DNA of 42,411 bases from a virus. Position 1 is the stretch's first letter. Each line of letters opens with the position of its first letter. Positions 1 through 42,411 of this stretch are shown here, piece after piece. The notes beneath the pieces are model-generated. The model did not search any database. It saw only the letters and a program-made list of their open reading frames with translations, and was not told where the DNA came from. Made by a program: the position numbers and the translations under genes. The stretch spans positions 1 through 42,411 of IMG/VR virus record IMGVR_UViG_3300032007_000171. One strand, 5' to 3'.

Positions 1-127
1 GAGCGCCGCGCCGCCATTGAGCGTAATCTGGCAAACTCGGAGCGCCTGCAGGAATTGATGCAGAAGGTGATTAAGGAATGAGAATGTCAGCGGCCATACA
101 GCGCATGAGGCTGATGCGTCAGGCACA
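1..127. repeat. Terminal direct repeat, identical to 42285-42411 (circular-assembly overlap or terminal redundancy)
   Basis: Read base by base, GAGCGCCGCGCCGCCATTGAGCG...CGTCAGGCACA occurs at both window ends. It duplicates the 3' end of CDS 41553..42365 and the 5' end of CDS 78..377. Confidence 0.95.
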
Positions 128-377
128 TTTGGACTTCGGTCTGATGTTCTACGCCTCTAAAGAGCCTTTCGGACTCCGGAAGGTGGAGCGCTGCGCCCTT
201 CGGTCACGGCCGGTAGATGCTGCAGGCGATAAGAAGACGCCCGGGCGTAAGTTCGAAATGACAGATCGGTTCCTGTATTTCACCGACCTCGATACCGGAG
301 AAGCGAAACAATGCCGCAAGCGCCTGATCACGAAGGTACGCTTCGGTAACGACTGGTATGAAGTAACACTTGAATAA
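78..377 (+). CDS. Hypothetical protein (99 aa)
   Basis: The ATG overlaps the TGA of the preceding gene (GGAATGAG, an ATGA junction). The stop lies 10 nt before the next ATG, inside a tightly packed plus-strand operon. Confidence 0.55.
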   Translation: MRMSAAIQRMRLMRQAHLDFGLMFYASKEPFGLRKVERCALRSRPVDAAGDKKTPGRKFEMTDRFLYFTDLDTGEAKQCRKRLITKVRFGNDWYEVTLE

Positions 378-387
378 TACATATCCT

Positions 388-1914
388 ATGAAGAAAGAAA
401 AAACAGTAGGCACTGCGGGTGCCGAAACGACATTCCTTGGCGATGGTCTCGGCTATACGCGCTCTAAGAAGGGTGATGTGGTCATGTTCACCATCGACGG
501 CCTGAGCGATGACGAGCAGGAACGCTTGGATAGCTACAGGCGGCTGTACCGGCCTTATACCGGTGAGAACGTGTGCGTCACTGTCGGAGGATATCATGTG
601 CCCATCTGGGGCGAGTTCCATAACCTCTATCCGCAAGAAGTGGATGCATTGATCCGGGAAAACAAACTACTGCCCGGAATCCTGCGTAAACAGGAGGACT
701 TTCTCTATGGTCACGGTCCGTACCTCTACCAGGAGCAGATTGTGGATGGTAAGAAGATCCGCGTGCCGGTAGAGGACGAGCAGATCCAGAACTGGCTCGA
801 TAGCTGGGAGAAGTACGGCGTCGATAGCTATGAGGACTACCTGCGCCAGTTGATCACCGATTATTACCGCGTACGTACCTGCGTCACGCAGTACCATTTT
901 GCGCGTGGCCGTGTCATTCCGGCTATGCAGCGCGGATCCATTCTCGCGCTCAGCTATGTCGGCGCTGATGAAGCACGCCTCGCGATGGAGGAGAATCCCA
1001 TCCATAAGCGCGTAAAGCAGAGCGATTGCGAGTATGTAGCCGTTGGAGACTGGATGCTGCGCACGAATGGTGTGAACTTCGAGATCTACAACCGCCTGGA
1101 TCCTGCCAATCCGTTCAAGTACCCGAATGCGATCGCGTTTAACAGCTCGAAGTCATTTGGCAAATGGGTGTACGCATATAATGAGTGGTTCGCCGGCCTT
1201 CGTGAGTGGGTGAAGGCGTCCAACCTCACGCCGCGATATCTGAATAGCTATCTGAAGAATGCGCTGAATGCACATGTGCATGTGAAGATCCCTCAAGCCT
1301 GGATAGTAACGCATACCGATATCCTGAAGTCGATGTGTGCCCAGAACCTCGGCAATAAGAGCGAAAAATGGGTATATGAGTACCGCGGTGTGAAGCTCGT
1401 GGATCCGGAGAAGAAGCAACCGTACGCCTTCAGCCAGAATATGGTCGATGATCTGATAGCCAATGAGCTGGAGAAGATCACCAACCTCTTATCCGGAGAA
1501 GGTAAGAACCAGGGCAAACTGTACGCTACTACCAAGGTAGGTCAGGAAGGCTGGGAGTTTGTAGAGTTCCCGTCTAAGTTCAAAGACTATTTCGAGTCTG
1601 TCATCAGCTATGACAAACGCGCCGATCAGGTTACGCTTGCCGGTATTGGTATTAACTCGTCGATCACCAATGTGGAGAATGACGGTGTGATATCCAAATC
1701 GGGTGCCGATGTGTACTACAACTATGTAGTGTACCTCAATGCGCTTTCGTATCCGGAGAAGTTTGTATGCAAGGAGATCAACCGCGCTATTCAACTCAAC
1801 TTCCCGCACGCCGTGGAACAAAATATAAAGCTCGGTTTCCGCATCGAAGTGCCTGTGAAACAGCAGGAGACTACACCGTCGGATCGGATCACCGAAAAGC
1901 AGCCTGTCGGATAG
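388..1914 (+). CDS. Putative portal protein (508 aa from ATG 388; the track ORF starts at TTG 370)
   Basis: This is the only unassigned 400-700-aa ORF outside the tail module, and it sits in the same operon as the terminase genes. No motif was recognised, so the assignment is positional only. Confidence 0.45.
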   Translation: MKKEKTVGTAGAETTFLGDGLGYTRSKKGDVVMFTIDGLSDDEQERLDSYRRLYRPYTGENVCVTVGGYHVPIWGEFHNLYPQEVDALIRENKLLPGILRKQEDFLYGHGPYLYQEQIVDGKKIRVPVEDEQIQNWLDSWEKYGVDSYEDYLRQLITDYYRVRTCVTQYHFARGRVIPAMQRGSILALSYVGADEARLAMEENPIHKRVKQSDCEYVAVGDWMLRTNGVNFEIYNRLDPANPFKYPNAIAFNSSKSFGKWVYAYNEWFAGLREWVKASNLTPRYLNSYLKNALNAHVHVKIPQAWIVTHTDILKSMCAQNLGNKSEKWVYEYRGVKLVDPEKKQPYAFSQNMVDDLIANELEKITNLLSGEGKNQGKLYATTKVGQEGWEFVEFPSKFKDYFESVISYDKRADQVTLAGIGINSSITNVENDGVISKSGADVYYNYVVYLNALSYPEKFVCKEINRAIQLNFPHAVEQNIKLGFRIEVPVKQQETTPSDRITEKQPVG

Positions 1915-1976
1915 CCTTTAAGCACAAAAGACGCGATTTTGCGAAAAATTTGTGTTTTCAAAAAAATTTCGATTTT

Positions 1977-2321
1977 TCCACTCCAACACTCCAACACTCC
2001 AACAAAACCGGGTGGCCGAAATCGTAAGTCGCTTATTTACAGCGTTTTTTGAAATTCAAATTATGTTGGAGTAGCCGAAAATGACTCCAACACTGTTGGA
2101 GAAACTACTCCAACACTCCAACAAACAGAAGAGCGTCCGAAAATGCTACTCCAACAAACTCCAACAAAAACGAACACACTCCAACAAAATTATAGAATGC
2201 AAATAATCACGCCATTTCTATATATAATTTATTGAAAATGAGTAATTTATATAATAATAATATAGGATTGTGCAGGGTGTCAAAAATACACTTTGTTGGA
2301 GTGTTGGAGTGTTGGAGTGGA
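1977..2321. repeat. Iteron field: 14 copies of the 8-mer CTCCAACA/TGTTGGAG, bounded by a perfect 30-bp inverted repeat and enclosing an AT-rich core
   Basis: Plus-orientation copies start at 1981, 1989, 1997, 2085, 2108, 2116, 2149, 2159 and 2179. Inverted copies start at 2064, 2094, 2294, 2302 and 2310. The inverted repeat 1977-2006 (TCCACTCCAACACTCCAACACTCCAACAAA) is the reverse complement of 2292-2321. The AT-rich stretch is about 2190-2270. Confidence 0.9.
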
Positions 2322-2361
2322 TTTTTCAAATTTTTTTTCAAAAAAAATCGCACTTTTTCGC

Positions 2362-2412
2362 CTCGTGTGCGCATGTGTGCGTATATGATGTAAGCGCGCG
2401 TATGCGCGCGCG
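2362..2412. repeat. Alternating purine-pyrimidine GC-rich element (copy P), related to 19296-19385
   Basis: Sequence CTCGTGTGCGCATGTGTGCGTATATGATGTAAGCGCGCGTATGCGCGCGCG. It shares the blocks CTCGTG..GCGCATG and GTATATG..CGCGCGT..TATGC with the second locus. Confidence 0.6.
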
Positions 2413-2729
2413 AAAATGGCGTGGAACAATCACTTACGCGATCGTTTTGCTGGCTTCAGCATAATGATGACCGTAAAAATGGCATTTTTAACGATAAAAA
2501 GACAAATCCTTGTGCAAAAATGATAAATTACGGCTCGCGGTGGCCGTCTGCAGAATGTATAAACGTCGCATTTTCAAGGCCCGGAGCCTCCGGAGTAAAA
2601 AAATCGCACATGTGTGTTTGATTCCGAAGCCCGCGCACGCTGGTTCGCTCTCGTGGATGACACGATCCGGAAAATAACGGATATATGATTTTGCCCAGTT
2701 ATTAACAGGTTATTAACAATTTCAACAAA

Positions 2730-3374
2730 ATGGCAACGACTCTCGATCAAATACGAAATCTTGATCCTAAAACCGTAAGTATCATCAAACAGACCAAAGG
2801 TAAGCAGCTTGGTACCGCCACTCCGGAGATAGCTCAGTACATTCTCCAGATATCGAGGGCGTACGAGATCTTCAGCGGACCCGAATCGGATGGTACCATC
2901 ATGTCGGCGGCCATACAGCTGCAGAAGGAGTTTCCTACCATCAGCCTGCGTACAGCCCGTCGGCGTATATCCGAAAGCATATCCTATGTACATTCCCAGA
3001 CAGATACCTGCCCGGAGGAATGGCTCGAGTTCTATGCCGATAAGATGGATAAGCTCGGTAACTTATGCGAGAAGAATGGTGAACTCGAGGCGGCGCGCCG
3101 ATCCTATGAGATAGCATGTGAGTACCGGACTAAAGCAGCTGCAGGTAGAGTGGATCCGGAGCGTATCAAATTCAAGCGCATGTTAGTGTCTCCGGATGTA
3201 CAGGCTGCACGCCTCGGATTGGGTGGCGCCGGTATGCGTGAACTGTTAGCGCGCGGTAAACAACTCATAGAAGAGTCCGGCATATCCAATAAGGATAAGG
3301 AGCGTGTACTGTCTGAGTTGGAGATGGAAGCCGGTATAGAAGATATCACCTATGAAGAAGCGGATAATCAATAA
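2730..3374 (+). CDS. Putative small terminase subunit (214 aa)
   Basis: The ORF lies immediately upstream of the large terminase, overlaps it by 23 nt, and follows the iteron field. Evidence is positional only. Confidence 0.4.
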   Translation: MATTLDQIRNLDPKTVSIIKQTKGKQLGTATPEIAQYILQISRAYEIFSGPESDGTIMSAAIQLQKEFPTISLRTARRRISESISYVHSQTDTCPEEWLEFYADKMDKLGNLCEKNGELEAARRSYEIACEYRTKAAAGRVDPERIKFKRMLVSPDVQAARLGLGGAGMRELLARGKQLIEESGISNKDKERVLSELEMEAGIEDITYEEADNQ

Positions 3375-5082
3375 GGAGCATTTCGATGAGCAGTACTATT
3401 CTGCAGTGCAGACGCTGGCTCTATTGGCCGATACTCAGGATATGTATTTCGAGTTAGGCCGTGGATCCGGTAAGACTACTCATATACTCGGACCTCGTAT
3501 AGATCGTGTACAGAATAGTATGCCTGGATCTGTGCAGGTGTTTTTGGCTTCTACCTACAAATCTATATTCGAGAACCTGGTGCCTGGTATCATGGAGTTC
3601 TTTACCGATCATTATGAAGAGGATATGTATTACTGCATCGGTAAACGGCCACCGGCTCACTTCAAGCCATGCCGCACACTCATTACCGACTGGAAAAACA
3701 CGATATCGTTTGTCAATGGTACCGTGATCCAGTTTGTCAGCTGCGAGCGTCCGGAGCGGGCTAATGGTAAGAATATAGCGCACCTGTATATGGATGAGAT
3801 GCTGCACATTAAGCAGCGCGTAGTGGATGAGAATGTGCGCCCGGCCATGCGTTCTAAATCGACCTGCTTCTACGATTCTCCCTACTTCATGGGTACCACC
3901 GGCACTACTTCTACTCCGAATATAGAGACCGATCAGGATTGGTTCCTGAAGTACGAGAATAAGATGGATCCGGAGAAGATCCGTACGATTCAGGCTATCG
4001 CGCTCGAGCTGGATCACCGGTACTACATGTTAGAGAATGCGCAACTCCGGAATGACGAGGCGGCTATCCGGAAGCTCACGAATTACTGCAGGCGAATCGA
4101 GGCGATGCTCACTCAGCTACGGCGTGGATCCATTTACTACCTCCGGGCCTCTTCATTCAGTAACATTAAGATCCTTGGTACCGACTATATCCAAAAGCAG
4201 ATGGAAGGCACCTTGGATAAGGCGTCGCTTAACACCTCTATCTTTGCCGTGCGCGAAAATAGAGTCAAAGATATGTTCTTCGGCCATTTCGGTCTGAAGT
4301 ATATCGAATCGGATACCTATAAACTCGAGCGTATTGAATCGCTCTCGATAGGAGAAGAGGCGAACTTCACATGTGCCGATATGCGTAACTGTAATCTCGA
4401 TGCACCTTTATATATAGGATACGATCCGGGACCGTTCACCTCTATGGTTATCGGTCAATATAACGAAGATCGTACCGTATTTCATGTGCTGAAGGATATC
4501 TACACATGGTGGCCTGAGCAGCAACCACAACTGGCCTACCTATTCCAGAACTTCTTTGCGCCGATGCGTAATAAACAGATCTTCCTTCATTATGACCGTG
4601 CCGGCAACCAGCGAGATCCACAGTGGAAAAAGTATAAACCTACTTTTGGAGACGAATCGGATACCGATGCTCAGACTCTGAAGATGGAACTCGAGCAAAG
4701 AGGTTGGAATGTCGATCTGATGTCACTCGGCCAACCTACCATCTATTATAAACAGCATCTGCATTTGCTCTCGAGACTCTTCAGCGGTAAAGATGACTTC
4801 CAGGTGCACGGCATTCCGGTGATTAAGATCCGGATAGATGAGAATGAATGTGAGGCCCTGATATCGTCTATCTATAACTCTCCGCTGAAGCGTACCGGCG
4901 GTGAAGTGGAACTCGATAAGTCCTCGGAGAAAAAGCCGTTTGAAGAGCAGGCGTTTGGATCCACTCAGATAGCTTCCGCGCTTATGTACCTCTTATGGGG
5001 TGAGTTTTCGAAAAAGTACCTCAATGTGGCCGATCACCATGATCTGTCCGGAGGCTATGCAGGATTCACCGGCATAAAGTAA
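3352..5082 (+). CDS. terL: Large terminase subunit (576 aa)
   Basis: There is an N-terminal P-loop ELGRGSGKTTH (Walker A) and an acidic Walker-B-like HLYMDEM. Size and context are typical of TerL. Confidence 0.8.
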   Translation: MKKRIINKEHFDEQYYSAVQTLALLADTQDMYFELGRGSGKTTHILGPRIDRVQNSMPGSVQVFLASTYKSIFENLVPGIMEFFTDHYEEDMYYCIGKRPPAHFKPCRTLITDWKNTISFVNGTVIQFVSCERPERANGKNIAHLYMDEMLHIKQRVVDENVRPAMRSKSTCFYDSPYFMGTTGTTSTPNIETDQDWFLKYENKMDPEKIRTIQAIALELDHRYYMLENAQLRNDEAAIRKLTNYCRRIEAMLTQLRRGSIYYLRASSFSNIKILGTDYIQKQMEGTLDKASLNTSIFAVRENRVKDMFFGHFGLKYIESDTYKLERIESLSIGEEANFTCADMRNCNLDAPLYIGYDPGPFTSMVIGQYNEDRTVFHVLKDIYTWWPEQQPQLAYLFQNFFAPMRNKQIFLHYDRAGNQRDPQWKKYKPTFGDESDTDAQTLKMELEQRGWNVDLMSLGQPTIYYKQHLHLLSRLFSGKDDFQVHGIPVIKIRIDENECEALISSIYNSPLKRTGGEVELDKSSEKKPFEEQAFGSTQIASALMYLLWGEFSKKYLNVADHHDLSGGYAGFTGIK

Positions 5083-5119
5083 ACTTTATAGTAAACTTTA
5101 TAGTAAACTTATAGTAAAC
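5079..5119. repeat. Tandem 12-mer GTAAACTTTATA (about 3.4 copies) overlapping the terL stop codon
   Basis: GTAAACTTTATA GTAAACTTTATA GTAAACTTATA GTAAAC, read directly from the sequence. Confidence 0.9.
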
Positions 5120-5120
5120 G

Positions 5121-5152
5121 AAACAGCCCGTCTCACGACGAGCTGTTTTCTT
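5121..5152 (+). terminator. Intrinsic terminator after terL
   Basis: Stem CAGCCCGTC / GACGAGCTG (one mismatch) with loop TCAC, followed by TTTTCTT. Confidence 0.6.
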
Positions 5153-5192
5153 AATAACTTAACCTTAAATCTAATACCATGAAAAACATTTG

Positions 5193-5218
5193 CTGACAGA
5201 CTTTAAGCCGTCTGTCAG
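5193..5218. terminator. Perfect 9-bp hairpin between convergent genes (possible bidirectional terminator)
   Basis: CTGACAGAC-TTTAAGCC-GTCTGTCAG. It overlaps the stop of the minus-strand CDS 5215..5631, and on the minus strand a T-run follows (GCAAATGTTTTTC). Confidence 0.5.
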
Positions 5219-5631
5219 GGCTTTTGTTCTATAGCTTGGCGCAAGTTGGTTAGTACGGACTCGCGTATGGCTTCGCCTATGCCCGTCCGGAGGCGTGTGC
5301 GTACGCTGTCATCTCTACCGAAAAATACTCCCCAGGTAGGACGGTTGTACACCGCTGCGTTAGCACCTTTCTTACCTCCCAGGCGTTTCATATCGGCGAA
5401 ACGTAGGCGTATGTCTATAGGCAGCACTATCCGGTACCGGCCGTTACTGCCTATTACACCATCCTGACGGCCGGCCACTCCGCTTACCAAGGCATCCCAG
5501 TTAAATCCGGAATCCTCGATAGGTGATCGCTTGGCATTTAGTTGCTCGATCTGCGCACGGCGCAATTTGTCTAAGCCCCACTGCAGCGTCTGAACGATAA
5601 ACTCATGTTTTACGACTCCTTCTGTAACCAT
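5215..5631 (-). CDS. Hypothetical protein (138 aa), last gene of a late-promoter operon
   Basis: ATG start with a 22-nt overlap with the upstream gene. Operon context only. Confidence 0.6.
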   Translation of the reverse strand: MVTEGVVKHEFIVQTLQWGLDKLRRAQIEQLNAKRSPIEDSGFNWDALVSGVAGRQDGVIGSNGRYRIVLPIDIRLRFADMKRLGGKKGANAAVYNRPTWGVFFGRDDSVRTRLRTGIGEAIRESVLTNLRQAIEQKP

Positions 5632-6035
5632 TGATCACATGCGCGATAGATCCGCTCGGCCATCTGACGAATCGCGCCCTGGCGTTGCGGTGTTAACAGT
5701 TCCATAATACCGGCGTCATTCACCCAGGTTATACCAACCTCTTTAATCGTCGCGGCGTCACAATCATTCAGGGCGTCGGCCATAAGGCTGATCACTCCAT
5801 TCATAACTACACTCTGACTGTCGCCGGCGATGTGGATAATACCCTCCTGATCAAAATCGACCTTAAAAACAGTGCGGCTGATACAACCGGCTATCAGATG
5901 TTCCTGGCCTAAGATAGTAGGATGCAGATCCTGACCTACCATTGACAGATACTCCATGATACCGTGCTTATCACCGGCACTCTTCAGACCTGCAGCTACA
6001 ATGGTCTGTTGGTTAATTAGTTGTTGCTTGTTCAT
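5610..6035 (-). CDS. SufE/CsdE-like sulfur-acceptor domain protein (141 aa from ATG 6035; the track starts at GTG 6041)
   Basis: The motifs AGCIS(R)..(20 aa)..GDS..(6 aa)..G..(about 45 aa)..LTPQRQGAIRQM match the SufE family layout GCxS-x19-DS-x6-G ... L(S/T)PxRxxG with the same spacing. Length is about 140 aa, as for SufE. Confidence 0.65.
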   Translation of the reverse strand: MNKQQLINQQTIVAAGLKSAGDKHGIMEYLSMVGQDLHPTILGQEHLIAGCISRTVFKVDFDQEGIIHIAGDSQSVVMNGVISLMADALNDCDAATIKEVGITWVNDAGIMELLTPQRQGAIRQMAERIYRACDQWLQKES

Positions 6036-6564
6036 AATCACTTGCTATAAAGGTAAAGAATGCCGTGTAGCCGATAAGACCATTAAGGGCTTTGGCATCC
6101 AAAAAACGTATCTCAAAATCTCCCTCCAGATGCATTCCGAGTAAGCACTCTTTTTCGGCATCGGCCGATATAGCTCTGCAGATCTTCTTTAGCGTCTCAA
6201 GGCACCGGTTCTGCGTGGCCAACTCACTCACTACATCCGTATTGGACCGGTTGTAGTGCTCGCACACACTGATACCTAATGACATCTGAGATCCGTCGTC
6301 CACTCCGGGCGTGTAATTGATCTTATCGGAATCGACCATGAAGATCTGTTTGTTACTGTTACGTAGCTTCTGCAGCACAAAATCCGAATCACCGATGAAG
6401 ATAAAATCACCGATAGAAGCTATACGGCGGTCGCTCTCGTCGGCCATTACTTCTGCCTGAATCTGCGCGGCATCTTTTTCGTTACCGGATTTGATGTAGT
6501 TTTTTTTGAGTACATCCAGCGGTACGAACTTGGCAAAATAACGATATAATTCTACTAAATCCAT
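6013..6564 (-). CDS. Hypothetical protein (183 aa)
   Basis: ATG start and tight operon packing. No motif recognised. Confidence 0.6.
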   Translation of the reverse strand: MDLVELYRYFAKFVPLDVLKKNYIKSGNEKDAAQIQAEVMADESDRRIASIGDFIFIGDSDFVLQKLRNSNKQIFMVDSDKINYTPGVDDGSQMSLGISVCEHYNRSNTDVVSELATQNRCLETLKKICRAISADAEKECLLGMHLEGDFEIRFLDAKALNGLIGYTAFFTFIASDYEQATTN

Positions 6565-6577
6565 AGATCTGTATTAT

Positions 6578-7453
6578 TTACGATAAACGGGTAATAGTAT
6601 TGATGGAAAGTCCGGTTTTCTTCACAATATCAGCGATAGAAGAGCCTCCGGACTTGGCATCTGCTATACGGTCCTTCAGCAGTTTTACTTGTGCATCGAA
6701 GAAATCGAGCAATCCCATATTTCTCACGTCTCGATGACCGGCTGTCTCCAGCTCCAGGATAATCTCCTGTACACCTAATGAGATATAGTCTTCAGACTTG
6801 GCTTTTTCCGACTTCACGGCGTCGAAAAGCACACTGTAGGTATCATGCTCTTGGAAAAACAGAGCCACTCCGGTGAACCACACCGTCACAGCCAATAGCT
6901 CAACCGGAGTGGGCTCGGACACGCGGGCGTTCATCTCCACGTGCCATAGTGTTTTTGCCAGTTTTGTCATGTAATACAGCCGGTCATCGTCGTCGTTATC
7001 CTTATCGTTTACCATAGATAAGATCTGCGTCGCTTCAGCATAGATACCGGCGGTTAGATTTGTCTCGATCAGACGGTCCCGGATAAAATGCGGCTGTACA
7101 CCTTTGCCCTTAAACAGCTCAAACGGGCAATCATGCATATCGTACTTGATCTGCACCTTATTGTCCTCAATACTGAAGGCGAAATCCAGGCACTCGGCCA
7201 ACCGGCGTAAATTCTCGATCACTGTATCCCGTACCGTGTGCTGCTTATAGCCTAATATCGCGCGGCGTGTCGCTCTCGAGGGCTTGTAGCCGGTAATCTC
7301 TATTAGCATATGCAGCTGCCACTCGAATGGATCCAGCGCACCGGCCATAACCAGGGCTAATAACTCGAATCCTTTGCGGCGTTGCTTCTCGCTGATCTCC
7401 ATCCAATCCTCCGGAAGGAGAAGATCCTTACCTGATGTCTGAATGCGTTTCAC
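6578..7453 (-). CDS. Hypothetical protein (291 aa) with a C-terminal HTH-like segment
   Basis: The GTG start overlaps the upstream stop (GTGA). The C-terminus IADIVKKTGLSINTITRL resembles a helix-turn-helix. Confidence 0.55.
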   Translation of the reverse strand: MKRIQTSGKDLLLPEDWMEISEKQRRKGFELLALVMAGALDPFEWQLHMLIEITGYKPSRATRRAILGYKQHTVRDTVIENLRRLAECLDFAFSIEDNKVQIKYDMHDCPFELFKGKGVQPHFIRDRLIETNLTAGIYAEATQILSMVNDKDNDDDDRLYYMTKLAKTLWHVEMNARVSEPTPVELLAVTVWFTGVALFFQEHDTYSVLFDAVKSEKAKSEDYISLGVQEIILELETAGHRDVRNMGLLDFFDAQVKLLKDRIADAKSGGSSIADIVKKTGLSINTITRLS

Positions 7454-8454
7454 GATACGGCAAATTTATCACGTTCACTAATTGCTCGAGCAGATTTGTA
7501 CACAGCTGCGCTCTTCTCTTCTTTCACCTGCAGCTCTGCATCGACGGCTTTCCAATAAGCAGCTGCTTTCTCGGCAAAGACGCCGGCCACCTTCTCGCGG
7601 ATGGTAGTGTCAGCCTGGGCGGCGTGATTCTTACCCATCTCATTGTTAATATCTATCCGGATAGGTGAGGGGAGTGCATGGAAGGCCAGACGGCGGCATG
7701 CGCGGGCCATAACGTCATAGCATATAGCTTGTTTCTGGACTTCGCTCAGGGAAGCACCCTCCGTCCGGCTCTTGATGCACTCACGGTAAACCTCACGTAC
7801 TATCCAGCCGGCATATAACAGGAATGTAGGATCACTCACACCTACATAGCGCTCGAAATCGGAGATACTTACCGGAAGATCTTCCATCTGCTTGTGCTCA
7901 TCGCTACCGGCCCAATCCGGGAACTCATCCGGATGATCATTCAGCAGCTTGATCAACCGGTTCAACCAGAACCAGGCATCGCTGATCAGATTCTCCTCGA
8001 GCTGATCCTGTTGGTACTTATAGATGGTGGTCTTATCATCGGACTTCGTGACCGTCACACCGTCGTTATCGACATTAGCGATCAGATAGATGATGTGGTG
8101 ATATAGGGCAAAGTGCAGAATGGCTCTCTGCAGATAATCGAGGGCTTCAGCTTTCACGGCCGTTCCCATCTCGTTCCCATCCTGGATGTCACCGGCTGGT
8201 TCATCTGCGGCCGGTTCCTGCGGATCCTCTACCGGCTCTTCAGACTCCGGTTCCGGAGTGGGTTCCGGTTCCGGCTCCGGATCCGGCTTCTTGCAGATAG
8301 CCTCGTAGGTCTTACTACCTAATTTATCGCTCATCTCGGCACATACCTTTTCGATACTGCTCTCTATATTCTCGTACTCGAGCGCCTTAAAGGCCATGCT
8401 CAGTTTCGGCTTCATTTCCTCTTGGAAATTCTCGCTGGTAAATGGATTAGTCAT
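7450..8454 (-). CDS. Hypothetical protein (334 aa) with an acidic Pro/Glu-rich linker, first gene after a late promoter
   Basis: ATG at 8454 lies 15 nt downstream of promoter element 8469-8506. The protein has a PDPEPEPEPTPEPESEEPVEDPQEP low-complexity tract. Confidence 0.65.
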   Translation of the reverse strand: MTNPFTSENFQEEMKPKLSMAFKALEYENIESSIEKVCAEMSDKLGSKTYEAICKKPDPEPEPEPTPEPESEEPVEDPQEPAADEPAGDIQDGNEMGTAVKAEALDYLQRAILHFALYHHIIYLIANVDNDGVTVTKSDDKTTIYKYQQDQLEENLISDAWFWLNRLIKLLNDHPDEFPDWAGSDEHKQMEDLPVSISDFERYVGVSDPTFLLYAGWIVREVYRECIKSRTEGASLSEVQKQAICYDVMARACRRLAFHALPSPIRIDINNEMGKNHAAQADTTIREKVAGVFAEKAAAYWKAVDAELQVKEEKSAAVYKSARAISERDKFAVS

Positions 8455-8468
8455 ATCTCAAAAATTTT

Positions 8469-8506
8469 GTGCAAAGTTACAACTTTTTTTCCATATATCA
8501 AAAGAC
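8469..8506 (-). promoter_or_regulatory. Late-type promoter element (copy a, slightly divergent)
   Basis: The minus strand reads GTCTTTTGATATATGGAAAAAAAGTTGTAACTTTGCAC, giving TTTG (-33) and TAacTTTG (-7). Confidence 0.65.
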
Positions 8507-8513
8507 GTATTTT

Positions 8514-8948
8514 TTATACCGGATCTACAGGCTTCAGATCCTTCAATGCCTCATCCATAGTTAGCTTTATAATCCATGCTTTATGATTATCGACTAACTC
8601 GATAAATTCAAAATTACCACCGGCCTGCCAGTTGTTAGAACTTAGAAAAACGTGGATACATTCGTCTTTATACAGTATGGCCACTTTAGCGTGCATCGGT
8701 ATATTATAGATGGTCCATCCCATTTTGATCATCGCTTGCACCCAGTTCTTTTTGCGTCTGTGGCCGCCTTTCATATAGACCGTTACATGACTCAGAATGC
8801 CATCAGCTACTGCGCGGTTCAATTTTACACTGGCGGCTTGCGGCATCTCGAAAGTGCAGCATGTCAGTTCTACACCTCCACCCATCTCTTTCGCTTTCTC
8901 GATAACCTTATCGACGAGCGATATCCGTTTTCCAAACCAAAAATTCAT
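8514..8948 (-). CDS. PLD-like (HKD-motif) nuclease-domain protein (144 aa from ATG 8948; the track starts at TTG 8957)
   Basis: MHAKVAILYKDECIHVFLSSNNW resembles HxK(x)nD(x)6(G)SxN of the phospholipase-D/Nuc family, with a 2-residue insertion. Size is close to Nuc-type nucleases. Confidence 0.45.
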   Translation of the reverse strand: MNFWFGKRISLVDKVIEKAKEMGGGVELTCCTFEMPQAASVKLNRAVADGILSHVTVYMKGGHRRKKNWVQAMIKMGWTIYNIPMHAKVAILYKDECIHVFLSSNNWQAGGNFEFIELVDNHKAWIIKLTMDEALKDLKPVDPV

Positions 8949-9000
8949 ATTACTCAAAATTTAAGATTTAACACCTAATTTCTCTGATATTATACCATAG

Positions 9001-9210
9001 CTATACCTCCTGTATTGAGTAACACACTAAATAGTTATCTTCCAGGAGCATTTTATCAGCTTCGCGCTCAGCGTACTTCTTACCCTTAAAGATAGTAGCG
9101 TGATCACGATTTTCCGTACCATAAAAGTCTCCCTTCAGACGGCTATGATAAACCTTCTTACCATCGGCCGTGTCGAATTGAATAATATACTGCTTTTCTT
9201 CCATACTCAT
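9001..9210 (-). CDS. Hypothetical protein (69 aa)
   Basis: ATGA start/stop overlap with the upstream gene. Confidence 0.55.
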   Translation of the reverse strand: MSMEEKQYIIQFDTADGKKVYHSRLKGDFYGTENRDHATIFKGKKYAEREADKMLLEDNYLVCYSIQEV

Positions 9211-9554
9211 TCCTCCTCGATAGGTATTTCTAACTGATTCGTCATATCCCAGCCTCCACGTGCTACACCTTCCGGATCTTGAGATTCGTACCGGTTGATA
9301 TACTCATCGACTCCGATGGCTTCGTCTGCGGTGTAGATAGTCTCCATATAGTCGCTGTTTGCCTCATCAGAATAGGCGTCACAGCTATCTACCTCCACAT
9401 TCGAATCCTCGAAATCTTCATCGTCAACCTCGTTCGTCCATCCCTTGGCTATCTCCATGGCCTCTTCCGGACTATCGGCTTCTACATATATATTAGCATA
9501 CCGAGCCAGCGTTACGCTGTATATATTATTTGTTAACGGCTTTTTCATACTCAT
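9207..9554 (-). CDS. Highly acidic hypothetical protein (115 aa)
   Basis: ATGA overlaps at both ends. The protein has Asp/Glu-rich runs (EVDDEDFEDSNVEVDSCDAYSDEANSDY). Confidence 0.6.
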   Translation of the reverse strand: MSMKKPLTNNIYSVTLARYANIYVEADSPEEAMEIAKGWTNEVDDEDFEDSNVEVDSCDAYSDEANSDYMETIYTADEAIGVDEYINRYESQDPEGVARGGWDMTNQLEIPIEEE

Positions 9555-10018
9555 CCCTCCTTCTTCATGGTGTTCTCGATACGACTTATTAAATCAATAA
9601 GAGCTTCATCCTGTTGGAATCTTTTTGAAAATCTCAGATGCTTACAAGCTATATAAAGCATCTTCAAGTGAAGATCGCTAACTACGATAACATTCTTTTC
9701 CTTCAGTACTCCCTTTTCGCCCATTATTGCCAGCATTGTCATAGATTTACCTTTCTTGATAAGTTCTTCTATGATATCTGACGTGCAAAAGTACTTCATT
9801 ACTTCCTCGAGCTTCAGATCTTCCGGTTCTTTACGTTCTTCTTCATAACAATAGAGGCCGGTATAATCATTGATCTCTTCAGCGCTCATCTGGCCGACTT
9901 TTACCTGCAGCATCTCGCGCGTCAGAAGCTTATCGAGCAGCTGCTCTTTCTCCCATGGCCATAGCGTATCAATTTGTGCAAGTACATCTTGTACTTCCGG
10001 AGATCCGTCGGGCTTCAT
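9551..10018 (-). CDS. Hypothetical protein (155 aa)
   Basis: ATG at 10016-10018. Operon context only. Confidence 0.6.
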   Translation of the reverse strand: MKPDGSPEVQDVLAQIDTLWPWEKEQLLDKLLTREMLQVKVGQMSAEEINDYTGLYCYEEERKEPEDLKLEEVMKYFCTSDIIEELIKKGKSMTMLAIMGEKGVLKEKNVIVVSDLHLKMLYIACKHLRFSKRFQQDEALIDLISRIENTMKKEG

Positions 10019-10205
10019 TGTTTACCTCCTTTCTTCGGTAGTGTGTAACGGAGAATAAACCTTGCACCTCCCTCTAATTCAAACGTGATAGTGGCGTTTG
10101 CATGCGTTCTATTAGCCTCTTCAGCTAACAGATCCTTCCATTCAGGAATAGTTTTTGCAATTGTTTCTTCCATAAGTGTGTTGTTTTTAGGGTTAGTTAT
10201 TGTGT

Positions 10206-13200
10206 TTATTTAAACGGATCATCGTTCGGATCAATACCTTCGATCTCCGGTTCTTTGCTCTTTGTCGGTTCTGCCGGTGCTGCCGGTTCGGTTTTCTCTT
10301 CAGCGGCGTTTACAGTGCGCTCGAAGTCGATGCCATTCAGCTGCTCGCATAGGATATCGTACTTAAACATATACGCGCTGGTAGTGGTGGTGTGCTTTAC
10401 CATCGTGCGCTTATCCTGATCCAGTGCCTCCCATGTGAACCGGGTGCCGTCGATAGAACCGATATACGCGCTATGGCTCCGGAAGTAGTTAGTTAGCGTC
10501 TGCTTACTCAGCGCATCCTTGCCGGTAACATCTTTCGCGTACGCTCGATAGGCTGCCTCCAGCGGTATGTACAGGATCTTACATCCTATACCTACCTCGG
10601 CGGTCTTCTCTTTCTTATTGCTCTTATATGTAAGTATATTAGTGGTACACTCGTCAATCTTGAACTCACGACCGGCAATCACTGTACCAATACTCAGCTG
10701 TGTATTCAGACTATAGAAGAAGTTACCGAGCTTGCTGGTCTTCGATATACTCTCCATCTGAGTGAGGACTTTCGAAATAGCCATCTCGTAGAAGTGCATG
10801 TGCGCCCATGGCAGACGGATATCGCACTGCTCTCCTACGAGACGACTGGTGGCTGATAGAATAGCTACAGATCGGATAACGCGCTCCAGGCCGTCCTTAT
10901 TGGTGGCCGATTCCCATGCGTCCTCTTTCATCCTCGCAACCTCTTCATTAAAATACCGCTTGAAATGGCGCTCGAAGACTGGGCGCTGTCTAATGATATC
11001 GCATAATATATTGCCCATACCCAGGTCGGCCTGTCTCTTTAGCTTTTCGAATAACTCACTGTCGATCTTATCGAAGCCTTCCTCTTTCTTTTGCACCTCA
11101 CAGATGATCACACGGTTACTCAACGAACCGTCATCCTGTTGTGGTGTGTCCTGACCCAGTAGGATAGGCGCTGCGTTCGTCTTACTGGTATCGAGGCTCT
11201 TATTAGCGATATCCTTCACCTTGGTACGGCCTTTATCATCATATACGGCACTCTTCAGACCTTGGAACTTGATCTGCGATATACCGTTATCGTTATACTC
11301 CTCCATGATTACCGGCATATTCCGGAAGTGCTCGAGCACAATAAAGAAGGCTGCATCGGATCCGCTGTTTAAGTTAAATACAGCTGCATCTCGCCTCATC
11401 CATAATCCCCGGATACCATATGCTAACTCTGTCTTACCGGATCCTGTAGGACCGGCGAAACACAAAGCCGTGAAACTACCCACGATGCTGTAGATTAAAT
11501 CTCGGAAGCTGCACGCGATGGCAAAGATCACAGCCCATTTGCCGTTTTCATTCACCTGAAATACGCGGTCCATAAGGCCGGCCCACTCAGTGAACTCCAT
11601 ACGATCCTTTTCCTGCGGCTCGAGATAGAATGCGTATTCATCCTGCTCATACGGATTATCTTCCTTCCGCCCGCCTAACCGGATGCTCGATGAGGCCGGG
11701 CTGTACAGGCGTATATTATTCACTTCAGCTACACCCAAGTTGTCGGTGTACTCCAGTTTCCACTCCCCATCCTTATCCGGATAATAGACGGCATTCGGTA
11801 GCATCAAAAAGCCTTCCGGCTGCCATCCGAATACGCGTGCCTCATAGCAATCGATGAAGTTATAACTAAGCACCTGGCGAATCTTATCCCACTGCTGGGG
11901 TGTACCGTTGAAGTTATATGCGCCGGCGCCAAATAGTCTCTTCTTCATATCCTGCAGGCTGACAAATGCATCAGATGGCCACTCTACATACTGACGGCCT
12001 CCGTACATGTGATTCAACCGGATCACGCGCTTACTGTGATCGGTGGCCGGATCCACGAATAACAGTGCCTCCATGTAGAAGTCACTCACTACCATGTGAC
12101 CGCCTCCTTTCTCATTCTTAAACACATAAGCTACCGGATGCGGCTCTTCTCCTTCTTTGGGTTGGCTAAGCAGCGGGAAAAATCCGTACTGCTCATAGTA
12201 CTTATTCCATATATCGTTTTCCTTGACGTACTCCGGTACATCATACAGGTTATTGATCGTAGCTATCTTATCGCTCAGATTAGCACGCCTCCGTTCCGCC
12301 TCACGTCTGTCTTTCTTGCTGCCTAAGATCTCATTAAGCAGTTTGTTATAGCTGGCGGCCGGCAAACGTAGTAGCTTCCGGAACTCTGCATTATTCACCT
12401 CTCGAGTGGTGGCGTCGCTGTCTGCGATGACGCGCATACACTGTCTGATGATATCCGCGCGCTCGTCACTCGTCATGTCATCGGTCATCGCGTCAGTACG
12501 CCGGCTCAGATACCACTCTGTAAATCCACTGATGCGCTCAATCTTGGCACCGTCATCGTCTGTATCCGGAATGCTTACGCGTACGCGCAAACCGTCACCG
12601 TGAATCGACTTGACTACCTGCAGCGTCACCGGTTCCTGGTCATCGTCACTGTCGCCGGTCAACTCCTCTTTGCGTACCATGATTGACTCCCACGCACGTA
12701 GCTTCTGGACGGCGTTCTTATTCGTGCCTCCTACCCATAGGATAGTGGGTGCCTCATCTACATGCTGGAAGAAGTAATCTTTGCTGAATGTAAGTATCAG
12801 ATTATTACCATAAACCTTCCGGAGATCTTCAGCATCATCTATTCCGTACAGGTCGCCTTTCCAATCGTCTTCAGCTACGCGGTTCTTATTCACGATGCTG
12901 CGTATGTCGCCTGATTCAACCTGATAACTGTATGCCAGGTTATTGATCAGCTTCTTGCGATAGATATCCTCCGGTACGCAGGCTATCATACATGCAATCT
13001 GCTCGACGTGCTTACTCATCTCGGCTGGATCTTCACTCGTCGGATAGATAGAGCTCATATACTCCGACCATTGTTTGGTTCGGTTAGCGACTATCATGGC
13101 CAGTGTCGTGTCTTCGGCTTTCTTCTGATCGACCTGCAGTAACCAGCTATCCGGATCCTCATTCATCGGAATCATTACCACCTTCACCTTAAAGCCCGCC

Positions 13201-14069
13201 TTCAGTAGCAGCTTCATGCTCTTTATGGTGGCGTTCTGGCCGGCGGTATCACCGTCATACATCAGAATGGCCTCGTCACAGTAACGCCTCAGTAACTGCA
13301 CCTGCTTTTCTCCGAAGGCGGTGCCGCTGCCGGCTACCGTATTCCGGAATCCGCACATCCACATTCGGATCACGTCATTCTGACCTTCTACTATATATAC
13401 GCATTTCTCATGCTGGATATCTTTCGATGCCTGGCGCAAACCGAATAACAGGCTGTCCTTCTTAAATAGTACGCTCTCTGCGCTATTCTTGTATTTCGCG
13501 CGCTCATTCGGATCCAGTGTCCGGGCGGTCCATCCTACTACCACGCCGCTCTGACTGTAGAACGGATAGGTGATACGGTTCCGGAATTCACCGGCGCTAC
13601 ACCATCCCAAACCGAAGGCCTTGGCCGCTTCTCTCGAGATGCTGCGCTTCTCCAGGTAATCGCTGAAGCTCTGCTCGGACTCACCGGCGCGCTCATACTC
13701 ATTCTGGCGCTGCTCGTTATCCCGGACTAACTTCTCACGCTCTAACCGGCGCTTCTTTTCCTCCGGACTCTCTTCCATGTCATCCGGGATCTCGATATTC
13801 TTCTTAGCGGCTAACATGCGCACGGCCTCGACGAAGGTCATACCCTCGACTTGCTGCACATACTTGAAGGCGTTACCACCTTCTCCACATACGAAACACT
13901 TGAAAATTCCGCGCGATGCACTTACGCTCATCGACGGGTGCCGGTCAGCATGGAATGGGCATAATCCCCATAGATTAGCGCCGCGCTTATTCAGAGTCTG
14001 ATATTCTGCTACTACATCCTCGATAGGATTAGCAGATTTGACTTTTTCAATAAGTTCTTCACTTAGCAT
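10206..14069 (-). CDS. Primase-helicase fusion protein (1287 aa): DnaG-type zinc finger + TOPRIM primase with a C-terminal P-loop NTPase
   Basis: CHC2 zinc finger CPFHADRHPSMSV...FKCFVCGEGG; TOPRIM YIVEGQNDV...LMYDGDTAGQ; C-terminal Walker A FAGPTGSGKTE and Walker B-like VIMEEYND. Confidence 0.8.
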   Translation of the reverse strand: MLSEELIEKVKSANPIEDVVAEYQTLNKRGANLWGLCPFHADRHPSMSVSASRGIFKCFVCGEGGNAFKYVQQVEGMTFVEAVRMLAAKKNIEIPDDMEESPEEKKRRLEREKLVRDNEQRQNEYERAGESEQSFSDYLEKRSISREAAKAFGLGWCSAGEFRNRITYPFYSQSGVVVGWTARTLDPNERAKYKNSAESVLFKKDSLLFGLRQASKDIQHEKCVYIVEGQNDVIRMWMCGFRNTVAGSGTAFGEKQVQLLRRYCDEAILMYDGDTAGQNATIKSMKLLLKAGFKVKVVMIPMNEDPDSWLLQVDQKKAEDTTLAMIVANRTKQWSEYMSSIYPTSEDPAEMSKHVEQIACMIACVPEDIYRKKLINNLAYSYQVESGDIRSIVNKNRVAEDDWKGDLYGIDDAEDLRKVYGNNLILTFSKDYFFQHVDEAPTILWVGGTNKNAVQKLRAWESIMVRKEELTGDSDDDQEPVTLQVVKSIHGDGLRVRVSIPDTDDDGAKIERISGFTEWYLSRRTDAMTDDMTSDERADIIRQCMRVIADSDATTREVNNAEFRKLLRLPAASYNKLLNEILGSKKDRREAERRRANLSDKIATINNLYDVPEYVKENDIWNKYYEQYGFFPLLSQPKEGEEPHPVAYVFKNEKGGGHMVVSDFYMEALLFVDPATDHSKRVIRLNHMYGGRQYVEWPSDAFVSLQDMKKRLFGAGAYNFNGTPQQWDKIRQVLSYNFIDCYEARVFGWQPEGFLMLPNAVYYPDKDGEWKLEYTDNLGVAEVNNIRLYSPASSSIRLGGRKEDNPYEQDEYAFYLEPQEKDRMEFTEWAGLMDRVFQVNENGKWAVIFAIACSFRDLIYSIVGSFTALCFAGPTGSGKTELAYGIRGLWMRRDAAVFNLNSGSDAAFFIVLEHFRNMPVIMEEYNDNGISQIKFQGLKSAVYDDKGRTKVKDIANKSLDTSKTNAAPILLGQDTPQQDDGSLSNRVIICEVQKKEEGFDKIDSELFEKLKRQADLGMGNILCDIIRQRPVFERHFKRYFNEEVARMKEDAWESATNKDGLERVIRSVAILSATSRLVGEQCDIRLPWAHMHFYEMAISKVLTQMESISKTSKLGNFFYSLNTQLSIGTVIAGREFKIDECTTNILTYKSNKKEKTAEVGIGCKILYIPLEAAYRAYAKDVTGKDALSKQTLTNYFRSHSAYIGSIDGTRFTWEALDQDKRTMVKHTTTTSAYMFKYDILCEQLNGIDFERTVNAAEEKTEPAAPAEPTKSKEPEIEGIDPNDDPFK

Positions 14070-14374
14070 AATGTCGTCTCTTCTTCAGGTTTTACCCATG
14101 CATCTTTTGCCCATACGTGATGTTTGCAGCCATGATCCGGGCGCACAGTTGCGCCGGTCCGCGTGCAGAATGTCTTCCAGCGGTCAGCATCGCTTCCAAT
14201 GATCTCGCCGCGCTCATTCTTGAATGCCGCGCTGGCTCCTTTCTCAGCAAACGTCTGGGCCTCTTGTGTGGTAATATACATATCCATCAGGTCGCAGTTA
14301 CTGCAGCATGGCAGTATGCCTGGATGGCCACATCCGGAGATCGACTTTCGCTTGTATGTAAATTTCTTTGCCAT
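14063..14374 (-). CDS. Cys/His-rich hypothetical protein (103 aa)
   Basis: ATG start and a 7-nt overlap with the primase gene. The Cys clusters CGHPGILPCCSNC and GCKHH suggest metal binding. Confidence 0.55.
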   Translation of the reverse strand: MAKKFTYKRKSISGCGHPGILPCCSNCDLMDMYITTQEAQTFAEKGASAAFKNERGEIIGSDADRWKTFCTRTGATVRPDHGCKHHVWAKDAWVKPEEETTLC

Positions 14375-14382
14375 GGGATATA

Positions 14383-14871
14383 TTATTTGTCAAATTTCAT
14401 CTTCAGCTGTACGCCTTCAGCGCGCCAGGTATCCACCTTTTTTTTCCATCTCACATGCTTCTTCAGTAGCGCCTCCGGTGTAACCAGACCGGTCAGATGG
14501 TATTTGTCGATAAACATCTTAACGCTATCTTTATAGTCGATACCATACCGATATCGCTGGTGGCCCATGTAGCTGTGTAGAGACATGTCGAAATCTAACA
14601 GCAGCTTATCGCTCACATTGTTCTCGCCTTCGAAATTCAGATAGTTATTCGTCTCGAGATCCTTCAGGTCGCAGATCCTCTCATTCACCATCACTAACAG
14701 GTTGCCTTTATGCTCTGCGGGATTGGCCGGCTGCTTGATCAGGCTGTTAACTATCGCGTGATTCACCAGCGATGCTGCAGGGAACTGCGCTACATCCTTT
14801 ATCGGACTCGGATACTTCTGCCGGGCGTACTCGGCCAAGTACGGCTTCACATATATATTCAGTACTAACAT
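14383..14871 (-). CDS. Hypothetical protein (162 aa)
   Basis: ATG start with a 7-nt overlap with the upstream gene. Confidence 0.6.
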   Translation of the reverse strand: MLVLNIYVKPYLAEYARQKYPSPIKDVAQFPAASLVNHAIVNSLIKQPANPAEHKGNLLVMVNERICDLKDLETNNYLNFEGENNVSDKLLLDFDMSLHSYMGHQRYRYGIDYKDSVKMFIDKYHLTGLVTPEALLKKHVRWKKKVDTWRAEGVQLKMKFDK

Positions 14872-15206
14872 GTCTCCGGATAGATGCTGTTAACTTTTGA
14901 ATTGATCTTCCTTGTCAGAATGAACATATACATCCCATTGCTCACCATATCAATCGCTCTACGCTCATCGGTCTCACCTTCGGCCATAGCGATATCCACG
15001 ATGCACCGATCTGTTTCCTCATCTGTCTCCCAACCGACAGCGCCGCCATTCAGACCGGCGAAATTATTGAGGTAGTCACATATGTCACTCGCTAAACCTC
15101 GTACTCTATCAAAGCAGATATGTATATGCAGTTCTGATGCATCTACTCTGCAGTCTTCCTCCGTAATAGGAAGGCCTTTTTGGATGGTAAATACTATCTT
15201 ATCCAT
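14865..15206 (-). CDS. Hypothetical protein (113 aa)
   Basis: ATG start. Operon context only. Confidence 0.55.
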   Translation of the reverse strand: MDKIVFTIQKGLPITEEDCRVDASELHIHICFDRVRGLASDICDYLNNFAGLNGGAVGWETDEETDRCIVDIAMAEGETDERRAIDMVSNGMYMFILTRKINSKVNSIYPETC

Positions 15207-15218
15207 ATAGATTTTAGA

Positions 15219-15533
15219 TTAAGCTACTCTGATTAACCTGGTGTAGGTCTTATTCATCTCATAGAGCGTACCTCTATCCAGGCGTGTCACGCTGATGCAT
15301 ACTACACATGCGATCTTAACTGCTAATCCAAGCTTCTCCGGATTCGTTACCAGTTTCGGAATGTCTATATACCCGCCAACCTTCAGCCGGCCGGCCATCC
15401 CCTCGAGATAAGTACACATCCGGAGCGCGTCTCTCTCTCCATACTTATCATTCATCTCCCGATACCAATCCCAGCTACCGTCGAACCGGTATTTGCTAAG
15501 ATCTACTTCTTCTATGTTAGTCTGCTCTTCCAT
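15219..15533 (-). CDS. Hypothetical protein (104 aa from ATG 15533; the track starts at TTG 15536)
   Basis: ATG GAA GAG CAG read at 15533 on the minus strand. Operon context only. Confidence 0.55.
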   Translation of the reverse strand: MEEQTNIEEVDLSKYRFDGSWDWYREMNDKYGERDALRMCTYLEGMAGRLKVGGYIDIPKLVTNPEKLGLAVKIACVVCISVTRLDRGTLYEMNKTYTRLIRVA

Positions 15534-15536
15534 CAA

Positions 15537-15846
15537 TTAAATTTCTAATAGTGGACGATAGAGGAGTCCAACCTCTATGGCGATCGGGTGCATTGACGTG
15601 GCGCCTTCATCATCACGTTTGCGTTGCGTACCTTATCGTCTTATACCTTTCGTCCGGATAAACAGGCGGGGGCTTGGCTTTCGTCACCAACGGAGTGCGA
15701 TACTTAGGGACTCTCCGTCCATGGAGCGAACGCGATACAGGACTCCACGCAAGGGCGCTTATTCGTTTCAGCCATCTTAATAGGCTGCCTACCTGTTATA
15801 AGATATCTATTATAATTCAAAGATCGATCTTGCGAGGGCTATCCTG
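15537..15846 (-). ncRNA. Candidate structured non-coding RNA region (310 nt, ORF-free on the transcribed strand)
   Basis: The longest minus-strand ATG ORF is about 23 codons. GC content is higher than in the other intergenic regions. There is a perfect hairpin ATAGAGG-AGTCCAA-CCTCTAT (15558-15578), helices CGGAG/CTCCG (15691/15713) and GTCC/GGAC (15717/15740), and a long-range complement GGAGTCC (15563) / GGACTCC (15741). Confidence 0.35.
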
Positions 15847-16209
15847 TTATGCTACTTCGCCTGCAGGATTCTCCTTCGGTAGTTCCGGAAGCTTCTCGCG
15901 TATCCGCTCGCATATATCATGCAGCATGTCGGCGCGCCGGTACTCGAACTCGTGATGCTTCTGCATCGCCTGGATGGCTTCTCTAAGTCTTCCGCTCTCT
16001 CCGGATAGCAGTTCCAACTTTCCACCGTTAGCGGCTAAGCATACCGCGTCGATGTTCTTCTGCTCGCTGTACTGTTTCTTCAGGGTCGTTAGGCGTTTCG
16101 CATTCAAAATGCGCCTGCTACCCCCCCCAAGACGGTTGGCCATGCGTCTGGTGGCATACACGAGGCTCTTTGCCTCCTCGTAATTCAATTCAATGATGAA
16201 TGTTTCCAT
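15847..16209 (-). CDS. Hypothetical protein (120 aa)
   Basis: ATG at 16207-16209. It lies between tRNA-like copy A and the ORF-free region. Confidence 0.55.
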   Translation of the reverse strand: METFIIELNYEEAKSLVYATRRMANRLGGGSRRILNAKRLTTLKKQYSEQKNIDAVCLAANGGKLELLSGESGRLREAIQAMQKHHEFEYRRADMLHDICERIREKLPELPKENPAGEVA

Positions 16210-16263
16210 AAGTGTGTTTGTTTTTTTAATTATTTCGGTTATCTAATTCAAAGATCAATCTTG

Positions 16264-16337
16264 TGACGGATGAGGTTTTCGACTCCTCGACCTCCGGGTT
16301 AACACCTCGGCGCTCTTACCATCTGAGCTAATCCGCC
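16264..16337 (-). tRNA. tRNA-Asn(GTT)-like gene, copy A (slightly degenerate)
   Basis: The minus strand reads GGCGGAT TA GCTC AGATGGTAA GAGC G CCGAG GTGTTAA CCCGG AGGTC GAGGA GTCGAAA ACCTC ATCCGTC A. It forms a cloverleaf with anticodon GTT. There is a G2-U71 wobble and an A-C mismatch in the anticodon stem. The T-arm is non-canonical (A53-A61, G54). Confidence 0.5.
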
Positions 16338-16549
16338 ATTTGTGGGCAACTATCCGGTGGCGGTTCGCAGTATTCAGAGGTGCGACGCGGTCGGCGGCAA
16401 ATTTTCCATGCAGGACCTTCACTGCTTTATCCGCGCTACTATAGTTATCAGCCTTTCCTTATTCAGGCACAACCACCGGCAGCCTTATTTCCGGGCTTCC
16501 TTACTCAGCCCCTAACTCCGTACCTTTCAAAGATCACTTACTTTGGGTT
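16338..16549 (-). ncRNA. Second ORF-free, GC-rich spacer (212 nt) between recombinase A and tRNA-like copy A; candidate ncRNA
   Basis: There is no minus-strand ORF. The equivalent spacer in unit B is only about 65 nt. The region has repeated AATAAGG(N)GCTG blocks and local hairpins (for example GGGCT-GAGTAAGGAA-GCCC on the minus strand). Confidence 0.3.
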
Positions 16550-17203
16550 TTATCTAAATATGCCATGTTCCTTCCAACACTCCCTTTGGCAGTTTTCCGG
16601 GGCGTATAGTCCTGTATATACGAGGTAGCGATAGAGTGTGCATGTACTGATGTGCAACCGCTTTGCTATCTTGGTCTTCTCCATGCCTTCCTCTAACTTT
16701 GCCACTATCCAATCATGCTTCTCTACGCATTTCGGATTCAGGCGAAGCCGTTGCCCTTTGTCGTGCCACCACTTTTTGCCTTGCGCCCTGCGTAACTTCA
16801 AAGCCTCTCGGGTACGGTCTGAGATAAGTTTGCGTTCAATCTCTGCGGATAATCCGAAGGCGAATGCAAGCACCTTACTCTGTATATCCTCGCCGAGCCG
16901 GTAGTTATCCTTGATAGTCCAAACGCGCACCTCTTTGGTCATACATATATTCAGAATCTCCATGACCATGAATAGCGAACGACCAAGACGGCTTATTTCC
17001 GATGCGATGATAAGGTCGCCCTTCTGCGCCCTCTTCAGTAATTTGCCGAGGGCACGCTTACTGTATATCTTTGCACCGCTGATAGTTTCCTCTATCCAAT
17101 CGTCCACGACAAGCGATTCCTTCTGTGCAAAACGCTCTATCTCGTAGCGTTGGTTATCTACTGTCTGCGTGTCGGTTGATACGCGAATATATCCGTAAGT
17201 CAT
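16550..17203 (-). CDS. Small serine recombinase (resolvase/invertase family), copy A (217 aa)
   Basis: N-terminal MTYGYIRVSTDTQ (catalytic Ser motif), SEISRLGRS, LSAEIERKLISDRTREAL, and a C-terminal HTH KTKIAKRLHISTCTLYRYL. Confidence 0.85.
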   Translation of the reverse strand: MTYGYIRVSTDTQTVDNQRYEIERFAQKESLVVDDWIEETISGAKIYSKRALGKLLKRAQKGDLIIASEISRLGRSLFMVMEILNICMTKEVRVWTIKDNYRLGEDIQSKVLAFAFGLSAEIERKLISDRTREALKLRRAQGKKWWHDKGQRLRLNPKCVEKHDWIVAKLEEGMEKTKIAKRLHISTCTLYRYLVYTGLYAPENCQRECWKEHGIFR

Positions 17204-17262
17204 AGTTCAACACTCATTGCTGTAATAAGTTGGTTGGTTAATAGCCCAAAGTTCAAATCTTG

Positions 17263-17336
17263 TGACGGATGAGGTTTTCGACTCCTCGACCTCCGGGTTA
17301 ACACCCCGGCGCTCTTACCATCTGAGCTAATCCGTC
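17263..17336 (-). tRNA. tRNA-Asn(GTT)-like gene, copy B (all stems paired except the T-arm)
   Basis: The minus strand reads GACGGAT TA GCTC AGATGGTAA GAGC G CCGGG GTGTTAA CCCGG AGGTC GAGGA GTCGAAA ACCTC ATCCGTC A. The 7-bp acceptor, D and anticodon stems are perfect, with U33 and A37 present. The T-arm again has A53-A61 and G54 instead of G53-C61 and T54. Confidence 0.6.
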
Positions 17337-17401
17337 ATTTGCGGGCAACTATCCGTCACGGCCTCATTGCCCTTCTTAACGGTTATCCAAATTTGAGTTC
17401 A

Positions 17402-18016
17402 TTAAAGATCATTTTCTTCGGCGATATATTTCTTATAATAACGTATGACGGTATTTCTACTCATATGCAGCCTATTCGCTATGCGTCTGAAACTCATTCC
17501 GGAGTCTTTCCATATCCAAATCTTATCCTTATAAGGGAAGCACTTATAACTTTCTTCATCCGCCCCCCCCTCCGGACGACCTAACTTCCTGCCTTCTGCC
17601 TTCAGACGCGCTAACGCTTCCTTGGTACGCATCGATATCAGGTTACGCTCTATCTCTGCCGAGAGACCAAAAGCGAAGGCTAATACCTTTGCTTGGATAT
17701 CGTCGCCGAGCCGGTAGTTATCCTTTATCGTCCAGACTTTACACTCTTTCTTCATGCAAATAGAGAGGATCTCCATAATCATGAACAGGCTACGTCCGAG
17801 ACGCGATATCTCCGAGCAGATAATCAAGTCGTCCTTCTTTACCTTCTTAAGCAGCGGTCCGAGTTTGCGCTTATCGTAGTTCTTGGTTCCGGATATGGTT
17901 TCTTCTATCCATCCGTCGATGTGTAGATCGTTCCGTTCACAGAACTTCTCAATCTCGAAACGCTGGTTTTCGACCGTTTGCTTATCACTACTTACTCGAA
18001 TATATCCGTATGTCAT
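17402..18016 (-). CDS. Small serine recombinase (resolvase/invertase family), copy B (204 aa)
   Basis: MTYGYIRVSSDKQ, SEISRLGRS, LSAEIERNLISMRTKEAL, and a C-terminal HTH SFRRIANRLHMSRNTVIRYY. It is about 70% identical by eye to copy A over the catalytic domain. Confidence 0.85.
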   Translation of the reverse strand: MTYGYIRVSSDKQTVENQRFEIEKFCERNDLHIDGWIEETISGTKNYDKRKLGPLLKKVKKDDLIICSEISRLGRSLFMIMEILSICMKKECKVWTIKDNYRLGDDIQAKVLAFAFGLSAEIERNLISMRTKEALARLKAEGRKLGRPEGGADEESYKCFPYKDKIWIWKDSGMSFRRIANRLHMSRNTVIRYYKKYIAEENDL

Positions 18017-18219
18017 ATTACCTTAAAGCTATTCAAAAGTTCCTGAAGTTCCTCGATGTACTCGGTTTTATTCCATCCCTCCAGCTCACATACTGCGATA
18101 TCTGCTTGTATCCATGAAAGGAGTTTGCACTTCTCCTCTTCTCGGCACATCTGATTGAATGTGTGCCTCATCTCCGGACTGGCGTCGATGGGTATGGTCC
18201 AATTACCTCTTAAAGCCAT
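18013..18219 (-). CDS. Hypothetical protein (68 aa)
   Basis: ATGA overlap with the recombinase B start codon. Confidence 0.5.
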   Translation of the reverse strand: MALRGNWTIPIDASPEMRHTFNQMCREEEKCKLLSWIQADIAVCELEGWNKTEYIEELQELLNSFKVI

Positions 18220-18388
18220 GCTTCACATCTCTTTCCTTAGTAAACATATCAATACCTCTTGCTGTCCGGACGCGTGCGGCAACTTGATAAACCTCCTGCC
18301 GGTACCAACTTCGAGCCTTCATTTGCTCCGGATAGTTTGTGACTATCCTTTCGGCCTGGGCGTATATATCATTCAAGCTCTTATCCAT
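18203..18388 (-). CDS. Hypothetical protein (61 aa from ATG 18388; the track starts at GTG 18391)
   Basis: TGATG junction with the upstream gene. Early-operon context. Confidence 0.45.
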   Translation of the reverse strand: MDKSLNDIYAQAERIVTNYPEQMKARSWYRQEVYQVAARVRTARGIDMFTKERDVKHGFKR

Positions 18389-18636
18389 CACTTCAGATAT
18401 GGCTCAACATACTTCTGCATGTACTTATTCCGGATCTGAATAGCCAGGCGTGTCATCGTCTGACCCTGCAGAGCCATCGATACCGCGCGTGTAGAAGCGT
18501 TGAACTCTCGTGCTAAAACTTCTACATATCCGCGTGGGGGAGGCGGCACGAATCGGCCGGTTGCTCCGGATGATTTCAAAAATTCGACTGCAGGCATATT
18601 CTTCACCGGAGCCTGCGTTTTCTCGTCATTATTCAT
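18388..18636 (-). CDS. Putative Cro-like / early DNA-binding protein (82 aa)
   Basis: This is the first gene of the leftward early operon, divergent from the CI-like repressor. VEVLAREFNASTRAVSMALQG resembles a helix-turn-helix. Confidence 0.4.
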   Translation of the reverse strand: MNNDEKTQAPVKNMPAVEFLKSSGATGRFVPPPPRGYVEVLAREFNASTRAVSMALQGQTMTRLAIQIRNKYMQKYVEPYLK

Positions 18637-18869
18637 AAATTTTCAATTTTATTGCGTTTTTATTTTCGTATATCGGAAAAAATTTGTATTTTTGCGCAAA
18701 ATTTTTGTAACTTTTGTGCATTTATTTTTCCCTTTTCGGAAAATTCGGTGCAAAGGTACAAAAAATTTTTGATATATGCAAATTTTTGGGAAAAAAAATA
18801 CTAAAAAAATGTAAATAATATGCTATTTTTAGCAAAATAACCCATTTTTAACACCAAAACTGAAGAGCT
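18637..18869. promoter_or_regulatory. Divergent lysis-lysogeny switch region (AT-rich) between the cro-like and cI-like genes
   Basis: A 233-bp AT-rich intergenic region lies between divergent HTH genes and contains the 63-bp repeated promoter element. Confidence 0.6.
18749..18811 (-). promoter_or_regulatory. 63-bp early promoter/operator element, copy 1 (identical to 21407-21469)
   Basis: TGCAAAGGTACAAAAAATTTTTGATATATGCAAATTTTTGGGAAAAAAAATACTAAAAAAATG. The minus strand carries TAccTTTGca (-7 box) facing the cro-like gene. Confidence 0.7.
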
Positions 18870-19271
18870 ATGAATGAAAAAACTGCTGAACAACGAGAAT
18901 TAGTGAGCTTGCTAAATGCTGCTCGATCGCAAGGGCTTGTGGAAAATCAAAAAGAGTTTGCGGATATGATCCAATTACATCCTGGATATCTATCCTCACT
19001 CATTAAAGGATCCAAACCTATAACGAAGCAAATGCTCAAACGAATTAGAGATGCTGCAGCTATGGCAGGAGTAATTGTTGAAGGAAACGGCAACGCTACG
19101 GCTACCGGTCCCGGATCCACAGCGCAAGTTATATCCGGAGATCTCAGCGCGCTCATCAAGGAGATGGGGGAACAGCGTCGATCGTATGAAGAGCAGCTGC
19201 GTGCAAAGGATAAGCAGATATCAGAATGTATGCAGCTCCTGAAGGATGCGATAGCTAAGTCTAAGAAATGA
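18870..19271 (+). CDS. CI-like repressor, XRE-family HTH (133 aa)
   Basis: QKEFADMIQLHPGYLSSLIKGSKPITKQMLKRI fits the XRE/Cro-CI HTH pattern. The C-terminus is coiled-coil-like, and the gene is divergent from the early operon and adjacent to int. Confidence 0.6.
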   Translation: MNEKTAEQRELVSLLNAARSQGLVENQKEFADMIQLHPGYLSSLIKGSKPITKQMLKRIRDAAAMAGVIVEGNGNATATGPGSTAQVISGDLSALIKEMGEQRRSYEEQLRAKDKQISECMQLLKDAIAKSKK

Positions 19272-19295
19272 GCCTTGCAGATCCATTATGTACAT

Positions 19296-19385
19296 CTACA
19301 CGTACGCGTATTAGTCTCGTGCGTATTATGCGCATGAGACGGCGCGTGCCCGCACACATATGTGAGTATATGCGCGCGTGTATGC
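19296..19385. repeat. Alternating purine-pyrimidine GC-rich element (copy Q), related to 2362-2412
   Basis: ACGTACGCGTATTAGTCTCGTGCGTATTATGCGCATGAGACGGCGCGTGCCCGCACACATATGTGAGTATATGCGCGCGTGTATGCA. It includes an 11-bp hairpin at 19312-19338. Confidence 0.55.
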
Positions 19386-19430
19386 ATAATATAAACAAGG
19401 AATAAATATGCGCCTTTTGCATCCATTAAA

Positions 19431-19448
19431 TCGGCACGAATTTGGCAC
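19431..19448 (+). promoter_or_regulatory. Putative integrase arm-type repeats (left pair)
   Basis: TCGGCAC (19431-19437) and TTGGCAC (19442-19448), in the same orientation as the right pair. Confidence 0.4.
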
Positions 19449-19540
19449 ATAGTCTATAGAAAATGCAAAAAAGTAATTTATTAACTTATTGATAGCCAGC
19501 AAGAAACATTCATCCGGAATAGCAAAATCCCCTGCCCCTA

Positions 19541-19570
19541 AAATCCCCGGTTCGAGTCCGGGAAGTGGCT
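19541..19570 (+). other. Putative attP core: 3'-terminal tRNA gene fragment (T-arm + acceptor strand)
   Basis: CCCGG-TTCGAGT-CCGGG is a canonical T-stem/loop and is followed by the 7-nt AAGTGGC plus T. No matching 5' acceptor strand or D/anticodon arms lie upstream. The site is 120 nt upstream of the tyrosine integrase. Confidence 0.55.
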
Positions 19571-19616
19571 CAAAGCCTTAAATAATAAGGTGTAGGCCGG
19601 TGAAATGCTAAAAATA

Positions 19617-19634
19617 TCGGCACAAAATCGGCAC
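19617..19634 (+). promoter_or_regulatory. Putative integrase arm-type repeats (right pair)
   Basis: TCGGCAC occurs at 19617-19623 and at 19628-19634. Confidence 0.4.
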
Positions 19635-19692
19635 ATAAATCTTCTGGTATGATTTTTCTTGCCTGGTTATCAATAACTGGGTAAGAAAAAAA

Positions 19693-20889
19693 ATGCCTAC
19701 AACTCCCGCGCACACGATCACCCCTTATATCCCTGCGGTCCTACGGAAAAATTCGCATGGGTATGTAATCGAGTACTACTTCTTCAATCACCTATCCGGT
19801 GGTTATGTCCGGCGTACTATAAAACTAAACAGGATCCGCAAGCGGTTCACTTCTGCCAAGGATTTCAAGGAGTACGCCACCAGTATTATCTGTAAGCTGA
19901 ATGTGAAATTAGCCGGCGGCTGGTCACCCATCGGCGAGGTGGTGAATACGCGCGAGTATGTACCCATCGCTCAAGTTATTGATCAGTACATCCGGGAGAA
20001 ACAAAGTTCATTGGCTAAAAACACAATGATGGCATACAGATCCTTCTGTATCCGATTGAAAAGTTGGGTGGAGAAAAATTATCCTCAATGTAACTGTGCG
20101 CTTTTTACAAAGGTAATAGCTATTCAGTTCATGGATCATATTTGGGCTGGAGATAGTGCTGTCGTAAACAAATCAAAGAAGAGTGCTCAGTGTTCCGGGC
20201 ATGTGAGCGAGCGTACGTATAATAATAACCTAAAACTTGGCCGGGCGTTTTTCGCCTGGTGTATCGATAAGTGCTATGCAAAAGAGAATCCCTTCGAGAC
20301 CATTAAGCCAAAGCGAGAGGCTAAAAAGAAGCGCATTCTGATACCAAAGCAGATCCGGACAAAGATAGATCAGTATTTTGCAGAGAACAATCCTGCCATG
20401 CGAATTGTTTGCCGGCTGGTATATACTTCTCTCTTGCGGCCGATAGAAGTATCCCGTGTGCGTGTGCATCAGATCCTATATGATAAATCATGCATCTACA
20501 TGCCGTTCGATCAGACAAAGAATGGGAAAGAGCGCTACGGCCGAATCGATAAGGATCTCGCCATGATGCTGCAGGAGTATCTTCATGGAGCATCTGCCGC
20601 TGATTATATCTTCAGCGATGGCACATGGTCCTATGGGTCCAAACAGAAAAACTCCCACGCGTTCGGTAATGCATGGGAGAAAATGAGAGAGGATCTGAAT
20701 CTTCCGGAGGAATATCAGCTATACTCTCTCCGGGACACCGGTATCCATGATTTGCTAATCGATGGAGTTGTAGATCTCGATGTGATGCATGCGGCCGGCC
20801 ACAGTGACCTCACAATGACTACCCGCTATGCAGATCACATCGACGAGGGTATGATTTCGCGCATTAACAATCAAGCTTCCGGGTACTAA
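19693..20889 (+). CDS. int: Tyrosine integrase (398 aa)
   Basis: The C-terminal catalytic pattern is present: LLRPIEVSR (Arg I), YSLRDTGIHDL (second Arg region) and HAAGHSDLTMTTRYADH (His ... Tyr nucleophile). Confidence 0.85.
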   Translation: MPTTPAHTITPYIPAVLRKNSHGYVIEYYFFNHLSGGYVRRTIKLNRIRKRFTSAKDFKEYATSIICKLNVKLAGGWSPIGEVVNTREYVPIAQVIDQYIREKQSSLAKNTMMAYRSFCIRLKSWVEKNYPQCNCALFTKVIAIQFMDHIWAGDSAVVNKSKKSAQCSGHVSERTYNNNLKLGRAFFAWCIDKCYAKENPFETIKPKREAKKKRILIPKQIRTKIDQYFAENNPAMRIVCRLVYTSLLRPIEVSRVRVHQILYDKSCIYMPFDQTKNGKERYGRIDKDLAMMLQEYLHGASAADYIFSDGTWSYGSKQKNSHAFGNAWEKMREDLNLPEEYQLYSLRDTGIHDLLIDGVVDLDVMHAAGHSDLTMTTRYADHIDEGMISRINNQASGY

Positions 20890-20930
20890 GGAATGACTTC
20901 ACACTGTCGCCACATTCCTTAGTTATCTTG

Positions 20931-21101
20931 TTACACATCGCCGCGATTGGCCATGTTATCCAATGAATTCTGCGCTTTTATCGCGCGAATGAGCTCTGTA
21001 ACATACCTGCCTCCTCCGTGGCTTATAATCCACTCATGCACATCATCAGCCACAACGTACTTGCGCGGCTGTCCTTCGTTCTTTGGTCTTCCTGCTGCCA
21101 T
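20931..21101 (-). CDS. Unlisted small ORF (56 aa): ribbon-helix-helix-like DNA-binding protein, candidate excisionase/regulator
   Basis: I translated it by hand as MAAGRPKNEGQPRKYVVADDVHEWIISHGGGRYVTELIRAIKAQNSLDNMANRGDV, then TAA. The ATG is 7 nt after the stop of 21109..21360. The GRPK...beta-strand...two-helix pattern resembles Arc/CopG. Confidence 0.5.
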   Translation of the reverse strand: MAAGRPKNEGQPRKYVVADDVHEWIISHGGGRYVTELIRAIKAQNSLDNMANRGDV

Positions 21102-21108
21102 ATCAGAA

Positions 21109-21360
21109 CTATTTTGCTTCGTTAGACATTGAATAGCAGTAACCGTTGCACAGGTTAACCGCGTACTCGTTACCGGCCTTGCTTTTTACAATTTCGTAGC
21201 AATCTTTGCTCTCGACATAATCACGACCAATAAAGGTGCCTGTTTTGTCGTAGAAAGCACGACCATCTGCTAATTCGATGATGTGACGATTGAAGCAGTT
21301 GGGCATAGGGGTTTCACCAACCTTTGCTCCGATTCCGTTTGCGTAAGTGTAGTTTGCCAT
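21109..21360 (-). CDS. Hypothetical protein (83 aa), first gene behind the second copy of the early promoter element
   Basis: ATG at 21358-21360 lies 47 nt downstream of the TAccTTTG box of element 21407-21469. Confidence 0.55.
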   Translation of the reverse strand: MANYTYANGIGAKVGETPMPNCFNRHIIELADGRAFYDKTGTFIGRDYVESKDCYEIVKSKAGNEYAVNLCNGYCYSMSNEAK

Positions 21361-21406
21361 AATGATTACATTTTAGATGTTAGACATGTTTGTTTTTTAA
21401 ATCCAC

Positions 21407-21469
21407 TGCAAAGGTACAAAAAATTTTTGATATATGCAAATTTTTGGGAAAAAAAATACTAAAAAAATG
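21407..21469 (-). promoter_or_regulatory. 63-bp early promoter/operator element, copy 2 (identical to 18749-18811)
   Basis: Base-by-base comparison gives a 63/63 match. Confidence 0.7.
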
Positions 21470-21521
21470 CACTTTTATTCAAAAAAGCGCATTTTTTCAT
21501 ATTTTTAGTGTAAATTATGTA

Positions 21522-21875
21522 CTATTTACCACCAGATAGTAGATTTTGTAATTTCTGCTTCCATCCGGACATCTTCTCGCGGATCTTACCTCTGATGTCG
21601 CGTACGGACTCCGGAAGGATCTGCTCGGATACCTCTTTCGCTCGATCGTGCTTCCGATTGGATAAGATCTGCTCTTCAGTCACGCGAGTCAGCATCTGAT
21701 AGATCATGCGTTTGCATAGCGATAGGCGATTCATATCATTCACTCGCTTACACTCTCCGATCAGTACATGATGCGGAAATAGCTGCGCAAATAGCGCAAG
21801 ATCCTGTGCAAAGTATTTCTCATCGGCCAACCGGTCCTTGATCGCCTGGCGTTCTGCGATTGTGTAGTTAGTCAT
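21522..21875 (-). CDS. Hypothetical protein (117 aa), paralog X' of the N-terminus of 41553..42365
   Basis: MTNYTIAERQAIKDRLADEKYF...LFPHH...RVN..N..SLCKRMIYQML aligns with MKNYTIAERQAIKDRLASEEHF...LFPHH...RVNRVNKASLCRRMIYQML. The gene directly follows the endolysin. Confidence 0.65.
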   Translation of the reverse strand: MTNYTIAERQAIKDRLADEKYFAQDLALFAQLFPHHVLIGECKRVNDMNRLSLCKRMIYQMLTRVTEEQILSNRKHDRAKEVSEQILPESVRDIRGKIREKMSGWKQKLQNLLSGGK

Positions 21876-21888
21876 ATTGTTTGTGCAA

Positions 21889-22671
21889 TTAGATTAGCCG
21901 TTTCTTAAACTCAAACCATAGATCTTCCGAGCTCTTCTCCTTGGTGGGTTTGCCGGTTTCTGCATCATAGATGGTGCCAGGATTCCACCCGATAATTCCA
22001 GGGCACAACTTCCGGCTGGCGTCGTAATGGCGGATCACGCGCTTCGAGGGGATGTTATACTTAGCCATGATCATCTTGGCTACCTTAACGGCGTTCTCCA
22101 CGGCTTCGTCTGTGAAGTACCATCCGGAATGGTTCGGAACCTTTGGCGTGGTGCCTTCCTTCAGGTTGCTGCAGATCTCGATACTTATGGCATTCCTGTT
22201 AGTTACATGATATTTTCCCTTTCCATCGCCTACGGCCCAGCAGTAGTAGTTCTCCGGATCCGGATTCACCTGCAGCATCGAGTCGTCATCCACGACGAAG
22301 TCGGCGCTCGCATTTCTATTCAGGAATACGTTGCGTGTCTTCGTTTCGGCATTGCCGGCCGAAGAACTTCCGGCCGTAAAGTGTATCACAAGATACTCGA
22401 TCGTCCTGCCATCGCTGTGTGTGATATGTTTGCTTATCGGGTCGTATATCACGTCATCTCCCAGTACGGAGTTGTCTTGCGGCTTGCCGGTCTTGGCCAT
22501 GGCTGCCCAGGTCTTATCTCCTACGATGCCATCGGCCGTAAGCCCGTGCGCATTCTGCCATTGTTTTACCTTACCCTCCGTGGTTGGGCCAAAATCACCA
22601 TCCGGGCGGCATCCCAGAATCTTCTGCAGGGCTTTTACCTGGTCGCCCTTACTACCTCTCTTCAGTAACAT
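21889..22671 (-). CDS. Endolysin: N-acetylmuramoyl-L-alanine amidase (Amidase_2/PGRP type) with an N-terminal peptidoglycan-binding domain (260 aa)
   Basis: The PG_binding_1-like segment is GDQVKALQKILG..DGDFGPTTEGKVKQWQ..GLTADGIVGDKTW. The amidase segment is YLVIHFTAGSS...ADFVVDD...ISIEICS...VIRHYDASRKLCPG. Confidence 0.85.
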   Translation of the reverse strand: MLLKRGSKGDQVKALQKILGCRPDGDFGPTTEGKVKQWQNAHGLTADGIVGDKTWAAMAKTGKPQDNSVLGDDVIYDPISKHITHSDGRTIEYLVIHFTAGSSSAGNAETKTRNVFLNRNASADFVVDDDSMLQVNPDPENYYCWAVGDGKGKYHVTNRNAISIEICSNLKEGTTPKVPNHSGWYFTDEAVENAVKVAKMIMAKYNIPSKRVIRHYDASRKLCPGIIGWNPGTIYDAETGKPTKEKSSEDLWFEFKKRLI

Positions 22672-22690
22672 ATTCTCAATAATTTAGATT

Positions 22691-23275
22691 CTACAAGAAC
22701 GGCACGAAACGCCGAATCGTAATAATATATGGTGAAGTGGCCGGGAATTTCTCCATAACCCATGCGGCCAGCTTCAGGAGTAATAAGATAGCCGTGATCC
22801 AGAACCAAAAACTGCAGAAGCGGTCGTATGACGTTCTGGAGTTCTTCACTGCCTGCTCGTAGTCTGACTGCCACCGGCTACACATGATATCAAGGCTGTC
22901 GGAGCGATGTTGGTAGTCGGATGCAAGCGCCCGATAAAAGTTTGTACTATCGCGCTGCTCATGGTGCGATTCTCTGTGTTGTACTCCGCTTACATTAGTA
23001 GCTTCTCCGCTCTTGGCGTTATAGGTTCCACCGCCTTGGCCAAACTGGATAACCAGATTTGAACTATCGACAATCATAACATGATGCTCAATGATGCACA
23101 CACTGTCACGGTAAATCCATACGATACTATCTCTATAGTTAATAACGGTGGAGTCATGCCAGTTGATTTGCTCCTTGACTCGAACCGAGCGACATCCGGA
23201 TGCGAGGAGAATGTATAACGCAATAATCGCAAATAGCGATATGTTCAATACGTAATAAATGATTGGCTTCTTCAT
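22691..23275 (-). CDS. Lipoprotein with a C-terminal transmembrane helix (194 aa): unimolecular-spanin-like
   Basis: The N-terminal signal has a lipobox-like LLASG|C. The C-terminal hydrophobic helix is FCSFWFWITAILLLLKLAAWVM. The gene lies immediately upstream of the endolysin. Confidence 0.5.
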   Translation of the reverse strand: MKKPIIYYVLNISLFAIIALYILLASGCRSVRVKEQINWHDSTVINYRDSIVWIYRDSVCIIEHHVMIVDSSNLVIQFGQGGGTYNAKSGEATNVSGVQHRESHHEQRDSTNFYRALASDYQHRSDSLDIMCSRWQSDYEQAVKNSRTSYDRFCSFWFWITAILLLLKLAAWVMEKFPATSPYIITIRRFVPFL

Positions 23276-23388
23276 AATGCTATTAAATTTCGTGATCTTC
23301 AGACGATGTGTGTCTGTTAAAATCTGCTATCAGGCGCCCGTGCTTAGTGTAGATAGTTAATCCAGGTGTCCGATATATCACCGTCTCA

Positions 23389-23634
23389 TCACTCATCGAA
23401 GCCATAGTCGGTTGGATTGAACGGCTCATCGATACTATGCACGCGACAGTATTCCTGCTGAAGCCCTTTGAGAGTTTCTACAGGTGGGACGGCGGGGAAA
23501 ACTACCTCTCCTACTTTGCTTAATCCACTACCCGGTATCGGCTCAAAGCCGAAACGAAATAACACGCCCTGCGGCAAAGCGGCTTTACGCGGCGCATTGC
23601 AGGGCACTACATTTTGATTTACTACGGTATTCAT
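23389..23634 (-). CDS. Hypothetical protein (81 aa) overlapping the RT 3' end by 50 nt
   Basis: There is a single ATG at 23632-23634 and no motif was recognised. Confidence 0.4.
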   Translation of the reverse strand: MNTVVNQNVVPCNAPRKAALPQGVLFRFGFEPIPGSGLSKVGEVVFPAVPPVETLKGLQQEYCRVHSIDEPFNPTDYGFDE

Positions 23635-24781
23635 ATCTAAATTGTTTATATTGTTTGTCTATTTCTTCCATTCTGCTTTTACATATAGCAGCCGGTTTAT
23701 ATTCCGGAAATAGCTGGCATACCAAATGATTCTTCTTTTCTACAAAGTACAGATATTTACAGAAATCGCTACTAAGGACCATGTAGGCAAGCATCTTCTG
23801 CTGATTAAACGATGCAGTGTGGCACATCATTCCGGTGTAACTATTGATTGAGCATAACAGACGCTGTGCTGATTCTGCAGACGCGCCTTGTTCGATAGCT
23901 CGATGGATTTTCCCTTTACATGCTCTAATCGTGCGATCTGCAGTGTATATGCGATTGGCAAATACATACTTACCGCAAAAGTATGCACCATGTCTTACTG
24001 GTTGACAGTAGAACTTCGTCGGATGTAATGTGAGCTGTATTCCGGATAAGATCCATGCAGATGCTATCCGAATAGCGTTCACTAAGCAGGCGTCGCGTAC
24101 CACGGCCGCCATGTCATCAACAAACTGGACAATCCTTACTCCTGGTATGAATGACAGGATCATTCCCCAGATAGCTGATATCATATTGGCTATGAGTTGT
24201 GAATAAAAGTTACCTATGGGTAATCCCTTTCCGGAATTGTTGCGTAACGTCTTATTCTTTGGGACCTTGTTTAATAGTGCAAGCGGGCTGTGTATATAGC
24301 ATCCATCGGCCGGGTCGTTTGTAATGAGCGCATGTAGTAGCTGAAGCATCTGCTCTACTTCGTCATCAGAATAGCCTTCCGGTCGAAAGCGATTGCAAAA
24401 CTGTACAAATGTATCAAAGGACATTTGTCTTGCGAGATTCATAAAGAATCCCTGGATATCCATCGTGATCACCATTCCATCCGGCATCTCACGCATCCAT
24501 CTCTGGAGCTGTTCGGCGGCCGTCTGTGCTGATAATCTCGGTCGGTTTCCGTGACTGATATTCCCATTACTTGTGTGCAGACTCTCTGTGACCTGCAGTA
24601 TGAACGGTGCGATGAGATGGTGAATGATCCTATCTACGTACATCGCTGCAAATACCTCTCGGAGCTTCGGATATGTAAGCGCAAAGCATACGCTCGGATC
24701 CGGTTTGTACGTTTTGGATATCAGTCTATATGCAAGATCGTATATTCGCGATAGGTGAAAGTGATATCTGGTCGCATTCAT
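23585..24781 (-). CDS. DGR reverse transcriptase (398 aa from ATG 24781; the open frame continues upstream through TR to ATG 25078)
   Basis: RT motifs are ITMDIQGFF, GLPIGNFYSQLIANM (DGR-type [LI]GxxxSQ) and VQFVDDMAAV (YxDD box). The gene lies directly downstream of TR. Confidence 0.85.
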   Translation of the reverse strand: MNATRYHFHLSRIYDLAYRLISKTYKPDPSVCFALTYPKLREVFAAMYVDRIIHHLIAPFILQVTESLHTSNGNISHGNRPRLSAQTAAEQLQRWMREMPDGMVITMDIQGFFMNLARQMSFDTFVQFCNRFRPEGYSDDEVEQMLQLLHALITNDPADGCYIHSPLALLNKVPKNKTLRNNSGKGLPIGNFYSQLIANMISAIWGMILSFIPGVRIVQFVDDMAAVVRDACLVNAIRIASAWILSGIQLTLHPTKFYCQPVRHGAYFCGKYVFANRIYTADRTIRACKGKIHRAIEQGASAESAQRLLCSINSYTGMMCHTASFNQQKMLAYMVLSSDFCKYLYFVEKKNHLVCQLFPEYKPAAICKSRMEEIDKQYKQFRYEYRSKSKCSALQCAA

Positions 24782-24844
24782 CCTATGGCTTTTGTGTGTA
24801 AAACATTCCTCCTCTGCGGTTAGTAGCTGATTCGCTTCTCGTTC

Positions 24845-24988
24845 TAATTCTGCAACCGGGACAACAGCGTAAGTGTTGTTCTTGTTGTTGTTGTTAACAT
24901 TCGCTGACGGAATTGTCACATACCATGCGTTGTTGGCATTGTTCTGCTGGCACGTCCACGTGTTGCCCGTCGGCAGAGTGCTGTGATT
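24845..24988 (-). repeat. DGR template repeat (TR), 144 bp
   Basis: It matches VR 25510-25653 at a constant offset of 665. The coding-strand sense contains 12 AAC codons. All 13 differences from VR are at TR adenines (T on the plus strand). Confidence 0.9.
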
Positions 24989-25074
24989 GCTATGTCGCTC
25001 TGGTGATATAACTTGCGGACTTTCGTCTTCATCGCAAGTGGCGACACCATTATAATGAGTGAGCGCGCTCGTCT

Positions 25075-25449
25075 TCATCCTTGGACTTGACGATTCTGAC
25101 CCTCTTGCGCGTTAGCGTTAGCAGACGCGTATAAGCATTGCTCGATATCGTCACACATAACGTCTAACTTTGCGCAAAAATCTTTGCTCCATCCATGCAT
25201 TAGCATCACCAGGTAGATATCCGCTTGGATCTCTTCGAGCGTATCGGTGGCGCGCTTCAGATAATCTTTGCCTCTGGCTTGCCGAAAGGCCTGGATATAC
25301 AGCCTATGTGCCGTCTCGATCGTGGAATCAAGAATGGAGTGCTGTATATCTCGAGGTGCTTTCTTCTTGCCATCAAGAATCATCTCATATAAGAGCGTGC
25401 ATTTCTTGATGATGGGTCTCTCTATGGCTTTTCTGCTACTATTCCGCAT
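25075..25449 (-). CDS. avd: Accessory variability determinant (Avd)-like protein (124 aa)
   Basis: A small, basic, helical-looking ORF lies between the VR-bearing gene and TR, the canonical avd position. Its stop overlaps the next ATG (ATGA). Confidence 0.65.
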   Translation of the reverse strand: MRNSSRKAIERPIIKKCTLLYEMILDGKKKAPRDIQHSILDSTIETAHRLYIQAFRQARGKDYLKRATDTLEEIQADIYLVMLMHGWSKDFCAKLDVMCDDIEQCLYASANANAQEGQNRQVQG

Positions 25450-25473
25450 TGGAGTGAATGACTTACTATTTGT

Positions 25474-25487
25474 CGTGCGTCCGCACG
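25474..25487 (-). promoter_or_regulatory. GC-rich hairpin 22 nt downstream of VR (candidate DGR target-recognition stem-loop)
   Basis: The minus strand reads CGTGC-GGAC-GCACG, a 5-bp GC-rich stem with a 4-nt loop, located between the VR end (25510) and the avd start (25449). Confidence 0.4.
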
Positions 25488-25506
25488 GCTGGAGGTTTCA
25501 CCTAAT

Positions 25507-26658
25507 TTATAATGCTGCAACCGGGACAACAGCGTAAGTGCCGTTCTTGCCGTAGTAGTTAACATTCGCTGACGGAATTGTCACACACCACGCGCTGTTG
25601 GCATAGTTCTGCTGGCACGTCCACGTGTTGCCCGTCGGCAGAGTGCTGCGATGCAAGAGCGATAAAAGCGTATTGATCTCCGAATAATACACATACATCA
25701 TCAATAGATGATTGATAGTAGGGAGAGTATATTGACGCTCATCGCCATCGTATGCTTTGTAATCCCATGCGAACTCGGCAGCGGGTGCACCTGTGATATT
25801 ATTAGCCACGCGAGGCACAACAAACCTACGAATGTATGTGACTCCATCCCAATAATATGCCTGATTAGTAGTATTATCTGTTTCGTCGTTCGTTACCACA
25901 TACACCTGTTGATCGTACATAAGGTGAATCCCGCTTGCTTCCATCTCTGCCTTGGTAGCAAACCGCACACATCCATACTCACTGTAATCCTTGTCCGGAT
26001 CGGACGGATCATAGTTCGTATGCGGCAACTTCTCCGGATTATAGAATAGTAAGATCCGGCGAGTGTTCTCGTAAGACTCAAATATCAACGAGTTCATCAG
26101 CACATTCAGGAACGAACCTGTTTGTGCGCCATATAATCCGGGGACGCTATCGGTCGTATTAGCCCATGTTTTTGTAGAATACCCCGTTCCTGCCACCAAA
26201 GGCAGACCTATCACAAATGATTGATAAGGTGTGATAACTGCCGGCTGGGCCGGTTCCGGCGTAGTACCATGCTCGTCAATGTATTGTTGCCACTCGACGG
26301 CTGAATAGCGAGTGCCGGACTTGCCCATGAGGCATATATCATGCGAACGCGTGCCTATCATGCTGACAAGTTGCGCAAACTGCGAGAATGGTGTATCGTC
26401 CGCAATGACTGCGCCCGCATTTCGCAATGCTGCTGTGATGGCATTTATGCTTGTGAGAAGTAGCTGGCACTTCTCGGCTGCAGTAGTTCCTACCACTTCA
26501 CGGTTGCACAGATCTAACTTAGCTTTGATATTAGCCACTAAATCTGTCTTATCGACATTTGTCATGGTCCATTCTTTAACAGAATTAACGGCCATGAGTA
26601 CCAGATCTTCAGCCATACCCAATGTCATGGTACGGTCTGCGTTGTAAGCATCATTCAT
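25507..26658 (-). CDS. DGR target protein (383 aa), putative receptor-binding tail fibre protein with a C-terminal variable region
   Basis: This is the last gene of the tail-fibre block. The C-terminal 48 codons are the VR. ...TWTCQQNYANSAWCVTIPSANVNYYGKNGTYAVVPV resembles the C-type-lectin/DUF1566-type VR scaffold (W..AW...G......K.....V). Confidence 0.8.
   Translation of the reverse strand: MNDAYNADRTMTLGMAEDLVLMAVNSVKEWTMTNVDKTDLVANIKAKLDLCNREVVGTTAAEKCQLLLTSINAITAALRNAGAVIADDTPFSQFAQLVSMIGTRSHDICLMGKSGTRYSAVEWQQYIDEHGTTPEPAQPAVITPYQSFVIGLPLVAGTGYSTKTWANTTDSVPGLYGAQTGSFLNVLMNSLIFESYENTRRILLFYNPEKLPHTNYDPSDPDKDYSEYGCVRFATKAEMEASGIHLMYDQQVYVVTNDETDNTTNQAYYWDGVTYIRRFVVPRVANNITGAPAAEFAWDYKAYDGDERQYTLPTINHLLMMYVYYSEINTLLSLLHRSTLPTGNTWTCQQNYANSAWCVTIPSANVNYYGKNGTYAVVPVAAL
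25510..25653 (-). repeat. DGR variable repeat (VR), 144 bp
   Basis: Mismatches to TR are at 25514, 25541, 25542, 25550, 25551, 25554, 25557, 25586, 25591, 25595, 25605, 25649 and 25653. At each of these TR has T on the plus strand, which is A on the coding strand. Confidence 0.9.
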
Positions 26659-26662
26659 TGTT

Positions 26663-27463
26663 TTATTCGATTGGGGTTAGTATTGTTGCTATTCGGCTTT
26701 GCATGTGCGTTTTGAACGCAGCGTATTCCGCACTTGTGGCCTGGATTGCTTTACCGGCTGCATTCTTAAACAGCTCCGTGATAGTGGTCGGCTCCAGTTC
26801 TTCGTAGGTGAAGATCTGCATCACTACTTCGGTGCCTAACGGATTATAGACATCGTGGATACCGGTAACGCGATAATAATGACCGGCCTTCCACAGGATA
26901 TACGATATCACTCCGGATATCTTGTTTTCCGACTCATCGTACTTCAGATCGGTAGCCGTTGATGATACGGTTTTGGCTACAGCCAGATCGCCTACCGTTG
27001 CATCGTACACAGTAGGTTTAATGATATCGCCTACTTTATACTCTTCAGAGTGTTGCGATCTTATATCGATGCTATCCTCTACGACAAAATCGCCATCATC
27101 GAGGATCCCGCAAAAACCGCTGGATCTCTCTGCTGGTAAGCCGGTATCAGCTATATCCTCAATGATGCAGCTGCCGGCCGTGTCTCGGAGATCATCTCCC
27201 ATGTCGATTTTGATGGTCAGTTTGTCGCCTAACGTAATCGATGGCGTGCTGCTATCGAGCGTGATAGTCACCTCTCGGTTCGCGCTGTTGTATACTACAG
27301 TGCTAATGTTAGTCTTCTTCATCGAACTGGCTAACACTGCCTTCTGTGTCTCATTGATGATCACTCGTACATTCTCGACGGTGATGGCCGAGAACTTTGC
27401 CGGTACGTCATACAGCACAACCTTGTGCTCTGACGCCCAATAATTGGTATATACTCTTTCCAT
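26663..27463 (-). CDS. Tail fibre/baseplate-associated protein (266 aa), function unassigned
   Basis: Assigned by position in the tail module, immediately upstream of the DGR target gene. Confidence 0.5.
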   Translation of the reverse strand: MERVYTNYWASEHKVVLYDVPAKFSAITVENVRVIINETQKAVLASSMKKTNISTVVYNSANREVTITLDSSTPSITLGDKLTIKIDMGDDLRDTAGSCIIEDIADTGLPAERSSGFCGILDDGDFVVEDSIDIRSQHSEEYKVGDIIKPTVYDATVGDLAVAKTVSSTATDLKYDESENKISGVISYILWKAGHYYRVTGIHDVYNPLGTEVVMQIFTYEELEPTTITELFKNAAGKAIQATSAEYAAFKTHMQSRIATILTPIE

Positions 27464-27475
27464 ATATCTTATTGA

Positions 27476-28249
27476 TTAAAGACCTGCGCACGCAAGGTCG
27501 TAAACTTCCTGCAGTTCTGCTTTCGATACAAAGATAAACTCTTCCCATTCTCCCCACGCCTGGGTATTTGTCTTCTTCCTGAATTGATATCCGGAGCGGT
27601 TGGATAGTGTCTGCGTGATTGTGACTCGGCGCAATCGAGATGCTACAGATCGCTCAATAACGAGAGTGTACCAGTTAAAAACTCTGGCCATAGCGGTTAC
27701 GGTGGTAACGCATACGCGATAGATGCCCTCGTCTGTGTATTCGTCTAACTCACTGAGGCTATTCACATAGATAGTGTTATCTATCGGCTCGCCGGTCATA
27801 TCCACGAACTCATCATCCTTGTAGATGTAGAAGTGGGTGCTGTCATTAGTAATATAGATGACATTCTCCTTTGCTTCAGCCTCGGTCCATGCGCCATCCT
27901 GATACTCCTTCAGCAGGTTGTCTTCAGAGTCGATGTACATGTCACCGGCCGATGGATCTTCCGGAGCTACGTCTGAATAAGTCAGTACGCTTATGATCTC
28001 TTTGTCATCGACCGGCTGCAACTGTGCCAGGATATCATTGATCGCTTGTGTGATTACTCTATTCTGTACGGGATGTAAGGATGTGATCGACAGCTCATCG
28101 TCGATCTGATTCAGGTATTTCTGAATATATGCCATGACGGTGCCGAAAGGCAGTGCCATGATTTTACCATCCTGCGCGGCGGCGATAAGGATCTTATCAC
28201 CATTCTCCGGAGACACTTGCACCGGATACTGTGAATCATATAGAGCCAT
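27476..28249 (-). CDS. Tail fibre/baseplate-associated protein (257 aa), function unassigned
   Basis: Assigned by position in the tail module, with a 14-nt overlap with the upstream gene. Confidence 0.5.
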   Translation of the reverse strand: MALYDSQYPVQVSPENGDKILIAAAQDGKIMALPFGTVMAYIQKYLNQIDDELSITSLHPVQNRVITQAINDILAQLQPVDDKEIISVLTYSDVAPEDPSAGDMYIDSEDNLLKEYQDGAWTEAEAKENVIYITNDSTHFYIYKDDEFVDMTGEPIDNTIYVNSLSELDEYTDEGIYRVCVTTVTAMARVFNWYTLVIERSVASRLRRVTITQTLSNRSGYQFRKKTNTQAWGEWEEFIFVSKAELQEVYDLACAGL

Positions 28250-29474
28250 TTTCTTGTATGGTGTTTGAGTTGTTATCCAAAATTAAGTTACCGCTGTTAT
28301 CCTGGAGCAGGCCGGCGCGGTTGCTCGGAAGCGGATGTACGGTACGGTTCGGCTTCTGGAAGCGTGTCTGCTTCAGTACTTCGATCGTCATCTCAAAAGT
28401 CTCCGGTTCGCGCTGCTTAACGGCGTGCTTGGCGTCGGTAGTGATAAGTACCGGCACCCACTCGCCGTCTATCTTGATACTTACGGAATCGCTCGTAAGC
28501 ATATCCATCAGCGCAATGATACGCGCCGGTGTCAGATATCCGGTCTGCAGGCTGTATTTTGTGGTCACGGTACGGCGCTTATAGGATCGGTTCGTACTGT
28601 TGACGGTTTTTGACGTGATGTAAGGATCCTGATCCTCCACTTCGGATATATCCTGCAGCTCGCCGGTAAGCAGCAGCGCCTCACGCGCTCCCATGCTATT
28701 AGTCCATCTTATCAGATAGGACTCATCCGTGCTCGGATCATCCTGGATAGATATGGAGTTGATCAGGAACTCTTCGTTATAATGGTAGTATAGCATCAGA
28801 ATGTTCGCGTCTGAATAAATCTGGAACCGCGAAACGGCGTCGCCATCAAGCCATATACCGAAAAGGTTAAATCTTCCGGATATCGCGAGTATTTTGCTGT
28901 CGTAATCTTGTTGGTCAGCCTGTCCGTTATCCGTGTCGATGTGAAAATCATCGTATTCGTTGGTTATGAACGCAAATATCTCTTCCATCGCCTGCAGCTC
29001 TGAACGGTAGAAGTGCAAGGATCCTTCCTCTTCTCCTCGAGCTAATAAGAACGGGTGTTTGTTGGATGGCATGGCTCCTGTAAGCGTCAGGCCCCCGGAA
29101 GTGCCCGGAAGGCAAAGATGCTCCGTGCTATCCAGCTCGGACGCGGTTCCGTCGATATGAGTAAGCTGCACGGTAGCATAGCCGTATATCTCTGCATCGC
29201 GATAAATGAAGACATGATATCTTCCGGTGTACGCCTGGATGATATCGGTCAAATCGATACTGAATCTGTTTTCGTCTTGATCTCCTTTCTCTGGATAGCA
29301 AACCAGATCGACGGTGATATACTCGTTACCGGGTCTGGAGTCCGACTCTACACCAAGCTTGAATTTAAAGCTCCGCGGCGCATTGGACGTCGGATCCGTG
29401 TCGATGACTAAGTAGGAAACGCCATCGGCTGCGAAGCACACACTTGCCGGTTTTTTGCTAAGTATTACTGCCAT
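28236..29474 (-). CDS. Tail/baseplate protein (412 aa from ATG 29474; the track ORF start at 29525 lies inside the promoter)
   Basis: ATG 29472-29474 lies 19 nt downstream of late promoter element 29493-29530. Confidence 0.55.
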   Translation of the reverse strand: MAVILSKKPASVCFAADGVSYLVIDTDPTSNAPRSFKFKLGVESDSRPGNEYITVDLVCYPEKGDQDENRFSIDLTDIIQAYTGRYHVFIYRDAEIYGYATVQLTHIDGTASELDSTEHLCLPGTSGGLTLTGAMPSNKHPFLLARGEEEGSLHFYRSELQAMEEIFAFITNEYDDFHIDTDNGQADQQDYDSKILAISGRFNLFGIWLDGDAVSRFQIYSDANILMLYYHYNEEFLINSISIQDDPSTDESYLIRWTNSMGAREALLLTGELQDISEVEDQDPYITSKTVNSTNRSYKRRTVTTKYSLQTGYLTPARIIALMDMLTSDSVSIKIDGEWVPVLITTDAKHAVKQREPETFEMTIEVLKQTRFQKPNRTVHPLPSNRAGLLQDNSGNLILDNNSNTIQENGSI

Positions 29475-29492
29475 AGTTTTTTCTGTTTTGTT

Positions 29493-29530
29493 GTGCAAAG
29501 GTACTGCTTTTTTTTCAAATATCAAAAGAC
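29493..29530 (-). promoter_or_regulatory. Late promoter element (copy b)
   Basis: The minus strand reads GTCTTTTGATATTTGAAAAAAAAGCAGTACCTTTGCAC, giving TTTG-N19-TAccTTTG. Confidence 0.7.
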
Positions 29531-29536
29531 ACGATT

Positions 29537-31306
29537 TTACGGCTTCCTTCCGGCTATAAATTCGATGGTCACATGCTGCTTATCGCTATTCTCGAGTTCG
29601 TACTGGAGTTTGGCCGGCCAGCACAATCGACCTTGGATTATGTAGGGTGTTGTGAAGTCAAACTGATTCACATCGACTGTCTTCATTACGGTAGTGATGG
29701 TAATACGATCACTATTCTCTGCGATGATATTGTACTCGGTGTTAAACTCCTTATTACATTGGGTTGTATTGATATATAGCTGGTCGTACTCTTCCGCTTC
29801 CGGAGACTGCCTGGACCATACTTCGATGTTGTCAATAAGGATGCTATTATAGATGGATTCCATAATACTTATGCCGGTGTTATGCATCTGTATGCACACT
29901 CCAAATGCGAGTGGGCACTCTGACGTTTTGGTCTCGTCTATGTCGCCTCCACGCGTGGTGGTAGTGCGCTGGCACACGCCATCCAGTTCGAAGCTAAAGC
30001 ATTCTCCATAATCATAATCCATAGTTGTAGGATCCATACCATTTTCAACGCAGTATCCATCACGAAGAGACTCACACCATGAGTCATATAGATATTCCGG
30101 AGTTTTAATCTTATCCATATCGTCGATAGGCATGTGATCCGGAGAAGAGTTAAAGGTAATTTGCTTATCGCGCATAGCCCCTAATTTGCGGGTCTTCGAA
30201 AATAGCTTCAGGATCTTCTCTGTGAACTGCATTTTGACAGTTTTATTGTCCGGCTGCAGTATAAATACCACGCCGAATTGCGCCTGCACGGCCGATATGA
30301 ACTCCTTGGCGCTTACTTCCGGAACCAATGCGCTGTATGGCATGTATCCGGGATAGATAGCGTCCATGGTGTTATTAAGCACTACGATCTGATTCCATTT
30401 CACCTCGAGTCCATCAGGCCAATACGGCCAATATGTACCAAAGTCATAATTTAGCGTATATCCCAGATAGTTGAATATCTGCTTAATGACGACATCTAAC
30501 CGTAAGAATCCGGTACAGTATAGGTGTTTATTTTTGTTCTTGTAACCTACCATCCATGTACTTGTACTGTGATCATAGACTCGCGGTTGTTTCTTCCCGT
30601 AGCACTCGGTTGTTGTGTACCATTCAAACTCGGATTTTAGACGTACCATTTTATAGGTGTCTTCGCCGTAGGTTTTTTGTAGAGTCATTAACTCCTCATG
30701 TAAAGTTCTGTCTTCCGCATTCCCCGTTACATAGCGATTAACACATGCCGGCTCGTTTAACCATCCGTCTTTTGTATTCATGGCGGCTACAATAAAGTCG
30801 TGATTCTTCAGCCAGTTGTTTAAGTCATCGCCATATGTATAAGGTGGGACCATATAGTCATAGAATTGTGCTATGAGCTGCGTGCGGTAATACTCGATAT
30901 CATCAAGGAGACCCGGAATGTTTCCGAAATGCATATCGGCCATCGCCTGCGGTACGGTCACGGCATCCAGCTTACTCCAAATATTCGACTCATTGAAGTA
31001 CAGTGTAGCCTCGACGGCCTCATCTGAGCATCCGGAGATGCACATGGTGGCCGCTTTCTGCCAGCTACCCTGCGTCACTATCACGGAGATATCCGGAATG
31101 GCCCGGATGGCAGCTTCTTCAGAATCGTAAATATCGAGATGATCCGGGAACTGCAGAAGCTTCCGGTTTTTATGCGTCAGCGGTAAGGATACCGGTAATG
31201 ACATAGATCCGGTCTTCGAGAAGATCGGGCTGGCCATCTCTATATTTAATTTGAGATCGAGCGGTAAATCAAACTTGCTACCGGTCTCTAACAATGCGAT
31301 GATCAT
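29537..31306 (-). CDS. Tail protein following the tape measure (589 aa; distal-tail/tail-tip candidate)
   Basis: ATGA overlap with the tape-measure stop. Evidence is positional. Confidence 0.55.
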   Translation of the reverse strand: MIIALLETGSKFDLPLDLKLNIEMASPIFSKTGSMSLPVSLPLTHKNRKLLQFPDHLDIYDSEEAAIRAIPDISVIVTQGSWQKAATMCISGCSDEAVEATLYFNESNIWSKLDAVTVPQAMADMHFGNIPGLLDDIEYYRTQLIAQFYDYMVPPYTYGDDLNNWLKNHDFIVAAMNTKDGWLNEPACVNRYVTGNAEDRTLHEELMTLQKTYGEDTYKMVRLKSEFEWYTTTECYGKKQPRVYDHSTSTWMVGYKNKNKHLYCTGFLRLDVVIKQIFNYLGYTLNYDFGTYWPYWPDGLEVKWNQIVVLNNTMDAIYPGYMPYSALVPEVSAKEFISAVQAQFGVVFILQPDNKTVKMQFTEKILKLFSKTRKLGAMRDKQITFNSSPDHMPIDDMDKIKTPEYLYDSWCESLRDGYCVENGMDPTTMDYDYGECFSFELDGVCQRTTTTRGGDIDETKTSECPLAFGVCIQMHNTGISIMESIYNSILIDNIEVWSRQSPEAEEYDQLYINTTQCNKEFNTEYNIIAENSDRITITTVMKTVDVNQFDFTTPYIIQGRLCWPAKLQYELENSDKQHVTIEFIAGRKP

Positions 31307-34300
31307 GATAAACTTCCTTTTGCTTTGATGTTATCCATTTTCTTCTCCGTATCCTTGAACTGGTAGTAATTGAGATCTGCATGGAGCTTTTTGCTCTTCA
31401 TCTCATCTACCTGATCTGCTAGGCTCTGAATGATACCTAATACCGACTCAGATACGCCTCCGGTGTCGGTATAACCTCCGTCAGCGAATCCATGCACGCC
31501 GGCGCGGCCGTGTTTACGGCTCTGGCGTACGCCCTCGATGGAGCGTACCATGGAAACTACAGACGGGTTCCGGAGTTCTGCCTGGCTTACGACGTACTCG
31601 CCTTTGTGTACAACGCCTGCCGGCTCATGCACGCCTCCGTCGCCGGTATAACCTCCGTCACTGTATCCACGGCCACCGGCTTGGTATTCCGGCTTGATGG
31701 TAGTAACGGATTCGGCACTGCCTTCATTGATTCCGGATGAACCTCCGGATCCTGTGCTCTCGAGTGTCTGATTCTTGATCTCGTCACGCTTAGCGAGGAT
31801 GTTAGCCTCCTGTACCCCGGCCAATCCGAGCAATAAAGCGGATAGGATACCGGCGGCGATAGGACCGGCGATAGGACCAAGCGACATACTGGTAGCCCAG
31901 ACGGTAGCGATACCCATTGCGGTATTCACCCATAACTGCGCGCTCTGGATGGCCGCGTCGGCATCGGCCTGTTTCTTCTTCATCTCCAGTTCCTTCTCCG
32001 CGTATTCCTGCTCGATGCGCTCGCGCTCTTCGTTATTATCACCCACTAAGGCTAACTCCTTCTGCTTTTCGGCCTCGAGTTTGCTGAACTCCATTTCGAA
32101 AAGCTGCTGTGATACCTGTGCAGCGCTCGATAGTACCTGGTTCACTACGCTGCCGATCATCTGAACGTGCGCCTGGATGGCTTGGCCTACATTGGCGAAT
32201 CCGGCTTCACTCTGCGCCTGGAACTGTTGGATAGCACCCATCGCATTCGCAAAACTGCCTAAGAGCTGGCCACCCAATGTGTCGCCGCACGCTTCGGCCG
32301 TCTCTGTTAGGATATCGCGTAACTCGCCGGTAAACTCACGCGCCTCTGATAAACGATCCTGCAGGGTCTGATTGAGTGATCGCGTCGCTTCGGTCACGGC
32401 TTTGTTCGCCTCTTCGACTACCTCGGCATCAAGATCCTTCACCGCTTCAGCATAGATCTTTTCAGCAGCTACGCGTGCCAGTGCGTACGTCTCGGTGATC
32501 TTGTTACGCTGCTGATGGTACTGCGTTTCGGATATCAGACCTAAGTTGTAGCGCCGCTCGAGCAGATCCAGCTCTCGCTGCTCATTCTGCTCTGTTATCT
32601 TCAGTGCGTCGGTGCGCGCTTTCTTGGCAGCCTTCAGGATGGCCTTATTAGCCTCCTCCTGGTTCTTGATCTGATTGTCGGCTATCTTCTTCTCGATATC
32701 GGATGTATCCATACCGTACTGCTGCATGAGCGCCTTCAGCTTATCCAGGTGCTGCGTCTGAAGCTCGCGCGTATGGGCGTCGTACTGTTCCTGCGTCATC
32801 TCGCGATTAAGCAGCGCTTTTTTGTCCGCGCGTAAGCTGTCATCGAGCCATGTCTGCAGATCCTTCTCCATTCTGGAGTAGTTATCCTTATTGAGTGCCA
32901 TCTGCGCCTGGGCGGCTTTGATCTGCAGATCTCCGGTCTCCTTACCGCGTTTGCGCGCCAGTGCCAGTTCGGCATCGGCCTGCTCTTTCGCCAGCTCGAG
33001 CTGTTGACGCTTGCTCTCTTCGGAAGTAATGGTCATGTTCGCCTCGTTCTGAATGATGACTGCCTTCTTCTTGGCGTACGAATCCTGCAGCTTCTTCAGC
33101 TCCTCTTTGTACGCCTTATCATCCACCTCTGCGCCGGCGGCCGCTGCTTTCTTCTTGGCGGCTATCTTATCTCTCTGCCGAGCCACCTCGAGACGCTTCT
33201 GTAACTCGGTATTCTCTTTTTCGTAGCGCTTTGTAAGCTCATTGTACGAATCGATCGCGTTTTTTTCATGCTCATATAGCTTCTCATATGGTCTGCCATT
33301 AAGGATGTTTTGGATGGTACCTTGGGCGTTCTCGATAAATGCTTTGCGCGCCTTAATGGCCTCCTCAATTTTCTGCGTGTTATACAGATCCTCTTCAGAT
33401 TGGCGATTGGTTGCGTCTTTGATCTGCAATTCCAGATTTTTTAATTTTTTCTTGGTGTCAGCGATAGCCGTTTCGTACCACTCGATCGCCTCTTTATCTG
33501 CGTACGGGTCGGATTTGAGCGCGTCTAATTTTTGCTGGTATTGGATCAGAGCTCCTTCCCATGAGTTCATCTCGCCGGCGATAGCGGTTGGATCCAGTGC
33601 ATGCTCTGCAGACTTGGCGGCGTTTTCGGCGGCTGTGCCCGCAGTGGTGTATGCTTCCGTTACCTTCTCGATGCTACCTTGTAGCTTCCGGATCTCTGCG
33701 CGTTTCTTCTCCTGCTCCTTTGGATCATCTATTTCCATCAGCTCCATCTCTGCCTGTAGTAGCTTCTTATTGAGATCTACCAGCGTTTCCTGATATGCCT
33801 GTGCAAGCGCCTGCTCTTTGAGTAACTGGATACGCTTATCGTACTCCCGGTTCGTGTTTAAGAGCGCGGCCTGCAGCTCTTCATTCGTCACCTTATCCTT
33901 ATCCAGGTGTGCCAGGAATCCGGGGTACTGCTCATTGAGGCGCTTGAGCAGATCTGCGCGGAGTTTTTCGTTATCGGTTGTTTTGATGATATTCTTTACC
34001 AGCGCGTTCAGCTGCTCTTTCTCGGCCATAACGGAGGCGGTATTCTCCTGCGCGATCTCTTTCGCGCGCTCCTGGGTGTTATTCATCGCCTCCTGGAGTG
34101 TGTCGGCTTTCTTGGCATTGCCGATAAAGGTGATAAGCGCTGATGTAGCTGCAGCGATAGCCATAGCGATCAATCCCCAGGGAGATGACATCAGACTTTT
34201 CTTCAGGCCTTCATTAGCCAGGGTGGCTGCTTTCGTCGATAGGATCTCGGCTGCTTTCGCCTTCGCCTGTGCTATCAGCGCTTTAATATCCAGCTGGCGC

Positions 34301-35886
34301 CATGCCGTGATAGACTTGGCTGTTACCAGATAGATAGCGAGCGTCCGGAGAACTATCTTCAGTACGGTTTGATTCTTCTGGATCCACTGCACAGCCTTCT
34401 GCATACCTAAGATGATATTCGTGCCAAAATCAATAAGCGACTTAAATACGCCTTTGCTGTTGTAGAACTGAAGCATCAGACCCTCCCATGCTGATTGAAG
34501 AAGTTTGACGGATCCTTCTACAGTATCCAGTTTTGTTTGTTGCATCTGCGCCAGCTCTGCGTTGACGCCGGTGATCGAGTCTTTAAGCGTGGTGATTGTC
34601 TCGGCGCCATTCAGGAACGTCTCGAAAGCAGCTACGGATCGCTTGTCGGTCAGATCAAGTGCTTCAGCCAGTGATACGCCTTCATCCTTCAGCTGCTTCA
34701 ATGCCGGCGCAAGGTCATCGAGGCTCTTGATTGGTTTACCAAGTGCCTGTGCAAGTTTTCCGGAGTCATCTGCGAGATTGAGCAGAATGTTACGCGTGGC
34801 CGTTGCTGCAGAAGACGCGTCGAATCCGCTGTTTGCCAGCGTACCTAACAGCGCCACCGTCTCTTCGATCGAGAAGCCGAATGCGTTAGCTACCGGCGCG
34901 ATGGTACTCATCGAGTTCTGTAGATAGCTGAAGTCCAATGCCGATTTGGTAGTAGCTACGGCCATCGTGCTCACGACGCGCGTCATCTCAGATGCGTCTA
35001 AACCGAATGCCCGGAGCGCTGCGCCGGCTAACTGTGCCGCTTCCGGGATATCGGAGCCGGTTGCCGTGGCAAATTGCAGGATCGATTCTGTGGATTGCAG
35101 GATCTCTGTCTCATTGAAACCGAGTTTTGCCAGCTCCGTCTGCATCATCGTTACTTGTGAGGCGGTGTACTCGGTCACGGCGCCCAAGCGTTTCGCGTCT
35201 TCAGTGAGGCGCTTTACGCCTTCCTGGGTGGTACCGAGTACGGAAGCCAGCGAGGCGTTCGCAGCCTCAAAGGATACGATGTTACCGATACCGTCTCGGA
35301 TGGTGTTGAATAAAGCCATGACGCCCCGAAGTGCCAAGCCGGCGCCGAATGCGCCTTTGAAGACGTCGGCCACCATGCTGCTCTTCTTTCCCAGTTTGCC
35401 CATCTGAGCCTCCGTCTTAGCTAATTCGCTCGACAGACGCTTGAATGTCTCCGGAGATGCAGCCTTGCTGGTTACATCCAACTGCTTGCGTAACTGCGAT
35501 GCACGCTCCCGGAGTTGCTGCATCGTCATCTGATTAAGCTTCAGCGAGGATGTGAACTGCGCTACCTTCTCGCGGTCTTTATCGAGCGTGTTTTGGGTCT
35601 GCTTCAGCTGTGTAGTTAGCTGTGCCTGTTTCTGCCGGTTTGCCTCGACGGCTGCAGACAGCTGCCTGTACGCTGCCGTGTTCGTCTTACCGGCGGCTTC
35701 CATCTTTGCCAGTTTCTTCTCTTGTTTCGTCAGCTCATTGTTGACTTTGTTTAATGATGAAGTCAGAGAAGCGTTCTGTTTCTCCAGTTTGCCGATCTCT
35801 GCCGATAAGGAATTGATCTGACCTTGGGCGCCGTTGGCCTCTATGTCAATGATGAATCGTAACTGATCGTCTGTTAGTTTTGCCAT
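31303..35886 (-). CDS. Tail tape measure protein (1527 aa)
   Basis: The protein is very long with extended coiled-coil (Ala/Glu/Lys/Gln-rich) regions. It has hydrophobic Gly-rich segments (LGPIAGPIAAGILSALLLGLAG) and C-terminal GGYTGDGG...VHKGEYVV motifs typical of TMPs. Confidence 0.85.
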   Translation of the reverse strand: MAKLTDDQLRFIIDIEANGAQGQINSLSAEIGKLEKQNASLTSSLNKVNNELTKQEKKLAKMEAAGKTNTAAYRQLSAAVEANRQKQAQLTTQLKQTQNTLDKDREKVAQFTSSLKLNQMTMQQLRERASQLRKQLDVTSKAASPETFKRLSSELAKTEAQMGKLGKKSSMVADVFKGAFGAGLALRGVMALFNTIRDGIGNIVSFEAANASLASVLGTTQEGVKRLTEDAKRLGAVTEYTASQVTMMQTELAKLGFNETEILQSTESILQFATATGSDIPEAAQLAGAALRAFGLDASEMTRVVSTMAVATTKSALDFSYLQNSMSTIAPVANAFGFSIEETVALLGTLANSGFDASSAATATRNILLNLADDSGKLAQALGKPIKSLDDLAPALKQLKDEGVSLAEALDLTDKRSVAAFETFLNGAETITTLKDSITGVNAELAQMQQTKLDTVEGSVKLLQSAWEGLMLQFYNSKGVFKSLIDFGTNIILGMQKAVQWIQKNQTVLKIVLRTLAIYLVTAKSITAWRQLDIKALIAQAKAKAAEILSTKAATLANEGLKKSLMSSPWGLIAMAIAAATSALITFIGNAKKADTLQEAMNNTQERAKEIAQENTASVMAEKEQLNALVKNIIKTTDNEKLRADLLKRLNEQYPGFLAHLDKDKVTNEELQAALLNTNREYDKRIQLLKEQALAQAYQETLVDLNKKLLQAEMELMEIDDPKEQEKKRAEIRKLQGSIEKVTEAYTTAGTAAENAAKSAEHALDPTAIAGEMNSWEGALIQYQQKLDALKSDPYADKEAIEWYETAIADTKKKLKNLELQIKDATNRQSEEDLYNTQKIEEAIKARKAFIENAQGTIQNILNGRPYEKLYEHEKNAIDSYNELTKRYEKENTELQKRLEVARQRDKIAAKKKAAAAGAEVDDKAYKEELKKLQDSYAKKKAVIIQNEANMTITSEESKRQQLELAKEQADAELALARKRGKETGDLQIKAAQAQMALNKDNYSRMEKDLQTWLDDSLRADKKALLNREMTQEQYDAHTRELQTQHLDKLKALMQQYGMDTSDIEKKIADNQIKNQEEANKAILKAAKKARTDALKITEQNEQRELDLLERRYNLGLISETQYHQQRNKITETYALARVAAEKIYAEAVKDLDAEVVEEANKAVTEATRSLNQTLQDRLSEAREFTGELRDILTETAEACGDTLGGQLLGSFANAMGAIQQFQAQSEAGFANVGQAIQAHVQMIGSVVNQVLSSAAQVSQQLFEMEFSKLEAEKQKELALVGDNNEERERIEQEYAEKELEMKKKQADADAAIQSAQLWVNTAMGIATVWATSMSLGPIAGPIAAGILSALLLGLAGVQEANILAKRDEIKNQTLESTGSGGSSGINEGSAESVTTIKPEYQAGGRGYSDGGYTGDGGVHEPAGVVHKGEYVVSQAELRNPSVVSMVRSIEGVRQSRKHGRAGVHGFADGGYTDTGGVSESVLGIIQSLADQVDEMKSKKLHADLNYYQFKDTEKKMDNIKAKGSLS

Positions 35887-35902
35887 AATCTTTCGAATTT
35901 AT

Positions 35903-35940
35903 GTGCAAAGGTACTGCTTTTTTTTCAAATATCAAAAGAC
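35903..35940 (-). promoter_or_regulatory. Late promoter element (copy c)
   Basis: The 38-mer is identical to copy b and lies 17 nt upstream of the tape-measure ATG. Confidence 0.7.
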
Positions 35941-36046
35941 ACGCTTTTGGGGGTTAAAACCGGGGTGTTCCGGATACAAAGAAGAGAGGACCGGATGGCC
36001 CTCCCTTCCCCATAAAAACACACTTATACAAAAGCCCCTTGCCGGG

Positions 36047-36610
36047 TTAGCTTTGTGCGGGTGTTGCGCTCGGCGCGGATGCAGGTTCGTAAACCAGCAT
36101 CGGCTCCGGACAATCGGATCCACTCAGGGTGAAGTTGATACCGGCGGTACCGCCATCCTGTGCGCCGATGGATTGGTACTGGAAGGTCATACCTCCCGTA
36201 CACGGGTTGGCATAGAGGAACTTCTTGCCATCCGAGCAGCGCTCTACGATAGCTACTACCTCTTCGCCTTGCATGTTGAACGCCCAATCCAGGGTGTTCT
36301 CATCGACACCTTCAGCGATCGCGGTGATCTCCGCCTTACCATCCTGCGGTGCTTCGCCGGCGTTGATTACAGGAACCACGGTACCGGGCTTACACTCGAT
36401 GGTGTGGTACTGATCCGCTTCGGATTCGCCTTCCGGCAATGCCAGCAGCGGTAACTTGGAGGTCAACTTCGCGCCTTGCTTCGCTTTCCAGAGTGCAGCG
36501 AGTGCAGCCCAGTCCACGATGGCAGCGGCTACGAGGGTGATGATGTAGTTGTACTTCGTCGATTTCGAAGCCGCATTTACATTCTTGCGGGAATTGTTCT
36601 TAACAGCCAT
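36047..36610 (-). CDS. Virion-module hypothetical protein (187 aa) between capsid and tape measure (major tail or decoration candidate)
   Basis: Assigned by position. It has an N-terminal hydrophobic segment YIITLVAAAIVDWAALAALW. Confidence 0.5.
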   Translation of the reverse strand: MAVKNNSRKNVNAASKSTKYNYIITLVAAAIVDWAALAALWKAKQGAKLTSKLPLLALPEGESEADQYHTIECKPGTVVPVINAGEAPQDGKAEITAIAEGVDENTLDWAFNMQGEEVVAIVERCSDGKKFLYANPCTGGMTFQYQSIGAQDGGTAGINFTLSGSDCPEPMLVYEPASAPSATPAQS

Positions 36611-36697
36611 AATCGTATTTAGTTAAAATGTGAAACGAAATCGGGCGGCGGAGGGCAGCAGGATTCATTACCGTGCCACTCCGCTTAGCCCATTACC

Positions 36698-38683
36698 TTA
36701 CGCCGATACCTTGCGGCCCAACTCGAGCAGTTTGCCCGTCGGACGCGTTACGGTAACGCTCTCGCCGTCGATGGTGACGGTGGTATCCTCCAGTTCCGGA
36801 TAAACCTCGATGTAGTCGCCCTTGGCGCCTGCTACGAAGTTCGCGCTGATCTTCGAGAATACACCGGATTTCTCCAGCGTCACACCCGCTGCGCTTGCTA
36901 CGAACGTGATCACACGGTCGGTAGCTACGCCGGTAGCGGTGGTGATAGCCGTTGCAGGGCTCTCACCGGCTGCCTGGCTGATCGTGAAGAGCGTGTTACC
37001 GCTCAGATCCACGGTAGCCGCAATCGTCAGAGCGCTTGCAGGGTTGTTAACGAAGAGGAACTGATGCTCGAAGTTATCCGCCTTCAGATCAGCCTCCGAT
37101 TTGAACGGAGCGCCGGCCTTGGTGGCGTGAGAACCTTCTTTCCAGCGGCTCTTGACAGCTACGCCCTCGAACTCCGGAGTGAAGTCGAATGCGAGCATTT
37201 CGCCCGGTTTGTTCTCCAGGAGCTCGATGTTACCCGGCTCCATCGCAAACATGATGAAGTCATTCTCCTTCATGTTCGGTACCCATACGAGCGATGCCGG
37301 ATCGAGATCCACGAGCTGAGCGTTAGCGCCGGTAAAGTCTGCGTCCTTACCGTATTTCTCGCGGTAAGCGCGGATGTACCAGCGTTGGTGACGCTTGTTC
37401 AGGTAGATCTTCAGATCATCCAGACCGCCATGAGCCTTCACTACCTCGTCGGCGAATGCCTCTACTGTGTCGAGCATCGTATCAGCATCGTACGTACCGA
37501 TCGACTCGAACGGCAATACGCGGTTCTGACGGATAGCGCGGGTGATGGCGCGCAATGCACCGTCAGCAGACAGGTTCGACGGATTGGCTTTCACGTTCTG
37601 CTGGGGAACGCGTACACCGATCACGTTACGGATGCTCTGCTCTTTGATGAGCTGCGTACCGTAATGAACCAGTACCCACTCGATGAAGGTCCACTTGATG
37701 ATAGCGGATCCCTCGTTGCGGTTCAGCCAGCCGATGTACTCCTTCTCCAGGCGTACGAGATCGACAAAGTTGAACTTAAACATCAGGTCATCCACCTTGT
37801 ACTTGTCCGGAGTGAACTGCATGCCACCCTTGAAGATACGACCTGCACGATAGCCTTGCGACAGCTCGCCTACGATAGCGCTGATAGCTACCTCTGCGTT
37901 CTGTACGTTCGAGTGAACCGGGAAAATCGTACCGCGGACGGAAGGCACCTCCTTGAAGTACGCGATGATCGCGTCCGTACGACGTACCAGATACTCACCG
38001 AGCTCGGAAGTCGGCGGTACCATGTTGATCTGACCCTCGCCGTGGAGGCTTGCCATGGTCAGGCTTGCCAGTGCGCCGGCCTCACGCAGTTGTGCGAGAC
38101 GCTGGGACACGAGACCTGCCATCTTCAGGAAGTCACGCTGAACCATCTGAACCTCTTCGCCGCGCGGTGATTCGTTCACTACGGAAGCGCCGGTCAGTTG
38201 GTTGTAGAACTTCTCACGGGAATAGAGCTCGTGCTCGATTCCGTACAGGTGAGTAGCGGTATGAGGGCCACCGAATACGTTTGCACGCTTCATGGCACCG
38301 ACTACTACCGGTTTCTTGACCTCCGGCTGATGTGCCATCTGCTCGGCTTGCTGGCGTGCAGCCTGAGCAGCCTGAGCGGCTTGCTGTGCAGCAGCTGCAG
38401 GTTTCTGAGCTACTTGCGCCGGCTCAATTCCCAGCATGTCGGCGATAGCGGTACGCTCTTCGTCGCTCAACTGAGCAGCTGTAGCTTCGGGTTCCGGATC
38501 CGGGTCGGGGTCAGCGTCCTCACCGGCTTCCTTGTCCTCGGCCAGAGTTTTGCCGTGAGCGGTCTTGTAGGCCTCTTCGATTTGCTTCCACTCTTCCGCG
38601 GAGATGTTACCGGCGGCTACTTTCTCGCGGCTGATACCCATCTGTTTGAGAATCGCCGCAACATTTTTTTGCCATTTCTTCAT
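36698..38683 (-). CDS. Putative major capsid protein with an N-terminal scaffold/delta-like extension (661 aa)
   Basis: The gene lies directly downstream of the prohead protease. The N-terminal 130 aa are helical and Ala/Gln-rich with a DADPDPDPEPE linker. The assignment is positional plus architectural. Confidence 0.6.
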   Translation of the reverse strand: MKKWQKNVAAILKQMGISREKVAAGNISAEEWKQIEEAYKTAHGKTLAEDKEAGEDADPDPDPEPEATAAQLSDEERTAIADMLGIEPAQVAQKPAAAAQQAAQAAQAARQQAEQMAHQPEVKKPVVVGAMKRANVFGGPHTATHLYGIEHELYSREKFYNQLTGASVVNESPRGEEVQMVQRDFLKMAGLVSQRLAQLREAGALASLTMASLHGEGQINMVPPTSELGEYLVRRTDAIIAYFKEVPSVRGTIFPVHSNVQNAEVAISAIVGELSQGYRAGRIFKGGMQFTPDKYKVDDLMFKFNFVDLVRLEKEYIGWLNRNEGSAIIKWTFIEWVLVHYGTQLIKEQSIRNVIGVRVPQQNVKANPSNLSADGALRAITRAIRQNRVLPFESIGTYDADTMLDTVEAFADEVVKAHGGLDDLKIYLNKRHQRWYIRAYREKYGKDADFTGANAQLVDLDPASLVWVPNMKENDFIMFAMEPGNIELLENKPGEMLAFDFTPEFEGVAVKSRWKEGSHATKAGAPFKSEADLKADNFEHQFLFVNNPASALTIAATVDLSGNTLFTISQAAGESPATAITTATGVATDRVITFVASAAGVTLEKSGVFSKISANFVAGAKGDYIEVYPELEDTTVTIDGESVTVTRPTGKLLELGRKVSA

Positions 38684-38730
38684 TGCGAAAAAAAGTTAAA
38701 GGATTAGTACTATAGTTACATGTGACGGAT

Positions 38731-39618
38731 TTACATAGCCTGTGCAATCTCCTTACCCTCCTTGATGCCGGTAATAACGGCTACAGCGGATTCGAAGTTA
38801 CCGATCTCGTCAACCAGACCGGCTTTGATTGCGTCTTCAGCATAAAACATCTTTCCGGACAATACGCCTTCGATGGATTCATCCACCGGACGGTGCTCTT
38901 TCACTATGTTCTGGAAGTTAACAGCCAGCGGGGTAAGTACCTCATCGATCATGGTCTGCGTCTTTCCGTCGATAGCGTCGCGGTAAGCTTTGTTCTTTTC
39001 AGCACTCTCCGGTGGATAAATCTCGATGATCTTGATGCCTTGCTTCTTGTAGAAGGCGCCATAATCAACGAGCTGCACCATTACGCCGATAGATCCGACG
39101 TTACACATCTTATTGAGTGCGATGATACGATCGCACAAAGAAGCTGTATACATACCGGCGCTGGCACACATACCGTCCACGACGGCCACTACCGGCTTCG
39201 TGTGATTCTTCAGTACTTCCTCCAGCCGGATCAGCGATTGGGTCGTACCGCCGGGCGTGTTGAAGACTAAGATAGCGCCGTCGATATCTTCGCTCTGCAT
39301 AACGTACTCGAGTAGCGCGGCGATATCGTCCATGCCCGGAACTATCCACTCGAGATCTTCAGCGCTGAAGTTGAAGTGAGCGTACTTCATCATCATACCG
39401 GTGATGCTGAAGATAGCTATACGTTCGGCGCTGTAGCCGGAATTGTTGAATACGTTACAGATATCGGTGGCGTTCTGCGCGCGCTGGACGGCTTGGATCT
39501 CCGGATAACCGGATGCAGGCCGCTGTGCCTCGTGCAGCACGGCTTCCATCTCTGTAGTTCCTGCCTGTACCATCGCAAGCGGCGATGTACGAAGCTCGTT
39601 GATGATCTGATTATTCAT
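38731..39618 (-). CDS. Prohead protease, S49 (SppA/ClpP-like) family (295 aa)
   Basis: LVFNTPGGT, VVDGMCASAGMY (Ser nucleophile context) and GSIGVM are typical of S49 peptidases such as lambda gpC-type head proteases. Confidence 0.75.
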   Translation of the reverse strand: MNNQIINELRTSPLAMVQAGTTEMEAVLHEAQRPASGYPEIQAVQRAQNATDICNVFNNSGYSAERIAIFSITGMMMKYAHFNFSAEDLEWIVPGMDDIAALLEYVMQSEDIDGAILVFNTPGGTTQSLIRLEEVLKNHTKPVVAVVDGMCASAGMYTASLCDRIIALNKMCNVGSIGVMVQLVDYGAFYKKQGIKIIEIYPPESAEKNKAYRDAIDGKTQTMIDEVLTPLAVNFQNIVKEHRPVDESIEGVLSGKMFYAEDAIKAGLVDEIGNFESAVAVITGIKEGKEIAQAM

Positions 39619-39621
39619 AAT

Positions 39622-40002
39622 TTATACCTCTTGTTTCGTTTTGAGTGTCAGGGTGTCGTTCGTGTCGGTGCCTTCCAGTTCCATTACTGCCGGGTACCGC
39701 AAAGTTCCGATCATACGCGTGTATCCTTCTATCGTATATACGCGCGCTACCCAGTATTTGAACTTCGATTTGCGGAGCGCGGCCGTCACGCTGTTATCCT
39801 CGAAGGTAAACGTGATATCCTCCTCGAGCAGCTTGCCGCCGTCGGCATTCTTCTCCGAGCGGTTGTACTGTGCGCGTCCGCGGCTACGGAGCGTAATCAC
39901 CTTGCTTTCATCAGACGCAAGGAAGTTCGTATCCGTGCAAGCGGTCACGTATTTAGCCGGGCAAAGTACTAAGCTGCTACATATTTGTTCGCTGGTCCAC
40001 AT
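39622..40002 (-). CDS. Hypothetical virion-module protein (126 aa from ATG 40002; the track start at 40047 lies inside the promoter)
   Basis: ATG 40000-40002 lies 20 nt downstream of late promoter element 40022-40059. Confidence 0.55.
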   Translation of the reverse strand: MWTSEQICSSLVLCPAKYVTACTDTNFLASDESKVITLRSRGRAQYNRSEKNADGGKLLEEDITFTFEDNSVTAALRKSKFKYWVARVYTIEGYTRMIGTLRYPAVMELEGTDTNDTLTLKTKQEV

Positions 40003-40021
40003 ATCTTCAGTTCGAAATTCT

Positions 40022-40059
40022 GTGCAAAGGTACAACTTTTTTTTCAAATATCAAAAGAC
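40022..40059 (-). promoter_or_regulatory. Late promoter element (copy d)
   Basis: The minus strand reads GTCTTTTGATATTTGAAAAAAAAGTTGTACCTTTGCAC. Confidence 0.7.
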
Positions 40060-40072
40060 ACACTTTTTGACA

Positions 40073-40106
40073 TAAAAAATGCACCCCGTTTCTCAACGAA
40101 GTGCAT
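40073..40106 (-). terminator. Intrinsic terminator after 40180..40437
   Basis: On the minus strand, ATGCAC..CGTT-GAGA-AACG..GTGCAT is followed by TTTTTT. Confidence 0.6.
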
Positions 40107-40179
40107 CCCAAATTACCATTAAACCTTGCGTGTGGCAGATCGAACCTCTGCCGGTGTTTTTACCTGTTAATCCTAGACT

Positions 40180-40437
40180 TTACGGCTTATCTTCAGCAGG
40201 TGTTGCCGGGCCGTGCGTCAGCGTGTACTCCTTCATGTATTCGTTGTGCAGGCCATTCAGCATCACATACGTATCGGCCATCGTCGATATCGCATCTGCT
40301 AAATCGAATCGGTAGTTCTTCGGTACGATCGAAAGTGCCTGTGAGCATTGGATAAGCGCTTCATTTAAGCGGCGGCATTGGTCCACGATCGGACGGCTCT
40401 CTTCATTCTCTTCCGGGGCAAAGAAATCTCGTAACAT
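40180..40437 (-). CDS. Hypothetical protein (85 aa)
   Basis: ATG start. It is the second gene behind promoter e. Confidence 0.5.
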   Translation of the reverse strand: MLRDFFAPEENEESRPIVDQCRRLNEALIQCSQALSIVPKNYRFDLADAISTMADTYVMLNGLHNEYMKEYTLTHGPATPAEDKP

Positions 40438-40449
40438 ATCGGCCTCCCT

Positions 40450-40632
40450 TCAGTTCATTAGGTTAATACATAATACTTTGCCTCCGTAGATCGCGGTAAT
40501 GGACCGATAGTCGTCATCCATGACCAGAGTGGCTTTCACTTCTTCATCCTTCACCTCACTGAATAACTTGGTGATAGTCTTCAGTTGATCTTTCACGGCT
40601 TGAACCGTGACGTTCTTTTTGATTTCACACAT
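40450..40632 (-). CDS. Hypothetical protein (60 aa)
   Basis: ATG start. It is the first ORF after the roughly 200-nt leader. Confidence 0.45.
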   Translation of the reverse strand: MCEIKKNVTVQAVKDQLKTITKLFSEVKDEEVKATLVMDDDYRSITAIYGGKVLCINLMN

Positions 40633-40770
40633 GATAGTTTATGTTTTGGACAGTAAATAATAAAAATCGGATACTACCCGCTGTCTAAGTCCTGTGTGAA
40701 AGAGACTCGAGTGGCTATTACGGCCAAACTCACGGGGTATCCGATTCTACAATTCCGTTGGATAACCGGA

Positions 40771-40797
40771 AATAAAAAAGCCGCTCGCTTGCGGCAA
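40771..40797 (-). terminator. Intrinsic terminator embedded in the leader of the leftward late operon
   Basis: On the minus strand, GCCGC-AAGCGA-GCGGC is followed by TTTTTTATTT. It lies between promoter e (40834-40868) and the first ORF (40632). Confidence 0.6.
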
Positions 40798-40833
40798 CTC
40801 ATCCGGTTGCTCTTTCACTTTTTAACTTAGACG

Positions 40834-40868
40834 ATGCAAAGGTACTGCTTTTTTTTGATATGAGCAAA
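40834..40868 (-). promoter_or_regulatory. Promoter e (variant of the late element) for the leftward structural operon
   Basis: The minus strand reads TTTGCTCATATCAAAAAAAAGCAGTACCTTTGCAT, giving TTTG-N20-TAccTTTG. Confidence 0.6.
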
Positions 40869-40971
40869 TTTTTTGGCAAAAAAATGCAAGAAATGGTCGT
40901 TTTTTGGAAAATTTCTGCAAAAAACGGCAAATTTCGTTCCAAAAATGCCCGTTTTCGTGCCACAAAGTCCT

Positions 40972-41009
40972 GTCTTTTGATATATGAAAAAAAAGTAGTA
41001 CCTTTGCAC
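40972..41009 (+). promoter_or_regulatory. Late promoter element (copy f) for the rightward holin-portal-terminase operon
   Basis: The plus strand reads GTCTTTTGATATATGAAAAAAAAGTAGTACCTTTGCAC, 41 nt upstream of the holin ATG. Confidence 0.7.
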
Positions 41010-41049
41010 TCGATTAGTACTGATTAACAACTTAAAACTCATATCCAAA

Positions 41050-41550
41050 ATGACAAATCTTTTATTGTTTATTCCTGCGCTGATGGATGGTGATATCCAT
41101 CGCTTTATGGTGAAGCTGGCGGTAATGATGTTCGCCTGGCTTCTGGTAGTAATGACATCCGGAGTGGATCTGATCACCGGTATAGCGGCTTCGAAGCGTA
41201 CCGGTGTGAAGCATACGACTTCATGGGGCATCCGGCGTACGCTATCCAAATTACTGCAGTACTTCGCTATCTTTATTGCGTTCCTGCTGTTGGACGTGAT
41301 CCTTTCTTCGCTGTCTCAATTCCTGGTTCTATTCAGTATCCCGTTCCTTTCCTTCGGAGTGATCATCGGCGAAATGGTTATTGAGATCATCTCGATCATG
41401 GAGAACTTACGCCGGGGCAAAGATAAGGAGGAGGATAAGGTGGATGATCTCATGCAACTCGCAGCTGCTACTGTCGATGCTGTCGGTACGGAAAAGCTGA
41501 AGCAATATCTCGAGGCGGTCAACAAATATGTGGAATCCAAAAAATCGTAG
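41050..41550 (+). CDS. Holin, TcdE / Phage_holin_4_1-like (166 aa)
   Basis: There are three hydrophobic helices. GIRRTLSKLLQYFAIFIAFLLLDVI and GEMVIEIISIMENL match the G(I)RK...D and E..SI.(E/K)N signatures of the toxin-secretion/phage-lysis holin family. The C-tail is charged. Confidence 0.7.
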   Translation: MTNLLLFIPALMDGDIHRFMVKLAVMMFAWLLVVMTSGVDLITGIAASKRTGVKHTTSWGIRRTLSKLLQYFAIFIAFLLLDVILSSLSQFLVLFSIPFLSFGVIIGEMVIEIISIMENLRRGKDKEEDKVDDLMQLAAATVDAVGTEKLKQYLEAVNKYVESKKS

Positions 41551-41552
41551 TT

Positions 41553-42365
41553 ATGAAGAACTATACCATCGCTGAGCGTCAGGCGATCAAGGACCGGCTG
41601 GCGTCTGAAGAGCATTTCGATAAAGACCGTGAGTTATTCGGTCAACTCTTCCCGCATCATCCGCTCAATGCGGAGCTGGCGCGTGTGAACCGTGTGAATA
41701 AAGCAAGCCTGTGCCGGCGCATGATCTATCAGATGCTGCAGAAGGTCGATGAAACGGAAATCCTGAAGTGGCGCGAAAGCACTCCGGTGCATATTACGCT
41801 ATCCCCGGAAGCACCTACAGATGATCAGCAGACCTTAGGCCGAGGTAAGGCCGAGGTTAGACCGACTCAACAGCCGGTGAAGAAGGCTGGTAAAGCGGAG
41901 GAATTTCCCCGGATAGACTGGACCAATAATCAGTCTGAAGACATCCAGCTGGCGATCCTTCTGTACGACGAGCGTGTATATACCTGGCAGCAACTCTGTA
42001 AACTGCGTCAGGAGATCGATGACTATCCGGAGAAAGCGCTGGCCATCGCCGATCTCGACGACCGGAACCGGATGGCACACCATGAGCTCGAGGTATTCCA
42101 GGATACAGGTATCTTCCCCTGTAAGCATCCGCTGGCGGTGATGTTCATGGCAGAGCGTAAGAAGCTCTCTGAATGGCGTGCGCTGAAGGCGAAAGATCCG
42201 CAAGCTTTTATGAAACAGGTATCCAACCTGCAGCATAATATCACGCGATATCGCTCACAGCTGAAGAAGGACAAACTGTCTGAAGAGCGCCGCGCCGCCA
42301 TTGAGCGTAATCTGGCAAACTCGGAGCGCCTGCAGGAATTGATGCAGAAGGTGATTAAGGAATGA
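41553..42365 (+). CDS. Hypothetical protein (270 aa), paralog X (N-terminal about 75 aa homologous to 21522..21875)
   Basis: The gene starts 3 nt after the holin stop. Its 3' end is duplicated at window positions 1-81. Confidence 0.65.
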   Translation: MKNYTIAERQAIKDRLASEEHFDKDRELFGQLFPHHPLNAELARVNRVNKASLCRRMIYQMLQKVDETEILKWRESTPVHITLSPEAPTDDQQTLGRGKAEVRPTQQPVKKAGKAEEFPRIDWTNNQSEDIQLAILLYDERVYTWQQLCKLRQEIDDYPEKALAIADLDDRNRMAHHELEVFQDTGIFPCKHPLAVMFMAERKKLSEWRALKAKDPQAFMKQVSNLQHNITRYRSQLKKDKLSEERRAAIERNLANSERLQELMQKVIKE

Positions 42366-42411
42366 GAATGTCAGCGGCCATACAGCGCATGAGGCTGATG
42401 CGTCAGGCACA
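42285..42411. repeat. Terminal direct repeat, identical to 1-127
   Basis: See the feature at 1-127. Confidence 0.95.

Follow-up and report, generated by a model that had tools for sequence, protein, structure and literature searches.

A candidate accessory slot with two Mpi-family invertase genes and a tRNA-shaped RNA in a phage ascribed to Bacteroidales

Mpi, the master DNA invertase (ssr2) of Bacteroides fragilis, flips promoters in trans at many loci when expressed ectopically (PMC10403206). Its family is enriched adjoining gene-altering inversions (PMC9881135), and members lie beside restriction-modification shufflons (Milman et al. 2023, PMC9881135). Mpi-family invertases are also encoded at at least 133 viral loci. 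Here we describe two such genes, which we call recA and recB, in a viral DNA of 42,411 nt analysed at its full length (the window). Like Mpi, both proteins pass the family cutoff and join an N-terminal serine domain to a C-terminal HTH; unlike Mpi of B. fragilis, they are encoded by a phage, within an early lytic operon, and no inverted-repeat target was found for them in the phage. On chromosomes, the closest relatives of recA sit beside restriction-modification shufflons; in contrast to shufflon-linked invertases, however, the phage has neither the motif seen adjacent to chromosomal homologs nor a target gene with inverted partial copies. recA and recB also resemble Gin, Hin and Cin in being phage-encoded small serine recombinases, with Gin (4m6f) as the best solved-structure match (E 1e-9), although they are only about 30% identical, no invertible tail-fibre segment is present and no inverted sites of about 26 bp adjoin them.

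The second component of the locus is an RNA. Like phage-encoded tRNA genes, it forms a 74-nt cloverleaf, has the tertiary-core nucleotides and passes the Rfam tRNA threshold; unlike them, it has an odd T loop, G32 and A73, lacks its own promoter, and has its anticodon arm replaced in sister phages. Plant mitochondrial t-elements serve as mRNA processing signals in the tRNA punctuation model. Together with the tmRNA tRNA-like domain and the YrlA Y RNAs (PMC4201824), they keep the acceptor, T and D arms and leave the anticodon region free, as the phage RNA does; unlike all three, the phage RNA is embedded in an early operon. [quoted passage not shown] We rejected YrlA identity for the phage RNA because an Rfam search with E up to 10 found no family except tRNA (the long-arm variant described below matched none) and because the cloverleaf ends close an acceptor stem, unlike YrlA; nor does the GNCGAA motif help, since YrlA carries it in the Ro-binding region and not in the T loop. 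No link between Ro60 and the phage RNA is known. In the PeSL cassettes of T4-type phages and in lambdoid mosaic boundary sequences, short repeated structured or regulatory motifs flank accessory ORFs. The locus shares with these different cargo at the same joints and a hyper-variable early region, and differs in that its repeated unit includes the tRNA-shaped RNA and the trailer motif GATCTTTGAA.

Two recombinase genes of different ancestry

The earlier note on this DNA described a tandem duplication of a module, made of a small serine recombinase and a tRNA-Asn-like gene, in a phage that already has a tyrosine integrase. There are indeed two small serine recombinase genes, and a 74-nt cloverleaf with anticodon GTT comes after each; the integrase was also confirmed:

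17402..18016, minus strand: recA, Mpi-family serine recombinase, 204 aa (NF009949 311.5 bits; PF00239 plus HTH)
16550..17203, minus strand: recB, Mpi-family serine recombinase of the B124-14-like phage subfamily, 217 aa (NF009949 285.8 bits)
19693..20889, plus strand: tyrosine integrase (phrog_1, E 1.3e-30)

Judged from their sequences, the two genes belong to the Mpi family of serine invertases and differ in ancestry. Both exceed the curated NCBI equivalog cutoff of NF009949 (272 bits, whole protein), match PF00239 with E 2e-32 and end in HTH_7/HTH_24. Both ORFs are intact, and their catalytic motifs YGYIRVS and SRLGRS align to Gin, the alignment of recA with 4m6f taking in Ser9 and RLGRS. 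The catalytic motif and C-terminal HTH that the earlier note read in both proteins were thus recovered, while its estimate by eye of about 70% identity proved too high, the measured protein identity being 61% (125/204). At the DNA level, the genes are 65.7% identical over 145 codons and only 42.8% at third codon positions, which is near saturation. Both proteins begin MTYGYIRVS, and the opening 70 nt are 76% identical (repeat family D7).

A recombinase phylogeny, as the earlier note had proposed, separates the two rather than pairing them: they fall in different well-supported Mpi-family clades and are not sisters. recA groups with the homologs of G002 (a sister phage) and Paludibacteraceae (support 99/99), and the recB clade has a support of 100/99. 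In the alignment, a C-terminal tail shared with the B124-14-like phage subfamily is present in recB and missing from recA; this phage-specific subfamily is marked by the C-terminal extension and a degenerate GRP linker motif. Homologs of recB are 98% identical in phage G009 and 65-69% identical in gut phages across all 216 aa, relatives P0002-P0004 of recA are 94% identical, and both genes are about 70% identical to Bacteroidales chromosomal Mpi-family members.

The tRNA-shaped RNA and its relatives

The RNA lies downstream of each recombinase gene, behind a single early promoter:

18751..18782, minus strand: early promoter, Bacteroidetes type (TTTG ... TAccTTTG), with no second one of its kind ahead of the locus on that strand
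17343..17376, minus strand: H1 leader hairpin (GGGCAA ... TTGCCC), 5' of cloverleaf A, conserved in G002, G007, L181 and L177
17263..17336, minus strand: tRNA-shaped RNA copy A, anticodon-like GTT, T arm GAGGA-GTCGAAA-ACCTC, A73 (RF00005 54.2 bits; R1 105 bits)
16264..16337, minus strand: tRNA-shaped RNA copy B, two differences from A, A-C mismatch in the anticodon stem (RF00005 44.9 bits; R1 101.9 bits)

RF00005 is the Rfam tRNA family, with a gathering score of 29 bits, and R1 is a model built in this analysis. Most of what the earlier note had read in the cloverleaves stands: the copies differ at 2 positions, their common 5' flank measures 19 nt (about 20 had been claimed), the non-canonical T arm with A53-A61 and G54 is found in both, and the A-C mismatch reported for one anticodon stem is located in the 16264 copy. 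Both copies have G at position 32 and lack the canonical T arm (G53-C61, U54-A58), and all tertiary-core nucleotides are readable (U8, A14, G15, G18, G19, A21, C48, U55, C56 and A58). The Asn identity elements are the GUU anticodon and the G73 discriminator; the window cloverleaves have GUU, and the discriminator is A73 in both. The suggested check by tRNA predictors gave a divided answer: ARAGORN found 0 tRNA genes in the whole window and rejected both cloverleaves, yet both pass the RF00005 threshold.

We searched for a host source of the cloverleaf. BLAST against four Bacteroidales genomes returned no match, and the best model matches in 151 genomes were ordinary tRNA-Met, Ala and Val (64-75 bits), which leaves a copy of host tRNA-Asn unsupported. 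The cloverleaf body is nearer to host tRNA-Met/Ile(CAT) than to any host Asn gene, and the GenBank phages compared with it showed generic tRNA similarity only. We also rejected the cloverleaf as attP of the tyrosine integrase: it belongs to the early operon, int is 2.4 kb away on the far side of the immunity region (6 kb away in G001), and no host tRNA found resembles it in its odd T arm.

Relatives of the RNA were collected from other phages, giving a small sample of nine sequences from about four phage types. Eight of the 9 have the A53-A61/G54 T arm in identical form, an invariance that is partly built in because part of the family was gathered with a pattern requiring this odd T arm. In L177, L181 and G007, a 39-nt hairpin capped by UCCG or UACG stands in place of the anticodon arm, with acceptor, D and odd T arms as in the window. 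An intron was rejected for these long-arm variants, because no sensible anticodon loop is left with the 22-nt excess, which folds into a covarying helix with a UNCG cap. L011 and L180 have the anticodon ATT together with the A-C mismatch, which occurs in 3/9 members, and a distant phage group combines the same T arm with a compensated acceptor pair and, in some phages, ATT. As discriminator, the window copies have A73 and G002 has G73; T73 prevails in the G001 type, although L179 has A73. G002 and G010 have a canonical T arm and G73 in an otherwise near-identical body, and ARAGORN calls the G002 copy tRNA-Asn; this version could be a working tRNA-Asn, with the window version its recently degraded copy.

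The helices are well supported across the family. In the alignment, 93% of cells are paired and four pairs have both partners changed (3-70, for instance, from CG to GC), with slid controls all far lower, and T-stem pairs 50-64 and 51-63 have changed with pairing kept. The window and G001 have only four short matches, yet the 17-nt odd T arm is common to both groups. H1 takes a covarying form in G001-type phages (GGGC-AGC/GCT-GCCC), and G007, L181 and L177 keep H1 plus cloverleaf without any recombinase. A general linkage of Mpi genes with the RNA was likewise rejected, as among 160 homolog loci the RNA occurs only in G002 and G010. Ordinary tRNA-Thr, Met or Glu genes lie near some other Mpi-homolog loci.

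The RNA is built of a leader hairpin, acceptor, D and T arms whose odd T loop is invariant, and a fourth arm that can be exchanged. Because the anticodon arm is replaced or reads ATT in relatives while the T arm is kept, the evidence favours a conserved tRNA-shaped RNA that would have no decoding role over a normal tRNA-Asn. A scan for TAnnTTTG on the minus strand at 15000-19000 found no instance besides the early promoter; as the RNA has no promoter of its own, we place it inside the early polycistronic transcript, and in G001-type phages it occupies the same operon position. The RNA may be cut from this transcript by host RNase P and RNase Z, for which the acceptor/T-arm unit suffices, and the predicted cleavage would both punctuate the mRNA and free a stable small RNA that does not decode Asn. 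It is possible, though well short of probable, that these elements form an undescribed family of tRNA-derived scaffold RNAs of phages, host-processed from the early transcript, acting in punctuation or as an effector sRNA and serving as the landmark of a hotspot at which phages exchange accessory genes, among them invertases directed at phase-variable defence or surface switches of the host. The swappable fourth arm of such a scaffold would take the form of an Asn-like arm, of a long hairpin with a UNCG cap or of a minihelix with a long insert.

The repeat block, the insertion point and the search for recombinase targets

The RNA copies lie in a direct repeat, accompanied by short trailer motifs and, further on, an accessory ORF:

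17247..17262, minus strand: copy A 3' trailer, CAAGATT then degenerate GATCTTTGAA; left junction of the recB insertion
16338..16549, minus strand: spacer, with GATCTTTGAA at 16526-16535, hairpin H2 (GGGGCT-GAGTAAGGA-AGCCC) at 16493-16512 and the 3' half of H1 at 16338-16356
16257..16356, minus strand: 100-nt repeat unit, partner 17256-17355, 97/100 identical with sharp edges (family D5)
16247..16266, minus strand: copy B 3' trailer, TCACAAGATTGATCTTTGAA
15847..16209, minus strand: orf120, accessory ORF matching no family and lacking in G002, G007 and L181
15816..15835, minus strand: third trailer copy, solo, TCGCAAGATCGATCTTTGAA, after orf120; its G002 homolog lies directly 3' of the tRNA

Alignment shows the duplicated unit to be only the 100-nt block holding the RNA, not the recombinase: just outside the block, identity falls to the random level, with 3-10/20 identical positions in the flanking 20-mers. 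The repeats are direct, exactly 999 bp apart, and lie on either side of recB. The geometry is also that expected of a resolvase substrate. Comparison with G007, whose empty site reads CAAGATT-GATCTTTGAA, shows recB to sit exactly between CAAGATT and GATCTTTGAA; an unrelated 303-aa ORF occupies the same point in L181. Hairpin H2 recurs in G007, L181, G001 and G009, and its stem covaries in G009 (L092). In G002, the order is recA, the canonical tRNA and then directly the homolog of window 15838-15523, a segment that is 96% identical to L012 3754-4069. Accessory genes may be swapped in via recombination at short repeated trailer and leader motifs, and one such swap would have brought recB and made the second RNA copy.

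We next consider what the recombinases might act on. Three candidate site motifs, one of them what we take to be the B. fragilis Mpi repeat consensus, were scanned across the phage; none was enriched, and no candidate recombinase site emerged. Three collinear genomes were compared and no inversion was seen. In agreement with the earlier note, we found no invertible segment nearby, as no inverted pair flanks or neighbours recA or recB. Its statement that the pair at 1977/2292 is the only strong inverted repeat has to be corrected, since the late-promoter cassettes hold further inverted pairs of 39 nt (95% complementary) and 62 nt, near 40022-41009 and 35903-35964. The iteron inverted repeat at 1955-2343 found no support as a recombinase target; it is made of ACTCCAAC units ahead of the terminase genes. 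A terminase search for host assignment gave a best match of 53% identity.

In Hallella and B. ndongoniae, long inverted repeats begin at the stop codon of the recombinase homolog, and those by chromosomal homologs extend into a 1099-aa gene. Because the nearest chromosomal relatives of recA flank restriction-modification shufflons, our best guess is that the invertase target would lie in host DNA. The invertases, made early and without a recognisable phage site, may act in trans on host invertible DNA, the candidates being restriction-modification shufflons or surface-structure promoters, as for Mpi in trans in B. fragilis.

Competing explanations and implications

Taken with all of these proposed steps, the locus is somewhat more probably than not a slot for varying accessory genes, marked by a resident tRNA-shaped RNA and lying in the early-left operon of a temperate Bacteroidales phage. 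The best explanation, as we see it, is a hotspot for gene swapping flagged by a tRNA mimic in a phage ascribed to gut or rumen Bacteroidales, as opposed to a duplicated recombinase-plus-tRNA module. Under the latter, the module duplicated in tandem in situ and the recombinases diverged while gene conversion or strong selection held the cloverleaves alike. The like order and strand of the units, the shared MTYGYIRVS starts with 76% identity over the first 70 nt and the 97% identical cloverleaf blocks would fit, but we consider this highly improbable. The recombinases lie in separate clades, with recB nearer to other phages' recombinases than to recA and bearing their C-terminal tail, missing in recA, and the near-saturated 42.8% at third positions contrasts with 97/100 in the blocks. 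Moreover, the repeat edges are sharp, copy B lacks half of the H1 leader hairpin, G009 has recB without recA and without a cloverleaf detected in the 16.8 kb covered, and sister phages carry the cloverleaf at the same locus with one recombinase (G002) or none (G007, G008/L181, L177). The 100-nt repeats or trailers might instead be serine recombinase sites, making recB plus repeat a site-specific cassette of about 1 kb, integron-cassette-like or res-like. Direct repeats 999 bp apart bracket recB, one trailer position holds different cargo genes in different phages, and an orphan third trailer copy follows orf120; still, we hold this quite unlikely, as cloverleaf, leader and trailer are equally conserved in recombinase-free phages, the cargo ORFs of L181 and G007 come without a recombinase, no dyad-symmetric crossover site of the hix, gix or res site I type was seen in the block, and the recombinase genes of relatives adjoin unrelated motifs.

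The cloverleaves themselves admit two further readings. They might be working phage tRNA-Asn genes with an unusual T arm that help to decode Asn codons in the infected cell, for instance when host defences attack tRNAs or when genes are rich in AAC/AAT. Both pass the Rfam tRNA threshold with every tertiary-core nucleotide readable, the canonical G002 version is called tRNA-Asn by ARAGORN, and T-stem pairs 50-64 and 51-63 vary with pairing kept. We nevertheless judge this unlikely: near-universal T-loop features are replaced (G54, A53-A61), position 32 is G, the discriminator is A73 rather than the Asn identity element G73, ARAGORN is negative in the window, homologs have no anticodon or ATT, and G007 shares the DGR region at 79% identity but has an anticodon-less RNA. 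The ARAGORN result, the anticodon-stem mismatch in 3/9 members and the failure to find a substrate in the phage would also suit decaying tRNA pseudogenes beside recombinases that are inert passengers (morons) with no current substrate. This is very unlikely in our view, given that the 17-nt odd T arm is kept across phage groups sharing little other DNA, that helices stay paired through compensatory changes, and that both recombinase ORFs are intact, with catalytic motifs present and the equivalog cutoff exceeded.

As a conserved tRNA-shaped RNA, the element offers a natural case in which the tRNA scaffold is kept and the anticodon arm exchanged, and it suggests that its function relies on tRNA shape or on tRNA-processing enzymes, not on decoding. 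It also calls for caution in annotation, as Infernal reports a tRNA and ARAGORN nothing, and neither describes these elements well. The locus further opens the question of the role of Mpi-family invertases in Bacteroidales phages, two of which, different from each other, are encoded by the early operon here without a recognisable phage site. If it is true that they flip host restriction-modification or capsule switches, they would give the phage a route to reset phase-variable defences.

Composition of the recombinase locus

The window is a virus record, complete at 42,411 bases and carrying a 127-base terminal repeat, in which a motif scan found Bacteroidetes-type promoters (TTTG ... TAnnTTTG). 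The recombinase and cloverleaf locus lies within a leftward early operon, which runs from the sole promoter in the region on that strand, through small ORFs, to the primase:

10206-14069, primase
16264-16337, minus strand, cloverleaf copy B
16550-17203, recB, resolvase catalytic domain and C-terminal HTH
17263-17336, minus strand, cloverleaf A
17402-18016, recA, resolvase catalytic domain and C-terminal HTH
18751-18782, promoter of the early operon
19693-20889, tyrosine integrase

The tyrosine integrase and the two small serine recombinases with their catalytic and HTH domains, described in an earlier note, were all located. With scores of 311.5 bits for recA and 285.8 bits for recB, both genes exceed the curated cutoff (272 bits) of NCBIfam NF009949, 'master DNA invertase Mpi family', and the alignment of Gin invertase with recA spans the catalytic serine, the RLGRS motif and the GRP linker. 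We assign both, from their sequences, to the known Mpi family, as new members in an unusual setting.

The earlier note had also judged the recombinases about 70% identical by eye and had read the locus as a tandem duplication of a module of recombinase and tRNA-Asn(GTT)-like gene. Measured protein identity is 61%. Over 145 aligned codons recA and recB are 65.7% identical, with just 42.8% at third positions, whereas the 100-nt block around each cloverleaf is identical between copies at 97 of 100 positions; in the 20-mers that flank it left and right, identity is no better than random. A maximum-likelihood tree built from 52 family members places recA with its ortholog from the sister phage G002 and with Paludibacteraceae/Bacteroidales chromosomal genes (support 99/99), and recB with genes of G009 and B124-14-like gut phages (100/99). 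recB and the B124-14-like subfamily have in common a degenerate linker motif and a tail at the C terminus (YRYLVYTGL ... W.EHGI), both of which are missing from recA and the chromosomal genes. The separate clades, the tail, the third-position identity and the sharp-edged repeat together argue against duplication of recombinase and tRNA as a whole unit. The flagged sequence features are real; our verdict is that the locus would instead be a mosaic cargo slot bearing a tRNA mimic as its label.

Resident cloverleaf and variable cargo

Whole-genome comparison showed the window to be collinear with two sister phages, G002 (43.9 kb) and G007 (44.1 kb). The G002 locus runs from recA (89% identical) through the leader hairpin to a canonical tRNA-Asn, accepted by ARAGORN, which is directly joined to a homolog of window 15838-15523 (96% identical); recB and orf120 are both absent from it. 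No recombinase gene was found at the locus in G007, the relative G008/L181 or the metagenome contig L177, all of which retain leader hairpin and cloverleaf at the equivalent position. Since the cloverleaf is kept in place in these recombinase-free relatives, it is what resides at the locus, with the recombinase genes as variable cargo. The insertion point of recB lies in the 3' trailer of the cloverleaf, between CAAGATT and GATCTTTGAA; it is empty in G007 and holds an unrelated 303-aa ORF in L181. A third, solo trailer copy lies 3' of orf120, and just the 3' half of the leader hairpin precedes copy B. Relative to int and the switch region, the element of the distant phage G001 has the operon position seen in the window.

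The small ORFs orf68 and orf62 (window 18017-18387) are missing from G002, in which the orf82 homolog has its stop inside an overlap with recA; this stretch is an additional variable cargo position. In the structural region, the neighbours 35978-40069 and 40011-40959 are swapped in order relative to G002 (29886-33989 and 28929-29874), with orientation unchanged. The joints coincide with late-promoter cassette copies (35892-35959, 40011-40078 and 40948-41009), which suggests rearrangement mediated by these repeated cassettes.

The cloverleaf and neighbouring elements

The tRNA predictors divide over the two 74-nt elements: ARAGORN reports zero tRNAs across the window, whereas the Rfam tRNA model scores them at 54.2 and 44.9 bits, and its alignment of both displays every mismatch previously described. 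Nine family members were collected and aligned. Their acceptor, D and T arms are almost invariant, the T-arm invariance being partly built in because two collecting patterns demanded the odd T arm, and the tertiary-core nucleotides U8, A14, G15, G18, G19, A21, C48, U55, C56 and A58 are complete. The odd T arm, GAGGA-GTCGAAA-ACCTC, occurs in eight of the nine, with the canonical arm in G002 only; between the two, pairs 50-64 and 51-63 are changed with pairing retained. G001-type phages, which have almost no other DNA in common with the window, carry GC at acceptor pair 3-70 where the others have CG, and two such members show anticodon ATT and an A-C stem mismatch. In L177, L181 and G007 a 39-nt arm stands in place of the 17-nt anticodon arm, with a covarying outer pair (UA vs CG) and a UCCG or UACG tetraloop at the tip; this long-arm variant matched no Rfam family. 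Across the alignment 93% of pair cells are paired, four pairs are changed on both sides, and the pairing score far exceeds every slid control.

The discriminator base is A in the window; in G002 it is G, and the G001 type has mostly T. Position 32 is G. Among 151 Bacteroidales genomes the closest matches are ordinary tRNA-Met, Ala and Val genes (64-75 bits), with no Asn genes or prophage copies among the best. A standard tRNA-Asn identity is disfavoured by the odd T arm and by the varied anticodon arm and discriminator. We read the cloverleaf as a conserved tRNA-shaped RNA with a fourth arm free to change, which would make it a new variant within the known class of tRNA-like RNAs.

Further elements were noted:

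window 15769-15794 and 16493-16512, hairpin module, also in G007, L177, L181 and G001
L251:8052-8167 (G007 locus) and L177:~135-246, minus strand, second tRNA-derived element
L174:9861-9932 (G002 locus), minus strand, tRNA-like element, 43.9 bits with R1, our own model

The hairpin module follows each GATCTTTGAA as AGGU(A/U)GG, stem, loop (UAUUAAGA or GAGUAAGGA) and stem; covariation between phages is seen in its stems, the ORF-free regions 15537-15846 and 16338-16549 each open with it, and it has no Rfam match. The second tRNA-derived element is preceded by a second copy of the leader hairpin and followed, like the cloverleaf, by a CAAGAT-GATCTTTGAA trailer. It has acceptor stem GGGGGA/TCCCTC, a covarying 6-bp T arm (GAGGGG/CCCCTC vs GAGTGG/CCACTC) and a long AT-rich hairpin replacing the D and anticodon arms. 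The G002 element has a canonical T arm and an anticodon arm of just 15 nt. Recombinase-tRNA adjacency recurs with unrelated tRNAs, since in four gut phage contigs (L040:3222-3295, L041, L044 and L244) an ordinary tRNA-Thr(TGT) with its own Bacteroidetes promoter lies ~140 nt downstream of a recB-like gene (65% identical).

Possible processing and recombinase targets

The motif scan found no promoter of the cloverleaf's own, and the tRNA parts conserved in it are those recognised by RNase P, RNase Z and the CCA-adding enzyme; on these grounds excision from the early transcript would be the most economical mechanism. Cutting out the cloverleaf would split the upstream from the downstream message and free a stable small RNA. 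Mitochondrial tRNA-like elements, which serve as processing signals, are a known type of parallel. The proposed excision also resembles the maturation of M. smegmatis YrlA, in which RNase P cleavage is followed by CCA addition (PMC4201824).

No inverted segments were found among the three collinear genomes (window, G002 and G007). Nor was any of three candidate site motifs enriched in the phage: what we take to be the B. fragilis Mpi repeat consensus, an 18-nt motif directly after the stop codon of many chromosomal homologs, and, searched in the window, the motif 3' of B124-14-like phage recombinase genes. In those phages (L045, L049-L052, L061, L067, L076 and L087-L091) the conserved motif after the stop codon, T(T/A)T(C/G/A)TG(T/C)(G/A)CTACAG(G/A)AA, is partly dyad-symmetric and a candidate site for the recB subfamily.

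At about 45 of 160 loci, Mpi-family homologs carry GAGCG(A/T)TTT(T/C)GTGCAGCA at the stop codon, with an ORF start, ...SWVILSPIEQSIK..., next after it. Directly after the homolog's stop codon, Hallella multisaccharivorax and Bacteroides ndongoniae carry long inverted repeats (310 nt, 82% complementary), which extend into a 1099-aa gene on the opposite strand. Both pairs come from complete genomes and begin at the post-stop motif:

L246:932-1241 with 4184-4493, inverted repeat pair
L247:920-1253 with 2359-2692, inverted repeat pair

A dozen or more contigs end 16-77 nt past this motif, as expected at invertible DNA, and this region is probably where restriction-modification shufflons cross over. 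The observations agree with a published report that Mpi-family genes are enriched next to gene-altering inversions, type II restriction-modification genes included (PMC9881135).

With low probability, the 100-nt direct repeats could themselves be the recombinase substrate; against this, they are equally conserved in phages without any recombinase. A terminase search across 401 genomes yielded no host, its best match being 53% identical. Mpi inverts promoters in trans from an ectopic site (PMC10403206). Because it works in trans and chromosomal relatives of the phage recombinases probably adjoin invertible DNA, our best guess is that these recombinases would act on a target in the host.

Follow-up and report, generated by a model that had tools for sequence, protein, structure and literature searches.

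Gene organization of the cassette

The window, the whole stretch of 42,411 nucleotides analysed here, is a 42.3-kb genome, assembled as circular, of an uncultivated, temperate, siphovirus-like phage, the host of which is probably a Bacteroidales/Paludibacteraceae bacterium. The cassette and every feature described within it are on the minus strand. A tape-measure gene (31303-35886) lies upstream and is followed by distal tail genes, the target gene, avd, the template repeat and reverse transcriptase (TR/RT) and an amidase gene. Three ORFs of the original prediction were found in this block: one of 383 aa that closes the tail module (target, 25507-26658), one of 124 aa that has the size of Avd (25075-25449), and one of 497 aa that carries the RT motifs GLPIGNFYSQ and FVDD (23585-25078). 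A conserved 81-aa ORF (23389-23634) overlaps the 3' end of the RT gene by 50 nt; tblastn located it in the corresponding place at 15 loci (36-88% identity), and it accompanies the cassette in all relatives and is without a match in Pfam or PHROG. No sigma-70-like promoter was found on the coding strand within the cassette by a scan whose model does not cover Bacteroidales promoters.

Adenine-specific differences between the two repeats

A repeat search detected a direct repeat of 146 nt (24842-24987 and 25507-25652) with a spacing of 665 and 91% identity, and no further TR-like copy in the window. The template repeat (TR, 24845-24988) comprises 144 nt with 48 adenines, and the variable repeat (VR, 25510-25653) makes up the final 48 codons of the target gene, as had been proposed. 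Base-by-base alignment on the minus strand reproduced the offset of 665 and exactly the 13 mismatches listed previously, all of which have an adenine in TR (A>G at eight sites, A>T at three and A>C at two). The probability that all 13 sites fall on adenines by chance is ~2e-7 (hypergeometric; 48 A in 144 nt). Two details required correction: TR, said to contain 12 AAC (Asn) codons, has 13 Asn codons (10 AAC and three AAT), and the Tyr codon that is replaced by Cys, given as TAC, undergoes a TAT>TGT change.

The view that the 13 mismatches represent a mutagenesis signature holds with respect to the template base, but not for position 25514, where TR has GAA and VR has GCA. This mismatch is identical in every related cassette, and all 53 homologues have Ala as residue 382 of the target; it is a fixed TR/VR boundary difference of the IMH type and not a mutagenesis event. 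The other substituted sites in VR are 25653, 25649, 25605, 25595, 25591, 25586, 25557, 25554, 25551, 25550, 25542 and 25541. Position 25653, with which the repeat begins, is probably a genuine site of mutagenesis, since its codon specifies N, H, D or Y across the family.

One could envisage that the pair arose by ordinary duplication or as a gene-conversion tract, with the differences located on adenines by chance. The adenine bias, however, is repeated in 15 related cassettes, in which 215 of 219 TR/VR substitutions are at TR adenines, and an RT of the type found in diversity-generating retroelements (DGRs) adjoins the repeat pair. Together with the adenine-only mismatches in the window, these results effectively refute such an origin, which we regard as extremely improbable.

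The 3' boundary of VR and the downstream hairpin

The 3' end of VR forms an IMH-like boundary (25510-25540) that is unsubstituted in this copy. It matches TR faithfully to ~25515 and closes with the differences C/A (25514) and T/G (25509), both fixed in all cassettes, beyond which homology stops. A GC-rich hairpin, CGTGC-GGAC-GCACG (25474-25487), begins 22 nt downstream of the first nucleotide of the stop codon of the target gene. Its stem has 5 bp in the window, where it is weakened by a G>A change, as compared with 7 bp (GCCGTGC/GCACGGC) in relatives, and two compensatory pairs are seen in one of these, L007 (ATCGTGC/GCACGAT). The element fits the class of hairpins known from phage DGRs, which have GC stems of 7-10 bp and a 4-nt loop and lie 4-34 bp from VR (PMC3240598); the loop sequence GGAC of the window deviates from the GRNA consensus. 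It is the candidate target-recognition hairpin or cruciform.

Variation among related cassettes

Related cassettes and clusters of near-identical proteins were used as a stand-in for read mapping, and their variation was limited to codons with TR adenines. TR is nearly invariant among relatives, and between phages VR differs at TR-A sites only. The two repeats evolve in concert from TR to VR, in that lineage-specific TR substitutions (for example, C>A in L001; T>A and G>T in L002), including those within the 25510-25540 stretch, recur in the VR of the same cassette. The positions that are Asn in TR are hypervariable across the 53 target homologues and the scaffold residues do not vary, and across the family VR is hypervariable at TR-Asn, Tyr, Thr and His codons. 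The same pattern is observed at the population level: in clusters of at least 90% identity the multi-allelic columns are concentrated in the last 48 residues, and columns with at least three residue types numbered 16 in VR against 3 outside it in one cluster and 14 against 1 in another. Judged by these comparisons, the element is apparently active.

The shortened hairpin stem, with its 5 bp and a mismatch, would be consistent with a relic or recently inactivated DGR, in which the repeat pair and genes were inherited but this copy no longer diversifies, and degenerate copies do exist in the RT clade (for example, P0035 in a Bacteroides caecigallinarum genome). Nevertheless, the RT, avd and target ORFs of the window are full length, 92-97% identical to those of relatives and without frameshifts, the VR allele differs from those of the closest relatives at TR-A sites only, and many VR alleles are present among members of the window's own 90% cluster. 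We consider inactivation to be very unlikely.

The target protein

The N-terminal region of the target is helical; a central domain follows, and the C-terminal domain, which bears VR, is lectin-like and of the DUF1566/Lcl_C type. The AF2 model has a pLDDT of 84.8, with low confidence for the N-terminal 100 residues. The C-type-lectin fold suggested for the C-terminus was borne out in that, in a Foldseek search, the best PDB match was the Legionella Lcl C-terminal (DUF1566) domain (8q4e_A, E 8.7e-4), followed by weak C-type-lectin matches. The best viral matches (Foldseek, BFVD) were DUF1566 and tail-fibre proteins of phages (E 1e-7), and residues 307-383 aligned with the DUF1566 target of Bacteroides phage Bacuni_F1 (hhalign, E 1.4e-5, 29% identity). 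Pfam Lcl_C matched the target with an E of 0.004 and 17.8 bits, below the curated cut-off of 34.9 bits.

Its position and predicted fold suggest that the target may serve as the receptor-binding protein. An active DGR could instead diversify another ligand-binding protein, exposed on the virion surface or expressed during lysogeny; the target would then not be a receptor-binding fibre, and diversification would therefore leave the host range unchanged. Sequence-family searches give the target no name, its N-terminal 100 residues are poorly modelled, and DUF1566 domains are known in non-tail proteins such as Lcl and the fimbrial protein 4eps. Against this, the gene closes the block after the tape measure, directly before the lysis genes; an annotated tail-fibre protein and DUF1566 proteins of crAss-like phages are among the BFVD matches; and the syntenic gene of Bacuni_F1 is the target of the DGR of that phage, the tropism of which is described as tracking its DGR (bioRxiv 10.1101/2020.10.09.334284). 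We regard a role other than that of the receptor-binding fibre as unlikely.

The reverse transcriptase and the location of TR within its reading frame

The RT of the window matched the phrog_1423 RT with an E of 1.5e-36, although alone it was below the Pfam RVT_1 threshold (E 0.058). When RTs of the DGR, group II intron and retron types were compared, as had been suggested, the DGR type was by far the best: the RT family profile gave 126 bits (E ~1e-35) with the 328-aa DGR RT in PDB 8ub7, whereas its scores for group II intron RTs and retron Ec86 were 61 and 31 bits, respectively. The 8ub7 chain is one that we take, from its length and sequence, to be bRT of Bordetella phage. The RT also carries an IGxxxSQ-type motif, and its nearest phage homologues are from published DGR phages, such as Bacuni_F1.

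TR had been placed downstream of avd and just before the RT ORF. The former is correct, but TR is located within the RT ORF, in frame, and a non-coding spacer after TR is absent. The ORF begins with an ATG at 25078, which overlaps the stop codon of avd as ATGA; codons 1-30 constitute a leader, codons ~31-78 correspond to TR, and from ~codon 85 onwards the ORF encodes the RT domain (LLTAEEECFTHK). The RT frame is open through TR in 15 of 15 cassettes, homologues are called as proteins of 460-560 aa with a TR-like N-terminus, and the arrangement is conserved across the RT clade (29-92% identity), with a conserved RT N-terminal motif ~10 codons after TR.

On balance we favour translation of RT from the ATG upstream of TR; TR would therefore also be read as codons of an N-terminal RT extension. 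With similar reserve, the sequence equivalent to the non-coding spacer of BPP-1 is taken to be RT coding sequence here. To the alternative that RT starts after TR or within its 3' end, at a non-ATG or internal codon, so that TR is untranslated and in frame by inherited accident, we give somewhat less than an even chance. In the L010 cassette the frame is open through TR, but an ATG is lacking upstream and the start called for the gene is a GTG at the 3' end of TR; in L011 the frame of TR differs from that of VR; the leader peptide is near-neutral in close relatives (~7 non-synonymous versus 3 synonymous changes, counted by hand in the cassette alignment); and in Bacuni_F1 TR forms a small ORF of its own, which stops where RT begins. 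However, the window has no in-frame ATG, GTG or TTG between the end of TR and the conserved RT N-terminal motif, and the first ATG past TR would remove this motif. The corresponding Met is missing in the homologues P0004, P0014 and P0015, and about half of the cassettes lack an ATG within 90 nt after TR. An in-frame ATG is present upstream of TR in 15 of 15 cassettes and in nearly all of 43 homologues, and in the window it is the one overlapping the avd stop.

Two RNA structures are predicted upstream of TR. Stem-loop 1 (25065-25102; core 25069-25093) spans the avd stop and the RT ORF ATG, and RNAalifold and pair counts in 14 cassettes revealed compensatory changes at pairs 16-39, 18-37, 22-31 and 5-45. 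Stem-loop 2 (24992-25047) has ~15 bp and a loop of variable length, ends 4 nt before TR, and showed compensatory changes at six pairs by the same analysis; its arms account for the apparent conservation of a 'TC...QV' peptide in the RT leader. For the two together, 98.8% of cells were paired, as opposed to 25-44% in slid controls, and the observed score was reached in 0 of 500 shuffles. Downstream of TR, at the position of the BPP-1 priming spacer, a conserved structure was not detected.

The Avd-like protein

The 124-aa protein is predicted to be a four-helix bundle (AF2, pLDDT 87.3) and is less basic than the average Avd (pI 8.35 compared with 9.5 +/- 0.7; PMC5758913). By Foldseek, the model resembles BPP-1 Avd (4dwl_D; TMq 0.72, TMt 0.82, rmsd 2.0) and, also at high TM-score, 2gsc and 2rld, with weak E-values (0.06-0.4). 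Sequence and profile searches yielded no significant match, and PF05635 was touched by two of eight family members (E 0.045). Its size, position and predicted fold make it a candidate Avd.

A model for target diversification

We conclude with high confidence that the region is a functional DGR of a temperate siphovirus-like phage with a probable Bacteroidales/Paludibacteraceae host; target/VR, an avd-like gene, TR and RT are all present, and the original prediction is upheld as a whole. We infer an RNA intermediate, a transcript containing TR (24845-24988) with the two structured elements just upstream, that would be copied by the cassette RT, probably with the assistance of the Avd-like four-helix protein. 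Template adenines would be misread during copying, and the cDNA would replace VR (25510-25653), the last 48 codons of 25507-26658. The 3' limit of integration would be the fixed TR/VR difference, and the GC hairpin 22 nt downstream is the probable guide. As a result, ~13 Asn codons, as well as Tyr, Thr and His codons, would be randomised on the ligand-binding face of the DUF1566/C-type-lectin-like domain, which would probably alter receptor specificity.

Comparison with known systems

The description of the element as BPP-1-type is apt for its gene order but not for its target, which is of the DUF1566/CLec2 type and not Mtd, nor for the location of TR in the RT ORF without a non-coding spacer. 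The order of target/VR, accessory gene, TR and RT is that of BPP-1 (mtd-avd-TR-brt) and corresponds to architecture B1 (Wu et al. 2018, PMC5758913). Also shared are a tail protein whose C-terminus carries VR, the adenine-specific TR-to-VR differences, the GC hairpin after VR, the RT family profile match to 8ub7, and the superposition of the Avd-like model on 4DWL (TM 0.72-0.82). Unlike BPP-1, the target has a DUF1566/Lcl-type domain instead of the Mtd fold, the Avd-like protein is less basic and has no detectable sequence similarity to its counterpart, the catalytic box is FVDD and not the YMDD of the 8ub7 RT, and the VR 3' end is less GC-rich. In BPP-1 a 140-nt non-coding spacer after TR holds the priming adenosine (bioRxiv 10.1101/2023.10.23.563531), whereas the post-TR sequence here encodes the conserved RT N-terminus, with TR in frame in the RT ORF.

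Bacuni_F1, together with F2 and F4 (Hedzet et al. 2021, PMC8143477), has the closest RT among isolated phages (~30% identity over 89% of the query). Bacuni_F1 shares the layout of DUF1566 target, Avd, TR, RT, small ORF, amidase and recombinase, the alignable VR-bearing C-terminus and a Bacteroidales host. However, there is no nucleotide similarity, the Avd proteins are without detectable similarity, its target has 253 aa compared with 383 aa here, with unrelated N-terminal parts, and its TR, instead of being fused in frame, has its own annotation as an ORF of 81 aa that stops where RT begins.

In the CLec2 DGRs with DUF1566, DUF823 or Fib_succ_major targets (category d of Wu et al. 2018; Legionella pneumophila type), VR is likewise part of a DUF1566-like domain at the C-terminus. 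Among solved structures, the Legionella Lcl C-terminal domain (8q4e) matches the target best, and Pfam matches as weak and mixed as those seen here are typical of the category. Here, however, the target is phage-borne and tail-associated and not a chromosomal lipoprotein, and its Lcl_C score is below threshold. Finally, an overlap between TR and the 5' end of the RT ORF is also seen in the 'group 3' DGRs of DiGReF (Schillinger et al. 2012, PMC3521204), a class defined by annotation only, whereas the TR-in-RT arrangement described here is conserved across the whole RT clade. DGRs are well known, and this element is a further example, with TR inside the RT reading frame.

Template and variable repeats

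A repeat search of the window returned a direct repeat of 146 nt (24842–24987 and 25507–25652; spacing 665, 91% identity), and no third TR/VR copy was found within the window. The original prediction had listed 13 mismatches between the template repeat (TR, 24845–24988) and the variable repeat (VR, 25510–25653), each at a TR adenine, and a base-by-base comparison on the minus strand returned the same 13, with 13/13 at a TR adenine. The changes from TR to VR are A to G (8), A to T (3) and A to C (2); given 48 A in the 144 nt of TR, the probability that 13 of 13 mismatch sites would fall on A by chance is about 2e-7. The window thus holds the TR/VR pair with adenine-located differences that is required of a DGR. 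The reading frames also stand as first described, namely a 383-aa ORF (25507–26658) that ends with VR, a 124-aa ORF (25075–25449), and a 497-aa ORF (23585–25078) with the GLPIGNFYSQ and FVDD motifs. Two codon-level details needed correction: the Asn codons of TR, previously given as 12 AAC, number 10 AAC and 3 AAT, and the reported change of Tyr to Cys is present but arises from TAT to TGT, not from a TAC codon.

The mismatches at the two ends of the repeat were judged from related cassettes and from 53 homologues of the target protein. The A/C difference at 24849/25514 (TR GAA, VR GCA) and the next difference, G/T, are the same in every cassette, and residue 382 of the target is Ala in 53/53 homologues. 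Because it is identical in all cassettes and specifies an invariant Ala, the mismatch at 25514, initially listed with the other twelve, is assigned as a boundary difference and not as a mutagenesis event; the fixed A/C and G/T pair marks the 3' limit of information transfer, in the manner of an IMH. The codon whose first position is mismatched at 25653 specifies N/H/D/Y across the family, as expected from NAT, and this position is probably a genuine mutagenesis site.

Comparative evidence for ongoing diversification

A degenerate VR pattern identified two related IMG/VR contigs, and a search with the target protein added further loci in IMG/VR and in MAGs. Across 15 related cassettes, 215/219 TR/VR substitutions lie at TR adenines, and the few non-adenine exceptions sit at alignment edges. 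TRs are near-identical among the phages, and VRs of different phages differ at TR-A positions only. Where a TR carries a substitution (C to A in locus L001, T to A and G to T in locus L002, and others), the same base is present in the cognate VR, which is what repeated TR-to-VR copying predicts.

The protein alignments show the same confinement of variation. The cluster of targets with at least 90% identity that includes the window protein has 14 members, of which 13 were aligned; columns with at least three residue types number 16 in the last 48 residues and 3 in the other 335. A second cluster at the same identity level has 14 such columns in the last 48 residues and 1 elsewhere. Among the 53 homologues (43–95% identity to the target of the window), positions specified by Asn in TR carry a repertoire that includes N, S, T, Y and G, and W346, C348, Q349-350, A353, A356, V359, S363, V366, K371 and V377-A381 are almost invariant. 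The comparison supports ongoing transfer of information from TR to VR (mutagenic retrohoming), and the DGR of the window is clean, complete and, as judged from these alignments, evidently active. Metagenome contigs were also scanned with an exact pattern of the VR 3' end and its hairpin; this returned two contigs only, both already represented, and therefore no extra nucleotide-level VR alleles.

Three observations were made on individual relatives. The distant locus L011 (ENA ERZ27291676 k119_332960) has a TR at 2357–2448 with 14/18 TR/VR mismatches at TR adenines. In L012, also a distant relative, a gene (223–2154) upstream of the DGR target contains degenerate tandem repeats of ~21–42 nt at 490–1920 (...TCTCATGCTGAAGG...); a DGR-type origin of these tail-gene repeats was ruled out, since the copies differ at all four bases, and they are ordinary repeats. 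The avd-TR-RT DNA of L009 and L001 (IMGVR_UViG_3300031992_000182) is ~90% identical to that of the window, whereas the target protein is 68% identical, a contrast that points to modular exchange of the N-terminal part of the target among related phages.

The reverse transcriptase

The RT of the window alone misses Pfam RVT_1 (E 0.058) and matches phrog_1423 'reverse transcriptase' (E 1.5e-36); its sole PDB sequence match is 8ub7. A profile built from 19 members of the RT clade scored 126 bits on 8ub7 (E 1e-35), compared with 61 bits on group II intron RTs, 47 on Cas6-RT-Cas1, 39 on Drt2 and 31 on retron Ec86, and the NCBIfam model group_II_RT_mat reached 50.8 bits, against a cut-off of 300. 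The motif GLPIGNFYSQ is invariant across the clade; DGR RTs have the motif I/LGxxxSQ. The profile scores place the enzyme nearer to the DGR RT than to group II intron or retron RTs, in agreement with the DGR-type RT first proposed. Chain 8ub7_A, a 'Reverse transcriptase' of 328 aa, has WENLLDAYRK..., GIPIGSLTSQLFAN and YMDD in its printed sequence; from the length, the printed alignment and the sequence, we take this chain to be bRT, the RT of Bordetella phage BPP-1. A literature text search for the code 8UB7 returned nothing. Among phages, the most similar RTs (~30% identity) belong to Bacteroides phages Bacuni_F1, F2 and F4, to BS-TP1 and to Faecalibacterium phage Lagaffe.

One RT homologue, P0035, is from a Bacteroides caecigallinarum genome (155-kb contig). 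Its TR-like segment at the N-terminus reads ...CVVLASGGCSAAGSFGRLGVW..., compared with ...YVNLTNDNCNNNNTNNRYSVW... in the close relative P0034; the adenine-rich template of P0035 seems either overwritten or decayed, and the locus is possibly a degenerate DGR on a bacterial chromosome. In the window, a terminator-like hairpin (CGCTTTGCCGCAGGGCG with a T-rich tail; 23565–23581, minus strand) lies directly past the RT stop codon, inside an 81-aa ORF; terminator-like sites in the region number 8, with 4.6 ± 2.0 expected.

TR lies within the RT reading frame

The long RT ORF starts at the ATG at 25078, which overlaps the stop codon of avd as ATGA, and reads through TR in the frame of VR. The conserved RT N-terminal motif LLTAEEECFTHK, which aligns to WENLLDAYRK of bRT, begins ~10 codons past TR, and the window has no ATG, GTG or TTG codon in frame in the interval from TR to this motif. 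A start at the first Met after TR would delete the motif, and that Met is absent from the homologues P0004, P0014 and P0015; about half of the cassettes are without an ATG in the 90 nt after TR. An open frame with an ATG upstream of TR is found in 15/15 cassettes, and of 43 RT homologues, the most distant at 29% identity, nearly all have gene calls of 460–560 aa with a TR-like, Asn-rich N-terminus. The exceptions are L010, from a lineage with no upstream ATG, and L011 (29% RT identity), whose TR is inside the RT ORF but follows a frame other than that of VR, reading TTTTRTT and not NNNNKNN. On balance, the reading frames favour translation of TR as the N-terminal part of RT. DGRs whose TR overlaps the RT ORF as annotated form a recognised class, DiGReF group 3 (PMC3521204), and the arrangement in the window is thus a variant already on record. 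In Bacuni_F1, a Bacteroides phage with a published DGR, TR forms a small ORF of its own that abuts the start of RT, whereas TR of the window is in frame within the RT ORF.

The region after TR also departs from the BPP-1 organisation. In BPP-1 a 140-nt non-coding spacer carries the priming adenosine (bioRxiv 10.1101/2023.10.23.563531). The BPP-1 RNA has a non-coding spacer after TR with the cDNA priming site, whereas the window clade has in-frame codons of the RT N-terminus there, and no non-coding stretch of ~140 nt immediately follows TR. It is possible that a functional equivalent of the spacer is embedded in the coding sequence. One could envisage that RT is translated from the ATG upstream of TR, coupled to avd through the ATGA overlap; that one stretch of RNA would provide both the codons of an Asn-rich RT N-terminal extension and the mutagenesis template; and that the priming function of the spacer would reside in the codons of the RT N-terminus. 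Since a single RNA would then be both translated and reverse-transcribed, the two processes would have to compete or be coupled. We offer this full scheme, in which TR belongs to the coding sequence of RT itself and serves as both mRNA and template, as a tentative and rather doubtful proposal. If it is true, the competition or coupling would be a built-in regulator of diversification frequency, and the cis-RNA architecture would be unlike that of BPP-1. To our knowledge, BPP-1 is the only DGR that has been studied mechanistically.

Cis-acting elements

A GC-rich hairpin, CGTGC-GGAC-GCACG (25474–25487, minus strand), starts 22 nt past the first base of the target stop codon. In relatives the stem has 7 bp (GCCGTGC/GCACGGC), and the distant L007 has ATCGTGC/GCACGAT, equivalent to two compensatory pairs. 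The stem in the window is 5 bp, one pair having been lost (...GCACGA compared with ...GCACGG in L004, L005, L006, L008 and L009), and the weakened stem might lower homing efficiency in this genome. A hairpin/cruciform is required for BPP-1 homing and is seen in other phage DGRs, with GC stems of 7–10 bp, a 4-nt loop and a distance of 4–34 bp from VR (PMC3240598). The hairpin of the window fits this class in loop length and distance, but the loop is GGAC, not GRNA, and the stem is 5 bp. With its IMH-type 3' boundary and GC-rich hairpin, the window appears to have the elements of target recognition.

An alignment of 14 cassettes uncovered two stem-loops upstream of TR on the minus strand. Stem-loop 1 (25065–25102) spans the avd stop codon and the RT ATG, and stem-loop 2 (24992–25047) ends 4 nt before TR. 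Together they show compensatory changes at ten pairs in the 14 cassettes; 98.8% of cells are paired, against 25–44% when the partners are slid, and the observed score was matched by 0/500 shuffles. Structured cis elements are thus found upstream of TR and overlapping the avd 3' end. A conserved leader peptide, 'YNG..TC...QV', was considered as a protein-level constraint and rejected, because the letters that are conserved come from the arms of stem-loop 2, whose stem covaries and whose loop differs in length. In the 150 nt that follow TR, RNAalifold detected no conserved structure, and runs on the entire avd-TR-RT 5' region and on 215 nt starting at the TR 3' end detected neither a conserved long-range duplex nor downstream structure; an equivalent of the spacer or priming site was not located in the region so covered. 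A sigma-70 promoter scan of the cassette coding strand, which is not informative for Bacteroidales, returned no site.

The Avd-like protein and a downstream ORF

The 124-aa ORF between the target gene and TR has the size and position of Avd (~120–130 aa). No significant sequence or profile match was obtained for its product in family, PHROG and PDB searches with single sequences and profiles, and hhalign detected no similarity between the Avd-like family and Bacuni_F1 Avd; PF05635 was touched at E 0.045 by 2/8 family members. Because PDB sequence searches gave nothing of use for the Avd-like protein and for the target, we relied on predicted folds. The Avd-like model is a four-helix bundle (pLDDT 87.3), which Foldseek aligned to BPP-1 Avd (4dwl_D) with TM 0.72/0.82 and rmsd 2.0 Å, but with E 0.29; 2gsc and 2rld, which are related to Avd, are also among the highest TM-scores, with weak E-values. 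The pI is 8.35, compared with an Avd family mean of 9.5 ± 0.7. From its size, position and modelled fold, the 124-aa protein is a probable Avd.

The 81-aa ORF (23389–23634, minus strand) overlaps the RT 3' end by 50 nt and occupies the same position in all related cassettes (36–88% identity), with no family match in Pfam or PHROG. It is 88% identical to that of L014-L016, whose targets are only 62–74% identical, a pattern not shared by RT and target. The lysis module may begin with this ORF, or the ORF may be a DGR accessory gene that has yet to be characterised.

The target protein

VRs of DGRs are usually at the C-terminus of the target, in a variation-tolerant C-type-lectin-like (or Ig) fold, and VR of the window occupies the last 48 codons of its target. 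The AlphaFold model of the target (pLDDT 84.8) is confident in the C-terminal region, which among PDB structures best matches the C-terminal domain of Legionella Lcl (8q4e_A; E 8.7e-4, prob 1.0); C-type-lectin-like matches come next and are weak. Against viral structures, the top matches (E 1e-7 to 1e-5) are to crAss-like phage proteins with DUF1566 and to a protein annotated as tail fibre. Sequence searches of the PDB with the target, as single sequence and as profile, gave nothing meaningful. Residues 307–383 were aligned by hhalign to the Bacuni_F1 DUF1566 target (E 1.4e-5), and residues 310–380 matched Pfam Lcl_C/DUF1566 (PF07603) at E 0.004 with 17.8 bits, below the gathering threshold of 34.9. 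The modelled structure and profile evidence places the C-terminal domain in the Lcl_C/DUF1566 fold class; the test for a C-type-lectin fold that was originally suggested thus gave an Lcl_C/DUF1566 domain with weak resemblance to CLec proteins. The target corresponds to the DUF1566/CLec2 category of Wu et al. 2018.

Phage, host and genome context

An exact 127-bp direct repeat is present at the two termini (1–127 and 42285–42411), and the window therefore appears to be a complete assembly, circular, with a genome size of ~42.3 kb; the 127-bp overlap suggests a k-mer assembly artefact, not a biological terminal repeat. Genes for terminase (3352–5082), primase (10206–14069), amidase endolysin (21889–22671), tape-measure protein (31303–35886) and head protease (38731–39618) were identified, and the cassette lies between the distal tail genes and the lysis genes. 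About 1 kb from the endolysin gene, and on the other strand, lies the gene for a tyrosine integrase (19693–20889, plus strand; Phage_integrase E 1.6e-13; phrog_1). Relatives occur on 44–235 kb contigs, some of 130–235 kb, of Bacteroidales and Paludibacteraceae MAGs. The integrase and the presence of relatives on MAG contigs argue that the phage is temperate, and the taxonomy of these MAGs that its host is probably in Bacteroidales/Paludibacteraceae. A megablast search of GenBank phages with the cassette and with 25 kb of the window gave no match, and hence no close isolate relative. The Rfam tRNA model has two matches above the gathering score (16264–16337 and 17263–17336, minus strand; 44.9 and 54.2 bits); ARAGORN reported no tRNA in the whole window.

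Comparison with known systems

The original prediction is correct in substance, and activity of the element is backed by the comparative evidence: it is a phage DGR with avd-TR-RT architecture and a DUF1566/CLec2-type tail target. Phage DGRs acting on DUF1566/C-type-lectin tail proteins are already well documented in gut and rumen Bacteroidales, and knowledge of DGRs is unchanged by this element. It is mildly unusual in three respects: TR sits within the RT ORF and a non-coding spacer is lacking, the Avd-like protein resembles no known Avd in sequence, and covarying stem-loops precede TR. These features are of some value for mechanistic comparison and are not surprising. The window, from an uncultivated lineage of temperate phages of Bacteroidales/Paludibacteraceae, provides an annotated example and a compact cassette in which to study DGR RNA function without a non-coding spacer, with well-defined targeting elements and natural VR alleles from many samples. 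The closest organisation is that of the DGR of Bacteroides phage Bacuni_F1, which is published and has the same layout.
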